A stretch of DNA of 64,000 nt from Candidatus Melainabacteria bacterium 17Bon1m. GTDB taxonomy: Bacteria > Cyanobacteriota > Vampirovibrionia > Obscuribacterales > Obscuribacteraceae. The notes under the pieces are model-generated. The model did no database searches and was not told the origin of the DNA. It saw nothing but the letters and a program-made list of their open reading frames with translations. Below are positions 1 through 64,000 of this stretch, piece by piece. Within the stretch, counting starts at the first letter, position 1. The number at the start of each line of letters is the position of its first letter. The position numbers and the translations under genes are program-made. Location of the stretch: assembly GCA_032128875.1 (NCBI GenBank), contig JAVLKG010000003.1, positions 952,974-1,016,973 of the forward strand. The letters are read 5' to 3'.

Positions 1-2392
1 TGCCGCTGTTTCCATAATTTGTTGGGCGTGAATTGCCACTGCTTCCGTAATTTGTCGGACGGGAGTTGCCACCACTTCCGTAATTGGTAGGGCGCGAGTT
101 GCCACCACTTCCGTAATTGGTAGGGCGCGAGTTGCCGCCGCCATAATTACCGCCACCACCGTAATTGTTCGGTCGTGAATTGCCACCACCGTAATTATTG
201 TTGTTTTGGTATCCGCCGCCGCCGCGAGACGGAGCTTGCCCCCATCCGCCGCCTTGCACGAATGGGTCGTCTTGTTCGATTTCTTGTCTGCGTTCGCCGG
301 CTGGTGGTGGATAGTATCCAGCCAACAATCCCGGAGTAATTTCGCGAAGAAAACGACTTGGAACCGTGTAATTGGAAGTAAATCCAGAACCGCCGGCAGG
401 TCCGCGGCCCAAGATCATGCGTTTGCGAGCCAGCGTTAAATAGAGAGAATCTTCCGCGCGGGTGACGCCTACATACATGAGGCGCCTTTCTTCTTCCATT
501 GCTGTCTCAGAATCAAGGGAGCGCATGTGTGGGAAAAGACCTTCTTCCAAGCCTGAAAGAAAAACGACAGGGAATTCCAATCCTTTTGCTGCGTGCAATG
601 TCATCAACGTAACGGAGTCTTCGCCTTCGCGCACTGCATCGAGATCGCTAACCAGTGAAATACGTGTGAGGAAAGAGTCGAGATCCGGCTCATCCGCCGA
701 CTTTTCAAATTCTTGCGCCACCGCAATCAATTCTCGAACGTTTTCAATTCGGCCTAGCGCAAGTTCGTCTTTGCTCGAATTTGCATCTTCCTGCAACTTG
801 TCGATGTACTTTGTTTCTTTAAGTAGCGTTTCGAGAAGTTGAGACACCGGAATGCTCTTCGAGAGCATGTGCCAGCGATTGACCATCTCGCCGAATTCTT
901 TGAGCGATTTTCCTGTTTTGCCAGCGATATCGCGAATAGTCTCTGCTTCCAGGCAGGCTTGAATTGGGCTGATGCCACTTTCAATTGCATATTGATTGAC
1001 GCGGTCGAGCGTTGTTTTGCCCAGCCCTCTTCTCGGCACATTGATGACTCGATTGAAAGACTGACCATCTGCGGGATTGTAGATGAGTTTTAAATACCCG
1101 AGTACGTCTTTGATTTCTTGTCTTTCGTAGAATCGAGTGCCACCAACTATGGTGTACTGAATATGGTTGCGAACCAAAACTTCTTCAAGCGCCCGTGACT
1201 GAGCGTTGGTTCTATATAAGAGTACGCAGTCCTTAAGAGTGCGTCCGCGAGCAGTAAGTCGCTTAAGTTCTTCGACAATGTAATAAGCTTCGTCGATCTC
1301 ATCTTGCGCTTCGAAGCATTGCACCTTGCCGCCCTTGTCTCTATTGCAGCGAAGTACTTTGTCGATACGCTCCGAGTTGTTGGAGATGATGCTATTTGCG
1401 ACATCCAAAATTGTCGCCGTCGAGCGATAGTTTTCTTCCAGTTTGATCAAGCGCGCCGGCTTGAAGTCGTTTTGGAAGCTGAGCATGATTTTGTAGTCGG
1501 CTTTGCGCCATGAGTAAATGGATTGGTCGACGTCGCCTACTACCATTAAAGTGCGCTCCGTCCAGGGATCTTGTCCCAGAACTTCCTCTGCCGGTTCTGC
1601 AAGCATGCGAATCAAATCGAACTGCGCTCTGTTTGTATCCTGAAATTCGTCTACAAGGATGTGGCGGAAGCGATAGTGATGGCGATTGCGCACGCCTGGG
1701 CAAGTTTTCAAAACCTGCGTAAAAGTAAGAATTAGATCATCAAAATCCATAGCGTTGTTGCGCGCCAGGTCCGCTTGATACGCAAGAAAGATTTCCGACA
1801 AGCGGCTTTCTCTGTAACTCTTCGCCTCCTGCGCATACAGTTGTGCCGTGAAGCCGTCGTTCTTCAAAGCCGAAATTGCGTAGCGCATTTCACGAGGCAC
1901 GAAAACCTTTTCGTCCAAATTCAATCGAGAGATGACTCCTTTCATCAAGCTGAGGGAGTCGGTTTCATCATAAATAACGAAATTGCTTTTGAGCTTATGC
2001 CCTTCCGGAGTCGTGTATTCCTCGATGTCATAGCGAAGCAGGCGGGCACAAATGCTATGGAACGTACCAATTACTGTCTTTCTAGCCGTCTGCCAACCGA
2101 CAATTTTCTCGATACGGTTCTTCATCTCCTGCGCGGCTTTATTTGTAAAGGTAACTGCCAGGATAGTTTCGGCTTCCTGATTCATCTCAGAAATCAGATA
2201 AGCGATGCGTCGAGTCAAGACCGTCGTCTTGCCCGAGCCGGCGCCGGCGATGACCAGGCACGGACCCCAGCCGGCGGTGACCGCTTCGGCCTGTTGGGGG
2301 TTCAGATTTTTCAGCAATTCGCTGTCAGATCTGTATTCCGATTGTTCAGGTGTAGAGCCAGTTTGCATTTCTAATTCAGATCCCAGTACCAT
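1..2392 (-). CDS. pcrA: ATP-dependent DNA helicase PcrA/UvrD (3' end runs off the window)
   Basis: Manual minus-strand translation gives LNPQQAEAV...LVIAGAGSGKTTVLTRRIAYL (Walker A) and motif VI EERRLMYVGVTRA. It is absent from the ORF track because there is no stop in the window. Start is 2392 or 2368. Confidence 0.93.
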   Translation of the reverse strand, partial: MVLGSELEMQTGSTPEQSEYRSDSELLKNLNPQQAEAVTAGWGPCLVIAGAGSGKTTVLTRRIAYLISEMNQEAETILAVTFTNKAAQEMKNRIEKIVGWQTARKTVIGTFHSICARLLRYDIEEYTTPEGHKLKSNFVIYDETDSLSLMKGVISRLNLDEKVFVPREMRYAISALKNDGFTAQLYAQEAKSYRESRLSEIFLAYQADLARNNAMDFDDLILTFTQVLKTCPGVRNRHHYRFRHILVDEFQDTNRAQFDLIRMLAEPAEEVLGQDPWTERTLMVVGDVDQSIYSWRKADYKIMLSFQNDFKPARLIKLEENYRSTATILDVANSIISNNSERIDKVLRCNRDKGGKVQCFEAQDEIDEAYYIVEELKRLTARGRTLKDCVLLYRTNAQSRALEEVLVRNHIQYTIVGGTRFYERQEIKDVLGYLKLIYNPADGQSFNRVINVPRRGLGKTTLDRVNQYAIESGISPIQACLEAETIRDIAGKTGKSLKEFGEMVNRWHMLSKSIPVSQLLETLLKETKYIDKLQEDANSSKDELALGRIENVRELIAVAQEFEKSADEPDLDSFLTRISLVSDLDAVREGEDSVTLMTLHAAKGLEFPVVFLSGLEEGLFPHMRSLDSETAMEEERRLMYVGVTRAEDSLYLTLARKRMILGRGPAGGSGFTSNYTVPSRFLREITPGLLAGYYPPPAGERRQEIEQDDPFVQGGGWGQAPSRGGGGYQNNNNYGGGNSRPNNYGGGGNYGGGNSRPTNYGSGGNSRPTNYGSGGNSRPTNYGSSGNSRPTNYGNSG
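2..200 (-). repeat. In-frame 33-bp tandem repeat encoding (GGNSRPTNYGS)n in the PcrA C-terminal linker
   Basis: ccaccacttccgtaattggtagggcgcgagttg-like units vary at synonymous positions and read in frame with pcrA. Confidence 0.85.
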
Positions 2393-2695
2393 GCCTGCTT
2401 GTGCCTCATGACATTGTCTCAAGTGCAATTATGCTATGATTCCAACCGGCTTTTCCAAGATTTTGCTTGGTCGGCTTCAAACCGCAAATCGTCTCGTTTC
2501 CGAGCGGTTTAACAAGTTTGCAGAAGAATCAGAGATAAAAGCCTAACGGGACAGCGCCTAAGTGTTGATTATAATTTGTAAACTGCACTTTCGCCCAAAT
2601 CCCCTCCCGATGCGCAGACCGGTAATCTAGGTTCTGCAATCGACAAGATAAATTCTTGGTACTAACAACTCGGATAACCCCAACGGATATACGCG

Positions 2696-3214
2696 ATGCC
2701 TTCACCTGAATCGACCTCCGCAACTCTCCCTTCCGTCGATGAGTTAGCGCAGGAGCTTTTACTAATTCAGCAGGGCGGTCCGAAGAAAGTCGCAATCATC
2801 GGCACCAGAAACCTGACTCTTACCCACCAACAACTGGTCGAAATGTTGACCTACGCGCTGGTCCTTTCCGGCAACCAGGTTGTCACCAGTGGTGGTGCCA
2901 ACGGAACCAACATGGCAGTCATCCGCGGCGCCAAGCGTGCGAATCCCGACCGCCTCGACATCATTTTGCCGCAGACCATTGCGCAGCAGCCCAGCGAAGT
3001 GCAAGACCTGCTCACCGGTATCACTCACATCACCGAGTACCCGGACCGTCGCACCATGACGCTCGCTGAAGCTTCCAAAATCTGCAACCACGAAATTATC
3101 GACCGCAGCCAGCAAGTTATATGCTTCCTGTATCACACGAGCCACACGCTGCTCGAGTCGGTCAATTACGCAAAAGAAAATCGCAAGATTATTACATCGT
3201 TTTATCTGGATTAG
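2696..3214 (+). CDS. Cyanobacterial-type 'DNA recombination-mediator protein A' (SLOG/DprA-like) protein
   Basis: VDELAQEL..IQQ..KKVAIIGTR...YALVLSGN...TSG..GTN...FYLD resembles this conserved cyanobacterial family. Confidence 0.7.
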   Translation: MPSPESTSATLPSVDELAQELLLIQQGGPKKVAIIGTRNLTLTHQQLVEMLTYALVLSGNQVVTSGGANGTNMAVIRGAKRANPDRLDIILPQTIAQQPSEVQDLLTGITHITEYPDRRTMTLAEASKICNHEIIDRSQQVICFLYHTSHTLLESVNYAKENRKIITSFYLD

Positions 3215-3349
3215 CCTTCTAGAATTAACGCTGCAAGTGCTTAAATTAAGGAAGCGCAAGCTGACTTATTCAGTTTGCTTTTGAAAGAAACAGTTGCCTC
3301 ATTGGTCTACCTGCGGATTTCTACCTTGCCTGAAGCAATCCTGACTCAC

Positions 3350-4444
3350 ATGAAAGAACCGAGCGTTATTGTTCCGTTTTTCGCGTCCCTGGTAGTCGGG
3401 CTGTGCGTATTTCCCTTCTATATAAAGTGGCTCAAGTCCAAACAAGTCGAGCAGTACTTGCGAGAAGAAGGACCGAAGAGCCATGCCGCTAAGGCAAAAA
3501 CCCCAACAATGGGCGGTTTGGGCTTTATTTTTGCAATCTTTATCGGCATAATCCCCTCTTTGATTATTGCTGGAAAAGCGCCCTGGACTTCTCTTCTGAT
3601 TCTCAGCGCCGCCGGTGCCTGCGCCTTGCTCGGATTTGCTGACGATTACGGCAAAGTGACGAGCAAGAGCAACAAGGGTATTTCTGGAAAACTGCGCCTG
3701 GCTGTTGAATTTTCTTTGGGGCTTGGACTGGCAATTGGACTCTGGTTTTTTGGAAACGATGCAGGCAAAGTAATTCTCTTACCTTCTGCCGACGGTTCCA
3801 TTTATTCATTCGCTCTGCCACTCTGGGCATTTATCGGCGCGTCGATGTTTATCATGGCTGCAACTACCAATGCAATCAATTTGCATGACGGCATGGACGG
3901 CTTGGCCGGCGGTACGTGTTTCCTTGCTTTCGCCACAATGGCTGTGATTTTGCTCGTGACTGGACAATATGCAAACGCCGCCATCGCCTCCGCCGCAGCC
4001 GGTGGGCTGGCAGCGTTTCTAGTGTTCAACAAAAACCCGGCAAAAGTGTTTATGGGCGACACGGGCAGCCTCTTTCTCGGCGGCTTAATGGGTGCTCTTG
4101 TTATGAGTGGTGGACTGATTCTCTGGTTTGTCCCACTCTCTTTGATCTACATTGCCGAGACAGTTTCCGTGATGATGCAAGTCAGCTATTTCAAACTGAC
4201 CAAAGAGTTCAAACCCGATAAACCGATGCTACCAATTATGGTGGCATGGCATAAGCTCACGCACAAACTTCCAGGTGAAGGGAAACGCATTTTTAGAATG
4301 GCTCCGCTCCATCACCACTTCGAAGCTGTGATGGCAGAACGCAATACCGGGGAGGCTAGCGTCGTCTCGATGTTCTGGCTGGCCCAGGCGCTTCTATGCG
4401 CGGCGATACTTTCCGCCTTCTTTCTCTCAGGCGCAAAACTGTAG
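3350..4444 (+). CDS. mraY: Phospho-N-acetylmuramoyl-pentapeptide transferase
   Basis: Motifs TPTMGG, GFADDY, NAINLHDGMDGL, FMGDTGS and MAPLHHHFE; ATG at 3350. Confidence 0.95.
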   Translation: MKEPSVIVPFFASLVVGLCVFPFYIKWLKSKQVEQYLREEGPKSHAAKAKTPTMGGLGFIFAIFIGIIPSLIIAGKAPWTSLLILSAAGACALLGFADDYGKVTSKSNKGISGKLRLAVEFSLGLGLAIGLWFFGNDAGKVILLPSADGSIYSFALPLWAFIGASMFIMAATTNAINLHDGMDGLAGGTCFLAFATMAVILLVTGQYANAAIASAAAGGLAAFLVFNKNPAKVFMGDTGSLFLGGLMGALVMSGGLILWFVPLSLIYIAETVSVMMQVSYFKLTKEFKPDKPMLPIMVAWHKLTHKLPGEGKRIFRMAPLHHHFEAVMAERNTGEASVVSMFWLAQALLCAAILSAFFLSGAKL

Positions 4445-4528
4445 AATTGAATGAGTTAGAAGCGTGGGGGCGCGTTGCACGCGCTCAGATATTTTGCGCC
4501 GGTGCTTAAGCGTTACCCTTTCGCGTAC

Positions 4529-5338
4529 CTATTTCGCCTGCAAATCTTTCATGCGCACTTTCAAAAGGCGTTCGATCAGATGCCCTGTGTTGTCCGGATT
4601 GTCGCACAAGTAGTCAGGTTTGCCAGTCCAGTGTTTTCCGACTCTCACGGCAATGCCGCCACGTTTGAGCACGTATGAAAAACCAGGCTCATCTGCTTCT
4701 GAATCGCCGGCAAACATAAAGAATGTCTCTTTGACCTCATCGCCCACCAGTCCGAAATGCTCGGCTACATTCGCCAGCCCGAGACCTTTGTCCCAGTCGA
4801 AATCAGGCATGAATTCTATACTTGTCTGCAATCTTCTAATTCGCAGATGCGGAATTTCAAAATACGCTTCGCGGACTGCTGCTTCAATTACCGGCATCAT
4901 ATCTGGTGGCGTAAGATGATAATGCAGGCAGATAGTCAGTTCATGATCTTCCAAAATTGTTCTTGTCGAAGGTGGCACAAGTTTTTCCAACCGGCCCCTT
5001 AGATGCGCAATTGATTCACGATGGTGATCGCCCACCTGAAGCGTTCTTTGGTCACTTCCGGCATAGAGAATTTCCATGCCGTAATTGCCTGCCAGTGTAA
5101 GCGGTGCATCTCCAAAATCACTCTTTAAAAATGGGATTGGACGAGCGCTGACGATTGCCACATGGACATTAGGCAGCTTTGCAAGTTCGCGCAAGGCGTG
5201 CACCGTTTCTGGTGGCACCTTGGAAGCCGCCGGATCTACTGTGAAAGGAGCCAGAGTGCCATCGCGATCGAAGGCGAGAAGCCAGTTTTTCTTATGAAAG
5301 AGCTGTTTAAGCCTTTCTTCTACAGGGTTGGATTCCAT
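4529..5338 (-). CDS. otsB: Trehalose-6-phosphate phosphatase (HAD IIB)
   Basis: FDRDGTLAP, VSAR, GNYGME, WDKG and GDSEADE HAD motifs. Confidence 0.8.
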   Translation of the reverse strand: MESNPVEERLKQLFHKKNWLLAFDRDGTLAPFTVDPAASKVPPETVHALRELAKLPNVHVAIVSARPIPFLKSDFGDAPLTLAGNYGMEILYAGSDQRTLQVGDHHRESIAHLRGRLEKLVPPSTRTILEDHELTICLHYHLTPPDMMPVIEAAVREAYFEIPHLRIRRLQTSIEFMPDFDWDKGLGLANVAEHFGLVGDEVKETFFMFAGDSEADEPGFSYVLKRGGIAVRVGKHWTGKPDYLCDNPDNTGHLIERLLKVRMKDLQAK

Positions 5339-5345
5339 GCCGAGA

Positions 5346-6707
5346 TTAACCACCGGTGATTAACGAGCCTGGGTGGTCTTTCTGAACTTGTTGCATGTCT
5401 TCTTTCTTGACGCCCTTGCAGCGGTCTGCATCGACTCGAGCCAGCGCTGAAATGCGCATGATAGAGCTGAGCCCCGCTTTTGTAATTGCTGTGCCGGAGG
5501 CTCTGACGTAGCGCAATCCCTTCATTTGAGAGAGGGACTTGCAGCCGGAATCAGTAATGCTGGTGTCGCTGATATCCAAGCTTTCCAACTTGGGAAAGGT
5601 GCTGATTGTCTTCAGACCAGCATCACCGATTTTAGTGTCGGGGATATAGAGTTCGGTCAAAGCAGGCGCTTGAGCGAGTGCAGACAAGCCTTCGTCCGTG
5701 ATTGAAGTTTTTCCGAGATTCAAAATGGAGAGAACCGGTGCCGATTTGAAAGTCGCCAGCGCTTTGTTGGAAATTTTTGTTCCACTTATATCAAGTGTAC
5801 GCAAGCGCAAATTCTTCAGTGCTGCTATGCCTTTGTCCGTGACGCTTGTTGAAGCCAGGGAGAGCTCTCTCAGGTTCTTCAATTTCTGAAGCGATGGAAT
5901 TCCAGTATCGGAAACTTTGGTTTTTGCCAGATTCAGTGACACCAAATTTGATGCCGTCATTACTTTGGCGATTGTCGCGTCGCTGACTTTCGTTCCACCC
6001 AGGTCAAGACCGATCAAGAAGCGGAAGGACGGCACGGTATCGAAAGTTGCGCCGGTAACTTCAGTGTCTTCGAGAGCCAAATTGTCGAGCGCGCTGTAAG
6101 AAGAAAGTTGTTTCAGCCCTTCTTCCGTAATTTTGGTTTTGTTCAGGTTCAGCGTTTTGAGTTTGCGCAGAGCGGCTAGACTGGCCAGTCCTTTGTCGGT
6201 TACATCGGTGTCGTTCAGCGAAATTTGTTCAAGCGTTTCGATTTTTCCAAGAGACGCCAGCCCTTTGTCGGTGACCTGCGATTTTGAGAGATCGATGCGA
6301 GAAAGTTTCAAATTCTGAATCTTCGACAATACATCGTCGCCCATTTTTGTGTTGCTCAGGACGAGATCGCGCAGTCCGGTCATTTTGCCGATTACGCCAC
6401 CTTCAACGTCGGTAAGATTACTGCCCGTGAGGACAAGTGTTTTCAAGCCGGTCTGCTGCGACATCAGGTTGACTTCTTTCATCGTCAACACGCGACCGGT
6501 GAGGTTGAGAATGTTTGTCTTTTTTGAAGCTTCGATGATTTTCTCGACCGAATCTTCTTTGGGTTCAACTTTGGCGGGAGCCATTCCTTGAGCTGGGGCT
6601 CCGGGCGCTTTTGCCGCCGGTGCCGCTGGAGCTGGCTGCAGAGAAACGCCGCCCAGGGATATGGAGAGTGACGCCAGAAGACATGCGACTCGCTTGAACA
6701 TATACAA
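5346..6707 (-). CDS. Exported leucine-rich-repeat protein
   Basis: Signal-like N-terminus followed by many 24-aa LxxLxLxxTxVTDxGLxxL repeats. Confidence 0.9.
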   Translation of the reverse strand: MYMFKRVACLLASLSISLGGVSLQPAPAAPAAKAPGAPAQGMAPAKVEPKEDSVEKIIEASKKTNILNLTGRVLTMKEVNLMSQQTGLKTLVLTGSNLTDVEGGVIGKMTGLRDLVLSNTKMGDDVLSKIQNLKLSRIDLSKSQVTDKGLASLGKIETLEQISLNDTDVTDKGLASLAALRKLKTLNLNKTKITEEGLKQLSSYSALDNLALEDTEVTGATFDTVPSFRFLIGLDLGGTKVSDATIAKVMTASNLVSLNLAKTKVSDTGIPSLQKLKNLRELSLASTSVTDKGIAALKNLRLRTLDISGTKISNKALATFKSAPVLSILNLGKTSITDEGLSALAQAPALTELYIPDTKIGDAGLKTISTFPKLESLDISDTSITDSGCKSLSQMKGLRYVRASGTAITKAGLSSIMRISALARVDADRCKGVKKEDMQQVQKDHPGSLITGG

Positions 6708-6926
6708 ACCCTACAGAAAAACGGTGACTAATGGCGGCAAAGCTTACTTTGAAACAATTTTTCTTGCCAGTGATCTTCTCTAACGGGCACTCCCGCCCGT
6801 ATTTTGTGCGCCTGTAATTGACCTGCCCGAGCGGGTTCGGCTCGGCGGCAGGATTGTCATCTCTTGCTTAACCAACTTTAGGATCTCAAGAATATACTCT
6901 TGAGTATAAGAAAGTGAATTTGTACG

Positions 6927-8777
6927 GTGGCAGCAAAAGTTACACAACTGGTTAAAGACCTTGTCTCTCAGCAACGCTGGGAGGAGGCTTATTCCGTGCT
7001 GTCGCGTTTTACCGCTCAAGGACCTACCGATCCGGAACTCGAGTACCAGTGCGGTGTTTTATGCTTTAACATCGGCAAGTATGAAGACGCCGAGCGGCAC
7101 TTCAAAACTTCTCTTTCCATGGACTCGGAAAGCGCAGACGCCCACTATTACCTGGGCTTGACGCTCCTCAAAGACGGCAGACCGCAAGAAGCGATGCCTG
7201 AGTTTCGCGAGTCTTGCGAACGCAAGCCGAATTTCGCCGTTGGTCACTTCCATTGGGGGTTGTCTCTAGCCCAGATGGGCAGCCATCGCGGCGCGATCGG
7301 ACAGTTTAATCAAGCGGCAAAACTCAATGTGCGCCTTTCTGCCGGTTCTTACCAGGCTGGCGTTTCCAGCTTTCAACTTGGTCAATATTTGGAAGCTGCT
7401 CAATATTTCCAAAAAACTTGCAGCCTGGAGCCGCAGATGCCGGAAGCTTTTAATGCGCTGGGTGTCTCGCTTTGTGCGATGGGTAACTATCCTGATGCCG
7501 TGCAATGTTTTTCTATGGCGGCACAGCTGGACGGGCGCGCGGCGATCGTTCATCGCAATTGGGCGATTGCACTGGTCGCCCAAGGTTTGCTGGAAGACTC
7601 GCTCAAGCATTATCAAGAGGCTATTACTGTCGGCGGCAAGAATCTCAACGCCAAAGAAAGAGCGCTGCTTTACAACGATTGGGCAGTCAATTTGTACAAG
7701 CTTGGGCGTGCCGATGAGGCAGCCGAAAAGTTGCTGCACGCCATCGATGTCGATCCGTTTTTGATGAATGCGCGCCTCAACCTCGGACTGATTTATACGT
7801 CCATGAAGGAGTACGACCTTTCGTCGGAAGCTTTCGAGAAGGCGCTGGAGGTCAGCCCCAGCTCGCTTGAAATCGGCATGTATTGTGGTGTGAGCTATCT
7901 GGTTTTGGGTGCCTATGACGCGGCGATTGAAAAGCTTTTGCAGGTTCAACAGAAGGGTTTGCGCGACGCCGAAGTCGATTTGTGGATTGGTCATTCATAC
8001 TTAGCCAAGGGCGATCTCGATAAAGCGGACGAACATTTCGGTCGCGCCAATTTGCAGGACGAGCAGAATTATTTAGCCGTAGACGGCATTGGGTGCTGTT
8101 TTGCATTGCGCGGCATGCATGCGCAAGCCGTGGAGAAGTTCAAACAAGCAATTCAATTAAAGCCGGACTACGCGCTCGGGCACTTGCATCTGGCGCGCAG
8201 TCTTGAAGAGATGGGACAAACTGATGTGTCGAAGGCGGAGTATTTCCAGGCTGCCAAACTCGACCCGGGCTGCTTTGTGCCTGAGAAGGAAGCGATAGAA
8301 CAACTATTGAAAGCGTCTGATTTCGACCTCGTTACCGTTCGCTCTCTAAAACTTTTGGAAATCAATCCAAGCGATATTGACGCGCGATTGGCTCTTGCGC
8401 GCGCCTACAAGGGAACAAATCAATTGCCCGAAGCTCAAGAACTTTTGCAAGGGATCATCAGTCAGGACCCGCAGAATTGGCAAGCATTTACCACGCTGGG
8501 GCAGGTTTTCCTTTCGATGGGGCAGTTTGTCGACGCAGATGATATGTTCAGAAATGCTGCCCAGCTCTTCGACGGCGACTCTCAAATGTTCTATTTTTGG
8601 GGCAAAACACTTTCACTTCTCGGGCTCCACGAGCTGGCTATAGAGAAGTTCGAGAAAGCCGCAGAAATTGACCCTTATGACGCCGACACTTACGATGCCT
8701 GGGGCTCGACCTTGAAAGTGCTCGGTAAATTCGCTGAAGCCGGCGAAGTGTTCAAGCGTGCTTCCGAATATATTTAA
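6927..8777 (+). CDS. Tetratricopeptide-repeat protein
   Basis: TPR consensus (A..LG.....G...EA...F..A....P) runs through all 616 aa. Confidence 0.9.
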   Translation: MAAKVTQLVKDLVSQQRWEEAYSVLSRFTAQGPTDPELEYQCGVLCFNIGKYEDAERHFKTSLSMDSESADAHYYLGLTLLKDGRPQEAMPEFRESCERKPNFAVGHFHWGLSLAQMGSHRGAIGQFNQAAKLNVRLSAGSYQAGVSSFQLGQYLEAAQYFQKTCSLEPQMPEAFNALGVSLCAMGNYPDAVQCFSMAAQLDGRAAIVHRNWAIALVAQGLLEDSLKHYQEAITVGGKNLNAKERALLYNDWAVNLYKLGRADEAAEKLLHAIDVDPFLMNARLNLGLIYTSMKEYDLSSEAFEKALEVSPSSLEIGMYCGVSYLVLGAYDAAIEKLLQVQQKGLRDAEVDLWIGHSYLAKGDLDKADEHFGRANLQDEQNYLAVDGIGCCFALRGMHAQAVEKFKQAIQLKPDYALGHLHLARSLEEMGQTDVSKAEYFQAAKLDPGCFVPEKEAIEQLLKASDFDLVTVRSLKLLEINPSDIDARLALARAYKGTNQLPEAQELLQGIISQDPQNWQAFTTLGQVFLSMGQFVDADDMFRNAAQLFDGDSQMFYFWGKTLSLLGLHELAIEKFEKAAEIDPYDADTYDAWGSTLKVLGKFAEAGEVFKRASEYI

Positions 8778-8780
8778 AGA

Positions 8781-11000
8781 ATGAGCGATTCAAACTCTAA
8801 CCACAGTCCTCAGGACAGCGACCTCTACATAAAGACAGAGCAGTTGATTCACTTTCGACTTGCCTTCTCAGTCGTCAGTCTCGTTGTAGCCGTCTGCATT
8901 TCCTGGCTCGCGCGTGAGGAGCTGGAGATTTATGGTGTTGTCGCGATTATTCTCTTTGTCGTTTTTTATTCGGCGATTTTGCTCGGCGTACTCAATACTG
9001 GTGTCGCGGGCTCGGAGCGAACCCTCAAGCGTATCAACGCTAGTTTGCTCGGCTTCGATGTGGTGAGCCTGACGGGGCTCGTTCACTTCACACGCGGCGT
9101 CGAGTCAGAAGTTTACCTTTTGTATTTGCTGCCGATTTTGCTGTCCAGCTATACGTTTCAGCGCCGCGGTATTTTCACGACCGCGCTCTTTGTTTCGGTT
9201 TCATACACTTCTTTGCTCTTAATAGAAAACGCTGCTTTCCTGCCGTTTCTTGTCGAAAGCCAGTCCGATTCAGGTTTGGCTGCTGCCTACTCGCACCGCC
9301 TGTGGGGTCGCATAGTGGCGCGTTCTACAATGCTGGTTGCCGTAGCATTTGTGTGGGCTCGGTTTTGTCAGTACATGAGTGGAGTTGCTCAACAAGGCGC
9401 CAACCGGCTCCGCGAGCAGCTTGATAATAATACTCGCCTGATGGATGAACTGGAAGAAAAGGCGCGTCGTGAAAAAATGATCAATACGATCAACTCGGCA
9501 TTGCGCAGTACGCTCAACCTCAATCAGATTTTCGAGACCGCTGTAGACGAGCTTGCTCAGGCTTTAAAAGCGCCTGACTGCGCAATTATTTTGCCTGGCA
9601 GAAAGTTGAGTGACAAACCACTTATCGTTGAAGCGCAACTGGATTCTCCTCTGATTGCCGGTGCGCGCCAGGGTTTTGGCGATGGTGAAGAGGACGATGG
9701 CTTTGTTCCGCGCGAAGAAACTGGGCGCTTCGATCGCGCCTTGTGTGAATTTGTGCTCAAGCATAAATCAACTTACGAGAGGCGTGAAGACTCCGATGGA
9801 AAGCTGATGAAGACTTTCCTCTTCTTCGACCCTGCTCGCGATCCGGCTTTCTCGTCGATTTCGAATTCGCAAAGCCTCGCACAGATGAGTTCACTTATCG
9901 TACAGCCGATGATGTACGGCGAAGAGTCAAAGGGCGTGATTCTGATCGCCGACCGAGATACTCATCGTGCCTGGACTCCTGTCGAGTTAGAGCTGGTCAA
10001 ATCTGTCGCAGGTCAGGTCGCTGTTGCCGCTGAGCATGGCGAGCTAGTTGAGCAACTGTCGACGAAGAATGAAGACCTTTGGAATAAAAACCTCAATCTT
10101 GATGCGAAAAACCTTGAGTTGCGCGCTATTCAATCGCAACTCATCCACCAGGAAAAGATGGCATCGCTGGGGCGCCTGGTTGCAGGTATTGCGCATGAAT
10201 TGAACAACCCTATCAACTTCGTGCATGGCAACTTGCCTTATCTCAGAGAGTATTTTGAGGATCTGAAAAAACTTATCTCGGCGCTCGACGGTCTTTCCGG
10301 AGAGAACAAGCCGGCTGTAGATCAGCTTAAGGATTCGATGCGTTACGACTTCCTTATCACCGATCTCGATAACATCATCGCAGACTTGAATGAAGGCGCT
10401 GAGCGCATTCGATACATTATTCGAAATCTGAGAAGTTTCAGCCGTCTGGATGAAGCCGAGCTGAAAGAAGGCTCTGTGCGCGAAGGCATCGAGTCTACAT
10501 TGAAGATTCTTAGCCAGTATTACGGACGCGACAAAATCCCGGTCGAGACTGATTTTGCTGAACTGCCGCCGATTCTGTGTTATCCCGGTCAGCTCAACCA
10601 GGTTTGGATGAACCTCCTTTCCAACGCCGCGGAGGCGGTCTTGGGCACACCTTCGCCTCTTGTGACGGTGAAGACAGTTAAGGATGGCGAGCAGGTGCAA
10701 GTGACCATTTCGGATAACGGCAGCGGCATCCCCCCGGAAGTGCAAAGCAAAATTTTCGAGCCCTTCTACACGACGAAGCCGGTTGGACAGGGCACAGGGC
10801 TGGGCTTGTCCATTTGTCACTCGATAATGCAGCGCCACGGGGGCGAAATTTGGTGCGAATCAAAACCAAATGAAGGCACCAGCTTCATCCTCAAGATACC
10901 TATCTATACAAGCGCCTCCGATCTGGCGAAAGTCAGAAAGGGTGGGGATGGGGATTTTATTTTTGAACCAGCACTAAACCCGGCAATGGAGCCCGATTAA
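8781..11000 (+). CDS. Membrane GAF-domain sensor histidine kinase (NtrB-like)
   Basis: N-terminal TM helices, a GAF region, H-box IAHELNNP, N-box NLLSNA, and DNGSGI/GTGLGLSI. Confidence 0.92.
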   Translation: MSDSNSNHSPQDSDLYIKTEQLIHFRLAFSVVSLVVAVCISWLAREELEIYGVVAIILFVVFYSAILLGVLNTGVAGSERTLKRINASLLGFDVVSLTGLVHFTRGVESEVYLLYLLPILLSSYTFQRRGIFTTALFVSVSYTSLLLIENAAFLPFLVESQSDSGLAAAYSHRLWGRIVARSTMLVAVAFVWARFCQYMSGVAQQGANRLREQLDNNTRLMDELEEKARREKMINTINSALRSTLNLNQIFETAVDELAQALKAPDCAIILPGRKLSDKPLIVEAQLDSPLIAGARQGFGDGEEDDGFVPREETGRFDRALCEFVLKHKSTYERREDSDGKLMKTFLFFDPARDPAFSSISNSQSLAQMSSLIVQPMMYGEESKGVILIADRDTHRAWTPVELELVKSVAGQVAVAAEHGELVEQLSTKNEDLWNKNLNLDAKNLELRAIQSQLIHQEKMASLGRLVAGIAHELNNPINFVHGNLPYLREYFEDLKKLISALDGLSGENKPAVDQLKDSMRYDFLITDLDNIIADLNEGAERIRYIIRNLRSFSRLDEAELKEGSVREGIESTLKILSQYYGRDKIPVETDFAELPPILCYPGQLNQVWMNLLSNAAEAVLGTPSPLVTVKTVKDGEQVQVTISDNGSGIPPEVQSKIFEPFYTTKPVGQGTGLGLSICHSIMQRHGGEIWCESKPNEGTSFILKIPIYTSASDLAKVRKGGDGDFIFEPALNPAMEPD

Positions 11001-11044
11001 TTTCTACTTCCACTTATTTCCGAATGTTGATATAAACTTGAGTA

Positions 11045-12178
11045 ATGGCAATGCGTCACAAGATACTGCTCGTCGATGACGAAGAGGCGAACGTCCGCCT
11101 CCTTAAGCGCGTACTCAGCGATGAGTACGACACTGTCGAGGCTTTGAGCGGTCAAGACGGGCTCAACCTGCTGAAAGAGCATGACATCAGCCTGATTATT
11201 ACCGACCAGCGTATGCCTGGTATGACGGGCGTTCAGCTTTTGAAAGAATCGCTGGCGATTCGACCGGATGCCATGCGCATTTTGCTCACGGGCTACACAG
11301 ACGTGCAGGCGCTCATCGATGCTATCAACAGCGGTCATGTTTACAAATATGTGCCGAAGCCGTGGGACAGGGACGAATTGAGAGTCACTGTTCGAAGGGC
11401 AATTGAAACTTACGAACTGAAGCAGCGCAATACTCAGCTTGTCCAAGACCTCACCGGCGCGCTTTCTCAGCTCGAAGAGGTATCCCTCGGTACGATTCGC
11501 GCTTTGGCAGATGCGCTCGACGCGAAGTGCGATTACACCTCAGGGCACAGCCTGCGGGTCTCGCAGTATGCTCTTTTAATTGGCAAAAATATGGGGCTGA
11601 CGCCGGAAGAATTGCGCGACCTTGAATTGGGTGGCATTCTTCATGACATCGGCAAGATTGGCGTGCCAGAATCAATTCTCTGGAAGCCGGCAAAGCTCAC
11701 TGCGGAAGAAACCGCAATCATGGCTGAACACCCTGTTAAGAGCGCGCAGATTATTGGTGATTTGCCGAGTCTGCAAAAAGCAAAGCGTTTTGTCATGCAC
11801 CACCATGAATTTATGGATGGCTCCGGCTATCCCGATAAACTGGCTGGCGACGACATTCCGCTTGGCGCACGTATTATTTTGGTCGCCGATGCGTATGATG
11901 CTATGACCAGCGATAGACCCTATCGCAAGGCAATCGGGCACGAGCGCGCTATTCAAGAACTGAAGAAGTGCGCAGGAAGGCAATTTGATCCGAAGATTGT
12001 CGAAGTGTTAGTGCGCGTTCTGGGTGAGGGGGCTGAGCCTAATCCGCATGAACTGCCGTCGAGCCACCTGGGTGTTCAACTCGCTTCAATAGATCCAAAA
12101 CAGACCGGGCGACAATTTCTGCGGGAAGCTGAACGGCTGGCGCGCCAGGATAAAGAAAACTCGCCTGCTTCATTGTAG
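11045..12178 (+). CDS. Response regulator with HD-GYP phosphodiesterase domain
   Basis: Receiver domain (LLVDD, DQRMP, KPW) plus HDIGKIG, HHEFMDGSGYP and DAYDAMTSDRPY. Confidence 0.93.
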   Translation: MAMRHKILLVDDEEANVRLLKRVLSDEYDTVEALSGQDGLNLLKEHDISLIITDQRMPGMTGVQLLKESLAIRPDAMRILLTGYTDVQALIDAINSGHVYKYVPKPWDRDELRVTVRRAIETYELKQRNTQLVQDLTGALSQLEEVSLGTIRALADALDAKCDYTSGHSLRVSQYALLIGKNMGLTPEELRDLELGGILHDIGKIGVPESILWKPAKLTAEETAIMAEHPVKSAQIIGDLPSLQKAKRFVMHHHEFMDGSGYPDKLAGDDIPLGARIILVADAYDAMTSDRPYRKAIGHERAIQELKKCAGRQFDPKIVEVLVRVLGEGAEPNPHELPSSHLGVQLASIDPKQTGRQFLREAERLARQDKENSPASL

Positions 12179-13262
12179 TTTCTGCTCCTGATGCAGTCTC
12201 CGAACTACCGATAGCATTCTCGCCCTTTGCTGATAGTTTTTCCTTTCGCAGCACCACGAAGTGTTCCACTCCCGGCGGTACCAGAACAGCCTCGTTGGTA
12301 GGCCCAAACAACGCTACAGTTGGCTTGTCGAGCGCGATTGCCAGATGCATCGGTGCAGAGTCGACGCAAACAGTCAGATCGCAAATATCAATCAGACCAA
12401 CCAGATCTTTCAAGCTGCGTGTTTGTCCGTACGTCGAAATCGCTCTGCTGCCTGGCTTTAACTGTGCGTTGATTTGTTCTATTGCTTCTTTGTCGTCTGG
12501 TCCGCCCGCGAGAATGACGTCCACATCAGGTTCTTTCTCGAGTAGCTCAGCGAGTTTGCACCAGTTTTCTGCAGGCCAGGTTTTGTTCAGTCCTTTGAGA
12601 ATGGCAAGGCGGCTGGTTCCTGGGTGGAAGAGCACACGCTTTCTGTTGTCTGAATTGCCGGTTTTCTCTGGAGAGTTTTTCTTGTCGTCGCTTTTCTCGT
12701 TGCTGCTTTTCTCCTTGCCTTGTTTCTCGCTCCAAAGTTTTTGGAGCAAGCTTTCCATGGATGTTTTCTCTGCCGCACCGGCTTTTATCCGTGGTACCGC
12801 CGGCAGTGCAGCCGAAGCGCCAGACATTTTCAGAATCAGATCGTGATACATCTTGCCCGCATACTGACTCCTGTTGAGCGGCATGGGGTCAGTAAGAAGA
12901 TAAGGTGCAAGGCGATTTGAGTTGTAGCCGATGCGTCGAGGAATTCCAGACAAGAAAAGCAGACCCGAAACCATCGGCGAGCTGCCGGACGAAACCACCA
13001 TGTCGTAATCGCCCGCGCGCAGCATGGTAATAAGCTGAATCAAATCTGAGGCGACTAATGGCCGTTTTTTGATGTCAAATGTAACTACTTCGTCAACCAA
13101 ATCAGTGATTACGCCGATTCCTGCTGAGCGTGGCTCAACTAATAAAGTGATTTTCGCGTCCGGATAGGTTGCGCGAATTCCTTCTAACGTAGGCAGGAAG
13201 AGGACTTCGTCGCCTATTCCGCCGAAGTTGATTGTGAGAATTTTGGATGGTGTATTCGTCAA
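12039..13262 (-). CDS. Glycosyltransferase family 9 (heptosyltransferase-like)
   Basis: GGIGDEV, HPG, KTWP and DSAPMHLA..L..PTVALFGPT. Confidence 0.88.
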   Translation of the reverse strand: MTNTPSKILTINFGGIGDEVLFLPTLEGIRATYPDAKITLLVEPRSAGIGVITDLVDEVVTFDIKKRPLVASDLIQLITMLRAGDYDMVVSSGSSPMVSGLLFLSGIPRRIGYNSNRLAPYLLTDPMPLNRSQYAGKMYHDLILKMSGASAALPAVPRIKAGAAEKTSMESLLQKLWSEKQGKEKSSNEKSDDKKNSPEKTGNSDNRKRVLFHPGTSRLAILKGLNKTWPAENWCKLAELLEKEPDVDVILAGGPDDKEAIEQINAQLKPGSRAISTYGQTRSLKDLVGLIDICDLTVCVDSAPMHLAIALDKPTVALFGPTNEAVLVPPGVEHFVVLRKEKLSAKGENAIGSSETASGAETTMKQASFLYPGAPAVQLPAEIVARSVLDLLKRVEHPGGSTAVHAD

Positions 13263-13305
13263 GTAGCTGTATCTCAGGCACAGTGACCGCTGGACGAATA
13301 TAATA

Positions 13306-14541
13306 ATGCAGTTGGCATCTCAGGAATCGGCTTTGCGGTCCCCAAATTGGTCTCTCATTATTATTGCGGCAGCTCTGGTCGGGGTTGTCGTCGGTTATAT
13401 CTACACGCTGATTGCGAAGCCGCAGTTGCTTCCTCCTGTCTTGCGCATCGGCGCTCTGCGCGAGCCCATGACCGTGCTGGTCTTGGGCACCGACGTAGTC
13501 TACTCAGATCGTGGACGCAATCTCAAAGCCGATAAGGACGCTTTTACGGGGCGCTCGGACACGATTATGGTCTGCCGCCTTGATCCTTATAGGAATTCAT
13601 TGGGCGTACTTTCTATTCCTAGAGACACGCAGGTCCGAATTAGTGGGTATGGAACGCAGAAGATCAACGCAGCCAATGCTTTGGGCGGTCCGTATTTAGC
13701 GCAGACCACCGTCAGCCAGTTTCTCGGTATTCCAATCGATCATTACATTGTGCTCAATGTTCATGGTCTCGTTGACCTCGTCAACGAACTGGGCGGCATC
13801 ACGATCGATATTCCTAAGAAAATGCAATATATGGATTGGACCGCCAAACTCAAAATCGACCTCGAGCCCGGAGTGCACACGCTCACTGGAAACCAGGCGA
13901 TGGGCTTTGTCAGGTTCCGTCATGACGCCCTTGGCGACATCGGTCGTGTTCAGAGGCAAGAACTTTTCATGCGTGCCGTGCTAGACCGTGCAATGAAACC
14001 AGAGTCCTGGAGCCATATTCCGCGCTTGCTGGAGATCGCCCAGAGATATATCAATACTGATATGAGCGCTGGCGATTTGATGATGCTTGCGCAATATGCG
14101 CGCGGAGTGCCCAAGGCTAACCAGTTCATGGCGATGATGCCCGGCAATTTTTCCGGCTCTGGTGATTGGGATGTGTCAAAGAGCGATGTTCGCCGAATGG
14201 TGGCTCGATTGACCGGCTCTGCGTTTGTCACGGCAGAGAAGGAAGAGATGCGTATTGCCGTGGAGAATGCCAGCGCGACTAAAGGCTTGGGCAACAAGCT
14301 GGCGAAGCTGTTGCGCGAACGCGGTTATCGACATGTATTCGTGAGAGCTAGTAATGATGAGCGTCCATCGAGTTTGAAACGAACCCGTATCATTGCGCAG
14401 AAGGGCAACCCTGAAGATGCAGAGGTCGTGAAAGCTGATTTGCAGTCACACGGAGACATAGTCACAGCATCCGTTGGCGATATTGAGAGCTCTGTAACCA
14501 TCATGGTCGGAGACGACCTTGCACCTGTGCTGGCAGACTAG
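13306..14541 (+). CDS. LCP (LytR-CpsA-Psr) family protein with LytR_C domain
   Basis: One TM helix, LVLGTD, RSDTIM, SIPRDT, KINAA and FVRFRHDALGDIGRVQRQ. Confidence 0.92.
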   Translation: MQLASQESALRSPNWSLIIIAAALVGVVVGYIYTLIAKPQLLPPVLRIGALREPMTVLVLGTDVVYSDRGRNLKADKDAFTGRSDTIMVCRLDPYRNSLGVLSIPRDTQVRISGYGTQKINAANALGGPYLAQTTVSQFLGIPIDHYIVLNVHGLVDLVNELGGITIDIPKKMQYMDWTAKLKIDLEPGVHTLTGNQAMGFVRFRHDALGDIGRVQRQELFMRAVLDRAMKPESWSHIPRLLEIAQRYINTDMSAGDLMMLAQYARGVPKANQFMAMMPGNFSGSGDWDVSKSDVRRMVARLTGSAFVTAEKEEMRIAVENASATKGLGNKLAKLLRERGYRHVFVRASNDERPSSLKRTRIIAQKGNPEDAEVVKADLQSHGDIVTASVGDIESSVTIMVGDDLAPVLAD

Positions 14542-15000
14542 CAAGTCCTTCATCGAGTTTGATGCCTTCGCGAATGCCGATGGATAGTCGCTCTTGTGCC
14601 CTTTCGAGCGGTTAGTTTGCGTTATGTTTCTGAACCAACTGCTGCGACGCTGATTGTTAGCTGCGTGTTAGATCTCTCAAGATATGCATGTTGCCTGCTT
14701 TGTAGCTGTGAAGCGCTTCTTCATTATTTTCCACTACATTGCAATCGTAAAAGTTTTCTCTTACAAAAATGGCACCGGCTTAATATGGCGAGTGGGAAAA
14801 CCCCCACTGCCACAGCCTTTGCGGTTTTGCAGTTACGGGAATTGTTCAGAGAATATTATGATTCCTCTTGAAATACTCCCATCAACGTACGATGACGTGG
14901 TGTACAGTATTGGAGTCGGCGTTTCACTGCGCCGCGCCCCTCCCAATTTTTCTTCCTCAATTCAACTAAGTTTCGGGCGAACTAGAAAGGCAGGCATCAC

Positions 15001-15234
15001 ATGATTCATTACGTATATGCAACTCGCGGAGGATATCTCTACCAGGTCGGACGTCATAATCACAAACCTGCTGTAGAGAATGCCGGAGAATTCGTACTCT
15101 CCGTTCCCGAGAAGACCTCACAATCTCAAATCGATACACTCGCTCACCGTCAATTTATGGATCACCTCCGTAGACCCAGAAAAGTAGAGCACAACAGACA
15201 CAACACCGAGCGCGAACTCGCCTCAGTCAAATAA
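15001..15234 (+). CDS. Small hypothetical protein (77 aa)
   Basis: SD-like AGAAAGG upstream and its own terminator downstream. Confidence 0.6.
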   Translation: MIHYVYATRGGYLYQVGRHNHKPAVENAGEFVLSVPEKTSQSQIDTLAHRQFMDHLRRPRKVEHNRHNTERELASVK

Positions 15235-15272
15235 CAGTCAGCCTGCCTGATAGAAGAAAACCAATACTGAAC

Positions 15273-15307
15273 CGCCCGCCCTGTTTATAGAGCGGGCGTT
15301 TTCTTTT
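15273..15307 (+). terminator. Intrinsic terminator
   Basis: CGCCCGC..GCGGGCG hairpin followed by TTTTCTTTT. Confidence 0.75.
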
Positions 15308-15797
15308 GTGTTGAAACCTTGCACTTAGCAGTTTTGGGGACGCTCTTGCGTTTTACTTGTGCCACCACCGGTGATGCTTTTCGTGTTATGACATGGGAGC
15401 GCCTGTAGCTCGCCGGCTTCTTAATCTTCGTTCGACCGATCCTCTATGGCCGAGGAGTTGACACTTCGACCAAACCCGTTGCACCCAATTACTCAAATCC
15501 AGACCCTTGACCGAAACTTTCGAGTTAGCGGGTGACTGCGAAAACCATACTATTGAGGGTGAATATTCCTCCTTGCACGTGATGCCAGAACGTGGTCCTC
15601 GATGCCAAGATTAAAATGGCAGGCATGAGACTCAGAACCGCAGCTGAGTCAGTTACCAGGATTTTTCCTGTGGGCAGTCTTAAAATGACATAATAGAGTG
15701 GGAATATAAAGGTACGGCCCACCGACTGTTCAAAACGGGCCACGAAGACTGGGTTTGACTGACTGGCAAAGCCAAACACAAGCGACTAAAGGAAGGG

Positions 15798-16331
15798 ATG
15801 GAAATGCGTTCACGTAAAAGAAATCGGGCGTCGGGCTTCACTCTTATTGAGTTGCTCGTTGTTGTAATCATTATCGGTATCCTCGCAGCAATCGCGCTCC
15901 CGAACTTTATTGGCGCCCAGGATAAGGCCCGTGAAGCATCGGTCAAAGCCAACATGCGTACCGCTCAAATTGCCGCAGAGTCCTTCGCTACTGACTCAGC
16001 TGGCACCTATCCCGCAAGCGAAAGCGATAATGGCTACAAGAGCTACTTCCCAGGTGGAAGCAGCGACCAGACCGGCACTACGGCTGGCAACATGCCTGTA
16101 AATCCTTTCAAAGGCTCGCCTGATCCGCTTGTTCAAGCTCCCATATCGTCCACTATCGCTGCTGCTCGCACCGCCGGCGGCAGTTTGGGCGCCCCCGGAG
16201 CTGTCGGCTACAAAGCTGTCCCCGATGCTCAAGGTAATAACACCTCATATGGCGTTATGGGCGGCAACAAAAGCGGTAACGCTCTTTCCGGAACCACCGC
16301 AGGCACATTCTTAGTTCTGTCGAACCAATAA
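15798..16331 (+). CDS. Type IV pilin / pseudopilin
   Basis: Prepilin motif G|FTLIELLVVVIIIGILAAIALPNF after a basic leader. Confidence 0.92.
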   Translation: MEMRSRKRNRASGFTLIELLVVVIIIGILAAIALPNFIGAQDKAREASVKANMRTAQIAAESFATDSAGTYPASESDNGYKSYFPGGSSDQTGTTAGNMPVNPFKGSPDPLVQAPISSTIAAARTAGGSLGAPGAVGYKAVPDAQGNNTSYGVMGGNKSGNALSGTTAGTFLVLSNQ

Positions 16332-16378
16332 TCCCGTCTGTCTCGTTCGCGTGACGCAGGGTGAAAGGCTCCGCGGAA

Positions 16379-17131
16379 ATGTTTTCAAATAACGGCTGGC
16401 TGATCAGAGCAATACTTGTGTTGCTGATGTTCGCCGCCGTTACTGTTTCTCACTGGGGTCTATGCGAGCTGACTCGGGAGACGAAGTTCCTTGTTCCCTC
16501 GTCACGCGAGCCCATTTTGCTGAAGCCGGAAGTCGTGAAGCTCTTTTGCCTCGGGCATGAGCAGCTGGCTGCCGATCTCTATTGGTTGCGGTTCATTCAA
16601 TACATTGGTGACGGAGCCGCTCGCCGTACGGACAAATACGAGAACGCGTATGATTATTTAGACCTGGTGACGTCGCTCGACCCTCGTTTTACTCAGCCGT
16701 ACTGGTTCGCAGCCTTCGTGGTGGGCGCTGAGATGAAACGGCCGGATCTTGCTCAAAAACTCATTGAGCGAGGCATCCAGGCGAATCAGAACAATTGGTA
16801 TTTGCCTTTTATCGCGGGCATAAACCAATATCTGTTTGCCCATAATGAGGCAGCGGCCGCAAGTTATTACAGGCTGGCAGCTAAGTTTCCGGATTCACCC
16901 AAGTGGCTGGGTCGACAGGCAGAGATTCTTCAAGCGAAGATTCCATCCCTTGTTAAAGAAGTGAACACCTGGGACACGATTTATAGAACCAGTACCGACC
17001 AATTAGTGAAAGAGCGTGCCAAGGAGCGTCTTGCCGCTACATGGATGCGAGTTTTTAAGGTCTCTCCTAGTGAAGAGATTCGCAAGAAGGCACGAAAAGC
17101 GCTTGCAGAGCTGGGAGTGGAAGTTCGTTAG
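16379..17131 (+). CDS. Membrane-anchored TPR-like hypothetical protein (pilin-adjacent)
   Basis: N-terminal TM, ADLYWLRFIQY...LDP.F...Y pattern and helical repeats. Confidence 0.65.
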   Translation: MFSNNGWLIRAILVLLMFAAVTVSHWGLCELTRETKFLVPSSREPILLKPEVVKLFCLGHEQLAADLYWLRFIQYIGDGAARRTDKYENAYDYLDLVTSLDPRFTQPYWFAAFVVGAEMKRPDLAQKLIERGIQANQNNWYLPFIAGINQYLFAHNEAAAASYYRLAAKFPDSPKWLGRQAEILQAKIPSLVKEVNTWDTIYRTSTDQLVKERAKERLAATWMRVFKVSPSEEIRKKARKALAELGVEVR

Positions 17132-17139
17132 CGTAGAGC

Positions 17140-17218
17140 GTAGGGGCGTGTTGCACACGCCCGTTTTGTAGGGGCGATGCCATGCATCGCCCGTGGGCGG
17201 CATGTATGCCGCCCCTAC
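17140..17218. repeat. Cluster of GTAG-type REP-like palindromes
   Basis: GTAGGGGCGTGTTGCACACGCCC, GTAGGGGCGATGCCATGCATCGCCC and GGGCGGCATGTATGCCGCCCCTAC. Confidence 0.8.
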
Positions 17219-17287
17219 AGTTGTATCCCCCTCAGCGCTTCAAACCCGGATGCTAAGATCAAGGCGTATCTATCTGGGAGAAACGCC

Positions 17288-18163
17288 GTGAAATTCGGAG
17301 AATTCGAGCTTTCAATTGTTCGAGAATGTACTTTCAAGCTAGATGGCGGCGCCATGTTCGGTGTTGTTCCAAAGACGCTCTGGAATAAGCTGTCTCCAGC
17401 CGATGAGCAAAATCGCGTCGAGATGCATTGCAACTTGCTTTTGATTGAAACACCGAAAGGAAAAGTTCTTGTAGAAACAGGAATGGGTGATCGATGGAGT
17501 CAGAAAGAAGCTGAACGCTATGGTCTGACATCGCTGGTAAAACCGGCAACAATGCTTGAGTCTGTCGGTGTTTCTAACGACGAAATAGACTACGTTATCA
17601 TCTCTCACTTGCACTTCGATCATGCAGGTGGTGGCACCATATTGAAAGATGGAAAGTTGGTCCCGACCTTTCCAAATGCTAAGTACATAGTTCAAAAAGG
17701 TGAATGGGAATTCGCATACAAAGCCAATGCGCGCGCGAAAGCGAGCTACAGATTTGAAGATTTCGAACCGTGGAAAGAACATGGAAATTTGAACCTTGTC
17801 GATGGTGATTACGAAGTTATCCCTGGCGTTGAAGTTCGCGTAACCGGCGGACATACCAGCCATCACCAAGTTGTTTACTTCGAATCCGGCCCTGAAAAAG
17901 GCGTTTACTTCGCCGACATCATGCCCACTAAGAGCCATGTGTCTCCGCCTTGGGTTATGGGATACGACCACTATCCTTTAGCAAGTTGTGATGTTAAGAA
18001 TGAATGGTTGACTAAAGCAGCCGCTGAAAACTGGCTCGTTGTGTTTGATCACGAACTGGGAACTCCCTGGGGCAGAGTCAAACTCGTCGACGGCAAGAAA
18101 TTCGAATTCGAGGCATTACCTGTGGAATCACTTGAGCCAAAGCGCAAAATCGCTGCGGTGTAA
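17288..18163 (+). CDS. MBL-fold metallo-hydrolase (YtnP-like)
   Basis: FKLDGGAMFGVVPK, SHLHFDHAGG and GHT; GTG start at 17288 with GGGAG SD. Confidence 0.9.
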   Translation: MKFGEFELSIVRECTFKLDGGAMFGVVPKTLWNKLSPADEQNRVEMHCNLLLIETPKGKVLVETGMGDRWSQKEAERYGLTSLVKPATMLESVGVSNDEIDYVIISHLHFDHAGGGTILKDGKLVPTFPNAKYIVQKGEWEFAYKANARAKASYRFEDFEPWKEHGNLNLVDGDYEVIPGVEVRVTGGHTSHHQVVYFESGPEKGVYFADIMPTKSHVSPPWVMGYDHYPLASCDVKNEWLTKAAAENWLVVFDHELGTPWGRVKLVDGKKFEFEALPVESLEPKRKIAAV

Positions 18164-18188
18164 ATGGCTTCTTGTTCTTGCGGTGCTC

Positions 18189-18590
18189 GTGAAAACCTAC
18201 TTCAAAGCTTTAGCAGTTTTGGTTTTTGTCGTTCTATTGGGTGCAGGCTCTCTTGCTTGGGTATTCCTAGATATGACTACCGGGCACGTCGTTGTTGAGA
18301 ATTGCACGGACGAATGCCTTGCGGACTGCACTTTAGTTTTGCCAGGGGCAAGGACAAAATTCGAGAACATCATGCCTGGCTACACGCGAGACCTTTGGTT
18401 TACTGCCGAACGAGATGGTGAGTACCATATTGCAGTTACATTCTCATCAGGAGCAAAACTGGTCGACGATGTCGGGTATGTGACGCCAAATCTTGGAAAT
18501 AGAGATCGTCTTATTGTGTCTAACGACCAAATCAAGCTGGTTTGCGACAGATTTCCCTCAATTGCAGACGTTTTTCGCAGATTTAGATAA
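18189..18590 (+). CDS. Hypothetical membrane-anchored protein
   Basis: N-terminal hydrophobic helix; start uncertain. Confidence 0.55.
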   Translation: MKTYFKALAVLVFVVLLGAGSLAWVFLDMTTGHVVVENCTDECLADCTLVLPGARTKFENIMPGYTRDLWFTAERDGEYHIAVTFSSGAKLVDDVGYVTPNLGNRDRLIVSNDQIKLVCDRFPSIADVFRRFR

Positions 18591-19733
18591 TTATTTGCGA
18601 CCGGCTGCGTACTTGTTGTGAAGTTGTCCGCAAGCGGCGTCGATGTCTGTGCCGCGTTCCAATCTAACCGTGACTGTCTTGCCGCTGCGCGCTGCAAGCG
18701 TTTTGAAACGCTGTTGCGATTCTCGTGAAGGGCGGTCGTAGAGCGCTTCTCCCATTGGGTTCAAAGTTGGGTTGAACGGGATGAGATTGATGTTGCAATG
18801 GAGATCTTTCACAAGTTCTGCAAGGTGAATCGCCTGCTCCGGACGATCTGTAACGTCCTTCAGAAGAACATACTCAATTGTTACTCTGCGATTGGTCGTA
18901 TCCACGTAATCGTGCATGGCTGCCATGACTTCATGGATTGGATATTTCTTTGTGATTGGAACAATCTCTTCTCTTGTCTCCACATCTGGTGCGTGCAAAG
19001 AAAGCGCAAGAGTGATCGGTAAGTTTGCTTTTGCTAGTTGTCTGATACCAGGTACGATACCGGAGGTGGAGACCGTAATGTGTCGCGCACCGATGCCGAC
19101 TGTGTTAATTAGCCGCTTTACTGACTCGATGACTTCATCTGTATTTAGGAGTGGTTCGCCTTGACCCATGTATACGACATTGCCGACGCGCTTTCCTGAT
19201 TCGCGTTGAATGCTCATAATTTGGTCGATAATTTCTTGCGCAGTCAGGTTTCTTTTGAATCCCAGGTAACCTGTGGCGCAGAATGTGCAGCCCACCGCGC
19301 AACCGACCTGACTTGAAACGCAGGCGGTGAGTGACGGTCGATCTTGAAAAGCCATTAAGACAGATTCGACCATTTTGCCGTCAGGCAATTGAAAGAGATA
19401 CTTGCGGGTATCGTCGGAGCTGACCTGCAAGTGAGCCATGTTGAGCAATCCGACTTCTGCGGTCTCAGAAAGTTTTTTTCTGAGGTCGGCGGATAGATCT
19501 GTCATCTCTTCAAAGTTTTTAGCCCATTTGCTGTAAATCCAGCTGTGGATTTGTTTTGCGCGGAATTTTGGCAGTCCGTGTTTCTTGACAAAATCTTCCA
19601 GCTCGTCAAGCGACAAGCCCGAAAGCGAGGGCAGGCGCCCATATTTCGTCAATTCAATTTCGGTTGTTCCGTCGTCTGTGCTCAAGGTTTTGGCCCGCAG
19701 TTCTGAAAGGCTCACAGGCGCAGTATTATGCAC
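18591..19733 (-). CDS. rlmN: Dual-specificity RNA methyltransferase RlmN
   Basis: CVSSQVGCAVGCTFCATG, MGQGEP and DIDAACGQL; start uncertain (ORF stays open to 19868). Confidence 0.95.
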   Translation of the reverse strand: MHNTAPVSLSELRAKTLSTDDGTTEIELTKYGRLPSLSGLSLDELEDFVKKHGLPKFRAKQIHSWIYSKWAKNFEEMTDLSADLRKKLSETAEVGLLNMAHLQVSSDDTRKYLFQLPDGKMVESVLMAFQDRPSLTACVSSQVGCAVGCTFCATGYLGFKRNLTAQEIIDQIMSIQRESGKRVGNVVYMGQGEPLLNTDEVIESVKRLINTVGIGARHITVSTSGIVPGIRQLAKANLPITLALSLHAPDVETREEIVPITKKYPIHEVMAAMHDYVDTTNRRVTIEYVLLKDVTDRPEQAIHLAELVKDLHCNINLIPFNPTLNPMGEALYDRPSRESQQRFKTLAARSGKTVTVRLERGTDIDAACGQLHNKYAAGRK

Positions 19734-20072
19734 CCGTGCCCAGAGTTTGTCGCCCGCGCTTAGTTGTGTTTCAGGCTGAAACTTACGACCTGCGGCGACG
19801 TCAACATAATAACAGCGCACATGACATCCGTGGCTGTTTAGAGCCTTTTGGAAACGGAATGTGACCAATGCTTAGGAGAAGGTTCAAGGTTCTGGATGTC
19901 ATAAGGGCCGATGATACAATCAGAAACTAATTAGATCTGTGCCGAACGCCCACGGGCCGGGCTTGGCGAGGATTTCCCGCTAGAGCGATGGGATTTAAAT
20001 AATCGCTGGAAACCGGCTCTGAATGTTCATTTAGGTAAGATCGTTTTTTGCAATCGTGGGAGTGAATATCGA

Positions 20073-23000
20073 ATGTCGGAATCCTGGGAAGAGCGTACGC
20101 GAACCTGGCTGAAAGGACTTTTTGGGGACTCGAATGAAAAGCGCGTGAAGGCGCTGCAACAGTACGTGGACAAAGCGAACAGCTTTGAGCCCGCCATGCA
20201 GAAGCTCACAGATGATGAGCTCAAGGGCAAGACTGTTGAGTTTCGCCGCCGCATCGACGAAGCCTTGAAGAATGTCCCGGACGTCAAGCTGATTCCCGAC
20301 GATGCTCCCAAAATGCCGGGACAATTCCGCACTCAGAAAGACAAAGTGCTCGATGAAGTGTTGGAGCAAATGTTGCCCGAGGCTTTCGCTGTTGTTCGCG
20401 AAGCCGGTCGCCGCGTGCTCAACATGCGTCACTTTGACGTTCAGCTCATGGGCGGCGCCGCACTGCACTTCAACAAGATTTCCGAAATGCGCACCGGTGA
20501 AGGTAAGACACTTGTCGCCACCCTTCCTGTGTATCTCAATGCTTTGACCGGACGCGGCGTCCACGTCGTTACTGTCAACGATTATCTAGCCCGCCGCGAC
20601 GCCGAGTGGATGGGACAAATTTACAAGTTTCTCGGTTTGACCGTTGGTTTGATTTACTCTCACCAGCCTGACGATGAAAAGTACGCTGCTTACCGCTGCG
20701 ATATCAGCTATGGCACCAATCACGAATTCGGTTTTGACTACCTGCGCGACAACATGCGCAAGTCTCTCGACCAGCTCGTGCAGCGTCCGTATTACTTCGC
20801 CGTCGTTGACGAAGTAGACAACATCCTCATCGACGAAGCTCGTACTCCACTCATCATTTCCGGTTTTCCGACAGAGTCTTTCCAAGACGTTTATCTCTCC
20901 TGCGCAAAAGTTGCACCGATGTTGGAGAGAGGCAAGGACAAAGAAGACGAAGACTGCGACTACTGGGTCGATGAAAAAGGACACAGTATTCTTTTGACGG
21001 AACGCGGTCAGGATCGTGCTGAGCAATTGCTCGGTGTCACCGACCTCTTTGATTTGCACTTCAACTATCACCATCATGTTGTGCAAGCGCTGAAGGCGAA
21101 AGAGCTGTACAAGCTCGACGTCAATTATGTAATTCGTCCAAATGAAGAAGGCAAAATGGAAGCCGTCATCGTCGACGAGTTCACCGGACGTATGATGCAA
21201 GGACGCCGTTGGAGCGACGGTCTTCACCAAGCCGTAGAAGCGAAAGAAGGTATTCCGATTCAGGAAGAAACCCTCACATACGCTTCGATCACGTATCAAA
21301 ATCTTTTCCGCCTCTATCCAAAACTGTCTGGTATGACCGGTACGGCGATGACGGAAGCCGCTGAATTCCAGAAGATCTACAACCTCGATGTTGTTGCTAT
21401 TCCAACCAACAAGACAGCTGTCAGAGGCGACCAACCGGACGTCATATATAAGACTGAATTGCAGAAATATATTTCTGTAGTCGAAGAAATTATTGAGTGC
21501 CACGAAGAAGGGCGCCCAGTGCTGGTTGGGACGGTCAGTATTGAAAAGTCGGAGCTTGTTGCTGATCTTTTGAGCAAGCCTCAGACGATGGGAGAAGTTC
21601 TTCTGAAGAAGATTCAGAAGGTCATGGATTCCATCAAGAAGAATAATCTGGGCGGGGACAACATCGAGGCGCTGAAGAAGCTTTTTGAGCGTCCTGCGCT
21701 GATTGATCCATCCAAGATGGAAGAGACTTGCAAACTTCTCGAGAAGGAGTTTCCGAAGAAAGAAGATTTCCTCGAGCGTCTCTATTCGGCATTGAGAACT
21801 GCGCGTGTTGTCTCAGCGGTGAGAAAGGGCATTCCGCACCATGTTCTCAACGCGAAGCACCACGAGAAGGAAGCGCTCATCGTTGCGCAAGCGGGTCGTA
21901 AGGGCGCGGTGACGATCGCAACCAACATGGCTGGTAGGGGTACCGACATCTTGTTGGGTGGAAACCCCGAGTTTCAGGCGAGAGAGAAACTACTCAAAGA
22001 CAATCCGAATTTGAGCGAAGAAGAGTTCGATGCTCGTGTCAAAGAGCTGAAAGAAAAGTTCAAAGTCGAAACGGATAAAGAGCACGACGAAGTAATTAAG
22101 CTGGGCGGGCTCCACATCATTGGAACCGAGCGCCACGAAGCACGCCGCATCGACAACCAGTTGAGAGGTCGTGCCGGCCGTCAAGGCGATCCTGGCTCGA
22201 CGCGTTTCTTCCTGTCGCTTGAAGATCAATTGATGAGAATCTTCGGCGGAGACAAAATTGCTCGCTTGATGGAACTCATTCGTGCAGACGAAGAGATGCC
22301 CATCGAATCCGGCATGGTGTCTAAGTCTATCGAGAACGCGCAGAAGAAAGTAGAAGCGCACCACTTTGATATGCGTAAGCACGTTCTTCAATACGACGAT
22401 GTTCTCAACACGCAGCGCGAAGTAATTTACCGCGAAAGACGTCGCTTGCTCGAGCGCGCAGACTTGCGCCAGCAGGTCCTCGACATGCTTACAGAGCACC
22501 TCGATATGCTTTTGGGAAGCTATATCGATTCTGATGCACCGCCGGAATTCTGGGAAGAAGATGGTCTTCCGCAGGTTGTTGCCTTGCTGAAGAATGATAT
22601 TCCGTTGCTTGAAGAACTCAAAGACACTGAGCTGCATGGGCTTTCATACGAAGACTTGCGTGCAGAACTTTGGAAGCAAATAAAAATGGCTTATGAAGTT
22701 CGCGAGCAGCACATCGGCGTTGAACACATGCGCGAGATGGAAAGACAAATTCTGCTCAATACCATCGACGGCAAGTGGGTCGATTACCTGCATAACATCG
22801 ACCTTTTGCGCGAAGGCATTCACTTGCGTGGATACGGTCAACGCGATCCACTGCAAGAGTATAAGAAAGAAGCATTCGATATGTTCAATCGCTTGCTCAA
22901 ATCCATCAAAGAAGAATCCATTCAACTGATCTTCAGAGCGCAGCCTGTAATCATGGATATGGACGACCTTGAAGGAATGATTCTCAATGAGTTGAAGAGT

Positions 23001-23333
23001 CTCGGGCAAGAAGGTGACGAATTGCCCGATCTCGATCAACAACAATTTGCTGATTTGGTCAGCGGAATTATTTCAGGCAAAAGCCCTGAAGAATTAGGCT
23101 TGATAGGCAAAGTAGACGATGAGGGCGATATCGATGCGGACGCAGAAGAAAATCTGAAGGACGTTATCGAACACCTTGGTGAAGTCGATTCTAGTATCGG
23201 TGATGCCAAAAACGGCGAAGATAAAGCCGTTGGCGGAGACGCTGATAGTGGCAAAAACGGCGAGGCGAAAGATTCCGAAAAAAAGACTGAAGTGAAGTCG
23301 GAATCAGGCTCGAGCAAATCCAAGAAAGCGTAA
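20073..23333 (+). CDS. secA: Preprotein translocase ATPase SecA
   Basis: MRTGEGKT, DEVDNILIDEARTPLIISG, ATNMAGRGTDI and RRIDNQLRGRAGRQGDPG. Confidence 0.98.
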   Translation: MSESWEERTRTWLKGLFGDSNEKRVKALQQYVDKANSFEPAMQKLTDDELKGKTVEFRRRIDEALKNVPDVKLIPDDAPKMPGQFRTQKDKVLDEVLEQMLPEAFAVVREAGRRVLNMRHFDVQLMGGAALHFNKISEMRTGEGKTLVATLPVYLNALTGRGVHVVTVNDYLARRDAEWMGQIYKFLGLTVGLIYSHQPDDEKYAAYRCDISYGTNHEFGFDYLRDNMRKSLDQLVQRPYYFAVVDEVDNILIDEARTPLIISGFPTESFQDVYLSCAKVAPMLERGKDKEDEDCDYWVDEKGHSILLTERGQDRAEQLLGVTDLFDLHFNYHHHVVQALKAKELYKLDVNYVIRPNEEGKMEAVIVDEFTGRMMQGRRWSDGLHQAVEAKEGIPIQEETLTYASITYQNLFRLYPKLSGMTGTAMTEAAEFQKIYNLDVVAIPTNKTAVRGDQPDVIYKTELQKYISVVEEIIECHEEGRPVLVGTVSIEKSELVADLLSKPQTMGEVLLKKIQKVMDSIKKNNLGGDNIEALKKLFERPALIDPSKMEETCKLLEKEFPKKEDFLERLYSALRTARVVSAVRKGIPHHVLNAKHHEKEALIVAQAGRKGAVTIATNMAGRGTDILLGGNPEFQAREKLLKDNPNLSEEEFDARVKELKEKFKVETDKEHDEVIKLGGLHIIGTERHEARRIDNQLRGRAGRQGDPGSTRFFLSLEDQLMRIFGGDKIARLMELIRADEEMPIESGMVSKSIENAQKKVEAHHFDMRKHVLQYDDVLNTQREVIYRERRRLLERADLRQQVLDMLTEHLDMLLGSYIDSDAPPEFWEEDGLPQVVALLKNDIPLLEELKDTELHGLSYEDLRAELWKQIKMAYEVREQHIGVEHMREMERQILLNTIDGKWVDYLHNIDLLREGIHLRGYGQRDPLQEYKKEAFDMFNRLLKSIKEESIQLIFRAQPVIMDMDDLEGMILNELKSLGQEGDELPDLDQQQFADLVSGIISGKSPEELGLIGKVDDEGDIDADAEENLKDVIEHLGEVDSSIGDAKNGEDKAVGGDADSGKNGEAKDSEKKTEVKSESGSSKSKKA

Positions 23334-23340
23334 TTTTCTT

Positions 23341-23392
23341 GTAGGGCAGCCTATGCGTTGCCCTGACAGGGAGCCTCATGCGGCTCCCGTAC
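23341..23392. repeat. REP-like palindrome pair
   Basis: GTAGGGCAGC..GTTGCCCT and GGGAGCC..GGCTCCCGTAC. Confidence 0.7.
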
Positions 23393-23412
23393 ATTCGACA
23401 GTTTGAAAAGTT

Positions 23413-24261
23413 ATGCGTATCCTCTCCTTCGATACAACAAACAATTGCGTCAGTATTGCTCTGCTAGACTCTGATAGTGCAGTTAGCGAGCGGCTTTTCG
23501 TTTCAAGCGGTGGGGCGCGACAAGAGTCGGTTACCTTGCTTTTGCCGGCGATCGACGAGATGCTGCAGGAAGCAGGTTGGAAGAAATCCGAACTTGATTT
23601 GCTCGTTGTTGGAATTGGTCCGGGAAGTTTTACCGGCATAAGAATCGCAGTCGTGACGGCAAGGACGCTCGCACAGGCGCTCAAGTTGCCGCTTACTGGC
23701 GTCTCTCTGCTTGACTGTTATGCTGCAAAATTGTCCGAGACCGAAAAGGGGCTTGCGGAATTTTCCGTTGTTCTTTCCGGCGGCCGAGGACATTTTTACT
23801 TTGCCTCTTATCGCAATTCACCCTCAGGAGAGCCGCATACTGCACTAGGTCAAGACGGCGGGTGTCCCGCCCCTGCCGAGGTTGTGAAGCCTCAGCACGG
23901 AACTCTCCCTGATATGAAGATTGCATTGTCTGCGAGTAAAAACTGGGGACTCGATCCATCCTTGATGGAATCATTGTCCGGCGCCGGCGGGACTAATTTT
24001 ATCGAACTGCCGGAACTTGCTAACATCGCGACGTTTCAAGGGGTGCTCGCATATCGTCGAGTTTCACAGAGTAAATTTGACCAAGCTAAGACTCTTGCTT
24101 CATCCGGGGTTTCGGAGGAAAATGGGCGCGGCGTACTGGCAGCAGATGCGAAAGAGTCGTTACTAAATGACTATCCCTATCGCGTCGTAGAACCGCTCTA
24201 CCTGCGAGGCGCGTCCGTTACGCTCAAGGGAACAGATGGCAAAGCGTCAGCGACTAATTGA
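23413..24261 (+). CDS. tsaB: tRNA t6A biosynthesis protein TsaB
   Basis: ILSFDTT, GIGPGSFTGIRI and EPLYLR. Confidence 0.92.
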   Translation: MRILSFDTTNNCVSIALLDSDSAVSERLFVSSGGARQESVTLLLPAIDEMLQEAGWKKSELDLLVVGIGPGSFTGIRIAVVTARTLAQALKLPLTGVSLLDCYAAKLSETEKGLAEFSVVLSGGRGHFYFASYRNSPSGEPHTALGQDGGCPAPAEVVKPQHGTLPDMKIALSASKNWGLDPSLMESLSGAGGTNFIELPELANIATFQGVLAYRRVSQSKFDQAKTLASSGVSEENGRGVLAADAKESLLNDYPYRVVEPLYLRGASVTLKGTDGKASATN

Positions 24262-24847
24262 ACTGAGACGGCTAGACAAAAGCGATCTAGACGAAGTGAT
24301 GGAAATCGAACCTGTCGCTTTCGGAAATCATCACTGGTCGCGTCAGTCGTTTGAAAACGAGCTAATCAACCGCCTCGGGTATTATTTTGCTGCGGTCGAC
24401 GCCGAGTCAAAGCAATTGATCGGGTATTCGGGATATTGGCTGATCGGTGGTGATGAAGCGCATATAACAACTCTTGCTGTTCACCAAGATTACAGAAGGA
24501 AACGTGTCGGCGAAGTCCTGCTCATCAACAATATTCTGACGTGTCGCCGGGAAGGCGCAAAATGGTTGACTCTTGAGGTGCGCGTCTCGAATGAGAAAGC
24601 CCAAAACCTCTATTTTAAATTTGGTTTCAAGAACCTTGGCGTCCGCCGCCATTACTACCAGGACAACGGTGAAGACGCCCTCATGCTTTGGACCGAGAAT
24701 ATTCTAAGGCCCGAATATTTGGATGTCCTGAACGAACGCATAGATTCGGTCCAGCGCCTGATTAAAGTCGATTGGATGGCGCCCCAGGAGTTTGATAGCC
24801 CGTATGCCAGGGGGGAGGAGATTCCCGCCGAAGAGAAGCGCGCATAA
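24236..24847 (+). CDS. rimI: Ribosomal-protein-alanine N-acetyltransferase
   Basis: EAHITTLAV, LEVRVSN and RRHYYQDNGEDA; follows tsaB. Confidence 0.92.
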   Translation: MAKRQRLIELRRLDKSDLDEVMEIEPVAFGNHHWSRQSFENELINRLGYYFAAVDAESKQLIGYSGYWLIGGDEAHITTLAVHQDYRRKRVGEVLLINNILTCRREGAKWLTLEVRVSNEKAQNLYFKFGFKNLGVRRHYYQDNGEDALMLWTENILRPEYLDVLNERIDSVQRLIKVDWMAPQEFDSPYARGEEIPAEEKRA

Positions 24848-24986
24848 TTGACGCTTGACTATAGCCTTAAATAACAGCGACAATAGGGCGTCGAAGCGTG
24901 AGTGGTGCAACAGCACAAAGTATATACAGCGGGATATCCCGCACTTTTGTCATTCGTCATGGTCTTAAAAGCGAGACCGACGATTT

Positions 24987-25862
24987 GTGGAGTCACTGAG
25001 AACGAATCACGTGCAGCTCGTAGTAGTACCTCCAAAAGAAAGAATTCAGACGCGGCGTCCTGTTCGCAAGTCGATTGTCGGCCAGATCATTCTGGTGATG
25101 CTAGGTATAGAGCTTCTCTTTGCCGCAACTTTCACTTGCCTTGAAGTGCCAGTCCCCACCGGCAAGAACATGCGTGCTTCAGTAGAGAAGCAAATCGCCC
25201 TTATTCAACTGAGCATTCCGGAGCAGGTCACCGAGAAAGTCGCGAAGTATATTCCTGCGGTGAAAAACATTCCGCAGGTTCAGCCTCCTTCTGAAATTCG
25301 CTATTCGATTTACACCCCACAGACGCCGGTCGCCATTTTTGTAGGCTATGCACTTGGTTGGCCTATCGCAACAATTGCCTGTACCGCTTTTGTGTTTTTA
25401 GGTCTGATCGGACCAGTCTTCAATTTCCATCCCTTCGCCAGCGGCGGCGGTGTGAATTATTATCTCGAGCCGGGATTCGGCTACCTTTTGGGCATGGTTG
25501 CCGCTACCTGGGCTGTCGGCTACATAACGAAAAATGGACGCACTTCTCTAAACCAAGCGCTGGCGGTTCTTGCCGGGCTTGCCTCCGTACACGTTATAGG
25601 ACTGGCGTATTTGCTAGGAACTTGTGTAGTATTGGCTGTTATTGAAGGTATTGGCGTACAACCGGGTTGGCAGCAATGGCTGTTTCAAGAATTTCGCAAT
25701 CTAAGCTGGTATCAGTTGCCGTACGATGCGCTGTTTGGGGTCTTAGCCGTGGGGGCGGGATTCCCGCTCAGGTGGCTCTCTGGGCGATTGATCGCGCCAG
25801 ACATCGGAGCGAGAAAAGACGTTTCGAGGCAGCGAGAATACAGAGACATGATGGACTACTAA
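24987..25862 (+). CDS. bioY: Biotin transporter BioY-like protein
   Basis: GL.G...FASGGG..Y..EPGFGYLLG with multiple TM helices. Confidence 0.8.
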   Translation: MESLRTNHVQLVVVPPKERIQTRRPVRKSIVGQIILVMLGIELLFAATFTCLEVPVPTGKNMRASVEKQIALIQLSIPEQVTEKVAKYIPAVKNIPQVQPPSEIRYSIYTPQTPVAIFVGYALGWPIATIACTAFVFLGLIGPVFNFHPFASGGGVNYYLEPGFGYLLGMVAATWAVGYITKNGRTSLNQALAVLAGLASVHVIGLAYLLGTCVVLAVIEGIGVQPGWQQWLFQEFRNLSWYQLPYDALFGVLAVGAGFPLRWLSGRLIAPDIGARKDVSRQREYRDMMDY

Positions 25863-25915
25863 ACAGTCCGGACGGTTCGCAATCTGGCAAAGCTGATATT
25901 ACTGAGTTGCGCACC

Positions 25916-26887
25916 ATGAGACGCGAAGGCGTTTTGCCGCGCCTGCTCAAATCAAAGTCGACCTGGATTTTCGCAGCTTCTCTTTGTACTGCCGGCGCCG
26001 CAGCCTTCTATTACGCTCGTAAGATCGAGCCCAAGAAGTATAAGTTGGAGACAGTGCGTGTCATCACAGGTGATGGCAATGCCTGGCGTGGACGCGAAGG
26101 TAACGGAAAAGGGGCACGTTCGGAAGAGCGCATAGAAAGGAAGCTTTTCAGAATTCTGCATCTGTCGGATTTGCATCTTGCCAAACCTGAGAGTCACAAA
26201 ATCGATTTCATCCGAAAGATCACTGATGCGGATTTCGACTTGATTGTTTTGACAGGTGATGTATTCGAAGACCACAGTGGGCTGGAGTATGCTGAAAGGC
26301 TCTTGAGCCGCCGTCCTCGCCTTGGCGCGTATGCAGTGTTAGGCAATCATGATTATTATGACTACACGATGTTCAACAAGATAGTCGGACGCGTGATGAA
26401 AAAGTATCGTCATCCTAAAGAAAAGCGTGATGTGACACCATTTGTAGAGGCGCTGCAAAATGGTGGTTTTGATGTTTTGCGCAACGAGTCACGCTGTCTA
26501 AAAGAGCACGGTCTGCATATTGTCGGAATAGATTATCCAGGCATTGACGAGTACGAGTTGCAGAGATTGGCCGCTCAAGCACCTGAACATCATCTGAAAC
26601 TTTGCATTTTTCATTTGCCGAAAAAACTTCACCACATCACTAATGCTCGAATGCATCTTGCCCTCGGTGGACATACCCACGGCGGACAAGTAAGAATTCC
26701 CGGTGTGGGTCCTCTGATTACGGACTCAGAACTCGGCAGACATGAGGCTTCCGGGCTTATCCGCAGAGGCGAAACAGCGTTTCATATCTCGCGCGGATTG
26801 GGTGCAGATCCTCGCTCGAACATTCGATTTTTCTGTCCGCCTGCCGCCACGATCATCGAAGTTCATCATCAAATGCCGCGCGGCTAA
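25916..26887 (+). CDS. Metallophosphoesterase (YkuE-like)
   Basis: HLSDLH, LTGD, LGNHD and GHTHGGQ. Confidence 0.9.
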   Translation: MRREGVLPRLLKSKSTWIFAASLCTAGAAAFYYARKIEPKKYKLETVRVITGDGNAWRGREGNGKGARSEERIERKLFRILHLSDLHLAKPESHKIDFIRKITDADFDLIVLTGDVFEDHSGLEYAERLLSRRPRLGAYAVLGNHDYYDYTMFNKIVGRVMKKYRHPKEKRDVTPFVEALQNGGFDVLRNESRCLKEHGLHIVGIDYPGIDEYELQRLAAQAPEHHLKLCIFHLPKKLHHITNARMHLALGGHTHGGQVRIPGVGPLITDSELGRHEASGLIRRGETAFHISRGLGADPRSNIRFFCPPAATIIEVHHQMPRG

Positions 26888-26897
26888 GAAAATGGCG

Positions 26898-27569
26898 CTA
26901 GATTTCGGCCCATGGCCAGTGCGCTTGAACTTGTCGCCATAGCGACGTTACGCTGTTTCTCAACAATCGAACATCAACATATTCGTTGTTTTCGATTAGC
27001 CTTGCTTTGATTTCGTTTTCTTGAAATGATCCAGCTAAAGGATTCATGCCGTTGCCGGAAAACTTGCCGTCAAAAATAACGGTGCGCATGGGACGCCCCT
27101 TATTGACCCATTTTTCAGGTGTTTGAAAAACAATATGCAATGGTTGATTAGTATCGACTTTGTTTATGGTGGCTTCCATGGTGGCACCTGTTCCCCAGTT
27201 GAGACGGCACTTCACATTGGTGGCGAGCCGGTAGAGCGACAATCGCACCACCTCGCGATCGCGCCCGCTGGTGGCGTATTCGCCTGTTACATCGGAGATT
27301 GTCCATAAAATCCATATTGTTGAAAAAACCATCAAGCATACGAGAATAATCATGTTCAAACGCCGCGATGGCCGTATCAAATGTGCGAACTTGCCTGGAC
27401 GAGCCTGCTGTTGGGGGCGTCGTCCTGTGAGCCCTTTCAGCCCTGGAATGCCGCCTATTTCGAAAGGATCTACTTCCTGGTCTTGCTCTCCGCGTCCGCC
27501 CCGACGCGTTCCACCGCCCGGATTGCCCGGAGGGTTATCGTCAGGTCGGCGTCTGGGGGGGCGATTCAT
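26898..27569 (-). CDS. Hypothetical single-TM protein
   Basis: Disordered N-terminus and one TM helix; in an operon with the upstream protease. Confidence 0.7.
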   Translation of the reverse strand: MNRPPRRRPDDNPPGNPGGGTRRGGRGEQDQEVDPFEIGGIPGLKGLTGRRPQQQARPGKFAHLIRPSRRLNMIILVCLMVFSTIWILWTISDVTGEYATSGRDREVVRLSLYRLATNVKCRLNWGTGATMEATINKVDTNQPLHIVFQTPEKWVNKGRPMRTVIFDGKFSGNGMNPLAGSFQENEIKARLIENNEYVDVRLLRNSVTSLWRQVQAHWPWAEI

Positions 27570-27580
27570 CCGTTTTTTCT

Positions 27581-28450
27581 TTATGGAATGTAGTCTGGTT
27601 GATGCTTGTAGATGTATCGAATCGTGGCAGCATCGTTATTGGACGGCACTCCGCGCCCATAGTAGACACTCATCAAGTCGTATGGATTAGTCGAGTGCTG
27701 GTCGATGCCGAGCGCATGACCGAATTCGTGTCCGGCCGAAGCGCGCATTTTCTCATTACTCATTGGGTTGCCTTGCTGGTTGGTTGTGCGCAGCAAAATT
27801 ACTACAGGTTGGAAAAGGGGCTGCTTGCCTTGCATAACGAGCCTGTAGTCGAATATTTCTTTCGATGTGTATCCACGAATATCGTTAGCGAAGAGTCCAA
27901 GCCCGAGCTTGTTGACGAAGTGATGCGTCCAGAAAACATAGATGTCTGCTTCGGACGGATCATTGGTCAAAACATACTGAAAAAGTCCTTCGCGCTCGAA
28001 CCCTTTCCAGTAGTTGATTCCTTGCACTGCAGCCTCGTAATGCGGCTCTACAAAGCCCTCAGCCACTGGGAGGTTGTTTATCTGCCCATTCTCGATTATC
28101 TCGGCAACCAGGTGCGGCCAGCGCTGTTTGCCGTCGACATTTGTGCGAGGCACACCCAACTCCTCGTCCATAAAGCCATCGATGCTCGAGCCTTTAGAAA
28201 CATAGACTTTGAGCGGCATCTGGTCAGCAACCCAGCGCACGACTTTGCCGTTGAATAATGCCTGGGGATAAACGCCTGAAGGCCCCGCTGCAGCCTGCTT
28301 TCCGCCGCCCCCACCGGGACGCGCCGGGGGCAGTTGTCTGCCGCCATAGCTGTTGCGAAACTGTGCTTCAGAAGCCTGCGGCATCCAGGACGCGACCAGA
28401 AGAGCGGCGATTATCGCCGGTAGAAGAAAGAAGGCTGATCTCATCTGCAT
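27581..28450 (-). CDS. Exported matrixin-family zinc metalloprotease
   Basis: Signal peptide, HEFGHALGIDQHS and a Met-turn (DLMS). Confidence 0.88.
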   Translation of the reverse strand: MQMRSAFFLLPAIIAALLVASWMPQASEAQFRNSYGGRQLPPARPGGGGGKQAAAGPSGVYPQALFNGKVVRWVADQMPLKVYVSKGSSIDGFMDEELGVPRTNVDGKQRWPHLVAEIIENGQINNLPVAEGFVEPHYEAAVQGINYWKGFEREGLFQYVLTNDPSEADIYVFWTHHFVNKLGLGLFANDIRGYTSKEIFDYRLVMQGKQPLFQPVVILLRTTNQQGNPMSNEKMRASAGHEFGHALGIDQHSTNPYDLMSVYYGRGVPSNNDAATIRYIYKHQPDYIP

Positions 28451-29211
28451 ATTAAGGCTGAAAGCTTAACGGGTGTTAATTCTAAAGAGATAATACCCTA
28501 AACCTTTGTTCGTTCATCTTTCAGCCCGGTTCGGGCTTTCATGTCCCGGTCTGGAATTTGAAGCAAGACGATCTCGTCTGCCGGCGTCGGCGATACCTTT
28601 CGAATTTATCGGTCTGCTGTGCTTGAATGATTCGTGTTTTGGAAAGCGCGAAGATAAAATTCGCAAGATTTCTCAACACAATTTTGTCTCTCTTGGAGAC
28701 CGGCGTCTCTATTTATCGCTTGCAAAGCGAGCTTTTGTCGCAAATGTCATGGGGCGAGTAAATTTTCTGCGCGTCGATTGCTTGAAAGCCTGCTCGCAGA
28801 TTGGTGATCTGCCAAATCCTTGTCCCTGTTAGTCTTTGCGGGCAGTCACTTGGGAACAATTTGAAATTCTTGGCGTCGTCAGGCTAGTTATCGGCATTTG
28901 CCGGATGCCTGATAAACACTGCCTATTTAAGAGTGGCGTAAAAAGGGAACCTTCAATATTTCGTTACGTCAATCTTGAACGAAACCTAAAGGTAGACAAT
29001 GTTTTCCGGATTCTCGGGTACAACTGTATCAACGACATCGCAGAATCACCAGTTAGTGGGGCACTAGGGATAGAGCCTATCGGGGCAGCACCGATCCTGC
29101 GGACAATTTAAAGAATCAAAGCGGGAGTGCTCACAGCAACCCGCTTTTCTTTTGCTCGTTTTTTTGAAAAAAATTGTGCATTGCATCGAGATTGCTTTGC
29201 GAAGCAGGTCC

Positions 29212-29235
29212 GCGGGCGGCATTCATGCCGCCCGC
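29212..29235. repeat. REP-like palindrome / possible terminator
   Basis: GCGGGCGGCAT-TC-ATGCCGCCCGC, the same core as the third palindrome of the 17140-17218 cluster. Confidence 0.65.
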
Positions 29236-29250
29236 CAATGGCTTTGGATG

Positions 29251-29925
29251 CTACTCGTCGCACATGCGATAGCCGACGCCGTGGACGTTTTCAATCATTG
29301 AATCAGCCCCTGCGTCATCGATTTTCCTTCGAAGTTTTTTGATCAAAGTGCGCAGGCTCTCCGGAGAGCGTTCCGAATCAGACTGCCAGACGCGATCTAG
29401 AAGTGCTTCTGGCGAAAACACCTGTCCTTTGTGGCGTATGAGAAATTCCAGAAGCGCAAATTCCATGCGCGCCAAATGCAATTCCTCTTCTCCTTTGTAA
29501 ATTCGGAACGAGCCCGGGTCCATTTGCAAATCCCGGAATCTAAGAGTGTTGTCGAGTGTCGTGCGTGGTCTGCGCAACATCGCGCGCATGCGAGCGGACA
29601 GTTCTCTCAAATGGAAAGGCTTAGTCAAATAGTCGTCGGCGCCGCTGTCTAGTCCGTCTTCTTTGTCTTTCAAAGCATTGCGCCCTGTGAGAATCAAAAC
29701 AGGCGTCGGACCACCCATCGCGCGAAACTGCACAAGAACTTCCACACCGCTGATTCCCGGCAGTGAAATGTCGAGAATGATCAAATCGTAGCTGCTCGTC
29801 TTCAGCAGAGCGAGCGCGTCTTCGCCTGTTTCTGCTACTTCGACCAGGTGGTGTTCGAAAGACAGCCAGTCCCGTACCGTTGTGACGAGGGATGGATCAT
29901 CTTCGACTATCAGTATCTTGGCCAT
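29251..29925 (-). CDS. OmpR-family response regulator
   Basis: ILIVEDD, ILDISLP, GADDYLTKPF and winged helix ENVHGVGY; ATG at 29925. Confidence 0.93.
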   Translation of the reverse strand: MAKILIVEDDPSLVTTVRDWLSFEHHLVEVAETGEDALALLKTSSYDLIILDISLPGISGVEVLVQFRAMGGPTPVLILTGRNALKDKEDGLDSGADDYLTKPFHLRELSARMRAMLRRPRTTLDNTLRFRDLQMDPGSFRIYKGEEELHLARMEFALLEFLIRHKGQVFSPEALLDRVWQSDSERSPESLRTLIKKLRRKIDDAGADSMIENVHGVGYRMCDE

Positions 29926-29930
29926 TGGTG

Positions 29931-29942
29931 CAATTATAATTG
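29931..29942. promoter_or_regulatory. Palindromic bidirectional -10 element
   Basis: CAATTATAATTG gives TATAAT on both strands in the 39-bp gap between divergent genes. Confidence 0.6.
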
Positions 29943-29964
29943 AGTCGACTGTTGGACTCGGTGC

Positions 29965-31464
29965 ATGGCGCAACTCAATTTGAAAATCTCCCAACGGGGA
30001 TTTCTCCTCGTGTCGATACCATTGGTGTTCGAAATACTTTTCGTTTGGGTTCTCACATCGCTTAACTCTCAACTGGAAGCGGAAATGCGCAGGGAAGCGC
30101 ATGCCAAAGATGTTGTGCGGACAGTCTTTAAGCTGCAACGTGACCTTCTTGATTGCGCCACTGCTGCTGCTGCTTTCAGTCTCACCAACGATGTTTATTC
30201 AGACGAGAGATTTCCTCTGACACAGCGGTGGATCAAGCAAGATTTGGAACAGCTTGATAGTTTGATTGGAAACAACCCTGAGCAGACGCGTAAATTGAAA
30301 TACGCGCATGCTGTCGCTGAGCGCGGATTGAAGCTCTTTGATGATTTGAAAAGTCGAAGGGCTGAGTCCGCCACTCTTGATGGTTTGATTGGAACCGGAA
30401 CGACATATGGGCGCGTTCGCAGTCTCGTTGGTCAGATGGGTGGTGCTACGCGAGACATAATTGAAGAAGAGGAGCGAATTCTTGCACAAAGCCCTGTCAT
30501 GCAGTCTCAGCACAGAGAGATGTTGCAAAATGCATTGATTGTTGGCGTTGGTCTCAACGTCGTAGTGGCCGTGATGCTGGCGATGTTCTTCAGTAAAGGA
30601 ATAACAAAGCGCCTGGAGATCATGTCGCAGAACAGTCGCAGAGTGGCGAAGGGTGAGTCTCTTCATCCTCCAGTTGAAGGTTCTGATGAAATTGCACAAT
30701 TGGACCAGACCTTTCATCGTATGGTTGACGATTTGAATCAAGCAGAGTTGAAAAAGCAACAGCTTTTGCAAACTGTTTCTCATGACTTGCGATCACCGCT
30801 TAGCTCCGTACGAGGCATTCTGACACTCCTTTCTGCCGGCGCGATGGGACCACTTCCTGAGAAAGCGCTGGATAAAGTCAAGCTTGCCGAGTCTGATGTT
30901 GAACGTTTGATCAAATTGATTACCGACCTGCTTGATCTAGAAAAAATAGCCGAAGGTAAGACCCAATTGGAAGTTTCACCAGTGCAGGTAAAACGGCTGG
31001 TGGAGCGCGCCGCTAATTCTCTTGTATCGCTTGCGGAAGAAAAAGGTATCAACATTAGCCGCACCATCGACCCTGTTCAGGTTTTAGGTGATGAAGATCG
31101 ATTGGTGCAAGTGCTTGTCAATTTGCTGTCAAACGCAATTAAATTCTCCCCTGATGGAGGCGAAATCGAGGTCGAAGCTGCGATGGTGGAAACAGTTGCA
31201 AGCCCAGCGGATTCGCCGCCTAAGCAGATGATTGAAATCACCGTCGCCGATCATGGCAGAGGCGTACCTGACGAATTGAAAGAGAAGATCTTTGAGCGAT
31301 TTGAGCAGGTGAAGAAAACTGACGCCACCGAAAGTGGTGGCTCTGGGTTGGGGCTGGCAATTTGCAAATCTATAGTTGAACTTCATGGTGGTTCTATAGG
31401 TGTGCGCCAGAACCATGGTGGGGGCAGCATCTTCTGGTTTCGTATCCCTCAGTGCCTCTCGTAA
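29965..31464 (+). CDS. HAMP sensor histidine kinase
   Basis: Two TM helices, HAMP (DEIAQL), SHDLRSPL, NLLSNAIKFS and GSGLGLAI. Confidence 0.93.
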   Translation: MAQLNLKISQRGFLLVSIPLVFEILFVWVLTSLNSQLEAEMRREAHAKDVVRTVFKLQRDLLDCATAAAAFSLTNDVYSDERFPLTQRWIKQDLEQLDSLIGNNPEQTRKLKYAHAVAERGLKLFDDLKSRRAESATLDGLIGTGTTYGRVRSLVGQMGGATRDIIEEEERILAQSPVMQSQHREMLQNALIVGVGLNVVVAVMLAMFFSKGITKRLEIMSQNSRRVAKGESLHPPVEGSDEIAQLDQTFHRMVDDLNQAELKKQQLLQTVSHDLRSPLSSVRGILTLLSAGAMGPLPEKALDKVKLAESDVERLIKLITDLLDLEKIAEGKTQLEVSPVQVKRLVERAANSLVSLAEEKGINISRTIDPVQVLGDEDRLVQVLVNLLSNAIKFSPDGGEIEVEAAMVETVASPADSPPKQMIEITVADHGRGVPDELKEKIFERFEQVKKTDATESGGSGLGLAICKSIVELHGGSIGVRQNHGGGSIFWFRIPQCLS

Positions 31465-31531
31465 GGGAGACACATGTTCCTGCCTGCCCGGGAGCCGCAT
31501 GCGGCTCCCCTGCATTTGCGTAGAGTTCACT

Positions 31532-31567
31532 AAAAGGTCACAAACGAGATACCAAAAGGTCACAAAC
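31532..31567. promoter_or_regulatory. 14-bp direct repeat, putative transcription-factor site
   Basis: AAAAGGTCACAAAC at 31532 and 31554 (22-bp period). Confidence 0.5.
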
Positions 31568-32241
31568 ATTCCTTAATCTGGTTTCATCGGTCGTGAGAAA
31601 CCGTGGGATCGGGAAGAGTCGGGGCGGTAGAGATACCGCCCGAAACTCTTCAAAAGATGCGCCAGCATCGTTTTTTCTTACTATCGAAAAAGCAGCGAGC
31701 CGGAAGACCGAGATATCGAATAATTTCGTGTTCTTCGTCAACTTCCAACTTTCGACCACCGAACTTGTTGCTTTACCCGCCCGACCTTGCAAGACCACCA
31801 GGCGCCTCTTTTGCTCGTCTGGAGTTTTTCCCTTAAGCCTTGCGCGGCTAGAAACACTTGCAGGTCGCGCCCAGCGCGACGACAGTGGACAAAGACTGCC
31901 ACCGACAATCTGTTCGAAACAGCGAAGCCTTAGACTTCGCCGCAGCACTTTGCTGTCACCACCGGGTGATAGCGCGGTGTTTTCGTTAATCGCGCCATTT
32001 TAAAAACAGAGCAGGGCCTGGCGGTTTAATCCGCGTGCTTTGCTTTTTTATTTGCAGCCTGCCAAAAGGAAGGCAGTCGTTTGCCGGCACACCCCACCGG
32101 TCAGCGTTTGTGTCGACCTTTGACCACTGCTGCAAGGCGACGGCATATTGACTTTTACAATTGAGTGATACTGCAGGTGATGGCGTTGTCTATCGCTGAC
32201 AGTAGCATCGTTCGCCCTGCCCCACCAAGGAAGGTTAGTTT

Positions 32242-35200
32242 ATGGCACCTCCGAATTCTGAAATCGCCCAAAAGCCTTACGCTGTCGAGGCATATGCACC
32301 GCCTGCGGTGCCATTCCAGTTGCCGTCGATTGAGGTGTCTGCACCAGCAGAGACCCCCGCTGTCCCAGGCAGAGCTCTTCCCGGCGGGTTGGAAGGTGTC
32401 CGCTCCGACACCTTTCGTGCTCCCGGACTTGTCAATCCAAATGACAGAGCACAACTGAAGCGCGATGAAATAATTCAGTTTGTCGACTTCGACGGACAGA
32501 AATTGCCGGAGGTTCGCGTTGCGGGAAAAAACGGCGAGTACCTCGGGCGCGACAAAGAGCGCGGCGATAGAATTACCGAGATTAACTTCGCCGGCAATAA
32601 GAAGTCGGCACTCGTCTGTTATGCAAACGACGCTGCCACTTCACCCAACCGAATCGACATAACCGAGAGAGCATCAGACGGGATGATGAGCCGCACTAGC
32701 TATAGGCAAGAAGATAGCGGCAAGTGGGGACTGTATGTCAACGATCGCCGACTTACTCAGTTGCCGGGTGATGTAAAACTGGCTCAGGACGGCACGATCT
32801 CGCATGAGACGGGCGACGGATATTGGCACACAGAGCGCCTCGATGGATCTGTTGTAACAGAGAAACAGTTGGCAGGCGGTGCGCGTGTAGCAGTCGGTAA
32901 TGATGGCTCTGTTTCGCAAGTAAGCAGACCTGACGGTTCGCGTGTGGAAGTGCAGAAGATAGCGGGGCAGCCGTATTCTGTGACTGAAATCGACGCGAAT
33001 GGGCAAAGCGTCAACTGGACGAACAGTGATGGTTCTTGGACAAGCGCGCAAAAACCGGGCGAAGTCCGAAAGAACATCAAGCTCTATAACAACGGCTTAT
33101 TGTCTTTCGAATCAGGTGACAGCAGAACACATGTTCTCGGCAACGGCAACGAACTGAAAGAATCTACATCGGCTGAGAGTATCAAGTTCGATGAACAGGG
33201 ACGTCTCAAGGCAATTTCCTACCCTAACGGCGACACGCGCAATGTGGTTTTCGAAGAGGGCACCGACCGTATTAAGTCTATGACCTACACGACTAAAGCC
33301 ACAGGGCAGATCAGCGAGTACACTCGCGTCGGCTCTGAAGAAAAGTTCGAGTTCAAGGGAACGGACGCCAAAGGCAAGGTCAAAACTGGCAAGTGGAACG
33401 GCTCGATTGACTGCAGCCCCGACGGAACATTCACAATTAAGGACGGCGAAGGCAACGGAAGAAAAGTCGACGGCTTCGTCACCAAAACACCGACCGACGG
33501 AAAGACATATCTCGAAAAGAAAAACGCCGACGGCTCGACTTTGATTTGCAATAAGGACAAAGAACTGCAGGCGCTTTTGCGCCCGGATGGTTCTAACGTA
33601 GAAGTGCAAAGAGAAGGCTCGCAGATAACGAAAGTGAGCGAGACTAGACCGGACGGACGCACGGTCAATTTCAGTTATGACGCTGGAACTAAAGCCTGGT
33701 CGAGCGACAATTCTCACATTCCAATCTCGAAGAACCAGCCTGTCGATGCTGATGGCAACTTGAAGTTCAAGACTGTCGACGGTTCGGTGCATTCGGTTGC
33801 TACTGATGGCAAAGAACGTGTGGTCACCAAGGACGGTGCCACGCTGGAAAACAATTCGAAAGGCGAGCTTGAAAGAATTACACAACGCAATGGTGAATAC
33901 CGAGTCGTTAACCGGGACGGTGACACGGTCAATGGCTTCTCTGATTATGACAAAACCGGTGCTCTAAAACGAGAGCTGAAAGGTGTTTCAAACCTGACCC
34001 TCGACAAGGACGGCAACTTCAAATACACCGATGCCAATGGCTCCACGATTGAAGAGCGGTCAAATTTTTCACGAGTGGAGAATGATGCCAGCGGGCGCAT
34101 TGCGAAAGTAACCCGCCCTGACGGCTCTCACCGCGATTTCACCTACGACGCGACAACCGGAGAATTGGCAAAGATTTCCGACGTCACGAAGTCGGAAAAA
34201 GGGGAGCGCACTGATGACTGGACAAGAAAACGCAACGCTGCACCACCGCAAGGAGACGGAAAGTATAGTGACACTTTCGAGCGACTCCGCCCGCAAGATG
34301 GAAAGTCCGTAGAGTCGCGTACCAATGTTCAACTGGATCCATCCGGCGACTACACGTTCAAAGATCAAAAAGGGCGCGAGCGTGAATCGAGAGTATCAGA
34401 GCGTTTTCGCCGCAGTGGTGACGGTTTTACTTCTGCCACGATCGAAGAAGCTCACTACAATTTTCTCGACGAAATGCGCATGAACGTCAAGGATGAGTCG
34501 AAGTTGGAGCGACTCGAGTTAATGATGAATGGATTCGAGCAACGCTTCAACGACTCGGTTGAGCTGCGTGTTGCCGCCGGACAATCGGAGGATGCTGCTC
34601 GTGAAAAAATGGAGCAAAAGGTCGCCGCAACCTATGACCATTTAACTCGGATGGTGCAGGCTGACGATGCCGCCATCGACAGCAAAGAAAATCGCGTGAT
34701 GCTGGCTGAAACATTCATGTATCACGCATGGGAGCCGGAGACTGTTAACCAGCAAGGGTGGGGCTCGTGCTGGCTGCAGTCCGGATACATCCCCTGTGGT
34801 CTCGGCAAGAATACAGACGATATGGCGAAAGTACTTGCCGACGTCAGTCTGACCGGCCGATACACAGACAAAAAGGGCAACAGCTACGACTTCAAACGTG
34901 ACCACCTAGGCATTCACTCTCGAGCCGACGGTGCCGGCTGGAGCATTCAGAATGCCACCCAAGACAATTCACAGCCCAGCCCAGTTGCACACCGTTTGGA
35001 CAGAACGCTTTCCGTCATGGACCGTGGTGCCGGCTATGGGGGCGCCGGCAACTCGCAGCGTATCCGTACAGGTGGCGGCGGACAGCGGGAGATCATGCGC
35101 CGGGTGACGGGCGACGAATTGCTCTACACCAACTATCCGCACAGCCGCAAAGAAAGACTGGCAATGCTCGAGGCTGGCGGTGCTCAGCGCAGTGGCGGGC

Positions 35201-35502
35201 CCGGGCACGTGGCGACACTGGCAATGCGCAAAATTGGGGAAAACTGGGCGATTGTTCGGGGCGATCAGTACGACGGTCGGGACCGCGTCATCTCAGTCAT
35301 TCGTGACCTTAAGCAGTGGCTGAACACCGGCGAAAGCGCGCGCATTGAGCGCTCCTTCGCCCCAGCCTGGAATAAGGAATTCAAAATTGCCGACAATGTC
35401 AGGCCGAGTGACTTCAAGCCTGGACCGAATCGTTTCAACGACGACGATGATAACGATCGCCCAGTTCGTCCGTTCCGCCGGTTCTTCCGGCGCCGCGGTT
35501 AG
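32242..35502 (+). CDS. Large beta-repeat protein with putative C-terminal papain-like protease domain
   Basis: Repeated (T)RPDGS / YD-like turns; C-terminal QQGWGSCW...GHVAT. Confidence 0.65.
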   Translation: MAPPNSEIAQKPYAVEAYAPPAVPFQLPSIEVSAPAETPAVPGRALPGGLEGVRSDTFRAPGLVNPNDRAQLKRDEIIQFVDFDGQKLPEVRVAGKNGEYLGRDKERGDRITEINFAGNKKSALVCYANDAATSPNRIDITERASDGMMSRTSYRQEDSGKWGLYVNDRRLTQLPGDVKLAQDGTISHETGDGYWHTERLDGSVVTEKQLAGGARVAVGNDGSVSQVSRPDGSRVEVQKIAGQPYSVTEIDANGQSVNWTNSDGSWTSAQKPGEVRKNIKLYNNGLLSFESGDSRTHVLGNGNELKESTSAESIKFDEQGRLKAISYPNGDTRNVVFEEGTDRIKSMTYTTKATGQISEYTRVGSEEKFEFKGTDAKGKVKTGKWNGSIDCSPDGTFTIKDGEGNGRKVDGFVTKTPTDGKTYLEKKNADGSTLICNKDKELQALLRPDGSNVEVQREGSQITKVSETRPDGRTVNFSYDAGTKAWSSDNSHIPISKNQPVDADGNLKFKTVDGSVHSVATDGKERVVTKDGATLENNSKGELERITQRNGEYRVVNRDGDTVNGFSDYDKTGALKRELKGVSNLTLDKDGNFKYTDANGSTIEERSNFSRVENDASGRIAKVTRPDGSHRDFTYDATTGELAKISDVTKSEKGERTDDWTRKRNAAPPQGDGKYSDTFERLRPQDGKSVESRTNVQLDPSGDYTFKDQKGRERESRVSERFRRSGDGFTSATIEEAHYNFLDEMRMNVKDESKLERLELMMNGFEQRFNDSVELRVAAGQSEDAAREKMEQKVAATYDHLTRMVQADDAAIDSKENRVMLAETFMYHAWEPETVNQQGWGSCWLQSGYIPCGLGKNTDDMAKVLADVSLTGRYTDKKGNSYDFKRDHLGIHSRADGAGWSIQNATQDNSQPSPVAHRLDRTLSVMDRGAGYGGAGNSQRIRTGGGGQREIMRRVTGDELLYTNYPHSRKERLAMLEAGGAQRSGGPGHVATLAMRKIGENWAIVRGDQYDGRDRVISVIRDLKQWLNTGESARIERSFAPAWNKEFKIADNVRPSDFKPGPNRFNDDDDNDRPVRPFRRFFRRRG

Positions 35503-35696
35503 CCGGTGGCAGCACACGGGGCAGGATTGCCTGCCCCTAAAATCACAAACGTCAAGCAGGCTAATGTGATTGCACGTTCACGCCAAATTCATGTTGTCAG
35601 TATTAATCTTTAGGTCCACCTCCTGCAACAAATCTGAAACTCTTGTTGATTACCTTTGAATCAACTCCCCCTCCTGCACCAAAAGTTTCTAAAGCC

Positions 35697-36911
35697 ATGC
35701 AATTACTAAATTCTGCTGCTTTTTCCTCTTCTTTCACCTCTGATTCGGGCGTTCCTGAAACCTGGCTGGACAGAGTCTGTCTGCCGGCAGTAGAGACGCG
35801 AACGCAAGAAATTCTCAGCCAGGCGCTCGCCGCGAGACTTGACCAGGTGTTGGAACTCTACGACGACTTCATAGCTGCATACGACCGCTACCGCTCGAAT
35901 CGCGGACCGCGCCCTGATGCTGGTTTGTTGGCAGTCCTGCGTTTTCTCGATGATCTCCGTCCTGCCGATATAGATGTATTGATTCAAGCGCTTCGTCGGC
36001 TCGAAACCTCCAATCCATCGCCTGACGCGACCAAATGTCTCGAACGTATGGGTGCTCTGTTGAATCGTCTGGAAGCGGACAGACGGCTCAAGGTTGTAGC
36101 CTTGCTTGGCGAGCTGAAACGACTCGAGTCTCACGAGAGCAGCGAATACAAGGAATGCTTTATTCGGATAAGAAAGGACGAAATCGCACGCTTATCTATG
36201 ATCATCAGCAGCGAACTCCAAATCTTGGACGATTCCCTCGCTGGCGGTCGCATCGCCAAGCTCAATATCGTCAAACTCTTGCCTCTCTTTATTCGTTATC
36301 GCCTGGCTATGGACACGCAAGATCTCGACAAAGCCACCACGCTGGTTTCCGAGATGAGTCAGTTCAGCCAAATGCACCTCACATTGTTCGGCTTGCACCT
36401 GACGGCGCAAGAAATGGAGTCCTTCGGTAAGCGTATTACTCAACTGCGCAAGCGCAATTTGCAGATGTTCCAAATGAAAGGTTGGACAGAAGCTGCTCGA
36501 CAAGCCAGTCGCCTCGAGCAGGAAATCGCGGAGTGCTTTTTAACCCTCACGGGTGAAGATCGTTTGGAAGCGCAAAAAGCGCTGTGCAGATTTGAAAACG
36601 CTGAATCGACCGTAGATGAAATGGTGGCGCTGTCCGATTTGCACAAGTACAGTCCGGAAATCGCCGGCAAAGCTAAAGAATGGCGCTCGCTAACTGACGA
36701 TGTGTGCAACTGCAGAAAGATCGGACAACAACTGGAGCGCGTTCAAAACGGCATCGCTGTTTTCGGACCCGGATTTGCGCCGCCGCAACTTGGTGTTGTG
36801 GATGAAGAGTTTGTGCAAAGCAAAGAAAGCCAAGAAATTACGAGCGAGATGCAGGCGTTCACCAAATTTGAAACGCTGGTTAATTGCATGAATGCGGTAA
36901 TGAATTTCTAG
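35697..36911 (+). CDS. Hypothetical alpha-helical protein
   Basis: Long ORF with no recognised motif. Confidence 0.65.
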   Translation: MQLLNSAAFSSSFTSDSGVPETWLDRVCLPAVETRTQEILSQALAARLDQVLELYDDFIAAYDRYRSNRGPRPDAGLLAVLRFLDDLRPADIDVLIQALRRLETSNPSPDATKCLERMGALLNRLEADRRLKVVALLGELKRLESHESSEYKECFIRIRKDEIARLSMIISSELQILDDSLAGGRIAKLNIVKLLPLFIRYRLAMDTQDLDKATTLVSEMSQFSQMHLTLFGLHLTAQEMESFGKRITQLRKRNLQMFQMKGWTEAARQASRLEQEIAECFLTLTGEDRLEAQKALCRFENAESTVDEMVALSDLHKYSPEIAGKAKEWRSLTDDVCNCRKIGQQLERVQNGIAVFGPGFAPPQLGVVDEEFVQSKESQEITSEMQAFTKFETLVNCMNAVMNF

Positions 36912-36925
36912 TCGCTAGTTAAAAA

Positions 36926-37342
36926 CTAGTGAATCGATATTTCAGCAGTGACTCGGCTGCTGCTTGGCACTGCCCGAGCTTCATCCAGGTGTGTCATTGA
37001 GCCGGCTACAATCTTCCAGCCGTCTTCTTTTCTGACCCAGATCCGCATGAAATTCATCGCCAGTCTTCCGTCCGGTCCTTCATAGTTGCCATATCCGGTA
37101 ACTATCGCCGTGTCGCCCTGCTCTAATATTTTCATGTCCGTGACTTCGACCCGGTCGAATTTTTGAGCCTTGTTAGGCTGATGCTTGTCTACGATGAATG
37201 CTTTGGGTGAGCAAATGTCGCCGTCAACCATAAGCACCATTTGGTCGTCTAAATAAGTTTGAAAGAAATTTGGGTTTGGTTTCAAGTCCGCCTGCCGCAG
37301 CAGCTCTTCGAGCTCTGCGATTTCCCTTTCAACACTAGACAT
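36926..37342 (-). CDS. NTF2-like (DUF4440) protein
   Basis: GDTAIVTG...FMRIWVRKEDGWKIVA. Confidence 0.8.
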   Translation of the reverse strand: MSSVEREIAELEELLRQADLKPNPNFFQTYLDDQMVLMVDGDICSPKAFIVDKHQPNKAQKFDRVEVTDMKILEQGDTAIVTGYGNYEGPDGRLAMNFMRIWVRKEDGWKIVAGSMTHLDEARAVPSSSRVTAEISIH

Positions 37343-37503
37343 AAGGTCTTTCCACCCAGCAACGTCAATATTAAATTAGCCGCAGTCGAAGACGCCGGTG
37401 CGGCGCCTCTACTTCTATTCTTGGCCACAACGTTCATACTGCATATCCCCCCAAATCGGTATAATAAGCCCTTGTTTTGGGCGTTCCAGGCAGGTTTGTA
37501 TAT

Positions 37504-38946
37504 ATGAAAGATGGTTCCGGTGACAGAACAAGAGTCGTTCTTCTAGCGGCTGGGCAGGGCAAGCGCATGAAGTCGGACTTGCCAAAGGTTTTGCATGAAG
37601 TGCTTGGCAAAACGATTTTGGGCCGGTTGATGGCTGCCAGTGATGAGCTGAAGCCAGAACATATCCACATTGTCATCGGGCATGAGGCAGAGCAGGTCGA
37701 GAAATTCATTCAAGACAATCCATCTGCGACTCCAGTTTCCACTCATTTGCAGAAGCCTCAGCTCGGCACTGGCCATGCGCTCATGCAGGTGGCACCAAGC
37801 TTGAAAGACTTTACCGGCACATTGGTCGTCTCGGTTGCCGACACGCCATTGCTGACAGGCGCAACATTGAAGGCTCTGGTTGATGCACATCGCGAGAGCA
37901 AGGCTGTTGTGTCTCTTCTCACCACTGATGTTGAGGATGCGAAAAACTACGGTCGAATTACGCGCAACGAGACGGGCGAAGTGACCGGCATTGTCGAGCA
38001 CAAAGACGCAACCGAAGCACAACGCGCAATCAAAGAAATCAATCCAGCAATCTACTGCTTTGCGTGGCCGCAAGTCGAAGCTGCGCTGTCGACGTTGAAA
38101 AACGACAACCAGCAGAAAGAGTATTACCTCACCGATGTGATCGGTTGGGCGCACAAAAATTCTCACAAAATTGCATCGGCGAAAGTGCCTGACTGGCGCG
38201 AAGTCGCTGGTATCAACTCTAGATTGGAACTTGCCGAAGCGATTCGATTGATGCGCGACATCACAATCAATAACCTGGCGCTAGAGTCGGGTGTCACTAT
38301 TGTTGATACGCAAGGAACGTGGATCGCCCCCGAAGTCAAAATCGGCAAGGACACCGTTGTTTTGCCGGGCTGCTATTTGACCGGAGAAATCGAAATCGGT
38401 CAAAAATGCACCATCGGACCGAACACTGTGATGAAGGGCGTTGTGCATGTCGGCGACGGTTCAACTGTTGCCCAGTCGCTCGTGCAAAACTCAGATATCG
38501 GCGCGAACTGCAGGGTTGGACCGTTCTCTCAATTGAGAGAGCATGCTGTATTGCACGATCAGGTCAAGATTGGAAACTTTGTTGAGATCAAAAAGAGCAT
38601 CATCAACAACAAGACTAGTGTTGGGCATTTGAGCTATATCGGTGATTCTACGCTGGGTTCGGCCGTAAACATCGGTGCAGGAACAATCACTGCCAACTAC
38701 GACCATATCACCAAGAAAAAAGAGCTTACCACCATATGTGATGGCGCCTCAACTGGCAGCAATTCTGTTCTCGTCGCTCCGGTGACACTTGAAGAAGGCG
38801 CTGTCGTTGCTGCTGGAACAGTAGTAACCAAGACCGTTCCCAAAGGAGCGCTGGCTATTACCCGTACTCCTCAAAAGAACCATGAGGGCTGGGCCGAAGA
38901 ACGCAAGAGAAAAGCTGAAGCTGCAAAACTCGAAGCAGCGAAGTAA
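37504..38946 (+). CDS. glmU: Bifunctional UDP-GlcNAc pyrophosphorylase / acetyltransferase
   Basis: LAAGQGKRMKSDLPKVLH, QLGTGHA, EYYLTD, hexapeptide repeats and GNFVEIK. Confidence 0.97.
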   Translation: MKDGSGDRTRVVLLAAGQGKRMKSDLPKVLHEVLGKTILGRLMAASDELKPEHIHIVIGHEAEQVEKFIQDNPSATPVSTHLQKPQLGTGHALMQVAPSLKDFTGTLVVSVADTPLLTGATLKALVDAHRESKAVVSLLTTDVEDAKNYGRITRNETGEVTGIVEHKDATEAQRAIKEINPAIYCFAWPQVEAALSTLKNDNQQKEYYLTDVIGWAHKNSHKIASAKVPDWREVAGINSRLELAEAIRLMRDITINNLALESGVTIVDTQGTWIAPEVKIGKDTVVLPGCYLTGEIEIGQKCTIGPNTVMKGVVHVGDGSTVAQSLVQNSDIGANCRVGPFSQLREHAVLHDQVKIGNFVEIKKSIINNKTSVGHLSYIGDSTLGSAVNIGAGTITANYDHITKKKELTTICDGASTGSNSVLVAPVTLEEGAVVAAGTVVTKTVPKGALAITRTPQKNHEGWAEERKRKAEAAKLEAAK

Positions 38947-39083
38947 CGATCGAAGTTTCGCACTGCTTTTGCGTAGTTTGATTCGTGTTTGCGTTGAGCG
39001 CTTTGGATTAGTGCCTCGCGGGCACCTTAACATAATGCCCCGCCGGCATCTTGACGTAGTGCCCGAGTGGCGCAAGCAGGCAT

Positions 39084-39416
39084 TCAGTTAAGGAAACCCG
39101 CCATCAGAATGAAGAATGGTGCGATATATGAGCAAACGTAGAGAATAGGAATGAAAAAGTTCGGCTTGCACCGAATCGGTTCAGGATAACGCATCCCGCA
39201 CGGCATAAGCTTTTCGGTTGGTGCTGAATTTTGATCGAGGCAGACAACTTCGGAGCCGTTCGTAATGTAATTGAGTTTCTCTTGCGGAATGTTGGTTGGA
39301 ACAATACGCAGTCGCTCAAACTTAGAGCCAGAACTAACTCGAAGCGTGGTTATCGGATTGAATTGAATAGCTTCCTTTTGAACGCTGACCGTTTCCACTC
39401 TGAAGCCTCCGTTCAC
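39084..39416 (-). CDS. Hypothetical protein with C-terminal TM
   Basis: 110-aa ORF with a hydrophobic C-terminus. Confidence 0.5.
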   Translation of the reverse strand: MNGGFRVETVSVQKEAIQFNPITTLRVSSGSKFERLRIVPTNIPQEKLNYITNGSEVVCLDQNSAPTEKLMPCGMRYPEPIRCKPNFFIPILYVCSYIAPFFILMAGFLN

Positions 39417-39596
39417 CCATCAAATCACATTTTGTTATTTGGCGAACCGGCGCCGGCGACCTAAAATCAAGGATTAGCACGGCGCAGGGTTTTCAATAGT
39501 GCAATGGGTGCGGGTTTGCGGGTATCCTTCTATTCAGAGACTTTGAGTCCTGTACCCATAAATTGGGCATATTGGACCAATGTGTGAGGGCTGAAT

Positions 39597-40553
39597 ATGG
39601 CCGACGAGGAATCCCCAAAAAAAGATAGACGGAAACCGGGCTCGGGCGCCGGTGCGTCTGGTGAGGCCGAAAAGAAAGCGGACGAAGGTAAGTCCGAAGG
39701 TTCGTCTGTCCCCAGTAACGAAATGCCATCACCCTCAGACACCTTTAATCGCGGTCTAAAAGCGATTTCTAAAGATGCGCGCCCGGAAGATTTTGAAGAC
39801 CTGCAAGGTCTTTACTCAATCATGTATATGGAGCGCAAAGCAGAGCGCTATTTCAAGCGCGATCCAAATGAACCGCCGAGCCCTGACGACACTATGACTG
39901 CGGGCAACAAGCCTTACGACAAAACCGAAGGGTATGTTTTTCCCTTTCGTGGCAAAGAAGCGGAAAAGTTGGCTGAGTGCACAAAGGTAGAGTCGAAGGC
40001 ATTTTTGACGGCAGCCGCAATGTTCAAAGATTTGAGCCGTTATATGTGGGCTCCACGTTTGCTGCGACAGCTTGTCGGAAATGAGATTCACTACTACGAT
40101 CCAATCGATATCGAACGCGACAAGAACGCGCGCAAAGGTGTGATTAAGAGCAATAGCCAGACCTTCGGCTATACGCAGGTTTCAATTAACGCTGTAAAGC
40201 TCTACGTACTCGAGTTCCCGATCTTGCGGCAGTATTTCGAGCGGAAAAATCACGTAGGAGCCGACTACGAAATTAGAGCATTGCTCGATCCTCAATGTGC
40301 CGCGATGATTGTTGCTGCTGTTTGCGAGCACCATTTGAAACTCTGGAAAGGACAGGACAATGATGACGGCGTCCCTATTCCAATTAATGAGCGAACTTTG
40401 GCATACGGCTATAACCCTGATGTCTATGACGTCAACGGGACATTGGAGACGTCGCCTGTTCCAATCTACGGCGCAAGGAAAATCTTGATGCCGTCAGAGC
40501 GCGTGGTTGCCGTTTCAAAACACGTCAAAAAAGTTTTTGAGCAAGACTACTAG
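39597..40553 (+). CDS. Hypothetical protein, possible lysozyme-like fold
   Basis: Disordered N-terminus; NE...FGYTQ...GYNP spacing recalls SLT motifs. Confidence 0.5.
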   Translation: MADEESPKKDRRKPGSGAGASGEAEKKADEGKSEGSSVPSNEMPSPSDTFNRGLKAISKDARPEDFEDLQGLYSIMYMERKAERYFKRDPNEPPSPDDTMTAGNKPYDKTEGYVFPFRGKEAEKLAECTKVESKAFLTAAAMFKDLSRYMWAPRLLRQLVGNEIHYYDPIDIERDKNARKGVIKSNSQTFGYTQVSINAVKLYVLEFPILRQYFERKNHVGADYEIRALLDPQCAAMIVAAVCEHHLKLWKGQDNDDGVPIPINERTLAYGYNPDVYDVNGTLETSPVPIYGARKILMPSERVVAVSKHVKKVFEQDY

Positions 40554-40591
40554 TTTTCCAATTCGGAACATAGCCGGCGAGCCGCCCGTGT

Positions 40592-41116
40592 TCAAATGAT
40601 TCTGAAGTACCGCGCAGCAACGACAAATATCGTGGTGAAGAAAAACATCACGATGAACCATATTGAAAAAGCGATCAGCGGCTTCAAACTTTTGAAGCGA
40701 TATAAGACTGACGCGAGCCAGACGCCAAACAGCGGTGGGACAGATGCGATCAAGATGGCAATAGTTGCAGCCATTCCGCCTTTCAACAGTACGGGATATG
40801 GTTCTATCCCTGTCTTGAGCATTTTGTACGCACCATCTACAAGCTGCGGATTTCTCTGCAATACGTAGAACATTCCGAGCGGAATCAAAAATGAGAAAAC
40901 GGTCCGCAGCGTCCACCACACAAAGCGCATGAATAGCCCATCGTCAGCGAAAAACTTCTCTACTGCGCCCCGTGGTTTTGCTGGTTCGCCAGTCGCTGGG
41001 ATGGAAGGGACTGGTGGCGTATTTGGTTGCGGCTCCGCCGCTTCGTTTGCAGCATGAGCGCTATCCAAATCAAATTCGATGCCGTTCTCTTCAGCCGGTT
41101 GGTATTTCTCGACCAA
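40592..41116 (-). CDS. Hypothetical membrane protein (about 3 TM)
   Basis: Hydrophobic C-terminal half; start uncertain. Confidence 0.6.
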   Translation of the reverse strand: MVEKYQPAEENGIEFDLDSAHAANEAAEPQPNTPPVPSIPATGEPAKPRGAVEKFFADDGLFMRFVWWTLRTVFSFLIPLGMFYVLQRNPQLVDGAYKMLKTGIEPYPVLLKGGMAATIAILIASVPPLFGVWLASVLYRFKSLKPLIAFSIWFIVMFFFTTIFVVAARYFRII

Positions 41117-41138
41117 TTGCGCGCCTCTTAGTGGAGAA

Positions 41139-41447
41139 CTAGCCTTCCAATTCGGGGAATTCTTCGCGCACTGCGCTTTCACTGTTGGCTAGATAGTCGA
41201 GGCGGCGGCGCTCGGCTTCGGCGAATTGCGGAGATTCAATCGTCAGCATCTTCACCAGATTCATTGGTATCAAGTGCTTGGAATAATCCCGCGAATGTGG
41301 TCTATCAGTATCGCCGTACGATTCCAATTCGATATAGTCGTGCCCGATACGCAGAACCCGCCCAATAACGGTGGTTCCGTCAGCAAAGTGCAACCGCACC
41401 CAGGCGCGGCTGTCGGCGAGTTTTTCCAATCTGAGCTTGAGATTCAT
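41139..41447 (-). CDS. Small hypothetical protein (Sm-like/beta-barrel pattern)
   Basis: VRLHFADGTTVIGRVLRIGHDYIEL...LIPM..V. Confidence 0.65.
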   Translation of the reverse strand: MNLKLRLEKLADSRAWVRLHFADGTTVIGRVLRIGHDYIELESYGDTDRPHSRDYSKHLIPMNLVKMLTIESPQFAEAERRRLDYLANSESAVREEFPELEG

Positions 41448-41986
41448 ATGTATTCTGTACTTAGGTTGCCTGTACTTATTCTATGCATTTCACTGATTTC
41501 ATCTTAGCATCGCGTCCGATAAGTCGCCGGAAGCCCGCAAGCGATCCTGAAAAGCTTTGCAGGGCGGCAACTGTGGCAGGATCACCCAATTGTATTTCGA
41601 TTGGGAACACATCACCATATATGGCGTCGTGTCAAGCGTGGAAACTAGCGACCAAGCCGCTTTCCGAAATAGATGATAGCTAGAAAGGATATGCAAAAAA
41701 TCTTTGAGTTCAATTAAAGAACTAGCAAAGAAGTCAAGCATTCATTTTTTGTATAGACGGGCTAAACTGGCTTCAGGTGAAGCTTTTCGAGATCAATCAA
41801 AACAAAATTATCGGTATGTCCACCGTATAAATTAGGGATCTCTGAGCGATAACCAAACCTCCTGTAACAGTGCGCGGAAGTATGTCGTATTGACGAGTTC
41901 AATCAAAAAGCCGCCGACGAAAACAGGTCAAAAAGAAAGAAAGCAGCGTATTTAAACCACTAACACTCCCAAGGTAAAAACTAGAA

Positions 41987-42181
41987 ATGGCGGCATTGAT
42001 GCAAGAAGATAGCCTTCCGGCGAACCTTCAGAAGCGCATTGAGGAATTGAGAGGAAAAGAATCGAGCTACTGGGAAGACGAAATGTTTTCGCCTGAAGCG
42101 CTCACGAATCTCAATTACAGAGGTGAGTTAGAACGTATTTTCAATCTCGATCCGCTCGGACCGCTTCCGCCTTCGCTATAA
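41987..42181 (+). CDS. Small hypothetical protein (64 aa)
   Basis: AAGGT SD-like sequence and protein-like composition. Confidence 0.5.
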   Translation: MAALMQEDSLPANLQKRIEELRGKESSYWEDEMFSPEALTNLNYRGELERIFNLDPLGPLPPSL

Positions 42182-42902
42182 GGTCAATACCTAAAAGCGT
42201 TAGCGTCGGAGCCAGGTGCTCGATCTCAGTTAGAAATGGTGCAATTTGGTTGGCATAACCACCTGTGATTACAGTGGTGTGCTCGCCGGGTAGTACCGCT
42301 TTAGCCGTGGCTATCCATTGTTTGATGATGCCGATATGGGCAAGCAATGTGCCCGATAATATTGCATCGTCGGTGCGATGACCTGGTGAAAGCTGATTGA
42401 CTGAGCGGACCTTTCCGGTTAAATCCGGAAGCTGGTCGGTGTGCTCGTTGAGAGCGCGCAGAGTACGTCCGAGACCAAGTGTTATCCAGCCTCCCTGGAA
42501 TTCTCCTTCTGCGCTTGCCGCCGTGAAAGTGGTGGCAGTACCGCAGTCGATTACAAATGCACCGCGACCCTTGCCGAAGATATGTATGGCGGCAGACACG
42601 CTGGCGACTCTGTCGGTGCCGAGGGTCTTGTATGTGCCGGTGATCAGCGGCTGGCTGTGGGTAGTGACTTGGACCGCGTCTTCTCCCGCCTCCAGCAGGC
42701 GCTTGAGGATGATGTCCGATGCTTCTGGCACCACTGATGCTATCGCTATTTTTGCCTTGTGCGCGCGAGCACCGGTGAGAATGGCGTCGGCTGCGTCTTT
42801 CGGCAGCAATGTGTCGTTGTGCCAAATATCGAGTATCTTGCCACCGTCTATGACGGCGCTGGATATTCTGCTGTTGCCTACGTCTACCGCGATTCGAGTC
42901 AT
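42141..42902 (-). CDS. coaX: Type III pantothenate kinase
   Basis: VDVGNS, LGTDR, IDCGTATT and ITGG. Confidence 0.93.
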   Translation of the reverse strand: MTRIAVDVGNSRISSAVIDGGKILDIWHNDTLLPKDAADAILTGARAHKAKIAIASVVPEASDIILKRLLEAGEDAVQVTTHSQPLITGTYKTLGTDRVASVSAAIHIFGKGRGAFVIDCGTATTFTAASAEGEFQGGWITLGLGRTLRALNEHTDQLPDLTGKVRSVNQLSPGHRTDDAILSGTLLAHIGIIKQWIATAKAVLPGEHTTVITGGYANQIAPFLTEIEHLAPTLTLLGIDLIAKAEAVRADRD

Positions 42903-42968
42903 TAGAGTCAGTTAACCGTGCGGGACCGGGACGCCCCGAAAACCGGGTCCGTCTTCACAACACGGATT

Positions 42969-45197
42969 TTACTTCCTCGCAAGGTATCTATGTACGCCCT
43001 TAAGCAAACCCTCAGCTACGCGTTCCTGCACCACAGGGTCCAGCATTTGGGCAAATTCGTCCGGATGGATCATAAAACCCACTTCAACTAGCACCGCGGG
43101 CATCGATGTCGGTCGGCAAAGCGCCAGATTTTGGAAGCGGCAACCGATGTCTGGAAAGCCTACGGCGCTTATGACTGAGTCTTTCAACCCGCGCGCCAAC
43201 TCCGTCGATTGGGGGTGGTACCAATAAGTGGATGTCCCGTGTTCTTTCCACGGATCGCGACCATCCGGCAGCGCGTTGTTGTGGACCGAAACTAATAGAT
43301 CGGCGTCAGCTCTGACCGCTATGTTGACCCGCTCGTCCAGTGAAACCGTTTCCGAATCGGTCGTGCGCGTCATTATTACGTGGGCTCCGGCACGCTCGAG
43401 CGCGGCTTTGAACTTAAGTGCCATCTCCAGATTGAGCTGCTTTTCTTTCATCCCATTGCAGCCGGTAGAACCACTTTCGGTACCACCGTGCCCAGGGTCC
43501 ACGCAAATTTTCAACCCGGACAGAGAGCCGTCTGCTGCCAGCCTGGGTGCGTGTTTGACTCGCAGGCGCAGGGTCGTTCCCTCATAGTCGACCTTGTAGC
43601 CCCATTGCCGGTCCCCCTTCAACTGCGCGGTTACTTCGAAGACACCGTCTTGCACTTGCCGGAAAGAAATTCCGTCAACCAGGTCAAGGTTCGACCGTTT
43701 GCTTATTTCATCGGCGTCTGTATCCGCGGGGCTAACCCAGTCAGTGTCTTGAGTCGCACCGTAGATCTTCAATGTAAGTTTATTTGGATGAACCGATTGC
43801 TCGACCTGGTAGGGCAACCTCTGGCTCATCGGTAAAAGCAATGCGTCGCCGTAACCATCCTTTTTAGTATTTATAGTTCTTACAGTAGATGCCGGAAGCG
43901 CGCCGGAGGCTCCAGGATTAGAGGGCGACCAGCCAGGGTTTGCGGCGGTCATATCGTTTTTGCTGATATAAACGTGTTTCGTTGAAGAGTAGACAATTCG
44001 CAGTTCGTCGCCATGCCAACCATCAGCTAACAAGCGAACGCCACGCACTAGGGGCGTAATGCGTCCGGCGCCAGGACCTACTCTGACAATAGTGTTGTCG
44101 TGTGCCGTTTGCACTAAAAACGGCTGGCGCACTACAGTGATTTTGTAGGGTGACGTTGCGCTTACGCTTCTTCCGTCTTTCTCTGCAATAAATATCGGAT
44201 TGGTTTGTTCAAACTGATCCAGGGCGCTTATTTTTATAAAACCAACATAGCGATCTGAGCGAGCTGCGGGCAAGCGCTGGTAAACCTGTCCGTATGCTGC
44301 GTCGAGACCGATGTTTACACCGGAATTGGCTGAGGTGTCTACTGGGCTCATCCCGATTGTTGTGTAAGGATTGTAGCCGCCGGTCTGTTGTGCGGCTGAT
44401 GCTTTCGCTAGCGATGCCTTCGTTGACACTGCATTCGAGTGCGTCGCTGATTTTTGAGGGGTATTGTGTCTTGCACCATTTGCGGTGGCGCCCTTCTTTC
44501 CTTTGGCTGCCGCCGATTTTCTTGCCGCAATTTTTCTTTGTTGTATTTGCTGCTTCAATGCTACGGAGGGGTAAAATGGCACTACATGCCCACCTATCTG
44601 CATAGAGACCGTTGAACCAGGCGTAGCGCGAACAGAGAATTCAACTAATTCGCCCGGCAATACTCCGCGCTCTACTGCTGGTGAAATCGAATCGGGTAAG
44701 ATTTTTAGCTCACCGGCAGGTACCGGTGGTGGTGGCAGCTCTCGATTGACAGTGATGACCTTAGGTGGGCCAAATGGTCGTCCTGGTGCCTGTTGGCTGC
44801 TGGGCCTGTCTAGCAATTGCAAGTTGAGACGATTTGCTCCTGGTTGCAGACCAATAACATGCGCAAAGAATCCGGCACGACCAACTCGTGCCTCTTGCCC
44901 ATTGATGGTGAGACCGGCACCGGGTGCAATCGCCCCGACAATATATGAGGAAGAGGCAGGCACCTTGCCGTTATCCGGAGGGTAGGCAACAAATATGTTG
45001 GCAGAACCGGAGGCGTCCGCAGCGCTTGCCGCATTTGCTCCAGCTCCAACATTTATTGCAGCTCCAACATTTACTGCACATTCCGCTTTTTCTGTTTTCT
45101 TGCAGCAAAGATCAGGGCTCGGTGAAATCACGGAAAGCACCAGTCCGGCAGCCACGGCGCCTGCGATGTAGCGCCAACCGGAACTCTTCAAATGCAT
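42969..45197 (-). CDS. N-acetylmuramoyl-L-alanine amidase (Amidase_3), cyanobacterial-type
   Basis: VDPGHGG, EK, SVHNNALPDG and VLVEVGFM.HP.E. Confidence 0.9.
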   Translation of the reverse strand: MHLKSSGWRYIAGAVAAGLVLSVISPSPDLCCKKTEKAECAVNVGAAINVGAGANAASAADASGSANIFVAYPPDNGKVPASSSYIVGAIAPGAGLTINGQEARVGRAGFFAHVIGLQPGANRLNLQLLDRPSSQQAPGRPFGPPKVITVNRELPPPPVPAGELKILPDSISPAVERGVLPGELVEFSVRATPGSTVSMQIGGHVVPFYPSVALKQQIQQRKIAARKSAAAKGKKGATANGARHNTPQKSATHSNAVSTKASLAKASAAQQTGGYNPYTTIGMSPVDTSANSGVNIGLDAAYGQVYQRLPAARSDRYVGFIKISALDQFEQTNPIFIAEKDGRSVSATSPYKITVVRQPFLVQTAHDNTIVRVGPGAGRITPLVRGVRLLADGWHGDELRIVYSSTKHVYISKNDMTAANPGWSPSNPGASGALPASTVRTINTKKDGYGDALLLPMSQRLPYQVEQSVHPNKLTLKIYGATQDTDWVSPADTDADEISKRSNLDLVDGISFRQVQDGVFEVTAQLKGDRQWGYKVDYEGTTLRLRVKHAPRLAADGSLSGLKICVDPGHGGTESGSTGCNGMKEKQLNLEMALKFKAALERAGAHVIMTRTTDSETVSLDERVNIAVRADADLLVSVHNNALPDGRDPWKEHGTSTYWYHPQSTELARGLKDSVISAVGFPDIGCRFQNLALCRPTSMPAVLVEVGFMIHPDEFAQMLDPVVQERVAEGLLKGVHRYLARK

Positions 45198-45246
45198 TGC
45201 GCCTCCTGTTTTCTGAATAACGTAATCTGAAATGCGCGACTGAAGT

Positions 45247-46098
45247 TTAGTTCGGATTCGCTAATTTTTCCTTTTCTTGACGCGCCTTTTCAATTCGTTT
45301 TTTCAATTCCCAATCGTTGACAGTCCAATTGAATGGTAGTCCAAAACCCTTAATTACAGTGACATTGCTTATTGTTTCTTGTGCTTCGGGGTTTAGAAAA
45401 GACAAAACAAAATCGACAGGTGTGCCAAACCGTTTTTCAAAAATACCCTGGTTCCACTGCAAGAAAGGCCCAATGTCCAGGCGGCTTTTATATTTGTCGA
45501 ACTGCACATTGCCGGGGTCACAAACCCATCTGTACGCGGCTTCTTTCATGTCTTTGTCCATTCGCTCCGGCGTGACCGGATGGTCCAATATAGCTGGATG
45601 TCCCATCGCGCCGCCGCACATCAAGAAGATTTCTTCCGGAAAGTTATCGCTGAATAGTGGTTGAACCTTTTCGAATTGGATCGTCTGCATCGAGTATTTA
45701 TCCCCACCAACAGTGAATTTACGCCGTGTGGGGTCGTTGCCGAGTTGTTTTAGATCTGTGATGGGAAAACGATCTGCGACCGTTTTAATCACTATGAGGT
45801 TGTAGACATTGAGCCAGTAGCAGAGCCTTTCTTTATCATCCAGCATCTTTGCGGGGCTGATATGGGCGATCTCTTTTATGCTCTCTTTTAGCAACGGAGA
45901 CTTTTTCAAATTTGCATAGTCGACGCTGCTGTCTTTGACAAATTCCTTGAGCAGTTGCGAATACTTGTCGAAGCGGTATGTCACCGGGGTTTCGACTTTG
46001 ACGAACATCGTCTCCAGTGACTCGAATCCGTCGCCAATCATTTGAAAGCCGACAAGAAGCAGACCCAGAGCCAACACGCAAAGTCCTATAGCTTTCAT
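45247..46098 (-). CDS. DUF547-domain protein
   Basis: VDYANL, YWLNVYN, CGGAMGHP and FNWTVND. Confidence 0.8.
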   Translation of the reverse strand: MKAIGLCVLALGLLLVGFQMIGDGFESLETMFVKVETPVTYRFDKYSQLLKEFVKDSSVDYANLKKSPLLKESIKEIAHISPAKMLDDKERLCYWLNVYNLIVIKTVADRFPITDLKQLGNDPTRRKFTVGGDKYSMQTIQFEKVQPLFSDNFPEEIFLMCGGAMGHPAILDHPVTPERMDKDMKEAAYRWVCDPGNVQFDKYKSRLDIGPFLQWNQGIFEKRFGTPVDFVLSFLNPEAQETISNVTVIKGFGLPFNWTVNDWELKKRIEKARQEKEKLANPN

Positions 46099-46278
46099 CA
46101 GGAAGCCGTTGCGTTCGGTCAAAGTCTCAACCTCGCTCGTGCCCGAAGCACTTAGTAAAAATCAGGCAAATGTCCACTAGCTGTCATTAGACATTAAAAC
46201 ACTGGTAAGCGCAATTTTATCTGTTTGTCCGCCAAAAATTTGCCGGGGGGAAGTTTTCGGCGATGGTTTTACAAAAGC

Positions 46279-46306
46279 AAAACGGCGCCGAATGCGACGC
46301 CGTTGC
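46279..46306 (-). terminator. Terminator downstream of the original tRNA-Ala 3' end
   Basis: AACGGCG..CGCCGTT hairpin with a T-run on the minus strand. Confidence 0.6.
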
Positions 46307-46319
46307 AAGACCAAAAATT

Positions 46320-46361
46320 TGGAGCGTACCGGGGTCGAACCGGTGACCTCTTCAATGCCAT
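46320..46361 (-). other. Prophage att site: 3' half of tRNA-Ala(GGC)
   Basis: Minus strand reads ATGGCATTGAAGAGGTCACCGGTTCGACCCCGGTACGCTCCA. The tRNA match stops in the anticodon loop, there is no 5' half, and an integrase lies next to it. Confidence 0.85.
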
Positions 46362-46504
46362 GAATGGTTGCGCCGTCACCCTTTGGGGTGATTTGACGCG
46401 GGTTTATGGGGGATTCCCTGTGTATTCACTTGGGTAAATCCCAGTCACAAAAAGGATACTGTCGATGATGATCAAAATCCGTATCTCCGGAGGCTTTGTG
46501 GGCA

Positions 46505-47338
46505 ATGAATGTAGATCACCTCTATAAGCTGTATTACGACCGTCACGCGACAGTCAGAACCAGGTGTCCCGAAAACGTTCATTACTTCTGGAAGGCTCAT
46601 GAAAAAACATGGACCGGCCGCGAAGTGGAATCTATAACCAAGCGCGAAATCCAAGATTGGATGGATGATGTGGCTCAATCAAGCCGCTCGTCTGCAACAA
46701 GAGCCGTCAATCAACTCTCCGCAATATTTGGATGGGGGATAAAACGCGGCTATATAGAGTCGAACCCGTGTATTGGTGTCGAAAGGTACAAGATCAAATC
46801 TCGTGAAAGATTCTTGATGCCAGGCGAACTATCGAAATTTCGAGCTTCGCTAAATCAAGAGCCCGAATTGTTACGGGATTTCTTCTACATCTGCCTGTTA
46901 ACGGGTGCACGTCGTGGCAACGTTCAGGCTATGCGATGGGATGAAATAGATCTCGATCTAAATATATGGCGATTCGATTCGAAGAATGATGATTCACAGG
47001 TCTTACCAATCATGCCCGCGGTAAAAGCAATTTTGTTGCGACGAGCACTTGTAAGCACATCACCTTTTGTTTTTCCGGGCCGGTATGGTGGACATCTCAA
47101 AGAACCGAAACGAGCTTGGGCGCGGGTTCTGAAAAGGGCTGGGATTTCCAATCTGAGAATTCATGACCTTCGGCGGACGGTTGGGTCTTACATGGCAATT
47201 AAAGGCGAATCAGCCTATGTCATTGGCAAAGCATTGGGGCACAGGGATCAGCGGTCCACTGCCGTCTATGCAAAGCTCAACTTAGAGCCGGTCAAATCAG
47301 CATTTGGAACCATCGAATCTATTCTTCTGCCATCTTGA
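46505..47338 (+). CDS. Tyrosine integrase
   Basis: TGARRG, IHDLRRT, LGH and TAVYA catalytic residues; adjacent to att. Confidence 0.92.
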   Translation: MNVDHLYKLYYDRHATVRTRCPENVHYFWKAHEKTWTGREVESITKREIQDWMDDVAQSSRSSATRAVNQLSAIFGWGIKRGYIESNPCIGVERYKIKSRERFLMPGELSKFRASLNQEPELLRDFFYICLLTGARRGNVQAMRWDEIDLDLNIWRFDSKNDDSQVLPIMPAVKAILLRRALVSTSPFVFPGRYGGHLKEPKRAWARVLKRAGISNLRIHDLRRTVGSYMAIKGESAYVIGKALGHRDQRSTAVYAKLNLEPVKSAFGTIESILLPS

Positions 47339-47393
47339 CCGAACCAGCATTAGAGCCTAGAATCTAGAGTATGGATTCCAATCAGAGGGAGAT

Positions 47394-47603
47394 ATGCCAA
47401 AGATTCAAGTATTCATCAGTGAAGAAACAGACGCCGCTTTGCGGGATTTCTCGAATCAAGTTCGAAAGTCAGTCTCGAGTGTGGCCGCTGAAGCTATTGA
47501 TTATGCAATTGCGTCAGGCTGGCAGCCTGGAATGACCGAAAGCCTGGCAGACCGAGTGGCCAAATTGGAGGAATTCATGGCCAAGCTGCAGAAGAAGAAA
47601 TAA
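47394..47603 (+). CDS. Ribbon-helix-helix (CopG/Arc-like) DNA-binding protein
   Basis: KIQVFISEET..AL......SVSSVAAEAI pattern. Confidence 0.65.
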   Translation: MPKIQVFISEETDAALRDFSNQVRKSVSSVAAEAIDYAIASGWQPGMTESLADRVAKLEEFMAKLQKKK

Positions 47604-47688
47604 CCCAATAAAGCTACCCCGCGCGGTAACGCAGGGTAGGGCGGGAGAGAACCCGCTAGAGAACCATAATACAAGGGAGAGAACCCAC

Positions 47689-47964
47689 ATGAAAGTAAAT
47701 AAAGAACTTCTCGCGCCTTTGCGCGACGATATCCCGTTTCATCAGATGTCAACCGACACAATGATGACGATGGCTCAAGACAAGAATTCGCCACGCCGAA
47801 GAGAATTGGCCGTTTTCGTATGCAATCGCGCTGATGCTTACGACGAATTAGGACAAGAGTATCCGACCTGGTTGGCTGCTTGTCTCTTCTATCTGTCAGA
47901 CAAGCTGGAAGAAATCGCTCAAGAAGCTGCGAAAGAACTCCGCGCTCAGAGACAAAGCCATTAG
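47689..47964 (+). CDS. Phage hypothetical protein
   Basis: GGGAG SD; 91 aa. Confidence 0.6.
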   Translation: MKVNKELLAPLRDDIPFHQMSTDTMMTMAQDKNSPRRRELAVFVCNRADAYDELGQEYPTWLAACLFYLSDKLEEIAQEAAKELRAQRQSH

Positions 47965-48020
47965 TGTCGAATTAATCGACCAATCATCCGAGTCAGTCGA
48001 ATTATCAGGAGAAAATCGAC

Positions 48021-48689
48021 ATGTCTAATGTAGTCCCGATCAATCAAAAGACTCTATCTATCGTTCCGCAACAGAACGCATTTACAACAGCTATGTCATT
48101 GGTTCCAATCAAGAAGAAGCGATTTGGCGGCAGACCGCCGAAAGGACCGAACAACCCGCACACCCGGAAGGCGCTCAGCAAAGAAGAGCTTGAGCGAGTA
48201 TTCGAGGCAGCGAAGACGGCGAGCAGATACGGGCATCGTGATTACTGCATGATGTTGATTGCATATCGTCACGCGCTGCGCTCCAGCGAGATCTCCAAAT
48301 TGCATTGGTCAATGATTGATCTCGACAAGAAAGAAATATACATTCCTCGATCAAAAGGCGGTCAATCGAATTATCATCCGCTATCGGATCTTGAAATCAA
48401 AGAATTGAATTGGCTGCCTGATCATCGTGGATATGTATTCAAGGCTCAAACTGGTGGCAACCTGCAAGCCAGAGCCATCTTCAAAATAGTTGCTCGAGCC
48501 GGCAGACTCGCTGGACTTAATTTCCCACTTCATCCACACATGTTCAGGCATTCAAAGCTGACTCATCTGGCGGAGCGGAAGACTGACGCGTTCATTCTTC
48601 AGAACTTCGCTGGTCACAAAGACATTAGATCGACTCAAGAATATGTGAAAGAGGCAAAATGGCAATTTGAGGGGCTGACTGAAGACTAA
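48021..48689 (+). CDS. FimB/FimE-like short tyrosine recombinase
   Basis: RDYCMMLIAYRHALRSSE, HPHMFRHS and GHKDIRSTQEY; catalytic domain only. Confidence 0.85.
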   Translation: MSNVVPINQKTLSIVPQQNAFTTAMSLVPIKKKRFGGRPPKGPNNPHTRKALSKEELERVFEAAKTASRYGHRDYCMMLIAYRHALRSSEISKLHWSMIDLDKKEIYIPRSKGGQSNYHPLSDLEIKELNWLPDHRGYVFKAQTGGNLQARAIFKIVARAGRLAGLNFPLHPHMFRHSKLTHLAERKTDAFILQNFAGHKDIRSTQEYVKEAKWQFEGLTED

Positions 48690-49045
48690 TGAGAAAGCTT
48701 GACTGTTCGGAAAGTACTGAGAATTTGCTAAAGGCAGCGGGTGAATGCCCGTATTGCCAAATGGACACGCTTTGGAAGCAGAAGTGGTCAACTCACTGGT
48801 TCTATTGCTGCATGTGTGATCAATGGTGGACAACTGAACCAGAGCCGTTGAAGATGAATCCAGGCTATATCAATCAGATTGATTTCATGCAAGCAATGCG
48901 AAACTATCAGCCGGAGCCTTCAATGTTGGTAGCAGCTATAGCCAATCAACCGAGTTACGCTCATCAGCAATTACACCCAACCAATCGATTAGCTCAATGG
49001 CGCTCACCGCTCGAATTGGTAGTGAATGAATCAATCACTGTTTAA
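48689..49045 (+). CDS. Phage protein with zinc-ribbon motif
   Basis: CPYC...CCMC; TAATG-coupled to the upstream gene. Confidence 0.6.
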   Translation: MRKLDCSESTENLLKAAGECPYCQMDTLWKQKWSTHWFYCCMCDQWWTTEPEPLKMNPGYINQIDFMQAMRNYQPEPSMLVAAIANQPSYAHQQLHPTNRLAQWRSPLELVVNESITV

Positions 49046-49136
49046 TTGATTGGACCGACCCAGCAAGCAACAATCTAAACATATAACCCCAGGCGCCCCT
49101 CATTGAAGCCACTGGGGTTTTAGTTTTGGAGATGTA

Positions 49137-49424
49137 ATGCTGAAAAGAATCAAGTGGAGTTACCACTATAAGATGGTCTGGCTGGGGACGCTACTGTTCA
49201 AGACCGGCAAAGCCCATTGCTCTTTCTGTAATTCCAAGCCCACCAATTTCATTCAATACGCCGGTCGGTTGAAATGGGAACACCTGTGTTTCGACTGCTA
49301 CATGATTACCCATGATGTGATCATGGAACTGGCCGACATGAACTTACCAGCCGATGCGATAAATTATCGATTTATCTCTAAACAAGCATGGAAAGAGTAC
49401 ATGAAGCGTCAGGCCGCCCTCTAA
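49137..49424 (+). CDS. Phage protein with two CxxC motifs
   Basis: CSFC...CFDC; GGAG SD. Confidence 0.6.
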   Translation: MLKRIKWSYHYKMVWLGTLLFKTGKAHCSFCNSKPTNFIQYAGRLKWEHLCFDCYMITHDVIMELADMNLPADAINYRFISKQAWKEYMKRQAAL

Positions 49425-49666
49425 ATCTTCTTGGCTCCGCAACGCAGGCAGAGCATTACCCGCCTGGCGATGTCATAGCGACTCATCCGCCCAGATATAT
49501 CGATCTGGCAATCACCACATTTAGTACCAGACAAAGCTTTCTTATCAATCAATCCGCAATGCCTGGATTTATTGAACTCAGTCGAATTCGGTCTGTTCTT
49601 CAATCTATTTAGAACAGTCAATTCACGTTTTTGATCATGACTAAGCCCAACTCTATGGCTCGACAT
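49421..49666 (-). CDS. Small basic CxxC phage protein
   Basis: CGDC...CLRC; AGGT SD on the minus strand. Confidence 0.5.
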   Translation of the reverse strand: MSSHRVGLSHDQKRELTVLNRLKNRPNSTEFNKSRHCGLIDKKALSGTKCGDCQIDISGRMSRYDIARRVMLCLRCGAKKI

Positions 49667-50030
49667 TCTTATTGATTACCTAAAAACGGACAAAAAAAAT
49701 AGCGCTCTTTCGGTATGTTTAGCTTATCTGTTGCTGCGTGAAGCCCTAGAACACACACACATAACCCTCACAGACTCAGTAGGCTGCTAATGGCTATGGC
49801 GGATGACTCGTATCCGCGCATCTCTCCCAGGCTGAAATGTAAAAGGTGTAATTGCTTTCTTTTTTACCATCGATCAATTTCCCAATCAATTCCCTCAATC
49901 AGATATTGATCTGGTATCAAATCCAACACCATATCGAAAACATATCCTCATCATTTAATCAAACCAAATTGATTAGAGTCGAATTCAATCCAATACACTA
50001 ATCGAATCAGTGGTATCGGATGTGGTGGCA

Positions 50031-50321
50031 ATGTTATTTGGCGAAGACAAATTCAATCGATGTGATCTGTATGTCTCAATCTCATTAGAGCCTAAACAGA
50101 TCATGTTAGCTTCGAACTCAGGGATTCGATATAAAACATTGAAATCTGAGAAATTGAATCTAACTGAATTGGATCAAGCCGTTGAACAGATGAGATCTGA
50201 AATCCCGAACTCTGACCAGGAAGAATCTTATTGGGAACTCTATCTGACTCCAAATCATGTTGAACAATACAATCAGATCCGAAACAACCGAAACAAGACG
50301 TTTTGTCTATTGGTGGCATAG
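50031..50321 (+). CDS. Phage hypothetical protein
   Basis: ATG at 50031 after GGTGG. Confidence 0.5.
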   Translation: MLFGEDKFNRCDLYVSISLEPKQIMLASNSGIRYKTLKSEKLNLTELDQAVEQMRSEIPNSDQEESYWELYLTPNHVEQYNQIRNNRNKTFCLLVA

Positions 50322-50388
50322 ATGTCTGAACCTCTCCTCTTTTATCCTCTCGCTACGCTCACCTTCATCACCTTTGCAGGATACATAT

Positions 50389-50646
50389 ATGTTTCCCTCT
50401 TATCCTTCATATCGTCAGAACCCGTCGACTTCAACGCCGACAGAGAACTATAAATACTCACAGGAAGTCAGAACCAATGCACAGAGAAAACTCGACAGCC
50501 TCTTTATTGACCTCAGCAACAAAACGCCCAAAGACAAAAAAGCGTATTACCTTTACCAAGTTCTTCACGAAGCTGTTAACGCGAAAGCGGAACCAGGATC
50601 AAGAGACAAAGGTGAAACAGTCGACGACGACTATCTCTGTGGATAA
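50389..50646 (+). CDS. Phage hypothetical protein
   Basis: ATG at 50389 with AGGA SD. Confidence 0.5.
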   Translation: MFPSYPSYRQNPSTSTPTENYKYSQEVRTNAQRKLDSLFIDLSNKTPKDKKAYYLYQVLHEAVNAKAEPGSRDKGETVDDDYLCG

Positions 50647-50812
50647 ACTCCCAGATCTGAATGTCCAATTCCCTGAACAGCCATTGACTGAAGAACAGCA
50701 ACAACAGGAAGACGACAAACTCCCAGAACCAATTCCACCAGTAATCCCAGCTCACATCAGAGCTCAATCATTCCCAGTCAAGAAAATCACTGAAAACAAA
50801 TGGGAAGTCTAA
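50612..50812 (+). CDS. Phage hypothetical Pro/Gln-rich protein
   Basis: 3' part of ORF 50477..50812; start uncertain. Confidence 0.45.
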   Translation: MKQSTTTISVDKLPDLNVQFPEQPLTEEQQQQEDDKLPEPIPPVIPAHIRAQSFPVKKITENKWEV

Positions 50813-50900
50813 ATCTCTTCTTCATTCATAGAATTCTCTGGTATTGCATTCAATACCATCTGTATATCTTCTCAATCATTCAAGGACTCAGAATCTACTG

Positions 50901-51116
50901 ATGGAAACAACTGCAGTTCTCGCAATTGCCTTCTTGATCTATGCAATCGCTCAAACAGTCGAATCAGCAATTCTCAAAGAGAAACTTGATGATCTAACAG
51001 ATATATCCAATCAGTTGATCAATGATGTTCAAACTATTTGGGATTCAACCATGAATCTAAACGTCATTGAATGCGACTTCCAACCAAATACATTCTCTGA
51101 AGGTAATGACCTCTAA
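50901..51116 (+). CDS. Small membrane-anchored coiled-coil protein
   Basis: METTAVLAIAFLIYAIA followed by heptads. Confidence 0.55.
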   Translation: METTAVLAIAFLIYAIAQTVESAILKEKLDDLTDISNQLINDVQTIWDSTMNLNVIECDFQPNTFSEGNDL

Positions 51117-51544
51117 TGGACTTCATATTCATCCCTCTGATTCTATTCCTGATAGCGACAGCGCTGCATAATCCCTATCAGCGAGTGAACGAGCTCGACA
51201 AACAAATCACCGATCTAACCAAGCTGATTCACGCAATCGAAGCAGATCATTACATCCATGAATTCAATTGGAAACCAATCGGAAACAAAGTCAGAACAGC
51301 AGAGAAAACAATCTCAGTCCATGAACAACAGATTGGTTATGTAATGGATCAACTCAACATGATCAAATCTGACCTTCAATTATTTGTTGGACGATCAAAC
51401 GCCAATCGACAAGCTGAACTACTCAACGAGATCTTTACTCGACTCAATACCGCTGAACAGCAAATAGATGCTTTGAGAGAAGAAGACCTAAAGACGCTGC
51501 AAGACGCAGAGCTCCTAACGACCATTAGAAACACTCTTTCCTGA
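51116..51544 (+). CDS. Membrane-anchored coiled-coil protein
   Basis: MDFIFIPLILFLIA followed by heptads; TAATG-coupled. Confidence 0.6.
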   Translation: MDFIFIPLILFLIATALHNPYQRVNELDKQITDLTKLIHAIEADHYIHEFNWKPIGNKVRTAEKTISVHEQQIGYVMDQLNMIKSDLQLFVGRSNANRQAELLNEIFTRLNTAEQQIDALREEDLKTLQDAELLTTIRNTLS

Positions 51545-51559
51545 AGGTAACTCAAACCA

Positions 51560-51742
51560 ATAGAACTAATCATTCCTGCGATAGCAGCATTCGATGTTCT
51601 ATTGACCTCATTCATCATTTATCGATTCATCCTATCAATCAAAGCTGATCAGAAATTGAATCGAATAGAAGCGAAGCTGGATAGGTTAGAACAGTCATTA
51701 GATCAGTTAGAGAGATCATCTGATTGGAATCACATCGTTTAA
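51560..51742 (+). CDS. Membrane-anchored coiled-coil protein with apparent ATA start
   Basis: IELIIPAIAAFDVLLTSFIIYRFILSIKADQKLNRIEAKLDRLEQSLDQLE..; not in the ORF track. Confidence 0.45.
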   Translation: MELIIPAIAAFDVLLTSFIIYRFILSIKADQKLNRIEAKLDRLEQSLDQLERSSDWNHIV

Positions 51743-52214
51743 CTGATTCATTGAACCGCAAGGATTGAATTGATTAAGGCTGGTTCCGAAGTGGTCGGTC
51801 GATATGATACGGAGCGGGCAATTAGACAAGGCCAGTTAATCAACAAAATTGTTAGTTGTGGGTACCAAGTATTGAAGGACTCGGTACTAATCAGGCTGGC
51901 TTATTAATCAGGGCTGCCGGTTGCCTCGGTCGGAAGGTACCGGGTATACCCACCCAGGGGGGAAAGCGTCCGCCCCCTTTAGGGTGCCTTCAAGCGTGCG
52001 CATAACTTTGATTGGGGGTCTGAATTCATCAATGATTCGACCAGATTTCCTGATTTCAAAATCGACTCAAATTTTGCAATAAATTCTGATTGGGGGTATT
52101 GATCATACCCACTGATAGATATATCCCTAATTTAATCGATTGAAAATCAGATTGCTGCAGTTCGGGCTGGTACTGTATCTGGTGTCAAATATTTAGTACC
52201 GGTGGTGGTGGCAA

Positions 52215-52448
52215 GTGGATAATAATAAGGTTACTGATGATGCGGCAGTTGCTGGACTCCAAGAAGTTCGGGACAGCCTGAAGTTGCAAGTTGAGCTGTC
52301 TGCAATGATGGATCAGCTTTCTGATTCGATGAGCCGTGAAAATCTCTTGGAGTGGTCCAAGGCTAAATCAGTCTTGGTCAACAATCTCTATAAGGCGATT
52401 GATGGAATGATTCAGGCAGTCATCGACGCGCCGAAGGCGGCTGTCTAA
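52215..52448 (+). CDS. Phage hypothetical protein
   Basis: First gene of a translationally coupled run. Confidence 0.55.
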   Translation: MDNNKVTDDAAVAGLQEVRDSLKLQVELSAMMDQLSDSMSRENLLEWSKAKSVLVNNLYKAIDGMIQAVIDAPKAAV

Positions 52449-52666
52449 TGATCGACGAAGCCACCCTTGATCTTTGGGAGCGCATAGCGACCCAGCAAGC
52501 TTTCCACGAAGGCTTTCAAAGTACGTTGGCTTTGCCATTCCTGACGTTGATCAAAGAGAATAAGCGTCTCCAAGGATTGGTCGACAAGTTCAATGAGCCT
52601 GAAGCGGCTCGCCGCAAGACGGCAACTTTGATCGATGGCATCGAGGTCAATTCTAATGGGCGCTAA
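52448..52666 (+). CDS. Phage hypothetical protein
   Basis: TAATG coupling. Confidence 0.55.
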   Translation: MIDEATLDLWERIATQQAFHEGFQSTLALPFLTLIKENKRLQGLVDKFNEPEAARRKTATLIDGIEVNSNGR

Positions 52667-52946
52667 TTCACACTATTTCCAATCGATGCTTGAGAGATAT
52701 GTCAACAATTCTGTTGCTGATGAAGGCGGTAAATTCTCGCTTCAGACGAATGTGTTTGATTATTCGATCGAGCTTCAATATCTGAAGGATGGACAGAAGG
52801 AAGTAGCGACGATTCCATTCTTTTCTGATCCGACTTATCCAGTTGAGAAATTGCTTGATCTGGCGCGCAAACTTCGGAACAAAGTCAATCATCAGTTGGG
52901 GAATAGTCAGCCGGTCGATCCCTGTTCATTCGGGGGTTGTATCTGA
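52656..52946 (+). CDS. Phage hypothetical protein
   Basis: ATG at 52656 with GAGG SD. Confidence 0.55.
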   Translation: MGANSHYFQSMLERYVNNSVADEGGKFSLQTNVFDYSIELQYLKDGQKEVATIPFFSDPTYPVEKLLDLARKLRNKVNHQLGNSQPVDPCSFGGCI

Positions 52947-53179
52947 TGAAATTCGCTGTTGTCTGGTGGCTTGTCACGACTACTTTAAGTGGTGGCAGTG
53001 TGCCAATTGATAAATACACGTTTGAATATCCTGCATTTTGCCCGCTTGTTTGCGAGAGGAAAGAGCAGACTCAGATCGCGGCTCAGTTCTTCACTGATCG
53101 CAAAACGGCAGAAGATTTCATGAAGCAGGCGCCGGATCGAATCAAGAAACGCATGAAATTGATGGAGATTGACGAGTAA
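52946..53179 (+). CDS. Phage hypothetical protein, possibly exported
   Basis: TGATG coupling; hydrophobic N-terminus. Confidence 0.55.
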   Translation: MKFAVVWWLVTTTLSGGSVPIDKYTFEYPAFCPLVCERKEQTQIAAQFFTDRKTAEDFMKQAPDRIKKRMKLMEIDE

Positions 53180-53583
53180 TGATCCAGGAATTGGTTAAAC
53201 GCTGGGACGCTAAAAAAGCTGACCTCCGTGACAAATATTCAAAAAAGCGCCCGGGCAGCTATGGGGATATCGTCAAAGACGTTGTTCAATTGGTGACTTC
53301 TGAAGGGAAATATGGCGACTACAATCTAGATCCCGAGCGAATCACTTTGATCGACCACGGCGACTATCAAGGAACTGAGCTTTTCATTATTCCAGAAAAA
53401 GGCTATCAGCCTAGTCGGTTTTGGTTCGTCAAGGTCGGCTACGGCTCATGCTCTGGCTGTGACACTCTCCAATCGATTCAGGGTTGGAGTGATCAAATCT
53501 CGCAACAAGAGCTCGACGGGACTATGACCTTGGCGCTGCATATCTTGCAAGCGATCAAGCCGCTGGATGGAGAATCAGTCTAA
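53179..53583 (+). CDS. Phage protein with GYGSCSGCD motif
   Basis: DHGDYQG...YGSCSGCDTL. Confidence 0.65.
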   Translation: MIQELVKRWDAKKADLRDKYSKKRPGSYGDIVKDVVQLVTSEGKYGDYNLDPERITLIDHGDYQGTELFIIPEKGYQPSRFWFVKVGYGSCSGCDTLQSIQGWSDQISQQELDGTMTLALHILQAIKPLDGESV

Positions 53584-53759
53584 TGTCTAAATCAAAATCA
53601 AAGAATCTTGGCGGTCAATCATCCAGAATCATCATGGTCAATCCGAACAAAGAGAAACGCCGGCGCTTGAAGGCGCAGATTCAGAAAATCTTTGAAGCTG
53701 TTGAAGATCAGCCAAAACCAGTTCTTCTGAACGCTGCTCAGAAAGAGGCTTGGACTTAA
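53583..53759 (+). CDS. Small basic phage protein (58 aa)
   Basis: MSKSKSKNLGGQSSR...; TAATG-coupled at both ends. Confidence 0.5.
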   Translation: MSKSKSKNLGGQSSRIIMVNPNKEKRRRLKAQIQKIFEAVEDQPKPVLLNAAQKEAWT

Positions 53760-54079
53760 TGCCTTACGGTAATATCTATTACAACCCTGAAGATTACGAC
53801 TGCGAAATTGTCGATGAACTTGACTATGGGCTCAGCTATGAATTCGATAAAGTTGTCGTTTTCCGCCGCAAAACGACGGACGAATTAGCCTGGGGGTCGG
53901 ACTCCGGCTGCTCATGTCCAACCCCATTTGATAGGTTCAATGGATTTGAAGATCTAGACAAGCTCCCGGAAACATTGGCTGATTTCGAATTGGCTGTTCG
54001 GCGGCTGGGATATCGAGAAGAAGTATCAGCCGACAAACTTGAATTCATCCAGAAAGTCAAAAAACTTCTAAAAGCTTGA
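53759..54079 (+). CDS. Phage protein with DSGCSCP motif
   Basis: YEFD...WGSDSGCSCPTPF. Confidence 0.65.
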   Translation: MPYGNIYYNPEDYDCEIVDELDYGLSYEFDKVVVFRRKTTDELAWGSDSGCSCPTPFDRFNGFEDLDKLPETLADFELAVRRLGYREEVSADKLEFIQKVKKLLKA

Positions 54080-54360
54080 TTTATTACACAGTCCATTTCT
54101 TCGATTCATTCACCAATCGCCGCGCAACGCTCGATTATGACATTGCCGACTGGGATGATGAATCAAGTGAATTCCTCTGGAATGAACATAATTGGGGCTG
54201 TGACTGCAATCGAATGTCAGTCTTCGAAGACGAAGAAGAAACCAAATGTGTTTATGAATTCGCTGGAAAGCATGTGGATCGCCGCGTCTTCATTGAAAAG
54301 ATCGTTCATCGAGACGGCAGAATTCTCTATCAAGAAGATATCGAATCAATCTGGACCTAA
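54076..54360 (+). CDS. Phage protein with W..NWGCDCNR motif
   Basis: Acidic 94-aa ORF coupled to the upstream gene. Confidence 0.55.
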   Translation: MIYYTVHFFDSFTNRRATLDYDIADWDDESSEFLWNEHNWGCDCNRMSVFEDEEETKCVYEFAGKHVDRRVFIEKIVHRDGRILYQEDIESIWT

Positions 54361-54584
54361 CATGGACTTTCCCGAAGAATCTGAACCAGAACGCCATTGT
54401 TCCGGTCCTGAACCGATCATTCATGAATCCCAGAACGATTTCTGGTGGCCGGGTTCTGCCGGCAATTGCCTTGATACAGATGATCATTTTGATGAAAATC
54501 CTGACTAAAAAGCCCCGGGTGAGTTACTTCCGGAGCCCTTTAGACAGGAGGATTTATGTCTTCGATTTCTTGATTGCAGAAAAA

Positions 54585-54627
54585 TGATACCACGGATAGT
54601 ATCACTTTTCCAATTCTATGCTATGAT
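54585..54627 (+). promoter_or_regulatory. Operator palindrome plus extended -10 promoter for the ncRNA/tRNA operon
   Basis: TGATAC-N8-GTATCA (54585-54604) and TGcTATGAT (54619-54627). Confidence 0.6.
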
Positions 54628-54639
54628 TAATTACATGAT

Positions 54640-54972
54640 CAATCAACTTCCCGGAGGCAGACCGGGCTTTTCAGTGATTTCCTCCAAGCCCAGCCACTGG
54701 GGGATTAATAGGTCGATTGAGTGTGAAGGATGCGCCCCGACGGGTGGGATAACTGGGAATGCCCTAGCTTCCGGATTAGGTAATTGATTGGACCCTTTGT
54801 CTGACGGGACAATAAATCAATCACATGCCAGGCTGGTTTTAATCGATCAGCGTGGCTTCATGGGAAATCGGAAGGCTTACAATCCTTCCCCCTCTTGCGA
54901 GACAGGCTTAAACGTCCGCTGAATACAGCGGGGCTAGTTATTAGAGGGTCTGCTGAAACCAGTGATTTCCCT
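54640..54972 (+). ncRNA. Candidate large structured non-coding RNA (class unknown)
   Basis: Closing helix GCAGACC/GGTCTGC, nested long-range helices and several hairpins; lies between the promoter and the first tRNA. Confidence 0.6.
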
Positions 54973-54976
54973 ATTT

Positions 54977-55050
54977 GGGCTCGTAGTGTAATGGTTAGCA
55001 CGGCACCGCTCGAGGTGTAAGAGCATGTTCGAATCATGCAGGGTCCACCA
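54977..55050 (+). tRNA. Atypical tRNA-like gene with 6-nt anticodon loop (identity undetermined)
   Basis: D-arm GTGT/GCAC, T-arm GCATG-TTCGAAT-CATGC and 3' ACCA; anticodon arm GCACC-GCTCGA-GGTGT. Confidence 0.7.
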
Positions 55051-55070
55051 ATTTTATTGAGAGAGAAATC

Positions 55071-55280
55071 ATGCCAGAAATTAAAGATCCTTTCGAATAT
55101 CACAAACCATCAGAGAAGCAATTGTGTGTCTTGTCTCAGCTTCGCGCGAAGTGCAAGGAATTGAACGATCTCCAAATGCAATTGCTCCCGCCTGGTCGCT
55201 GCCGATCACTGGCTGTAACTAAGCTGGAAGAAGTTTCGATGTGGCAGAATAAAGCTGCCGTGTTTGAATTGGCGGAATAA
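55071..55280 (+). CDS. Acb2/Tad1-like helical-hairpin protein (putative immune-signal sponge)
   Basis: F.YH.P...Q....LR....EL......P.GR..SLA.TKLEE..MW.N.A pattern, recalled for this family. Confidence 0.7.
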   Translation: MPEIKDPFEYHKPSEKQLCVLSQLRAKCKELNDLQMQLLPPGRCRSLAVTKLEEVSMWQNKAAVFELAE

Positions 55281-55291
55281 CCGCCCTTCTT

Positions 55292-55367
55292 GGTCCTGTC
55301 GTCTAGTGGCCCAGGATTCCGCGTTGTCGCCGCGGAGACGCGGATTCGAATTCCGCCAGGACCGCCA
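55292..55367 (+). tRNA. tRNA-Asp(GTC)
   Basis: GGTCCTG/CAGGACC acceptor; CCGCG-TTGTCGC-CGCGG; GCCA end. Confidence 0.9.
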
Positions 55368-55371
55368 CTTT

Positions 55372-55447
55372 GCCCGATTAGTTTAGTTGGAAAAATGCCA
55401 GCCTTCCAAGTTGGTGTCGCCGGTTCGAATCCAGGCATTGGGCTCCA
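55372..55447 (+). tRNA. tRNA-Gly(TCC)
   Basis: CCAGC-CTTCCAA-GTTGG; TCCA end; bulged T-stem. Confidence 0.85.
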
Positions 55448-55452
55448 ATTTT

Positions 55453-55525
55453 GCCGAAATAGCTGAGACGGTTCAAGCGCCGGTCTGCAAAACCGGAGAC
55501 ATCAGTTCGAGTCTGATTTTTGGCT
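55453..55525 (+). tRNA. tRNA-Cys(GCA)
   Basis: CCGGT-CTGCAAA-ACCGG; U discriminator; CCA not encoded. Confidence 0.85.
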
Positions 55526-55529
55526 TTAT

Positions 55530-55614
55530 GCAACAGTATCCAAGCTGGCTCAAGGACGCGGCCTGTAAAGTCGTTGGTTAACCCCGGTCATTGGTTCGAA
55601 TCCAATCTGTTGCA
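55530..55614 (+). tRNA. tRNA-Tyr(GTA)
   Basis: GCAACAG/CTGTTGC acceptor; GCGGC-CTGTAAA-GTCGT; long variable arm. Confidence 0.88.
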
Positions 55615-55618
55615 ATTT

Positions 55619-55690
55619 TGCCTTGTCGTCTAACTGGTAGGACAGCGGACTTTGAATCCGTTAATGGACGTTCGAACCGTCCCGAGGCAG
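55619..55690 (+). tRNA. tRNA-Gln(TTG)
   Basis: U1-A72; GCGGA-CTTTGAA-TCCGT; G discriminator. Confidence 0.88.
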
Positions 55691-55711
55691 CTTACTAAAT
55701 CATAGAAATTT

Positions 55712-55741
55712 GAAAGCCGCCCTGGTGGGAGCGGCTTTCTT
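55712..55741 (+). terminator. Terminator of the tRNA operon
   Basis: GAAAGCCGC...GCGGCTTTCTT. Confidence 0.75.
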
Positions 55742-55868
55742 GGCGAACGGGGGAGTCGTTCTCTTTTATCTTGTCAGACCACCAAACCCAATCAATTAAT
55801 CAATCCAATTTCCTGATCGAAATAAATCGAATGCCACCATAAGCGGTATCACTTATTGGGGAAATTGA

Positions 55869-56372
55869 ATGAGATATATTCTCGAAATAGATGAAAAAGG
55901 AATCCCGAGACTAAAGGGATTCAATGAAGATTTAGCCGTTCAAATGGCGGCAGAACTTGAATTGATCGGTCGAATGGTTGGCGCCCAAGACGGGGAAAGA
56001 GCCAGCCATGCTTTGACTAATGTCAATGAGCGCATGTCAACGCTGAGAGCGGAGAACACAGATCTTAGAAATCAGGTTTCTACCCTGCGGGCTGAAGCTA
56101 AGAAGTACGAAGAACTCAATCACGCGCGCGGTCGCGAGATGCGCTCATTGTTCGGATTCAATCCAAGCATTAGCTATGAAGAATTCGTTGGTCATCTCAG
56201 AGTCTTGGGCGACGCCTACAAGAGACAAGCGGCGAAATATACCGGCGGAATATCTATCCAGTCGATATTGGATCTGCAAAAGCAATTCGCGCCGTACATG
56301 ACACCCAAGCCGATCGTCATGGATCGTCCGGCCTCAATTCATCGCGGCTCGCCGCTCATTTGGGGTAACTAA
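55869..56372 (+). CDS. Phage coiled-coil hypothetical protein
   Basis: Heptads LRAENTDLRNQVSTLRAE. Confidence 0.65.
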   Translation: MRYILEIDEKGIPRLKGFNEDLAVQMAAELELIGRMVGAQDGERASHALTNVNERMSTLRAENTDLRNQVSTLRAEAKKYEELNHARGREMRSLFGFNPSISYEEFVGHLRVLGDAYKRQAAKYTGGISIQSILDLQKQFAPYMTPKPIVMDRPASIHRGSPLIWGN

Positions 56373-56374
56373 TC

Positions 56375-57091
56375 ATGATTGAATATCCCAAAGTTGATTC
56401 TCTGTTCAAGAGAGACGAGAAGACCCAGAAGGTAAACGGGGAGATCAGGCATAGAGAATATGATTTGGTCACCCATTGGGTTGTTTCCGAAAAGATTCAC
56501 GGTCAGAATGTTCGCGTCCATTGGGACGGAACTAATGAACAAATCACATTAGGCAGCCGCCGGCAGACCGGAGATGACAGCCTTCCGAAAGATCTGGTCA
56601 GTCATATCAGAGAAAGAATCACTGTCGACAAGATGAAGGCGGCTTTTGGGCCGGCGACAGTCACGCTCTTTGGTGAAGGTTACGGACCTGGTATCAATGG
56701 CGGTGGCGATCTGGCAGACTCCAAGAGATTCGCTCTCTTTGATTGCCGAATTGACAAGGCTGATGGTTGGTGGATGGAACCAGATCAACTCGAAGGTGTT
56801 GGGGAGCACTTTGGAATTGAAACGGCTCCAGTCTTGAAAGGGCTCCTAACTCTTCAGGAAATCATTCCGATGGTCAGGAAAGGTTTCAATTCAATTGTGG
56901 CTCTGAAGAATACTGGGAAAGAAGTCTGGGCTGAAGGCGTCGTTTGTCGCACTTATCCCGCGCTGAAATTCCGGGATGGAACAAGACTCCAATTCAAACT
57001 CAAGACCGAAGACTTCGCTAAGAATGTGATCGCTCTCCCTCAGAGAAAGGGAATCATTCAGGTCGAAGGCGTTCTATCGCCGGCGGGATAG
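56375..57091 (+). CDS. Rnl2-family RNA ligase (adenylyltransferase domain)
   Basis: Motif I EKIHGQN, III FGEGYG, IIIa FALFD, IV EGVV and V FKLK. Confidence 0.85.
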   Translation: MIEYPKVDSLFKRDEKTQKVNGEIRHREYDLVTHWVVSEKIHGQNVRVHWDGTNEQITLGSRRQTGDDSLPKDLVSHIRERITVDKMKAAFGPATVTLFGEGYGPGINGGGDLADSKRFALFDCRIDKADGWWMEPDQLEGVGEHFGIETAPVLKGLLTLQEIIPMVRKGFNSIVALKNTGKEVWAEGVVCRTYPALKFRDGTRLQFKLKTEDFAKNVIALPQRKGIIQVEGVLSPAG

Positions 57092-57126
57092 TTTTTGCCT
57101 ATCTTGCTGGGCACTGCCGATAGATC

Positions 57127-57158
57127 AAGAAAGCCGCCTTTTTGGGCGGCTTTCTGTT
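57127..57158. terminator. Bidirectional terminator
   Basis: AGAAAGCCGCC-TTTTT-GGGCGGCTTTCT between the convergent ligase and tRNA genes. Confidence 0.8.
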
Positions 57159-57179
57159 TCCGTTACAGCTCGGAGTAAA

Positions 57180-57269
57180 TGGCGGATTGTGAACGATTCG
57201 AACGTTCGGCACCCTCTCGGGAGCGCCCGGTTAGCAACCGAGTGCATTAGACCTCTCTGCCAACAATCC
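57180..57269 (-). tRNA. tRNA-Ser(GCT)
   Basis: GGATTGT/ACAATCC acceptor; CTCGG-TTGCTAA-CCGGG; long variable arm; GCCA end. Confidence 0.9.
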
Positions 57270-57270
57270 A

Positions 57271-57348
57271 TGGTTGCGAGAGGTTCGATTCGAACGAACG
57301 ATCTTTGGGATATGAGCCCAACGAGATAGACCACTTCTCTACTCCGCA
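57271..57348 (-). tRNA. Initiator-type tRNA-Met(CAT)
   Basis: TTGGG-CTCATAT-CCCAA (three G-C pairs); ACCA end; 1-nt acceptor bulge. Confidence 0.82.
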
Positions 57349-57527
57349 AAATCAATCTTAAAACTGAATGACCTCCCCAATCAATAGGAAGGTCATCTAG
57401 TAACAAAATTTTGACTGTATTTAGTTGGGTCGCTAAATTTCACGCCTCCGAAAAGCCGTTTGCAGGATTTTTGAGTTTACCATAACTGGTATCAAATATG
57501 GTGGCATTTTAGGAATCAAATGATTAA

Positions 57528-57842
57528 ATGACTCAAAACTATTCTGATCGCGCTGTTGGTCAGTATTTCAGGAACGCAAAAATCGAAGATGGTTGGCACA
57601 AACTATTTCTGGTCGCGCTTCATCATGCGAATCGAGACGCTAGAAATATCAAAGCCCCTCAATCTCCGAACCGTAAGTTTCAGCCAGGAGTAGCGACGCC
57701 CCAGGCGGAGCTCGACGCGGAAGAAGAGAATCTAAGAGACTGGATCGAATCTGATCAATTGATTGATTGGTGTCTATACGTAGGCAAAGATCCAGATATT
57801 GCAAGGGAACAAATATTGAGATCGCTCGATGGTTTACATTAA
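57528..57842 (+). CDS. Phage hypothetical protein
   Basis: First gene of a late-like operon; AGGA SD. Confidence 0.6.
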   Translation: MTQNYSDRAVGQYFRNAKIEDGWHKLFLVALHHANRDARNIKAPQSPNRKFQPGVATPQAELDAEEENLRDWIESDQLIDWCLYVGKDPDIAREQILRSLDGLH

Positions 57843-58497
57843 GAAGCGCAAGCGCGGCAACCCTGACGCCTACCTAGTCCCGCCAGAAATGTGGTGTGGA
57901 CATCCAAAGGCTAACGGCGAGAAATGCCGCGGCTCTCGACTCAAGAAAGAAGACGGATCTCTGACGGAGTATTGCCAGGCGCATGATCCGAAGAAGATCG
58001 CTGAAAAGACGACCTTGAAGGACAAGGCAGAAGAAGCCAAACAGGCAGCCTTAACTTTGATTGAGACGCCTATTAGAACGCTCCATGACGTTGTTGCCAC
58101 TGCTGATTGGGCGCTTCGATCAATGCTGTCCGGTGAAATCACAATTGGTCAAGCCAATTCAGTCGGATTCTTATTGGACAAAGCTCAGAAGGCGATGGTA
58201 TCAGCCAAGAAATTGGATCCGAAGGAAATCGCCAATCGTGAATTTACTCGAGAAGCAGCAATTGAGGCAGCGCGGAAATTAACAGTTGCCGACGCTCGCC
58301 AGGTGGCAGCCCGCCGAAATATGCACTTGCTAGAAGATGCAGCTTATAAGCAGCCGGAAATCAAGGTTCTCACGATCGAGGCTGCCCAAGAGAAGGTTAA
58401 TCAATTGGTACCGCGCACGGTGGCAGAAGATAAGAGAGAATCAGAATCGTTGGACGTGGTGGAGATAGATCAATCAAATGAAAGTACAGAAATATAG
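57829..58497 (+). CDS. Phage protein with N-terminal C-x8-C...C-x2-H motif (possible small terminase / DNA-binding)
   Basis: CGHPKANGEKC...YCQAH; function inferred only. Confidence 0.5.
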   Translation: MVYIKKRKRGNPDAYLVPPEMWCGHPKANGEKCRGSRLKKEDGSLTEYCQAHDPKKIAEKTTLKDKAEEAKQAALTLIETPIRTLHDVVATADWALRSMLSGEITIGQANSVGFLLDKAQKAMVSAKKLDPKEIANREFTREAAIEAARKLTVADARQVAARRNMHLLEDAAYKQPEIKVLTIEAAQEKVNQLVPRTVAEDKRESESLDVVEIDQSNESTEI

Positions 58498-59095
58498 TCA
58501 AGATTCAGTTATGAAAGCGCCTGCAGAATTGCAGGAAGCGCGCATGGTCAAGCTCGAAGAAGAGCTATCAAAAATCAGCCGAAGTCTTCAGACCTTGATG
58601 GCAGCCGAATATCCGGAAGGCGAAAATGTCGAACTCCAATTGGTTCACCTTGGCGATGTATATCTTTCGGATGAAAACAACTGCGCGGTTCACGCTGGAT
58701 TCAACGGCAGACTAAGCGGCTGGCTTTTATATTCAGAAGATATCGAAGATTTGACCGAACTGGTTGAATTCGTTTCAAGTCAATACTTTGAGAAGCAGCA
58801 TTTTCACAAGATTGAAGCTGAACCATTGAGCAGTAATGGACAGGTGATTGTTGCTCTTGAATCGGCTGGATTTACAAAAGTCGGCATCAGAAAAATGAAT
58901 AGATTGATTGGCAATCGCTGGGTGGATACGCTCCTAATGGAGAAATTGAATCCGGCTCTAACTGAATCGCCGGTCGAAACAATCGAAATTAAGAAACAGG
59001 ATGAAGGGGAGCTTCCGGTTCTAAACGAACAAGGAGAGGAAGCTAAATGTTCGGAACTGCCCCAGGCCCCCAGGTCAGTAACAACCCTTACCTAA
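58478..59095 (+). CDS. GNAT (RimJ/RimL-like) acetyltransferase-fold protein
   Basis: KIEAE...N...LESAGFTKVG.R......RWVDTLLME. Confidence 0.7.
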   Translation: MKVQKYSQDSVMKAPAELQEARMVKLEEELSKISRSLQTLMAAEYPEGENVELQLVHLGDVYLSDENNCAVHAGFNGRLSGWLLYSEDIEDLTELVEFVSSQYFEKQHFHKIEAEPLSSNGQVIVALESAGFTKVGIRKMNRLIGNRWVDTLLMEKLNPALTESPVETIEIKKQDEGELPVLNEQGEEAKCSELPQAPRSVTTLT

Positions 59096-59700
59096 ACCAA
59101 CAGCAAAGATACATGATGATGTTGCTGGGTGACTCGATGTTGCCTAGCAACCTTCAATTAAGACCCAATCTTGGACAGGCGGAAGCTGCCCGGGCGCGAT
59201 CTGACGTGATGCGCTCGACGGTTAATCCTCAAGTCGCTGATTTAACGGTCAAATTCGGCGCCAATGGTATGGGGAATAGCACGTTTGCCGCGGCTAGAAG
59301 CGCAGCGCTGCAAGCTGAAGGCGCGCGCATGGCTGAAGATGCAGCGCAAGACGCGATGGATCGCGCATACAACAGAACGATGGCTGCCAGAAGTAGCTAT
59401 TTCAACGGTGAAGGCGGACTGGCAAGCGGAACTACTGAAGGCGCTTTGGCGGAAGAGGAAAGGCAGCGCCAGGAACGTGAGCGCAGAATGGAGCGCTACG
59501 GGCAATTTGGGCAAGCCGGTTTAGGTTTGCTCCAGGCAGGATTCCGACCAACCTACAATCAGCCTTATCCCGGTGGCCCTGTTGCTCAGGGTCCAAGTAT
59601 CTTTTCACAATTTGGATCTGGTGTTTCCCAATCTCCGTTAGGAGCGCTGGGCCGTTTCGGTGCTGGCGTTATTAACGGAATGTTCGGGAGCCGATTCTAA
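59047..59700 (+). CDS. Putative ejection / DNA-pilot protein
   Basis: Gly/Ala/Gln-rich; G.G.S.....A...Q.E pattern; follows the GNAT gene. Confidence 0.55.
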   Translation: MFGTAPGPQVSNNPYLNQQQRYMMMLLGDSMLPSNLQLRPNLGQAEAARARSDVMRSTVNPQVADLTVKFGANGMGNSTFAAARSAALQAEGARMAEDAAQDAMDRAYNRTMAARSSYFNGEGGLASGTTEGALAEEERQRQERERRMERYGQFGQAGLGLLQAGFRPTYNQPYPGGPVAQGPSIFSQFGSGVSQSPLGALGRFGAGVINGMFGSRF

Positions 59701-60821
59701 TGTTTGGCGGTGGATTCGGAACAGCGCCCGGTGGGCGCCCTCTCGGCTCATATCAATTTGGCGCAAGCGGTGTAACCGGTGGCGGTTACATCAATTGGCT
59801 TGATGGGTCGAATTCGCTAGTTGATTTGTATCGCCAGAAAGTAGCGGCTAGCGAACAGGCTTGGCGTGATGGCAAGATCACTAATCCTAATGAGATGCAA
59901 TCGCTCAGAGATTCTTTGAAGCGATGGGAAGATATTCAATCAAATCGCGGCGTCACTCCGCAAATCTTCGCACTGCCGGAATACAGTACGGATAACTTCT
60001 TTACTGAAGCCAATGAAGCTTCGCGCCTTCCTGGTATGGGCGGGCAGGTTAGAGCGGATGCAGTTGAAGCAACCCTTCCTGAAAGTCTTCGTGGTCAGAA
60101 TCGAGGTCAATTGATGCGACCTTGGACAGCGACCGGATTGGTCGACAGTAATTTTGGCAGCGGGTCGGAAGGAAATTATGTAGCCGGCGGCATCGCCAGG
60201 AATATGTCTACGACCGCGCCAACCGATCCAAACCGGGTGAGCGCTTTCGGTGGAGCTTATAACGGTGGCGATTTACGATCTGCTAGCCAGTTTGGAAGCT
60301 ATCAATCTCCGCTTCTGCGCGGTGGTGATGCTCATGGCGCAGTCGCGCGCGTGACACCAAATTGGGGCGGAAGCACAACCAATCCATTTCAGAACCAAAG
60401 CGGAAATCTTTCAAATCCTTCCCCGCTGTGGGATCAGCCGCGCGACTCTGGACCGCGATTTGACGACAATGGAAGATCTTCGCGTCCTGGCGGTGGTTAT
60501 ATTCAAAACACACCAAACGGACCATATGAAGTTGATAGATTCGGTAATCGTTTATCGTCCGGAATGCAATCAAGCACATTTGGCGCTATGGCGATGCCTT
60601 ATGGTGGTCCTTCGACTGTTGATTACAGGAAGCAGCCTGATTTTAGTCCGCGATATATGGGACCGTACAGCCAAGCTTATTACAACAATGCGATGAATTC
60701 AGCCGCAATCTATGGCGGTTTGCTTGGCAGCGGTAACGGATATTCAGCCAGTCCGAGCGCCTACTATCAGCCCGGACAGGGCATTTTCAACAATGACTTC
60801 AATCGAAGAGGCGGATTCTAA
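59700..60821 (+). CDS. Gly/Ser/Asn-rich putative internal virion protein
   Basis: Low complexity; coupled; shares MFG..GTAPG N-terminus with the upstream gene. Confidence 0.55.
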   Translation: MFGGGFGTAPGGRPLGSYQFGASGVTGGGYINWLDGSNSLVDLYRQKVAASEQAWRDGKITNPNEMQSLRDSLKRWEDIQSNRGVTPQIFALPEYSTDNFFTEANEASRLPGMGGQVRADAVEATLPESLRGQNRGQLMRPWTATGLVDSNFGSGSEGNYVAGGIARNMSTTAPTDPNRVSAFGGAYNGGDLRSASQFGSYQSPLLRGGDAHGAVARVTPNWGGSTTNPFQNQSGNLSNPSPLWDQPRDSGPRFDDNGRSSRPGGGYIQNTPNGPYEVDRFGNRLSSGMQSSTFGAMAMPYGGPSTVDYRKQPDFSPRYMGPYSQAYYNNAMNSAAIYGGLLGSGNGYSASPSAYYQPGQGIFNNDFNRRGGF

Positions 60822-62545
60822 TGTACTCAACTAGATCGAATGCAAGCCCTCTTAAACCAATGGATTTCTTCGCGCCGCCGCTGATTCCAAAGGTTGATCA
60901 ATATCGACCAGAGCCAAAGACTTTGGGATTTGGAACTCTGCCAAGTCCTAAGCCAATGCCTGTTGGAATTTCTGATCAGATTTACGGACTGCCAATTGGT
61001 ACCAATGGAAACTATGAACGCCAGTATTCGACGGCTGATGAACTTCTAGGAAGAGAACCAATCTTGGAGCCTCCGCCTAGACCAGCGGGAATGCATTCAG
61101 CCTGGCAAGAAGGGCCCGATCCTTCTTACATGCCTTCGCGCGGACGCGGGCAAGTGCCGGCAGGCTATGACAAAGAAGCCTGGCTTGAACAAGGTTTACT
61201 GGTTCCAATTGAAGAAGTTCAAAGACAACAACAAGAGCTTTTGAGGCAGAAACAAGAAGGAGCCAATAGAACGGCAGCGATGCAAGGCGCTCCAATGGGC
61301 GCCGATGACGGAAGCTTGGTAAATCTTGATGATTTCCAGGTTCCGCAACGTCAGCCATTCATGCCGGATCCGAATGATCCAATTGCAAGATTTGGTCAGC
61401 CGCCTGTGCCGGCGCCTGGAAATCCGTACATCAACGGCGGTCAAATGCCCTATCCAGGCGGTATGTCCGGTCCGCACATGCAAGGTCGGATGCAAAACAT
61501 CCTTGATGAAATGTTGACTCGCCAACAATACGGCCGTCAATACAATGACATGCAACTGCAGCGCGATCAGTACGATGACGGCTGGGACAGAGCCCGCGCG
61601 GATATCCTCAATCCTCTCATGGGTGGCTTGATGGGTGGTCGCGGCATGGCAGCGATGACCGCTGATTCAAACAATCGCAGAAATCAAATCATGGATCGCC
61701 GGCAGTTGAGACGCCAGTCGATGACAGATCAGTGGGGACAAACCAAAGATCTGATCAGCATGATTGCAGCTAATGATCCGCAAACGATCAAGAATCAGAA
61801 CATGCTGGCGAAAACCCAGAATGACTATATGCAGAAGATCATCAATCAGCAAAATGCGAACACGAATCAATTCAGTTCGCAAAGTAACGCACAGTACAAA
61901 TCCCGTATGGCTACAGTAGCCGAAAGCAAGGCCGCCACCGCTGCCAGCAACCTTCAACGATTGATCAGCGAAGGCGCTGACAGAAGCCAACGTGGCTGGG
62001 CAATGATCGAATCAAATCGTTCTAAATGGGAATCTTCGCTGGAAATGCGCGGAATGGAACTTGAGCAACGCAAGGCGCAAGCCGCTGCCTCAAACGATAT
62101 CCGAATGATGGCATTGATCCAAAAAGATGAAGCCGATTTGGCAAAAGAGCAGATCGCATATGACAAGATGAGCGCAGATCTTGAATCGAAAGCGGCTGAG
62201 GTAGACAAGAATGGAGCGCCAAAGCGAAGCGCTGAATTCGTTGATAAATACGGAACTAAGGCAGCGCCTGGTAAAGAACCAGCGCCACAGCAGAATCAAG
62301 CCGCGGATATCATCAACGCGCTTGGAGGATTTTTCCAGAGAGTCGCAGGAGGAAACCAACAGAGTGGCACAACAGCGCCAGCTCCGAAGCCGGTTCCTGG
62401 AAAACAACCAACTAAGCCAGCCGCTCAATCAGCCGGATCCAAACCAATCACGCCGGATGTAGTCCGTATGTTGAAAGCGAAATTTCCAAACGATATGAAA
62501 GCCGCTATGGCGGAAGCTAGGCGCCTTGGATATAGGATCGATTAA
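60821..62545 (+). CDS. Pro/Gln/Met-rich putative ejection protein
   Basis: Disordered plus coiled-coil, no Cys; coupled. Confidence 0.55.
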   Translation: MYSTRSNASPLKPMDFFAPPLIPKVDQYRPEPKTLGFGTLPSPKPMPVGISDQIYGLPIGTNGNYERQYSTADELLGREPILEPPPRPAGMHSAWQEGPDPSYMPSRGRGQVPAGYDKEAWLEQGLLVPIEEVQRQQQELLRQKQEGANRTAAMQGAPMGADDGSLVNLDDFQVPQRQPFMPDPNDPIARFGQPPVPAPGNPYINGGQMPYPGGMSGPHMQGRMQNILDEMLTRQQYGRQYNDMQLQRDQYDDGWDRARADILNPLMGGLMGGRGMAAMTADSNNRRNQIMDRRQLRRQSMTDQWGQTKDLISMIAANDPQTIKNQNMLAKTQNDYMQKIINQQNANTNQFSSQSNAQYKSRMATVAESKAATAASNLQRLISEGADRSQRGWAMIESNRSKWESSLEMRGMELEQRKAQAAASNDIRMMALIQKDEADLAKEQIAYDKMSADLESKAAEVDKNGAPKRSAEFVDKYGTKAAPGKEPAPQQNQAADIINALGGFFQRVAGGNQQSGTTAPAPKPVPGKQPTKPAAQSAGSKPITPDVVRMLKAKFPNDMKAAMAEARRLGYRID

Positions 62546-64000
62546 TGCCCTCATTCTCTCAACTCTGGAATCAATCAGAAGACAAGCCGACCAATTCCAA
62601 TTTTGAATCACTTTGGAATCAATCGGAACAACCAGTGGCGCCACCAGCGCCGCCGGATCCTATTCGAATGTTGGCAGGACAGGCGACGCAAGGCGCCGCC
62701 GATCTGCTTGGAGGATTCACCGGGTTTCTGAATGATCACGGGGTTAATACTGAGGCATTTTTCAAACCAGCCCGAACTGCAGCAAGAACACAGAAAGCAT
62801 TGAGCGGCAAGGCTAAAATCTACGCCGCCGAAGCGGGCTTGGCTGACCTTGGCGACGCTGTAATTAATACCCCGGCTGGATTAGTCCAACAGGGATTGGG
62901 AATCGATCCAGCGAAGCGCTGGCGGTCTGATATGGCTGGATTTATTGAAAACTTCCCAGCCGCTAGAGAAGCTAAAGAAATTCTTCCCGAAGCCTTCAAT
63001 TCTTACAAAACGACGGCCGGATTCTTGGCTCCGCTGCCTGGCGGTGGCGTAGCTAAAACCGTTGGCATGGCCGGGAAATATCTCCCGGCTGCCGCCAAAT
63101 GGTCTAAGGCGGTTCAAGCCGGAAGCAAAGGAGCGCAGATCGCGGATCTCGCCGCCACTGGTGGCGCTATTGGTGGCGTCATGTCTGTCGGTTCTCAAGT
63201 CAAAGAGAATCGAAATATCGATCCAATTGAAACTTTAGCTTCTGCCGGATTAGGCGCAGCTCTTGGCGGTGGACTTGGCGCCGCGGCTCATGGCGCGGGC
63301 GCTGCATTTGAGAAGCTATGGAACAAGGTTCCAAGAAAACAAACGCCGGCGGCACAGGTTAATCAAGAGGTTTCCGGTCAAATCCTTCCGCGTGAAGGAC
63401 CGATGAACGCCAATGAAATGGAAAACATTGGCATGATCGATCGTGCAGCCCTTGATCCTGAAGATGTGGCGGCGCTTGATCAACTCCAAGGGAAAGCGGC
63501 TGAACCAGCCGTAGTACCAGAAGTTTTACCAACTGAAAAGCCGCGCGTATCAATGCCGCTGAATAAAGCTCAAGAAGGATTGGTTCCTGTTGAGCCGCCT
63601 ATGGATTTCACGCCGCCCGGCAAGCCAAAAGTGGCTATGCCTCTAGAGGATGCAATGGCAGGCGTTCAAGGCGAGCGCCGCGGAATCCTGCAAGTCGACG
63701 AAAACGGCAAACAGATTCTTGGTCGTGATCGGGTCGGCATGGCTCCGGGAATTGAGACATTCTCTGACAATGTTTTACCGCCCGAGCTTCGCGCGCTCAA
63801 GATGGAATATGCCAAAGCGAAAGCTGAGAACGCCTATCATTCTGACCAATTGAATCAGATCAATGAAGTCTTGATTGATCGATTCGGAGCTAACGGCGAA
63901 GCCAAGCTAGGACCGTTTAAGCTGACCCGTGTTCCTGGACAGCGTGAACTAAATAAAGCCGGCGAAGACCTTAAGTATCGAGTCAAGGCACAAATCGATC
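62545..64000 (+). CDS. Large putative ejection protein (partial, runs off the window)
   Basis: Manual translation of the 5' part gives MPSFSQLWNQSED... with Gly/Ala hydrophobic stretches (GLGAALGGGLGAAAHGAGAA). No ORF-track entry, consistent with no stop before the window end. Confidence 0.65.
   Translation, partial: MPSFSQLWNQSEDKPTNSNFESLWNQSEQPVAPPAPPDPIRMLAGQATQGAADLLGGFTGFLNDHGVNTEAFFKPARTAARTQKALSGKAKIYAAEAGLADLGDAVINTPAGLVQQGLGIDPAKRWRSDMAGFIENFPAAREAKEILPEAFNSYKTTAGFLAPLPGGGVAKTVGMAGKYLPAAAKWSKAVQAGSKGAQIADLAATGGAIGGVMSVGSQVKENRNIDPIETLASAGLGAALGGGLGAAAHGAGAAFEKLWNKVPRKQTPAAQVNQEVSGQILPREGPMNANEMENIGMIDRAALDPEDVAALDQLQGKAAEPAVVPEVLPTEKPRVSMPLNKAQEGLVPVEPPMDFTPPGKPKVAMPLEDAMAGVQGERRGILQVDENGKQILGRDRVGMAPGIETFSDNVLPPELRALKMEYAKAKAENAYHSDQLNQINEVLIDRFGANGEAKLGPFKLTRVPGQRELNKAGEDLKYRVKAQID

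Follow-up and report, generated by a model that had tools for sequence, protein, structure and literature searches.

A candidate structured RNA beside tRNA genes, an Acb2-family sponge homologue and a short RNA ligase in a temperate prophage of Candidatus Melainabacteria

In a prophage of Candidatus Melainabacteria bacterium 17Bon1m, a 340-base non-coding stretch, a tRNA-like element, a sponge gene, tRNAs, a coiled-coil ORF and a short RNA ligase gene lie next to each other, raising the question whether they form one co-regulated module of counter-defence and translation rescue, as a first-pass annotation had proposed, or act independently. The window analyzed was a stretch of 64,000 nt. The prophage is of a temperate, podovirus-like type, comprises 44.2 kb (window coordinates 46320 to about 90535) and is integrated at a tRNA-Ala gene; its 42-nt att core, present at both 46320 and 90494, is identical to the 3′ portion of tRNA-Ala(GGC). 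It carries two integrases (46496 and 48021), and genes for an SU10-type portal and adaptor, capsid, DnaB, ERF and lysozyme lie downstream of the block. All eight tRNA genes of the window (ARAGORN) fall within 54977-57348; seven pass the gathering score of the Rfam tRNA model, and the odd tRNA scored with this model in a permissive scan. The observation of the first-pass annotation was confirmed, every component it named being present (ARAGORN, Rfam, Pfam), and its interpretation is partly supported. The block has the following features; the sister phage named in the list lies on an IMG/VR contig (L021):

54511..54541, plus strand: terminator-like hairpin at the end of the preceding gene unit (read from sequence)
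54585..54604, no strand assigned: operator-like palindrome TGATACC-N6-AGTATCA, site 1 of 3 (motif count, conservation in the sister phage)
54619..54627, plus strand: possible extended -10, TGnTATGAT (by-eye reading)
54634..54976, plus strand: candidate structured stable RNA, ~340 nt, with a 5′ domain (54635-54861) and a 3′ domain (54862-54971) (non-coding, no Rfam match, sister-phage homologue, conserved fold)
54977..55050, plus strand: tRNA-like element of alanine identity (ARAGORN 'tRNA-??? (tc)'; Rfam tRNA 40.3 bits, cut-off 29)
55071..55280, plus strand: 69-aa Acb2-family nucleotide-signal sponge homologue (PF24729, phrog_1454)
55271..55285, plus strand: small hairpin over the sponge stop codon (z -3.2)
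55292..55691, plus strand: five elongator tRNAs, Asp-GTC, Gly-TCC, Cys-GCA, Tyr-GTA and Gln-TTG (ARAGORN, Rfam)
55712..55770, plus strand: tandem terminator-like hairpins ending unit 1 (arranged likewise in the sister phage)
55788..55851, no strand assigned: regulatory spacer with the phage-specific CCAATCAATTA motif and operator-like site 2 (motif count, sister phage)
55869..56372, plus strand: coiled-coil ORFan, 167 aa (sub-threshold coiled-coil matches only)
56375..57091, plus strand: Rnl2-like RNA ligase, nucleotidyltransferase domain only, 238 aa (PF09414, phrog_548)
57128..57155, no strand assigned: hairpin separating the ligase unit from the convergent tRNAs (terminator-like on the plus strand, 12-pair stem with 7 G-C pairs)
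57180..57348, minus strand: convergent tRNA-Ser(GCT) and initiator-like tRNA-Met(CAT) (ARAGORN, Rfam)

A structured RNA of ~330 nt had been claimed, and 54634-54976 is indeed non-coding with a conserved fold signal. No conserved ORF was found in 54545-54976, where the sister-phage similarity seen by tblastx does not depend on frame and each of the six frames contains 3-14 stops, and no Rfam family matched the candidate RNA, even at E<=10. Only two copies were found, the one in the window and its homologue at 7461-7848 of the sister-phage contig (nhmmer E 2.8e-21). Both are identical at 191 of 336 positions (57%), including 16-base identical blocks, and because this identity stands alongside a synonymous divergence of about 0.68 (~68%) in the flanking genes, the region is, by this comparison, under purifying selection. 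RNAalifold predicted 68 pairs on the two-copy alignment, 21 of them with changes on both sides, an apparent covariation read from two sequences; such double changes preserve pairing in the inner hairpin 54797-54808 and in the hairpin 54870-54889. The alignment-fold z was about -4.4 to -5.0 (column-shuffle z -4.95, matched by none of 300 shuffles), compared with -0.46, -0.69 and +0.03 for three coding controls whose identity was similar. Single sequences gave MFE z values of -2.9 (343 nt, window) and -3.2 (sister copy), and the 3′ domain by itself reached -4.0. When the sister-phage fold was applied to the window, 10 double-changed pairs were kept and one was broken within the 3′ 200 columns, while slid controls kept 0-7; in the reverse test, seven double changes were kept and six broken, no better than slid controls. 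Secondary structure in the region is probably conserved. One conserved block inside the candidate RNA is an inverted copy of the phage-wide DNA motif CCAATCAAT(TA); CCAATCAAT has nine copies in the prophage versus 0.76 expected.

We regard the long RNA as a candidate for a new tRNA-linked stable RNA in phage. It resembles GOLLD and ROOL as a large non-coding RNA in a prophage, next to tRNA genes with which it is probably co-transcribed, a prophage context beside tRNA genes being described for both in passages of PMC5737381. Unlike these, it matches neither Rfam model in sequence or structure, even at E<=10, is smaller (about 340 nt versus about 580-800 nt), has two known members and is capped by an apparently non-decoding tRNA-like element. 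The T4 tRNA cluster also encodes stable RNAs, species 1 and 2, which represent a further likeness.

This capping element is the atypical tRNA of the first reading, and it was recovered with an odd anticodon ('tc'), a full cloverleaf with a 6-nt anticodon loop, a canonical T-loop and an encoded CCA; the cloverleaf is the MFE fold and makes up 71% of the ensemble. It has the alanine identity set (G3:U70, A73, CCA), and AlaRS ignores the anticodon. According to an acceptor-stem script, G3:U70 occurs in two of the 68 ARAGORN tRNAs of the genome, namely tRNA-Ala(GGC) and the element itself; two more tRNA-Ala genes show it only after a by-eye one-base shift of the ARAGORN start. In the sister phage, a different element, Y-shaped and acceptor-like, occupies this position immediately 3′ of the RNA copy. 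Alanine identity without normal decoding is shared with the tRNA-like domain of tmRNA and with viral 3′ tRNA-like structures, and the element differs from these in being a complete cloverleaf including the anticodon arm. No tmRNA was called in the window by ARAGORN or Rfam, and no conserved tag-like reading frame was found in the RNA upstream.

Within 54545-55712 no conserved terminator was found; therefore, the proposed single transcription unit of RNA, tRNA-like element, sponge and five tRNAs (unit 1) is plausible. Upstream, the loop of the 54511..54541 hairpin is conserved in the sister phage, and the stem differs yet still pairs; alone, this hairpin folds weakly. The RNA would start a few bases downstream of the possible extended -10, in register with which the sister phage has TGnTAGATT; a promoter scan gave consensus-like matches only and did not call this element. 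The motif CCAC-N5-8-GTATCA occurs three times in the 44.2-kb prophage versus 0.46 expected from the genome, once ahead of unit 1, once ahead of the ligase unit (unit 2) and once in the control region of the early genes, close to a small HTH-like ORF. In the sister phage the first two sites are conserved, site 2 without any change, and this common operator-like motif hints at co-regulation of both units. The 57128..57155 hairpin is possibly a terminator for both strands, its minus-strand role being suggested by position. Four runs labelled 'RNA-Seq' contain the region, and they look like DNA because of their long contigs (up to 156 kb) and flat depth.

The 69-aa ORF is a clear member of the Pfam Acb2/Tad1-hairpin family by sequence (PF24729 Acb2_Tad1_hairpin, E 1e-14, 54.9 bits, cut-off 27; phrog_1454, E 3.7e-16), which upholds its initial naming as an Acb2/Tad1-like sponge. 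Its AF2 model (pLDDT 90.9) consists of two long helices, with T4 Vs.4/Acb2 (7uq2, probability 0.89) as best Foldseek match and 8h2x also among the best. A four-copy model scored an ipSAE of 0.76 versus 0.00 in controls, a score that may owe to resemblance to solved Acb2 hexamers. The pN/pS relative to the sister phage is 0.15, and Y10 and R25 are invariant across 24 homologues. In a weak hhalign alignment to JBD67 Acb2 (E 0.056) they align with Y11/K26, so that Lys26 of Acb2 is replaced by an invariant Arg; in a likewise weak HMMER alignment to T4 Vs.4, R43/T50 take the positions equivalent to R67/T74, with residue equivalences of these pocket positions from sections of PMC10312549. The sponge thus resembles the Acb2 family (T4 Vs.4, PaMx33/JBD67 Acb2, Acb2_43) in Pfam domain, helical hairpin, predicted homo-oligomer and these residues, and it is shorter (69 aa versus about 76-108 aa in the members compared). 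Solved members are only weakly similar in sequence (E 0.016 for 9ptq, E 0.16 for 7uq2). The closest sequence match is Acb2_43, for which parts of 10.1101/2025.08.24.671296 report binding of 3′cADPR and blocking of Thoeris, not CBASS. Unlike the Acb2 settings described, the gene is embedded in a putative tRNA operon, a context not seen among the papers listed by a search on Acb2, tRNA and phage.

For the 238-aa ligase (PF09414 RNA_ligase, E 1.4e-16; phrog_548, E 3.2e-23), the Rnl2-type assignment held for the catalytic domain, which by sequence is closest to T4 Rnl2 (structures 1s68/2hvq, E 4e-4) with the lysine motif KIHG aligned, but not for the C-terminal domain, which was not found (TIGR02307, 30.9 bits, cut-off 197); T4 Rnl2 has 334 aa. 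Ligases of this short type are also present, with no sponge nearby, in Streptomyces phages rich in tRNAs (e.g. Muntaha gp209); a 215-aa relative, encoded by a phage that carries at least 34 tRNAs, is 38% identical over 94% of the length. The Streptomyces phage lacks the coiled-coil ORFan, whereas the window ligase is paired with this lineage-specific one, the stop of which lies two bases ahead of the ligase start codon. The ORFan gave no family match at threshold, has only three relatives among 5.8 billion clustered proteins and is 55% identical in the sister phage. The prophage ORFs that were scanned include no recognised end-healing enzyme (kinase/phosphatase), and a T4-style tRNA repair pathway, which the first-pass annotation had invoked, is therefore incomplete.

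Near-identical host copies of the five plus-strand tRNAs were not found, while the anticodon arm and 3′ end of the phage tRNA-Met match the host tRNA-Met at C3:735011. Between window and sister phage, tRNA-Gln is identical at 72 of 73 and tRNA-Tyr at 85 of 87 positions. Relative to long host ORFs, prophage ORFs use codons GGA, TAT, CAA and TGT 25-65% more often (per 1000 codons); Asp codons in total are equal in both and AGC/AGT are lower in the prophage. Phage codon usage thus gives some support to an ordinary codon-supply explanation.

With moderate confidence, we take the block to be a lineage-specific early accessory region of separate transcription units, the products of which act independently and not as one machine; all biochemical activities in this scheme, as well as transcription, processing and timing, are what we infer. 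In unit 1, a promoter overlapped by the repressor-type palindrome would be followed by the stable RNA with two folded domains and the non-decoding tRNA-like element, RNase P processing of which would define where the RNA ends and the following mRNA begins; the short sponge mRNA, five elongator tRNAs and the terminator would complete the transcript. Unit 2, preceded by the same operator-like motif, would provide the coiled-coil protein and the ligase, and unit 3, the convergent tRNA-Ser and tRNA-Met, would have been acquired separately. The sponge would oligomerise and sequester cyclic-nucleotide or ADPR-type immune signals, and the tRNAs would serve the codons commoner in phage than in host and cushion a depletion of tRNA. 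Resealing of 3′-OH/5′-P breaks in RNA would fall to the ligase, and the long RNA may act in the manner of GOLLD/ROOL or the T4 stable RNAs. The lysogen genome (93% complete) gave no SMODS (CBASS cyclase) and no AAA_13 (PrrC/RloC-type) match; this host therefore shows no defence that would match.

Cooperation of RNA, tRNAs, ligase and sponge against tRNA-targeting and signalling defences, with spare or decoy tRNAs standing in for cleaved ones, repair by the ligase and clearance of alarm signals by the sponge, appears rather improbable to us. The parts are adjacent, and their complete order recurs in the sister phage with 55-85% protein identity, but not beyond this one relative; the operator-like motif before both plus-strand units speaks for the co-regulation originally proposed. 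In the other sponge loci, the ligase is near the sponge in 1/19 (absent in 18/19) and a tRNA is no more than 100 nt away in 2/19, absence being weak evidence in the five loci below 4.5 kb; in one unrelated locus (L011), a tRNA gene directly abuts the sponge homologue. Escape from anticodon nucleases by phage tRNAs is an established idea (as presented in parts of PMC10264068). The lack of the Rnl2 C-terminal domain in the ligase and of an end-healing gene among the scanned ORFs argues against cooperation. Also, tRNA-Ser and tRNA-Met, counted in the module at first, have no tRNA at the matching place in the sister phage, and the tRNA sets differ (Asp, Gly, Cys, Tyr, Gln on the plus strand of the window; Trp, Glu, Thr, Tyr, Cys, Phe, Gln in the sister). 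This fluid tRNA content, including an Asp/Glu anticodon switch on a tRNA body identical at 69 of 76 positions, would suit an ordinary translation-support cassette for codon compensation, with the odd tRNA as a decaying pseudogene and sponge and ligase as unrelated morons in a recombination-tolerant spot. Codons of four of the six elongator tRNAs are enriched in phage ORFs, and 53179-54360 upstream of the block is replaced by other ORFs in the sister phage. We nevertheless find this explanation doubtful: the perfect cloverleaf, canonical T-loop, CCA and alanine set are unlike a decaying gene, and both the purifying selection on the RNA region and the shared operator-like motifs, which suggest joint control, oppose it.

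It is also conceivable, if somewhat unlikely, that the 340-nt stretch is a cis-acting region of promoter, operator and protein-binding DNA sites plus a 5′ leader of a tRNA precursor that would be processed off and discarded, its conservation reflecting DNA-binding motifs and processing signals. The palindrome at its start, the inverted phage-wide motif, the existence of two known copies and the fast divergence of the 5′ half (43% identity and no fold signal in the 5′ 150 columns) agree with this, and the minus strand folds equally strongly (z -5.5), which leaves room for a DNA-level element. However, the conserved blocks span more than 300 nt, well past promoter or operator size, both hairpins pair through double changes, and the consensus-fold z of about -5, compared with about 0 in coding controls, and the low MFE z of the 3′ domain alone speak against it.

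The small hairpin over the sponge stop codon has a counterpart in the sister phage, where a different sequence likewise forms a hairpin across this position (by-eye reading).

The accessory block examined here (54580-57350) sits inside a prophage. At the prophage left end lies a 42-nt att core, which recurs on host genome contig C3 and at which the contigs of four public sequencing runs (X1-X4) break. One assembly contig of 44,192 nt has both its start and its end in this core, as would be expected of an excised circle or of a collapsed repeat; together with the two positions of the core, it gives a prophage of about 44.2 kb. Beyond the window, the prophage encodes an SU10-type portal and adaptor, a capsid protein, a lysozyme, DnaB, ERF and a weak sigma-like protein. 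X1-X4 stem from one sample, are labelled TRANSCRIPTOMIC RNA-Seq and are the only runs containing the whole region. Their contigs of 72-156 kb show a flat depth of 15-23 over window positions 46000-64000. These libraries behave like genomic DNA despite their label and were uninformative on transcription, yet they revealed the att junctions. The features used in the following are:

46320-46361: att core, 42 nt, second copy at C3:1043467 (window coordinate 90494); equals the 3' part of the tRNA-Ala(GGC) gene
46496-47338 and 48021-48689: tyrosine integrase genes in tandem at the prophage left end, homologues of both in L021 (IMG/VR contig of a sister phage)
54634-54976: non-coding stretch
54977-55050 (+): tRNA-like element
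55071-55280 (+): 69-aa ORF of the Acb2 family (putative sponge)
55292-55691 (+): tRNAs Asp-GTC, Gly-TCC, Cys-GCA, Tyr-GTA and Gln-TTG (ARAGORN)
55712-55770: tandem hairpins followed by T-runs, in both phages
55869-56372 (+): coiled-coil ORFan, 167 aa
56375-57091 (+): ligase gene, 238 aa
57128-57155: terminator-like hairpin at the end of the ligase unit, between it and the convergent tRNAs
57180-57348 (-): tRNAs Ser-GCT and Met-CAT (ARAGORN)
49043, 49882, 54781, 55788, 57377, 57762, 58903 and two sites beyond the window: copies of the motif CCAATCAAT(TA)

The inventory of the first-pass annotation was correct, since the tRNAs (ARAGORN, Rfam), the Acb2/Tad1 ORF (PF24729), the coiled-coil ORF and a PF09414 ligase are all present. 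All eight tRNA genes that ARAGORN called across the 64-kb window lie inside the block, and seven of them were confirmed by the Rfam tRNA model at gathering score. Just upstream of the block, a variable accessory slot (53179-54360) holds phrog_12588, DUF7574 and a 94-aa ORFan without counterparts in L021, which has other ORFs there, and a GNAT acetyltransferase-domain ORF (58478-59095) lies in a conserved block 3' of the ligase gene, with 64% identity to its L021 counterpart.

The annotation had proposed to check whether the components stay together in related phages, and a single relative was found in which they do. A search with an alignment of sponge homologues yielded 19 loci (13 metagenomic, 5 genomic, 1 from IMG/VR). 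L021, a contig of 44,993 bp, and the prophage are collinear from the integrases through the structural genes, and the whole local order recurs in L021. The non-coding stretch has a homologue there (nhmmer E 2.8e-21), and behind it come a tRNA, the sponge gene (85% identity), six further tRNAs and then the coiled-coil (55%) and ligase (76%) genes. Its tRNA set (Trp, Glu, Thr, Tyr, Cys, Phe, Gln) is unlike that of the window, and the convergent tRNA-Ser/Met pair is missing. Beside the sponge homologue in the other 18 loci, neither the ligase (0/18) nor the coiled-coil gene (0/18) was found, which is weak evidence in five of them because these are shorter than 4.5 kb; a tRNA adjoins the sponge homologue in only one of the 18 (L011). 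Relatives of the sponge and of the coiled-coil protein with 59-82% identity are encoded on Logan contigs, the longest of which measures 42.6 kb. Further phage relatives were found neither in IMG/VR nor in the 'phages' collection, 103 other genomes of the host family or 400 phylum-sampled genomes. Of the ligase-based searches, the first returned none and the next the L021 contig alone, with 0/400 in the other genomes of the phylum sample.

Searches for the non-coding stretch gave the same picture. No homologues were detected in the 'phages' collection by blastn or among 60 relatives, and its nhmmer profile matched only itself in its own genome. Model R1, built on the 3' domain of the stretch and run on 22 sources, matched only the window and one IMG/VR contig, with none of the 103 family genomes. 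A single 35-nt match in these 103 genomes (E 0.0018) was taken as chance. Three exact-pattern scans of IMG/VR returned three extra stretches, which were discarded since they share just the 16-19-base probe by nhmmer and blastn; the remaining match was the L021 contig. So far, the element is known from just two phages, whose host lineage is poorly sampled.

The stretch 54634-54976 is non-coding: its tblastx similarity to L021 is equal across frames, and every frame contains 3-14 stops. Between the two phages, 191 of 336 aligned bases are identical, including two identical 16-base blocks, and the synonymous divergence of the flanking sponge and ligase genes is about 68% (pS 0.68); by this comparison the stretch is under selection. 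Rfam models including GOLLD, ROOL, tmRNA, RNase P, T-box and riboswitches gave no match for 54580-54976 at gathering score or E<=10, and none for the L021 copy at E<=5. A tmRNA was rejected on the absence of an ARAGORN or Rfam call and of a conserved tag frame.

Several lines of evidence point to a fold. The minimum free energy z-score of the stretch is -2.9 in the window and -3.2 in L021, and that of its 110-nt 3' domain is -4.0 and -2.6, respectively. Folds computed independently for the two sequences agree in outline: a 5' domain in which a 4-bp closing helix encloses a long variable arm and two hairpins, and a 3' domain in which an invariant 7-bp closing helix encloses three hairpins. Predicted helices lie at 54785-54823, 54827-54857 and 54862-54971. 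RNAalifold on the two sequences gave 68 shared pairs, 21 of them changed on both sides. Compared with column-shuffled alignments the z-score was -4.95 (0/300 shuffles as good), and three coding controls, comparable to the stretch in length and identity, scored -0.46, -0.69 and +0.03. When each fold was transferred to the other sequence over the 3' 200 columns, 10 double changes were kept and 1 was broken in one direction, and 7 and 6 in reverse, so that this signal is clear in one direction only. The 5' 150 columns, with 43% identity, are too diverged for judging the fold. The minus strand folds as strongly as the plus strand. We infer the plus strand from the surroundings, with a terminator-like hairpin upstream and plus-strand tRNAs downstream. 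On two sequences the case is good, and we consider a structured RNA of about 340 nt reasonably probable.

Large structured RNAs with a known association to tRNAs in prophages are GOLLD and ROOL, as described in PMC5737381. The stretch shares this association and falls in neither family. If it is a stable RNA, it would be a third, sequence-unrelated example of unexplained large structured RNAs beside prophage tRNA genes, and its size would be small enough for structure probing and genetics. As a side observation, 12 of the 14 positions of its most conserved block (54908-54921) can pair with the tRNA-Gln anticodon arm (55643-55656) in both phages. This complementarity carries no weight: chance alone would yield an 8-nt core in 3 kb, and each partner is conserved for reasons of its own; chance together with independent conservation is its likely origin. 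Complementarity to the host, considered for an antisense RNA or a CRISPR-repeat mimic, was not above chance; a crude repeat scan listed five short repeat families.

Directly 3' of the stretch, the tRNA-like element (54977-55050, plus strand) was called by ARAGORN with a two-base "anticodon" and reached 40.3 bits with the Rfam tRNA model in a permissive scan. It folds as a clean cloverleaf in 71% of the ensemble, with a canonical T-loop, an encoded CCA and canonical arms except for the anticodon arm. There, a 5-bp stem closes a loop of 6 nt, compared with the canonical 7 nt with U33 and a 3-nt anticodon, so that normal decoding would not be possible. The acceptor stem carries G3:U70 and the discriminator base is A73. 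The G3:U70 pair is the main determinant for alanyl-tRNA synthetase (AlaRS), and the anticodon plays no part in recognition by this enzyme; charging of the element with alanine is therefore expected. Among the 68 ARAGORN tRNAs of the genome, an acceptor-stem script found G3:U70 only in this element and in the tRNA-Ala(GGC) gene, and two further tRNA-Ala genes show it after the ARAGORN start is re-registered by one base by eye. L021 differs at this place: directly 3' of its RNA copy lies a Y-shaped element of 57 nt, which has an acceptor-like stem of 7 bp and is followed by a normal tRNA-Trp. The conserved feature would thus be a tRNA-shaped element abutting the RNA 3' end. Such an element may act as a processing signal: RNase P cleavage would detach the RNA and leave the sponge mRNA with a free 5' end. 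The combination of a complete alanine identity set and an anticodon loop of 6 nt is a concrete oddity that is open to testing, both for charging and for a role in processing alone.

The annotation had one promoter apparently driving the RNA, the tRNA-like element, the sponge and the five tRNAs. Between 54545 and 55712 no conserved terminator-like sites were found and the tandem hairpins follow, which makes a single transcript from the RNA to tRNA-Gln (unit 1) plausible. The sponge gene, located between the tRNA-like element and tRNA-Asp, would then be expressed from within a tRNA precursor, an unusual way of delivering an anti-defence protein early in infection. The coiled-coil and ligase genes make up a second unit (unit 2), in which the coiled-coil stop codon and the ligase start codon are 2 bases apart. 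A 20-bp imperfect palindrome, TG[A/C][T/C]ACC-N6-GGTATCA, occurs before unit 1, before unit 2 and in the right-end control region near a small HTH-like ORF (3 sites in the prophage vs 0.46 expected), and the first two sites are kept in L021. This 84-aa ORF at the prophage right end (C3:1043138-1043392, or 12239-12493 on the minus strand of stretch L031) looks regulator-like by eye and is a candidate binder of the palindrome. The motif CCAATCAAT(TA) occurs in 9 copies in the prophage vs 0.76 expected, several of them in spacers between genes, at a distance of 25-100 nt from a GGTATCA element, and probably serves the phage as a promoter or regulator site. Both motifs together hint at control by a common repressor. 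They also keep alive a different reading of the non-coding stretch, in which part of it is regulatory DNA: the palindrome stands at the RNA unit, and one inverted copy of CCAATCAAT(TA) is itself a conserved block of the stretch.

By sequence, the sponge is a clear match to PF24729, the Acb2/Tad1 hairpin family, with 54.9 bits (cut-off 27, E 1e-14, profile positions 2-56 of 58) and also phrog_1454, and its pN/pS against L021 is 0.15. The AF2 model (pLDDT 90.9) predicts a two-helix hairpin (helices 15-38 and 43-65) with an extended N-terminus. In Foldseek, the top match was 7uq2 (T4 Vs.4/Acb2 with cGAMP; prob 0.89, TM 0.63-0.69, E 0.76), and Acb2 8h2x and Tad1 entries were also listed; the E-values are weak because the fold is so small. 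A four-copy model reached an ipSAE of 0.76 vs 0.00 for the best control, with contact agreement of at least 93% and partner pLDDT of at least 77, possibly owing to likeness to solved Acb2 hexamers; in calibration, 20 of 30 proteins with a solved homo-pair structure and 1 of 23 with a solved single-chain structure attained this mark. All 24 homologues keep Y10 and R25, which align weakly to Y11 and K26 of JBD67 Acb2 (hhalign E 0.056), with Lys replaced by Arg in the sponge. By spacing and alignment to T4 Vs.4, R43 and T50 would stand at positions equivalent to R67 and T74. Y11 and K26 (PaMx33) belong to the cyclic-dinucleotide pocket and R67 and T74 to the cA3 (trinucleotide) pocket, as described in PMC10312549. 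The sponge family profile gave Acb2_43 (9ptq, E 0.016) and T4 Vs.4 (E 0.16) among solved structures. Acb2_43, the closest solved relative, is reported to bind 3'cADPR and to block Thoeris, not CBASS, in a study that catalogued 4,204 Acb2 homologues (10.1101/2025.08.24.671296). These relationships do not point to a particular ligand for the sponge. Profile matches to SMODS and AAA_13 were absent from the host genome, which is uninformative, the host being a permissive lysogen.

The ligase matches PF09414 (E 1.4e-16), and its EKIHGxN lysine motif aligns with that of T4 Rnl2 in 1s68/2hvq; motifs III, IV and V were read from the sequence by eye. Two assignments to described types were rejected. 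As a full Rnl2 it scores 30.9 bits with TIGR02307 (cut-off 197.15), covering profile positions 24-222 of 326 and ending at residue 238, so that the Rnl2-specific C-terminal domain is missing in this comparison; as a DraRnl/Rnl5-type enzyme it scores 29.3 bits with TIGR02306 (cut-off 151.15), covering positions 154-340 only, with the N-terminal OB domain unmatched. Among cultured phages, its nearest relatives are the "RNA ligases" (215 aa) of ~127-kb Streptomyces phages with many tRNAs, which makes the short form a known yet uncharacterised kind. No polynucleotide kinase/phosphatase was found among the prophage ORFs scanned. Without an end-healing partner, RNA ligases are limited to sealing 3'-OH/5'-P breaks, and the enzyme could thus reseal just these. 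The coiled-coil ORF gave no family match, and its scores in the ESM Atlas were all below 0.9.

The most defensible reading of the block is an early, possibly co-repressed accessory region whose members would act separately, namely the sponge, spare tRNAs and an RNA-sealing enzyme, together with a new candidate for a stable RNA, which has an alanine-type tRNA-like element as its cap. The annotation had interpreted these parts as one module, a reading that is borne out in part. The shared palindromes agree with co-control, and the occurrence of the sponge without the ligase in 18 other loci argues against a joint function. A bolder proposal holds that the RNA with its alanine-identity, non-decoding cap is a new class of phage tRNA-linked RNA in counter-defence, for example a chargeable decoy or trap for tRNA-targeting nucleases, and that the sponge of the same operon would mop up tRNA-derived 2',3'-cyclic-phosphate messengers, not classical CBASS/Thoeris signals. 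Messengers of this type are reported in PMC13692257; we regard the proposal as very improbable. The known picture of Acb2 and of RNA ligases themselves is left unchanged by these observations.

For the tRNAs, an anti-nuclease role as put forward for phage tRNAs (PMC10264068) stands alongside codon supply. They are not copies of host tRNA genes. Counted per 1000 codons, those that the Gly, Tyr, Gln and Cys tRNAs read are 25-65% commoner in the ORFs of the prophage than in long ORFs of the host; Asp codons are equal and Ser AGY codons are rarer. The enriched codons lend the classical explanation, codon supply, some support. Two tRNA arrays of the host, at C1:269233-270216 (10 ARAGORN calls) and C4:286272-286805 (5), each with one more from Rfam, are accompanied neither by homologues of the module proteins, including sponge and ligase, nor by the RNA; an ORF-free gap of ~630 nt precedes the C4 array. 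Finally, tRNA-Asp(GTC) at 55292-55367 and tRNA-Glu(TTC) of L021 (8225-8301) agree in 69 of 76 bases and represent the same gene body, which looks Glu-like, with a switched anticodon.

Follow-up and report, generated by a model that had tools for sequence, protein, structure and literature searches.

A small conserved structured RNA heading a prophage tRNA operon

What kind of molecule is encoded by several hundred nucleotides that lie in front of a prophage tRNA operon and contain no credible reading frame? The question is raised by positions 54640–54972 of the window, which here means the whole 64,000-nt stretch of DNA from Candidatus Melainabacteria bacterium 17Bon1m that was analysed. A preliminary description of these 333 nt had proposed a single large folded RNA, in which an outer helix encloses nested long-range helices, three in number, with several hairpins and a possible switch or pseudoknot, and it had recommended comparison with Rfam, with homologues and with shuffled sequences. 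That proposal is partly supported. Its general idea holds, and the locus encodes a conserved, structured plus-strand RNA that heads the prophage tRNA operon, but its fold was wrong in detail, since the conserved structure consists of two separable domains.

The locus and its diverged homologue

The window comes from contig C3 in the source genome (7.55 Mb, 35 contigs) and contains a prophage-like island from ~46.5 kb onward (Table 1). Two tyrosine integrases are followed there by many small plus-strand ORFs with PHROG matches, and positions 54509–54976 contain no credible ORF. Six tRNAs lie directly 3′ of the structured RNA, on the same strand. The first of these is odd, with an anticodon loop of 6 nt (GCTCGA) and an encoded CCA end. 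Inside the tRNA operon lies a small ORF of the Acb2/Tad1 family, whose members are anti-CBASS/anti-Thoeris sponges, and a terminator-like hairpin downstream of the array is likely to be the operon end. The position and strand of the structured RNA fit its inclusion in a tRNA transcription unit, predicted from motifs only.

Table 1. Coordinates of the structured RNA, its parts and neighbouring features in the window.
Feature	Position	Strand	Remarks
Two tyrosine integrases	46496–47338, 48021–48689		In prophage-like island
Conserved 18-nt block CC.GGGTGAGTTACTTCC	54514–54531	+	nhmmer alignment; right after stop codon of upstream ORF
Inverted repeat TGATAC-N8-GTATCA	54585–54604		Around −35 position
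Extended −10-like motif TGcTATGAT	54619–54627	+	Aligned counterpart in L003, TGaTAGATT
5′ domain	54634–54824	+	~190 nt; consensus fold, pair counts
H1	54640–54649 / 54710–54719		Two-sided changes
H2	54651–54654 / 54662–54665		Two-sided changes
H5	54746–54750 / 54759–54764		Two-sided changes
H6	AATTGATT 54782 / AATCAAT 54815		Read by eye
H7	54797–54802 / 54807–54812		Two-sided changes
3′ cassette	54825–54975	+	151 nt; hairpin P0 and four-way junction P1–P6
P0 hairpin	54827–54837 / 54846–54856		
Linker UUCAU	Between P0 and P1		
P1 GGGAAAU/AUUUCCC	54862–54868 / 54965–54971		7-bp closing stem
P2	54870–54875 / 54884–54889		
P3	54890–54895 / 54943–54948		47 nt apart
P4	54905–54908 / 54932–54935		
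Bulge UAAACGU	54909–54915		Invariant
P5	54916–54921 / 54926–54931		
P6	54950–54952 / 54960–54962		
First operon tRNA, odd	54977–55050	+	ARAGORN 'tRNA-???'; Rfam tRNA model 40.3 bits
69-aa ORF, Acb2/Tad1 hairpin domain	55071–55280	+	PF24729, E 1e-14; phrog_1454
tRNA array Asp, Gly, Cys, Tyr, Gln	55292–55691	+	
Terminator-like hairpin and T run	55727–55763	+	Consensus scan only
RNA ligase	56375–57091		PF09414

The search for relatives recommended in the preliminary description led to one diverged homologue, which carries compensatory changes. This homologue, L003, is a locus on a 44,993-bp IMG/VR contig that has direct repeats at its termini; it was reached with the Acb2-like protein as bait, as 1 of 13 viral loci, and it aligns with window positions 54513–54975 (nhmmer E 4e-26). 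The L003 phage is syntenic with the window, and the neighbouring proteins are 51–85% identical (Acb2-like protein 85%, RNA ligase 76%, remaining neighbours 51–80%). The start of the homology is marked by the conserved 18-nt block, upstream of which the ORFs of the window and L003 are unrelated. In L003 this block, with the sequence TGAGTTACTT, forms the loop above a clean 8-bp stem, and in the window the stem is weak (stems read by eye). From this point both loci present the same elements in the same order, namely the TGAGTTACTT block, the inverted repeat, the −10-like motif and the RNA, followed by a tRNA, the Acb2-like ORF and the tRNA array. The tRNA that follows the RNA in L003 is a tRNA-Trp, which begins after 58 extra nt. 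The source genome and the L003 phage record each contain the RNA once.

The extended −10 that had been proposed just upstream of the RNA is present and aligns with a counterpart in L003, although it is not listed by a consensus promoter scan because it has no −35 match. Transcription from this motif would start near 54634. The inverted repeat around the −35 position is a possible operator; its left half, AATGATACCA, is also found in L003 and in the sequence that replaces this region in the X5 relative described below.

Folding of the 3′ cassette and the 5′ domain

All of the helices, hairpins and repeats quoted in the preliminary description occur in the window at their assigned coordinates, and its four long-range helices pair completely there (7/7, 6/6, 8/8 and 6/6), but they are unconserved in L003. 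In a MAFFT alignment, 4/7 pairs of the outer helix GCAGACC/GGTCTGC survive in L003, as do 4/6, 5/8 and 4/6 pairs of the helices nested within it, so that the single large fold had to be abandoned. The three hairpins, each of which forms 6/6 pairs in the window, fared unevenly. CCGCTG/CAGCGG is invariant, with all six pairs kept in L003, and GGAAGG/CCTTCC is kept with one compensated pair (structure-guided alignment), but GGGCTT/AAGCCC keeps 2/6. The 11-mer CAGTGATTTCC is indeed present at 54672 and 54960, as is its potential partner GGGAAATC at 54862; the 5′ copy, however, has no counterpart in L003, and the switch or pseudoknot proposed on the basis of the two copies is therefore unconserved. 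The pairing of GGGAAAT with ATTTCCC of the 3′ copy (7/7) is invariant between the window and L003.

A consensus structure derived by RNAalifold from the MAFFT alignment of the window and L003 differs from the earlier drawing and is more local. It contains 67 pairs, of which 21 are changed on both sides, a covariation that represents one pairwise comparison of two diverged sequences; when the partners of the consensus pairs are slid, at most 3 double changes are found. Column shuffling of the alignment gave an energy z of −5.44 for the whole RNA, with 21 double changes against 11.3 expected, which 0/60 shuffles reach. For the 3′ part the energy z was −4.61, with 8 double changes against 3.0 expected (0/200 reach), and for the 5′ part it was −3.77, with 14 against 7.5 expected (3/200 reach).

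Single-sequence folding distinguishes the two domains. The comparison with dinucleotide shuffles that had been recommended for the 333 nt as a whole came out in favour of a stable fold (−124.3 kcal/mol, z −2.99; 1/100 shuffles as good), and the minus strand of the same stretch gave z −2.25. The fold of the 5′ domain is unremarkable (z −0.81 in the window, with 38/200 shuffles as good, and −1.03 in L003). For the plus strand of the 3′ cassette, z was −5.27 (window) and −3.70 (L003), values matched by 0/200 shuffles in each case, and only this 151-nt cassette, not the 5′ domain, is thermodynamically outstanding. The cassette minus strand is weaker (z −4.10 in the window, −2.60 in L003), and in L003 it folds differently and without the junction.

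The cassette consists of a hairpin and a four-way junction, and when the window and L003 are folded independently as single sequences, their MFE structures share one cassette architecture. The structure, which includes G-U pairs, was drawn by hand on the window and checked, and a covariance model, R1, was built from the window alone. With Infernal, R1 matches L003:2696–2851 at 95.4 bits. The resulting alignment contains 42 pairs, of which 11 carry changes in both partners and 1 in a single partner, and one cell is broken; 41/42 pairs are kept in L003 and 98.8% of cells are paired, a result that 0/500 shuffles reach, in an alignment that is fitted to the window-drawn structure and hence favours it. 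Sliding the partners leaves at most 1 double change. Paired positions are changed at 24/82 sites, and the compensations are located in the inner part of P0 and in P2, P3, P4 and P6. P1, P5 and the bulge UAAACGU are invariant between the window and L003. As P1 and P5 never vary, these stems are neutral on pairing, and their invariance, together with that of the bulge, suggests that these parts may be read by sequence. The loop of P0 carries a motif, UUUAA(U/A)CG, that is similar to the bulge (partly read by eye).

Cassette exchange, distribution and candidate explanations

A third context for the cassette is provided by X5 and X6, contigs from two other studies that contain the stretch in part and have a low depth of 2.8–4.8. 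The relative that they represent is ~99% identical to the window in the flanks, and in it 169 other letters stand in place of positions 54581–54824, the stretch that comprises the promoter region and the 5′ domain. This replacement begins again with TTTAATGATACCA and ends ...GGGTTCGAATCCCATCCAGCGCAATAT, which was read as the T-arm and acceptor end of a tRNA. Positions 54825–54975 are kept with 2 differences; the listed one is a T>C change at 54939, within an internal loop that is not conserved. Beyond 54975 there are 79 other letters from GGGTGAGGTAGCC..., read as tRNA-like, and then the odd tRNA's initial 19 nt, both flanking tRNAs being read only from the 30-letter ends of the foreign segments. 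These replacement points identify the cassette borders as exact joints, and with exchange on both sides of it, the kept cassette behaves as a unit of the tRNA array that is independent of its neighbours. The gene 3′ of the cassette varies, being the odd tRNA in the window, tRNA-Trp in L003 and other sequence in X5/X6. The stretch is also contained in two RNA-library runs, X2 and X4, within contigs of 27.8 kb and 44.2 kb at a flat depth of ~22; such contigs are long and possibly contain DNA, and are thus uninformative on transcription.

The distribution of the RNA is very narrow. No match was found by blastn with the window RNA and the L003 RNA in 50,697 phage records, and four exact or gapped DNA patterns each identified 1 stretch in viral contigs, always on the L003 contig. 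One pattern had 1 match in genome contigs (L018), which lies inside a coding frame with no tRNA near and was attributed to chance. Metagenome contigs were reached only through the Acb2-like protein bait, at 15 loci; among these and the 13 viral loci the RNA is found in L003 alone (nhmmer on 30 loci, R1 on 31 sources), and four other R1 matches, with E 0.69–6.6, lie within the window itself and were regarded as chance. At L019, where the Acb2-like protein is 77% identical, the surroundings differ and the RNA is absent. With the RNA ligase as bait, either no contig or the L003 contig alone was recovered, and with a 94-aa upstream ORF as bait none was recovered. Among bacterial genomes, blastn gave 2 matches in 61 relatives, these being the source genome and a 35-nt match of 86% identity in G017 (L002), and the same two in 104 family genomes; the G017 match was unconfirmed by model R2 and was ascribed to chance. 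R2 found the source genome alone, both among the 104 family genomes and among 151 genomes sampled from the phylum. Keyword searches of the open-access literature returned no description of the RNA. The family is known in two or three related phages, and a wide functional importance is unlikely.

Several established identities were considered and set aside. At gathering score, tRNAs alone among Rfam 15 families match the whole window; at E≤10, positions 54450–55100 yield just the tRNA and a 13.9-bit minus-strand xrRNA match due to chance, and positions 2380–3000 of L003 yield just its tRNA and scattered matches of at most 16 bits. The RNA itself is matched by 0 of 4227 families, whether at gathering score or at E≤10, in agreement with the novelty proposed in the preliminary description; as far as Rfam covers them, these families include GOLLD, ROOL, HEARO, tmRNA, RNase P RNA, Y RNA and the self-cleaving ribozymes. 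ARAGORN and Rfam make no tRNA or tmRNA call in 54825–54975. A bacterial Y RNA of the YrlA type would be expected next to, or in partnership with, the TROVE-domain protein Rsr/Ro60 (PMC4201824); this identity was rejected, as TROVE (PF05731) was not found in the source genome, which is 93% complete (control genomes positive), and Rfam gives no match. A riboswitch or attenuator was likewise rejected: the terminator-like sites at 54650–54666 and 54915–54932 have no T runs in L003, the alternative 11-mer pairing is unconserved, and the downstream gene is different in all three contexts. The absence of a credible ORF, as claimed earlier, was borne out by L003, in which no ORF of 54509–54976 is conserved, the plus-strand frames are broken and the longest open stretch is 46 codons.

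The explanation preferred here, with moderate confidence, is that the cassette is an autonomous RNA gene of the tRNA array, whose product would be transcribed together with the tRNAs, released by the enzymes that process them and active in trans as a stable RNA; each of these steps, from transcription to function, is a prediction. Transcription would proceed from the conserved extended −10 near 54619–54627 and would extend through the Acb2-like gene and the tRNAs. RNase P cleavage at 54976/54977, the 5′ end of the next tRNA, would generate the cassette's 3′ end, and its 5′ end, where it stands behind a tRNA as in X5/X6, would result from 3′ processing of that tRNA. In the window and L003 no tRNA precedes the cassette, so that its 5′ end is undefined there. 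The 190-nt 5′ domain may be an optional leader ahead of the cassette in the window phage and L003. The weakest step is the action in trans, in which the stable RNA would most likely be bound by protein at its invariant parts, P1, P5, the UAAACGU bulge and the similar UUUAA(U/A)CG in the P0 loop.

Other explanations have to be weighed against a stable RNA gene. As the main alternative, the RNA might be a cis-acting leader with no independent existence, whose fold shields the tRNA/acb2 transcript at its 5′ end or ensures that RNase P or RNase E processes the next tRNA correctly. This possibility, which is rather unlikely, draws on the fact that the RNA heads the operon in the window and L003, with a promoter-like motif conserved immediately upstream, and that in all three contexts it is followed within 60 nt by a tRNA or a tRNA-like sequence. 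In X5/X6, however, the cassette does not stand at the 5′ end but in an internal position after a tRNA-like 3′ end, and the tRNA that follows is different in each case; furthermore, a multi-helix junction with invariant unpaired motifs exceeds the needs of 5′-end protection, and neither a terminator nor an antiterminator is conserved. It is improbable that the cassette is the relic of a decayed or rearranged tRNA gene that still folds and has lost its function. ARAGORN and the Rfam tRNA model detect no tRNA in 54862–54971 even at E≤10, and 11 compensated pairs plus long invariant unpaired motifs, in two phages whose neighbouring proteins are 51–85% identical, argue for purifying selection on the fold. 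In favour of a relic are a cloverleaf-like topology (a 7-bp closing stem, three arms and a 7-nt loop in the last arm), the occupation of a tRNA gene position at which the cassette is exchanged like a tRNA gene, and the very narrow distribution.

It is very improbable that the locus functions as DNA, for instance in replication initiation, as a hotspot of recombination or as an array of sites for a binding protein, with inverted repeats that only mimic RNA helices. The palindromes CCGCTG-AATA-CAGCGG and TGATAC-N8-GTATCA and the recombination joints exactly on the cassette borders could be expected of such an element, and the window minus strand also beats its shuffles (z −4.10), but the plus-strand fold is stronger and uses G-U pairs, the junction is not reproduced by the L003 minus strand, and duplex DNA sites would not be expected to contain compensated stems over long distances, for example P3 (47 nt apart) or P1 (96 nt apart). 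Barely credible is a 20-residue micropeptide encoded from an AUG at 54860 to a UGA at 54922 (MGNRKAYNPSPSCETGLNVR; in L003 MGNRELTHSPSSRALPLNVR). Its start, stop and length are the same in both phages, yet the 9/20 residues that agree are all at invariant nucleotides, with no synonymous changes; offsetting 1-nt and 2-nt indels in the middle of the frame (structure-guided alignment) render the codons there non-homologous; and the AUG, which extends into stem P1, has no Shine-Dalgarno-like sequence (by eye). Returning to an autonomous stable RNA gene, a more specific proposal would be that the cassette is a new mobile RNA class that moves through phage tRNA arrays as a tRNA does and has a role in counter-defence, imitating a tRNA in shape and serving as decoy or sponge for a host nuclease that targets tRNAs or for another RNA-binding immune protein, which is quite unlikely. 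The setting for such a decoy is an operon shared with replacement tRNAs and an Acb2-like nucleotide sponge, with the RNA ligase 1.4 kb further.

Relation to known RNAs of phage tRNA arrays

The tRNA arrays of phages are currently interpreted as a means of countering immunity that acts by tRNA cleavage. To our knowledge, the non-tRNA RNAs embedded in these arrays, such as GOLLD, ROOL and the stable RNAs of phage T4, still have no known function. The compact 151-nt cassette could provide a tractable model for the function of tRNA-array RNAs, given its clean four-way junction, sharp borders, anti-defence neighbourhood and a size fit for probing, pull-down and structure determination, a value that is limited by the number of diverged copies, which is two. 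It represents a real but rare structured RNA family outside Rfam, and a small variant of the phage tRNA-array RNAs.

GOLLD and ROOL are RNAs of phages and prophages that are often located near tRNA islands, as the preliminary description had said and as is stated in excerpts of PMC12286853, which also describe many GOLLD members as >800 nt in length. The RNA described here resembles both in being encoded by a prophage, as indicated by two integrases and phage families, and in adjoining six tRNAs. It also resembles GOLLD, as portrayed in the same excerpts (PMC12286853), in that the 3′ part is better conserved and the 5′ part is variable or dispensable. Unlike GOLLD and ROOL, whose models fail to match it and which have a large ornate fold with multiple pseudoknots, it extends over ~340 nt with a 151-nt core.

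The tRNA cluster of phage T4 reportedly contains stable non-tRNA RNAs, species 1 and 2 (rnaC/rnaD), for which expression and processing are said to have been demonstrated. These small RNAs, located among tRNA genes on the same strand and derived from a common precursor, are the closest to the cassette in its putative biogenesis, a likeness drawn by description only. RNase P also processes non-tRNA RNAs of phages, including the M3 RNA of phi80 and the C4 antisense RNA of P1/P7, as stated in an excerpt of PMC11143913. The cassette has a 7-bp closing stem and abuts a tRNA 5′ end, at which cleavage would occur; it has no Rfam match of any kind, and thus none to any model that Rfam may have for C4. 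From a tRNA it differs in that P3, P4 and P5 together make up the 'anticodon arm', which is 54 nt long, no CCA is encoded, and the D-loop and T-loop consensus is lacking (by eye). Like a tRNA, it is organized as a four-way junction with a 7-bp closing stem and a 7-nt loop in the last arm, and it occupies array positions that are exchanged.

Left end of the island and surroundings of the structured RNA

Two tyrosine integrase genes, separated by a gap of 700 nt, lie at the left end of the prophage-like island, and beyond both of them, at 49000–52000, G+C content falls to 41–43%, compared with ~50% elsewhere.

Features of the island surrounding the structured RNA (window coordinates)
Feature	Position	Description
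Tyrosine integrase genes (two)	46496–47338; 48021–48689	Left island end
18-nt block, core TGAGTTACTT	54514–54531	Upstream of the RNA; common to L003
Inverted repeat TGATAC-N8-GTATCA	54585–54604	Upstream of the RNA, spanning the -35 position; common to L003
First tRNA of the operon	54977–55050	6-nt anticodon loop (GCTCGA); CCA encoded
69-aa ORF	55071–55280	Acb2/Tad1 hairpin domain; within the tRNA operon
RNA ligase gene	56375–57091	238 aa; PF09414, phrog_548; directly 3' of the tRNA operon
tRNA-Ser, then tRNA-Met	57180–57348	Opposite strand; after the RNA ligase gene

In L003, a syntenic phage contig holding a diverged homologue of the RNA, the core of the conserved 18-nt block is the loop of a hairpin, and the inverted repeat that follows this block in the window may be a binding site for a regulator. 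On the other side of the L003 homologue, ~58 additional nucleotides (L003 2852–2909), with no counterpart in the window, separate the cassette, i.e., the 3' part of the RNA, from tRNA-Trp. As judged from its sequence, this segment can form a hairpin of its own (GCCGGCC...GGCTGGC).

Variation within the tRNA operon

In the first tRNA of the operon, the acceptor stem has a mismatched G-A pair at its base. This tRNA received no name from ARAGORN and scored 40.3 bits with Rfam; it may be either a pseudo-tRNA or a decoder of an unusual kind. Identity to the X5/X6 relative, whose flanks are ~99% identical to the window, is confined here to the first 19 nt. Farther along the array, the same relative is without 167 nt of the window (55446–55612; joint 55445>55613), an absence that takes out tRNA-Cys and tRNA-Tyr, so that even prophages that are nearly identical show mosaicism in their tRNA array.

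Protein-coding genes among the tRNAs

The RNA ligase gene and the tRNAs surrounding it look like a tRNA repair-and-replacement neighborhood. Within the operon itself, the small Acb2/Tad1-domain ORF seems to represent a recurring association with tRNA arrays: its relatives on other phage contigs (L003, L005–L007, L011, L012, L020, and L025) often have tRNA genes within ~1 kb upstream, and the L020 gene is flanked by two tRNA-Arg genes inside a 12-tRNA array.
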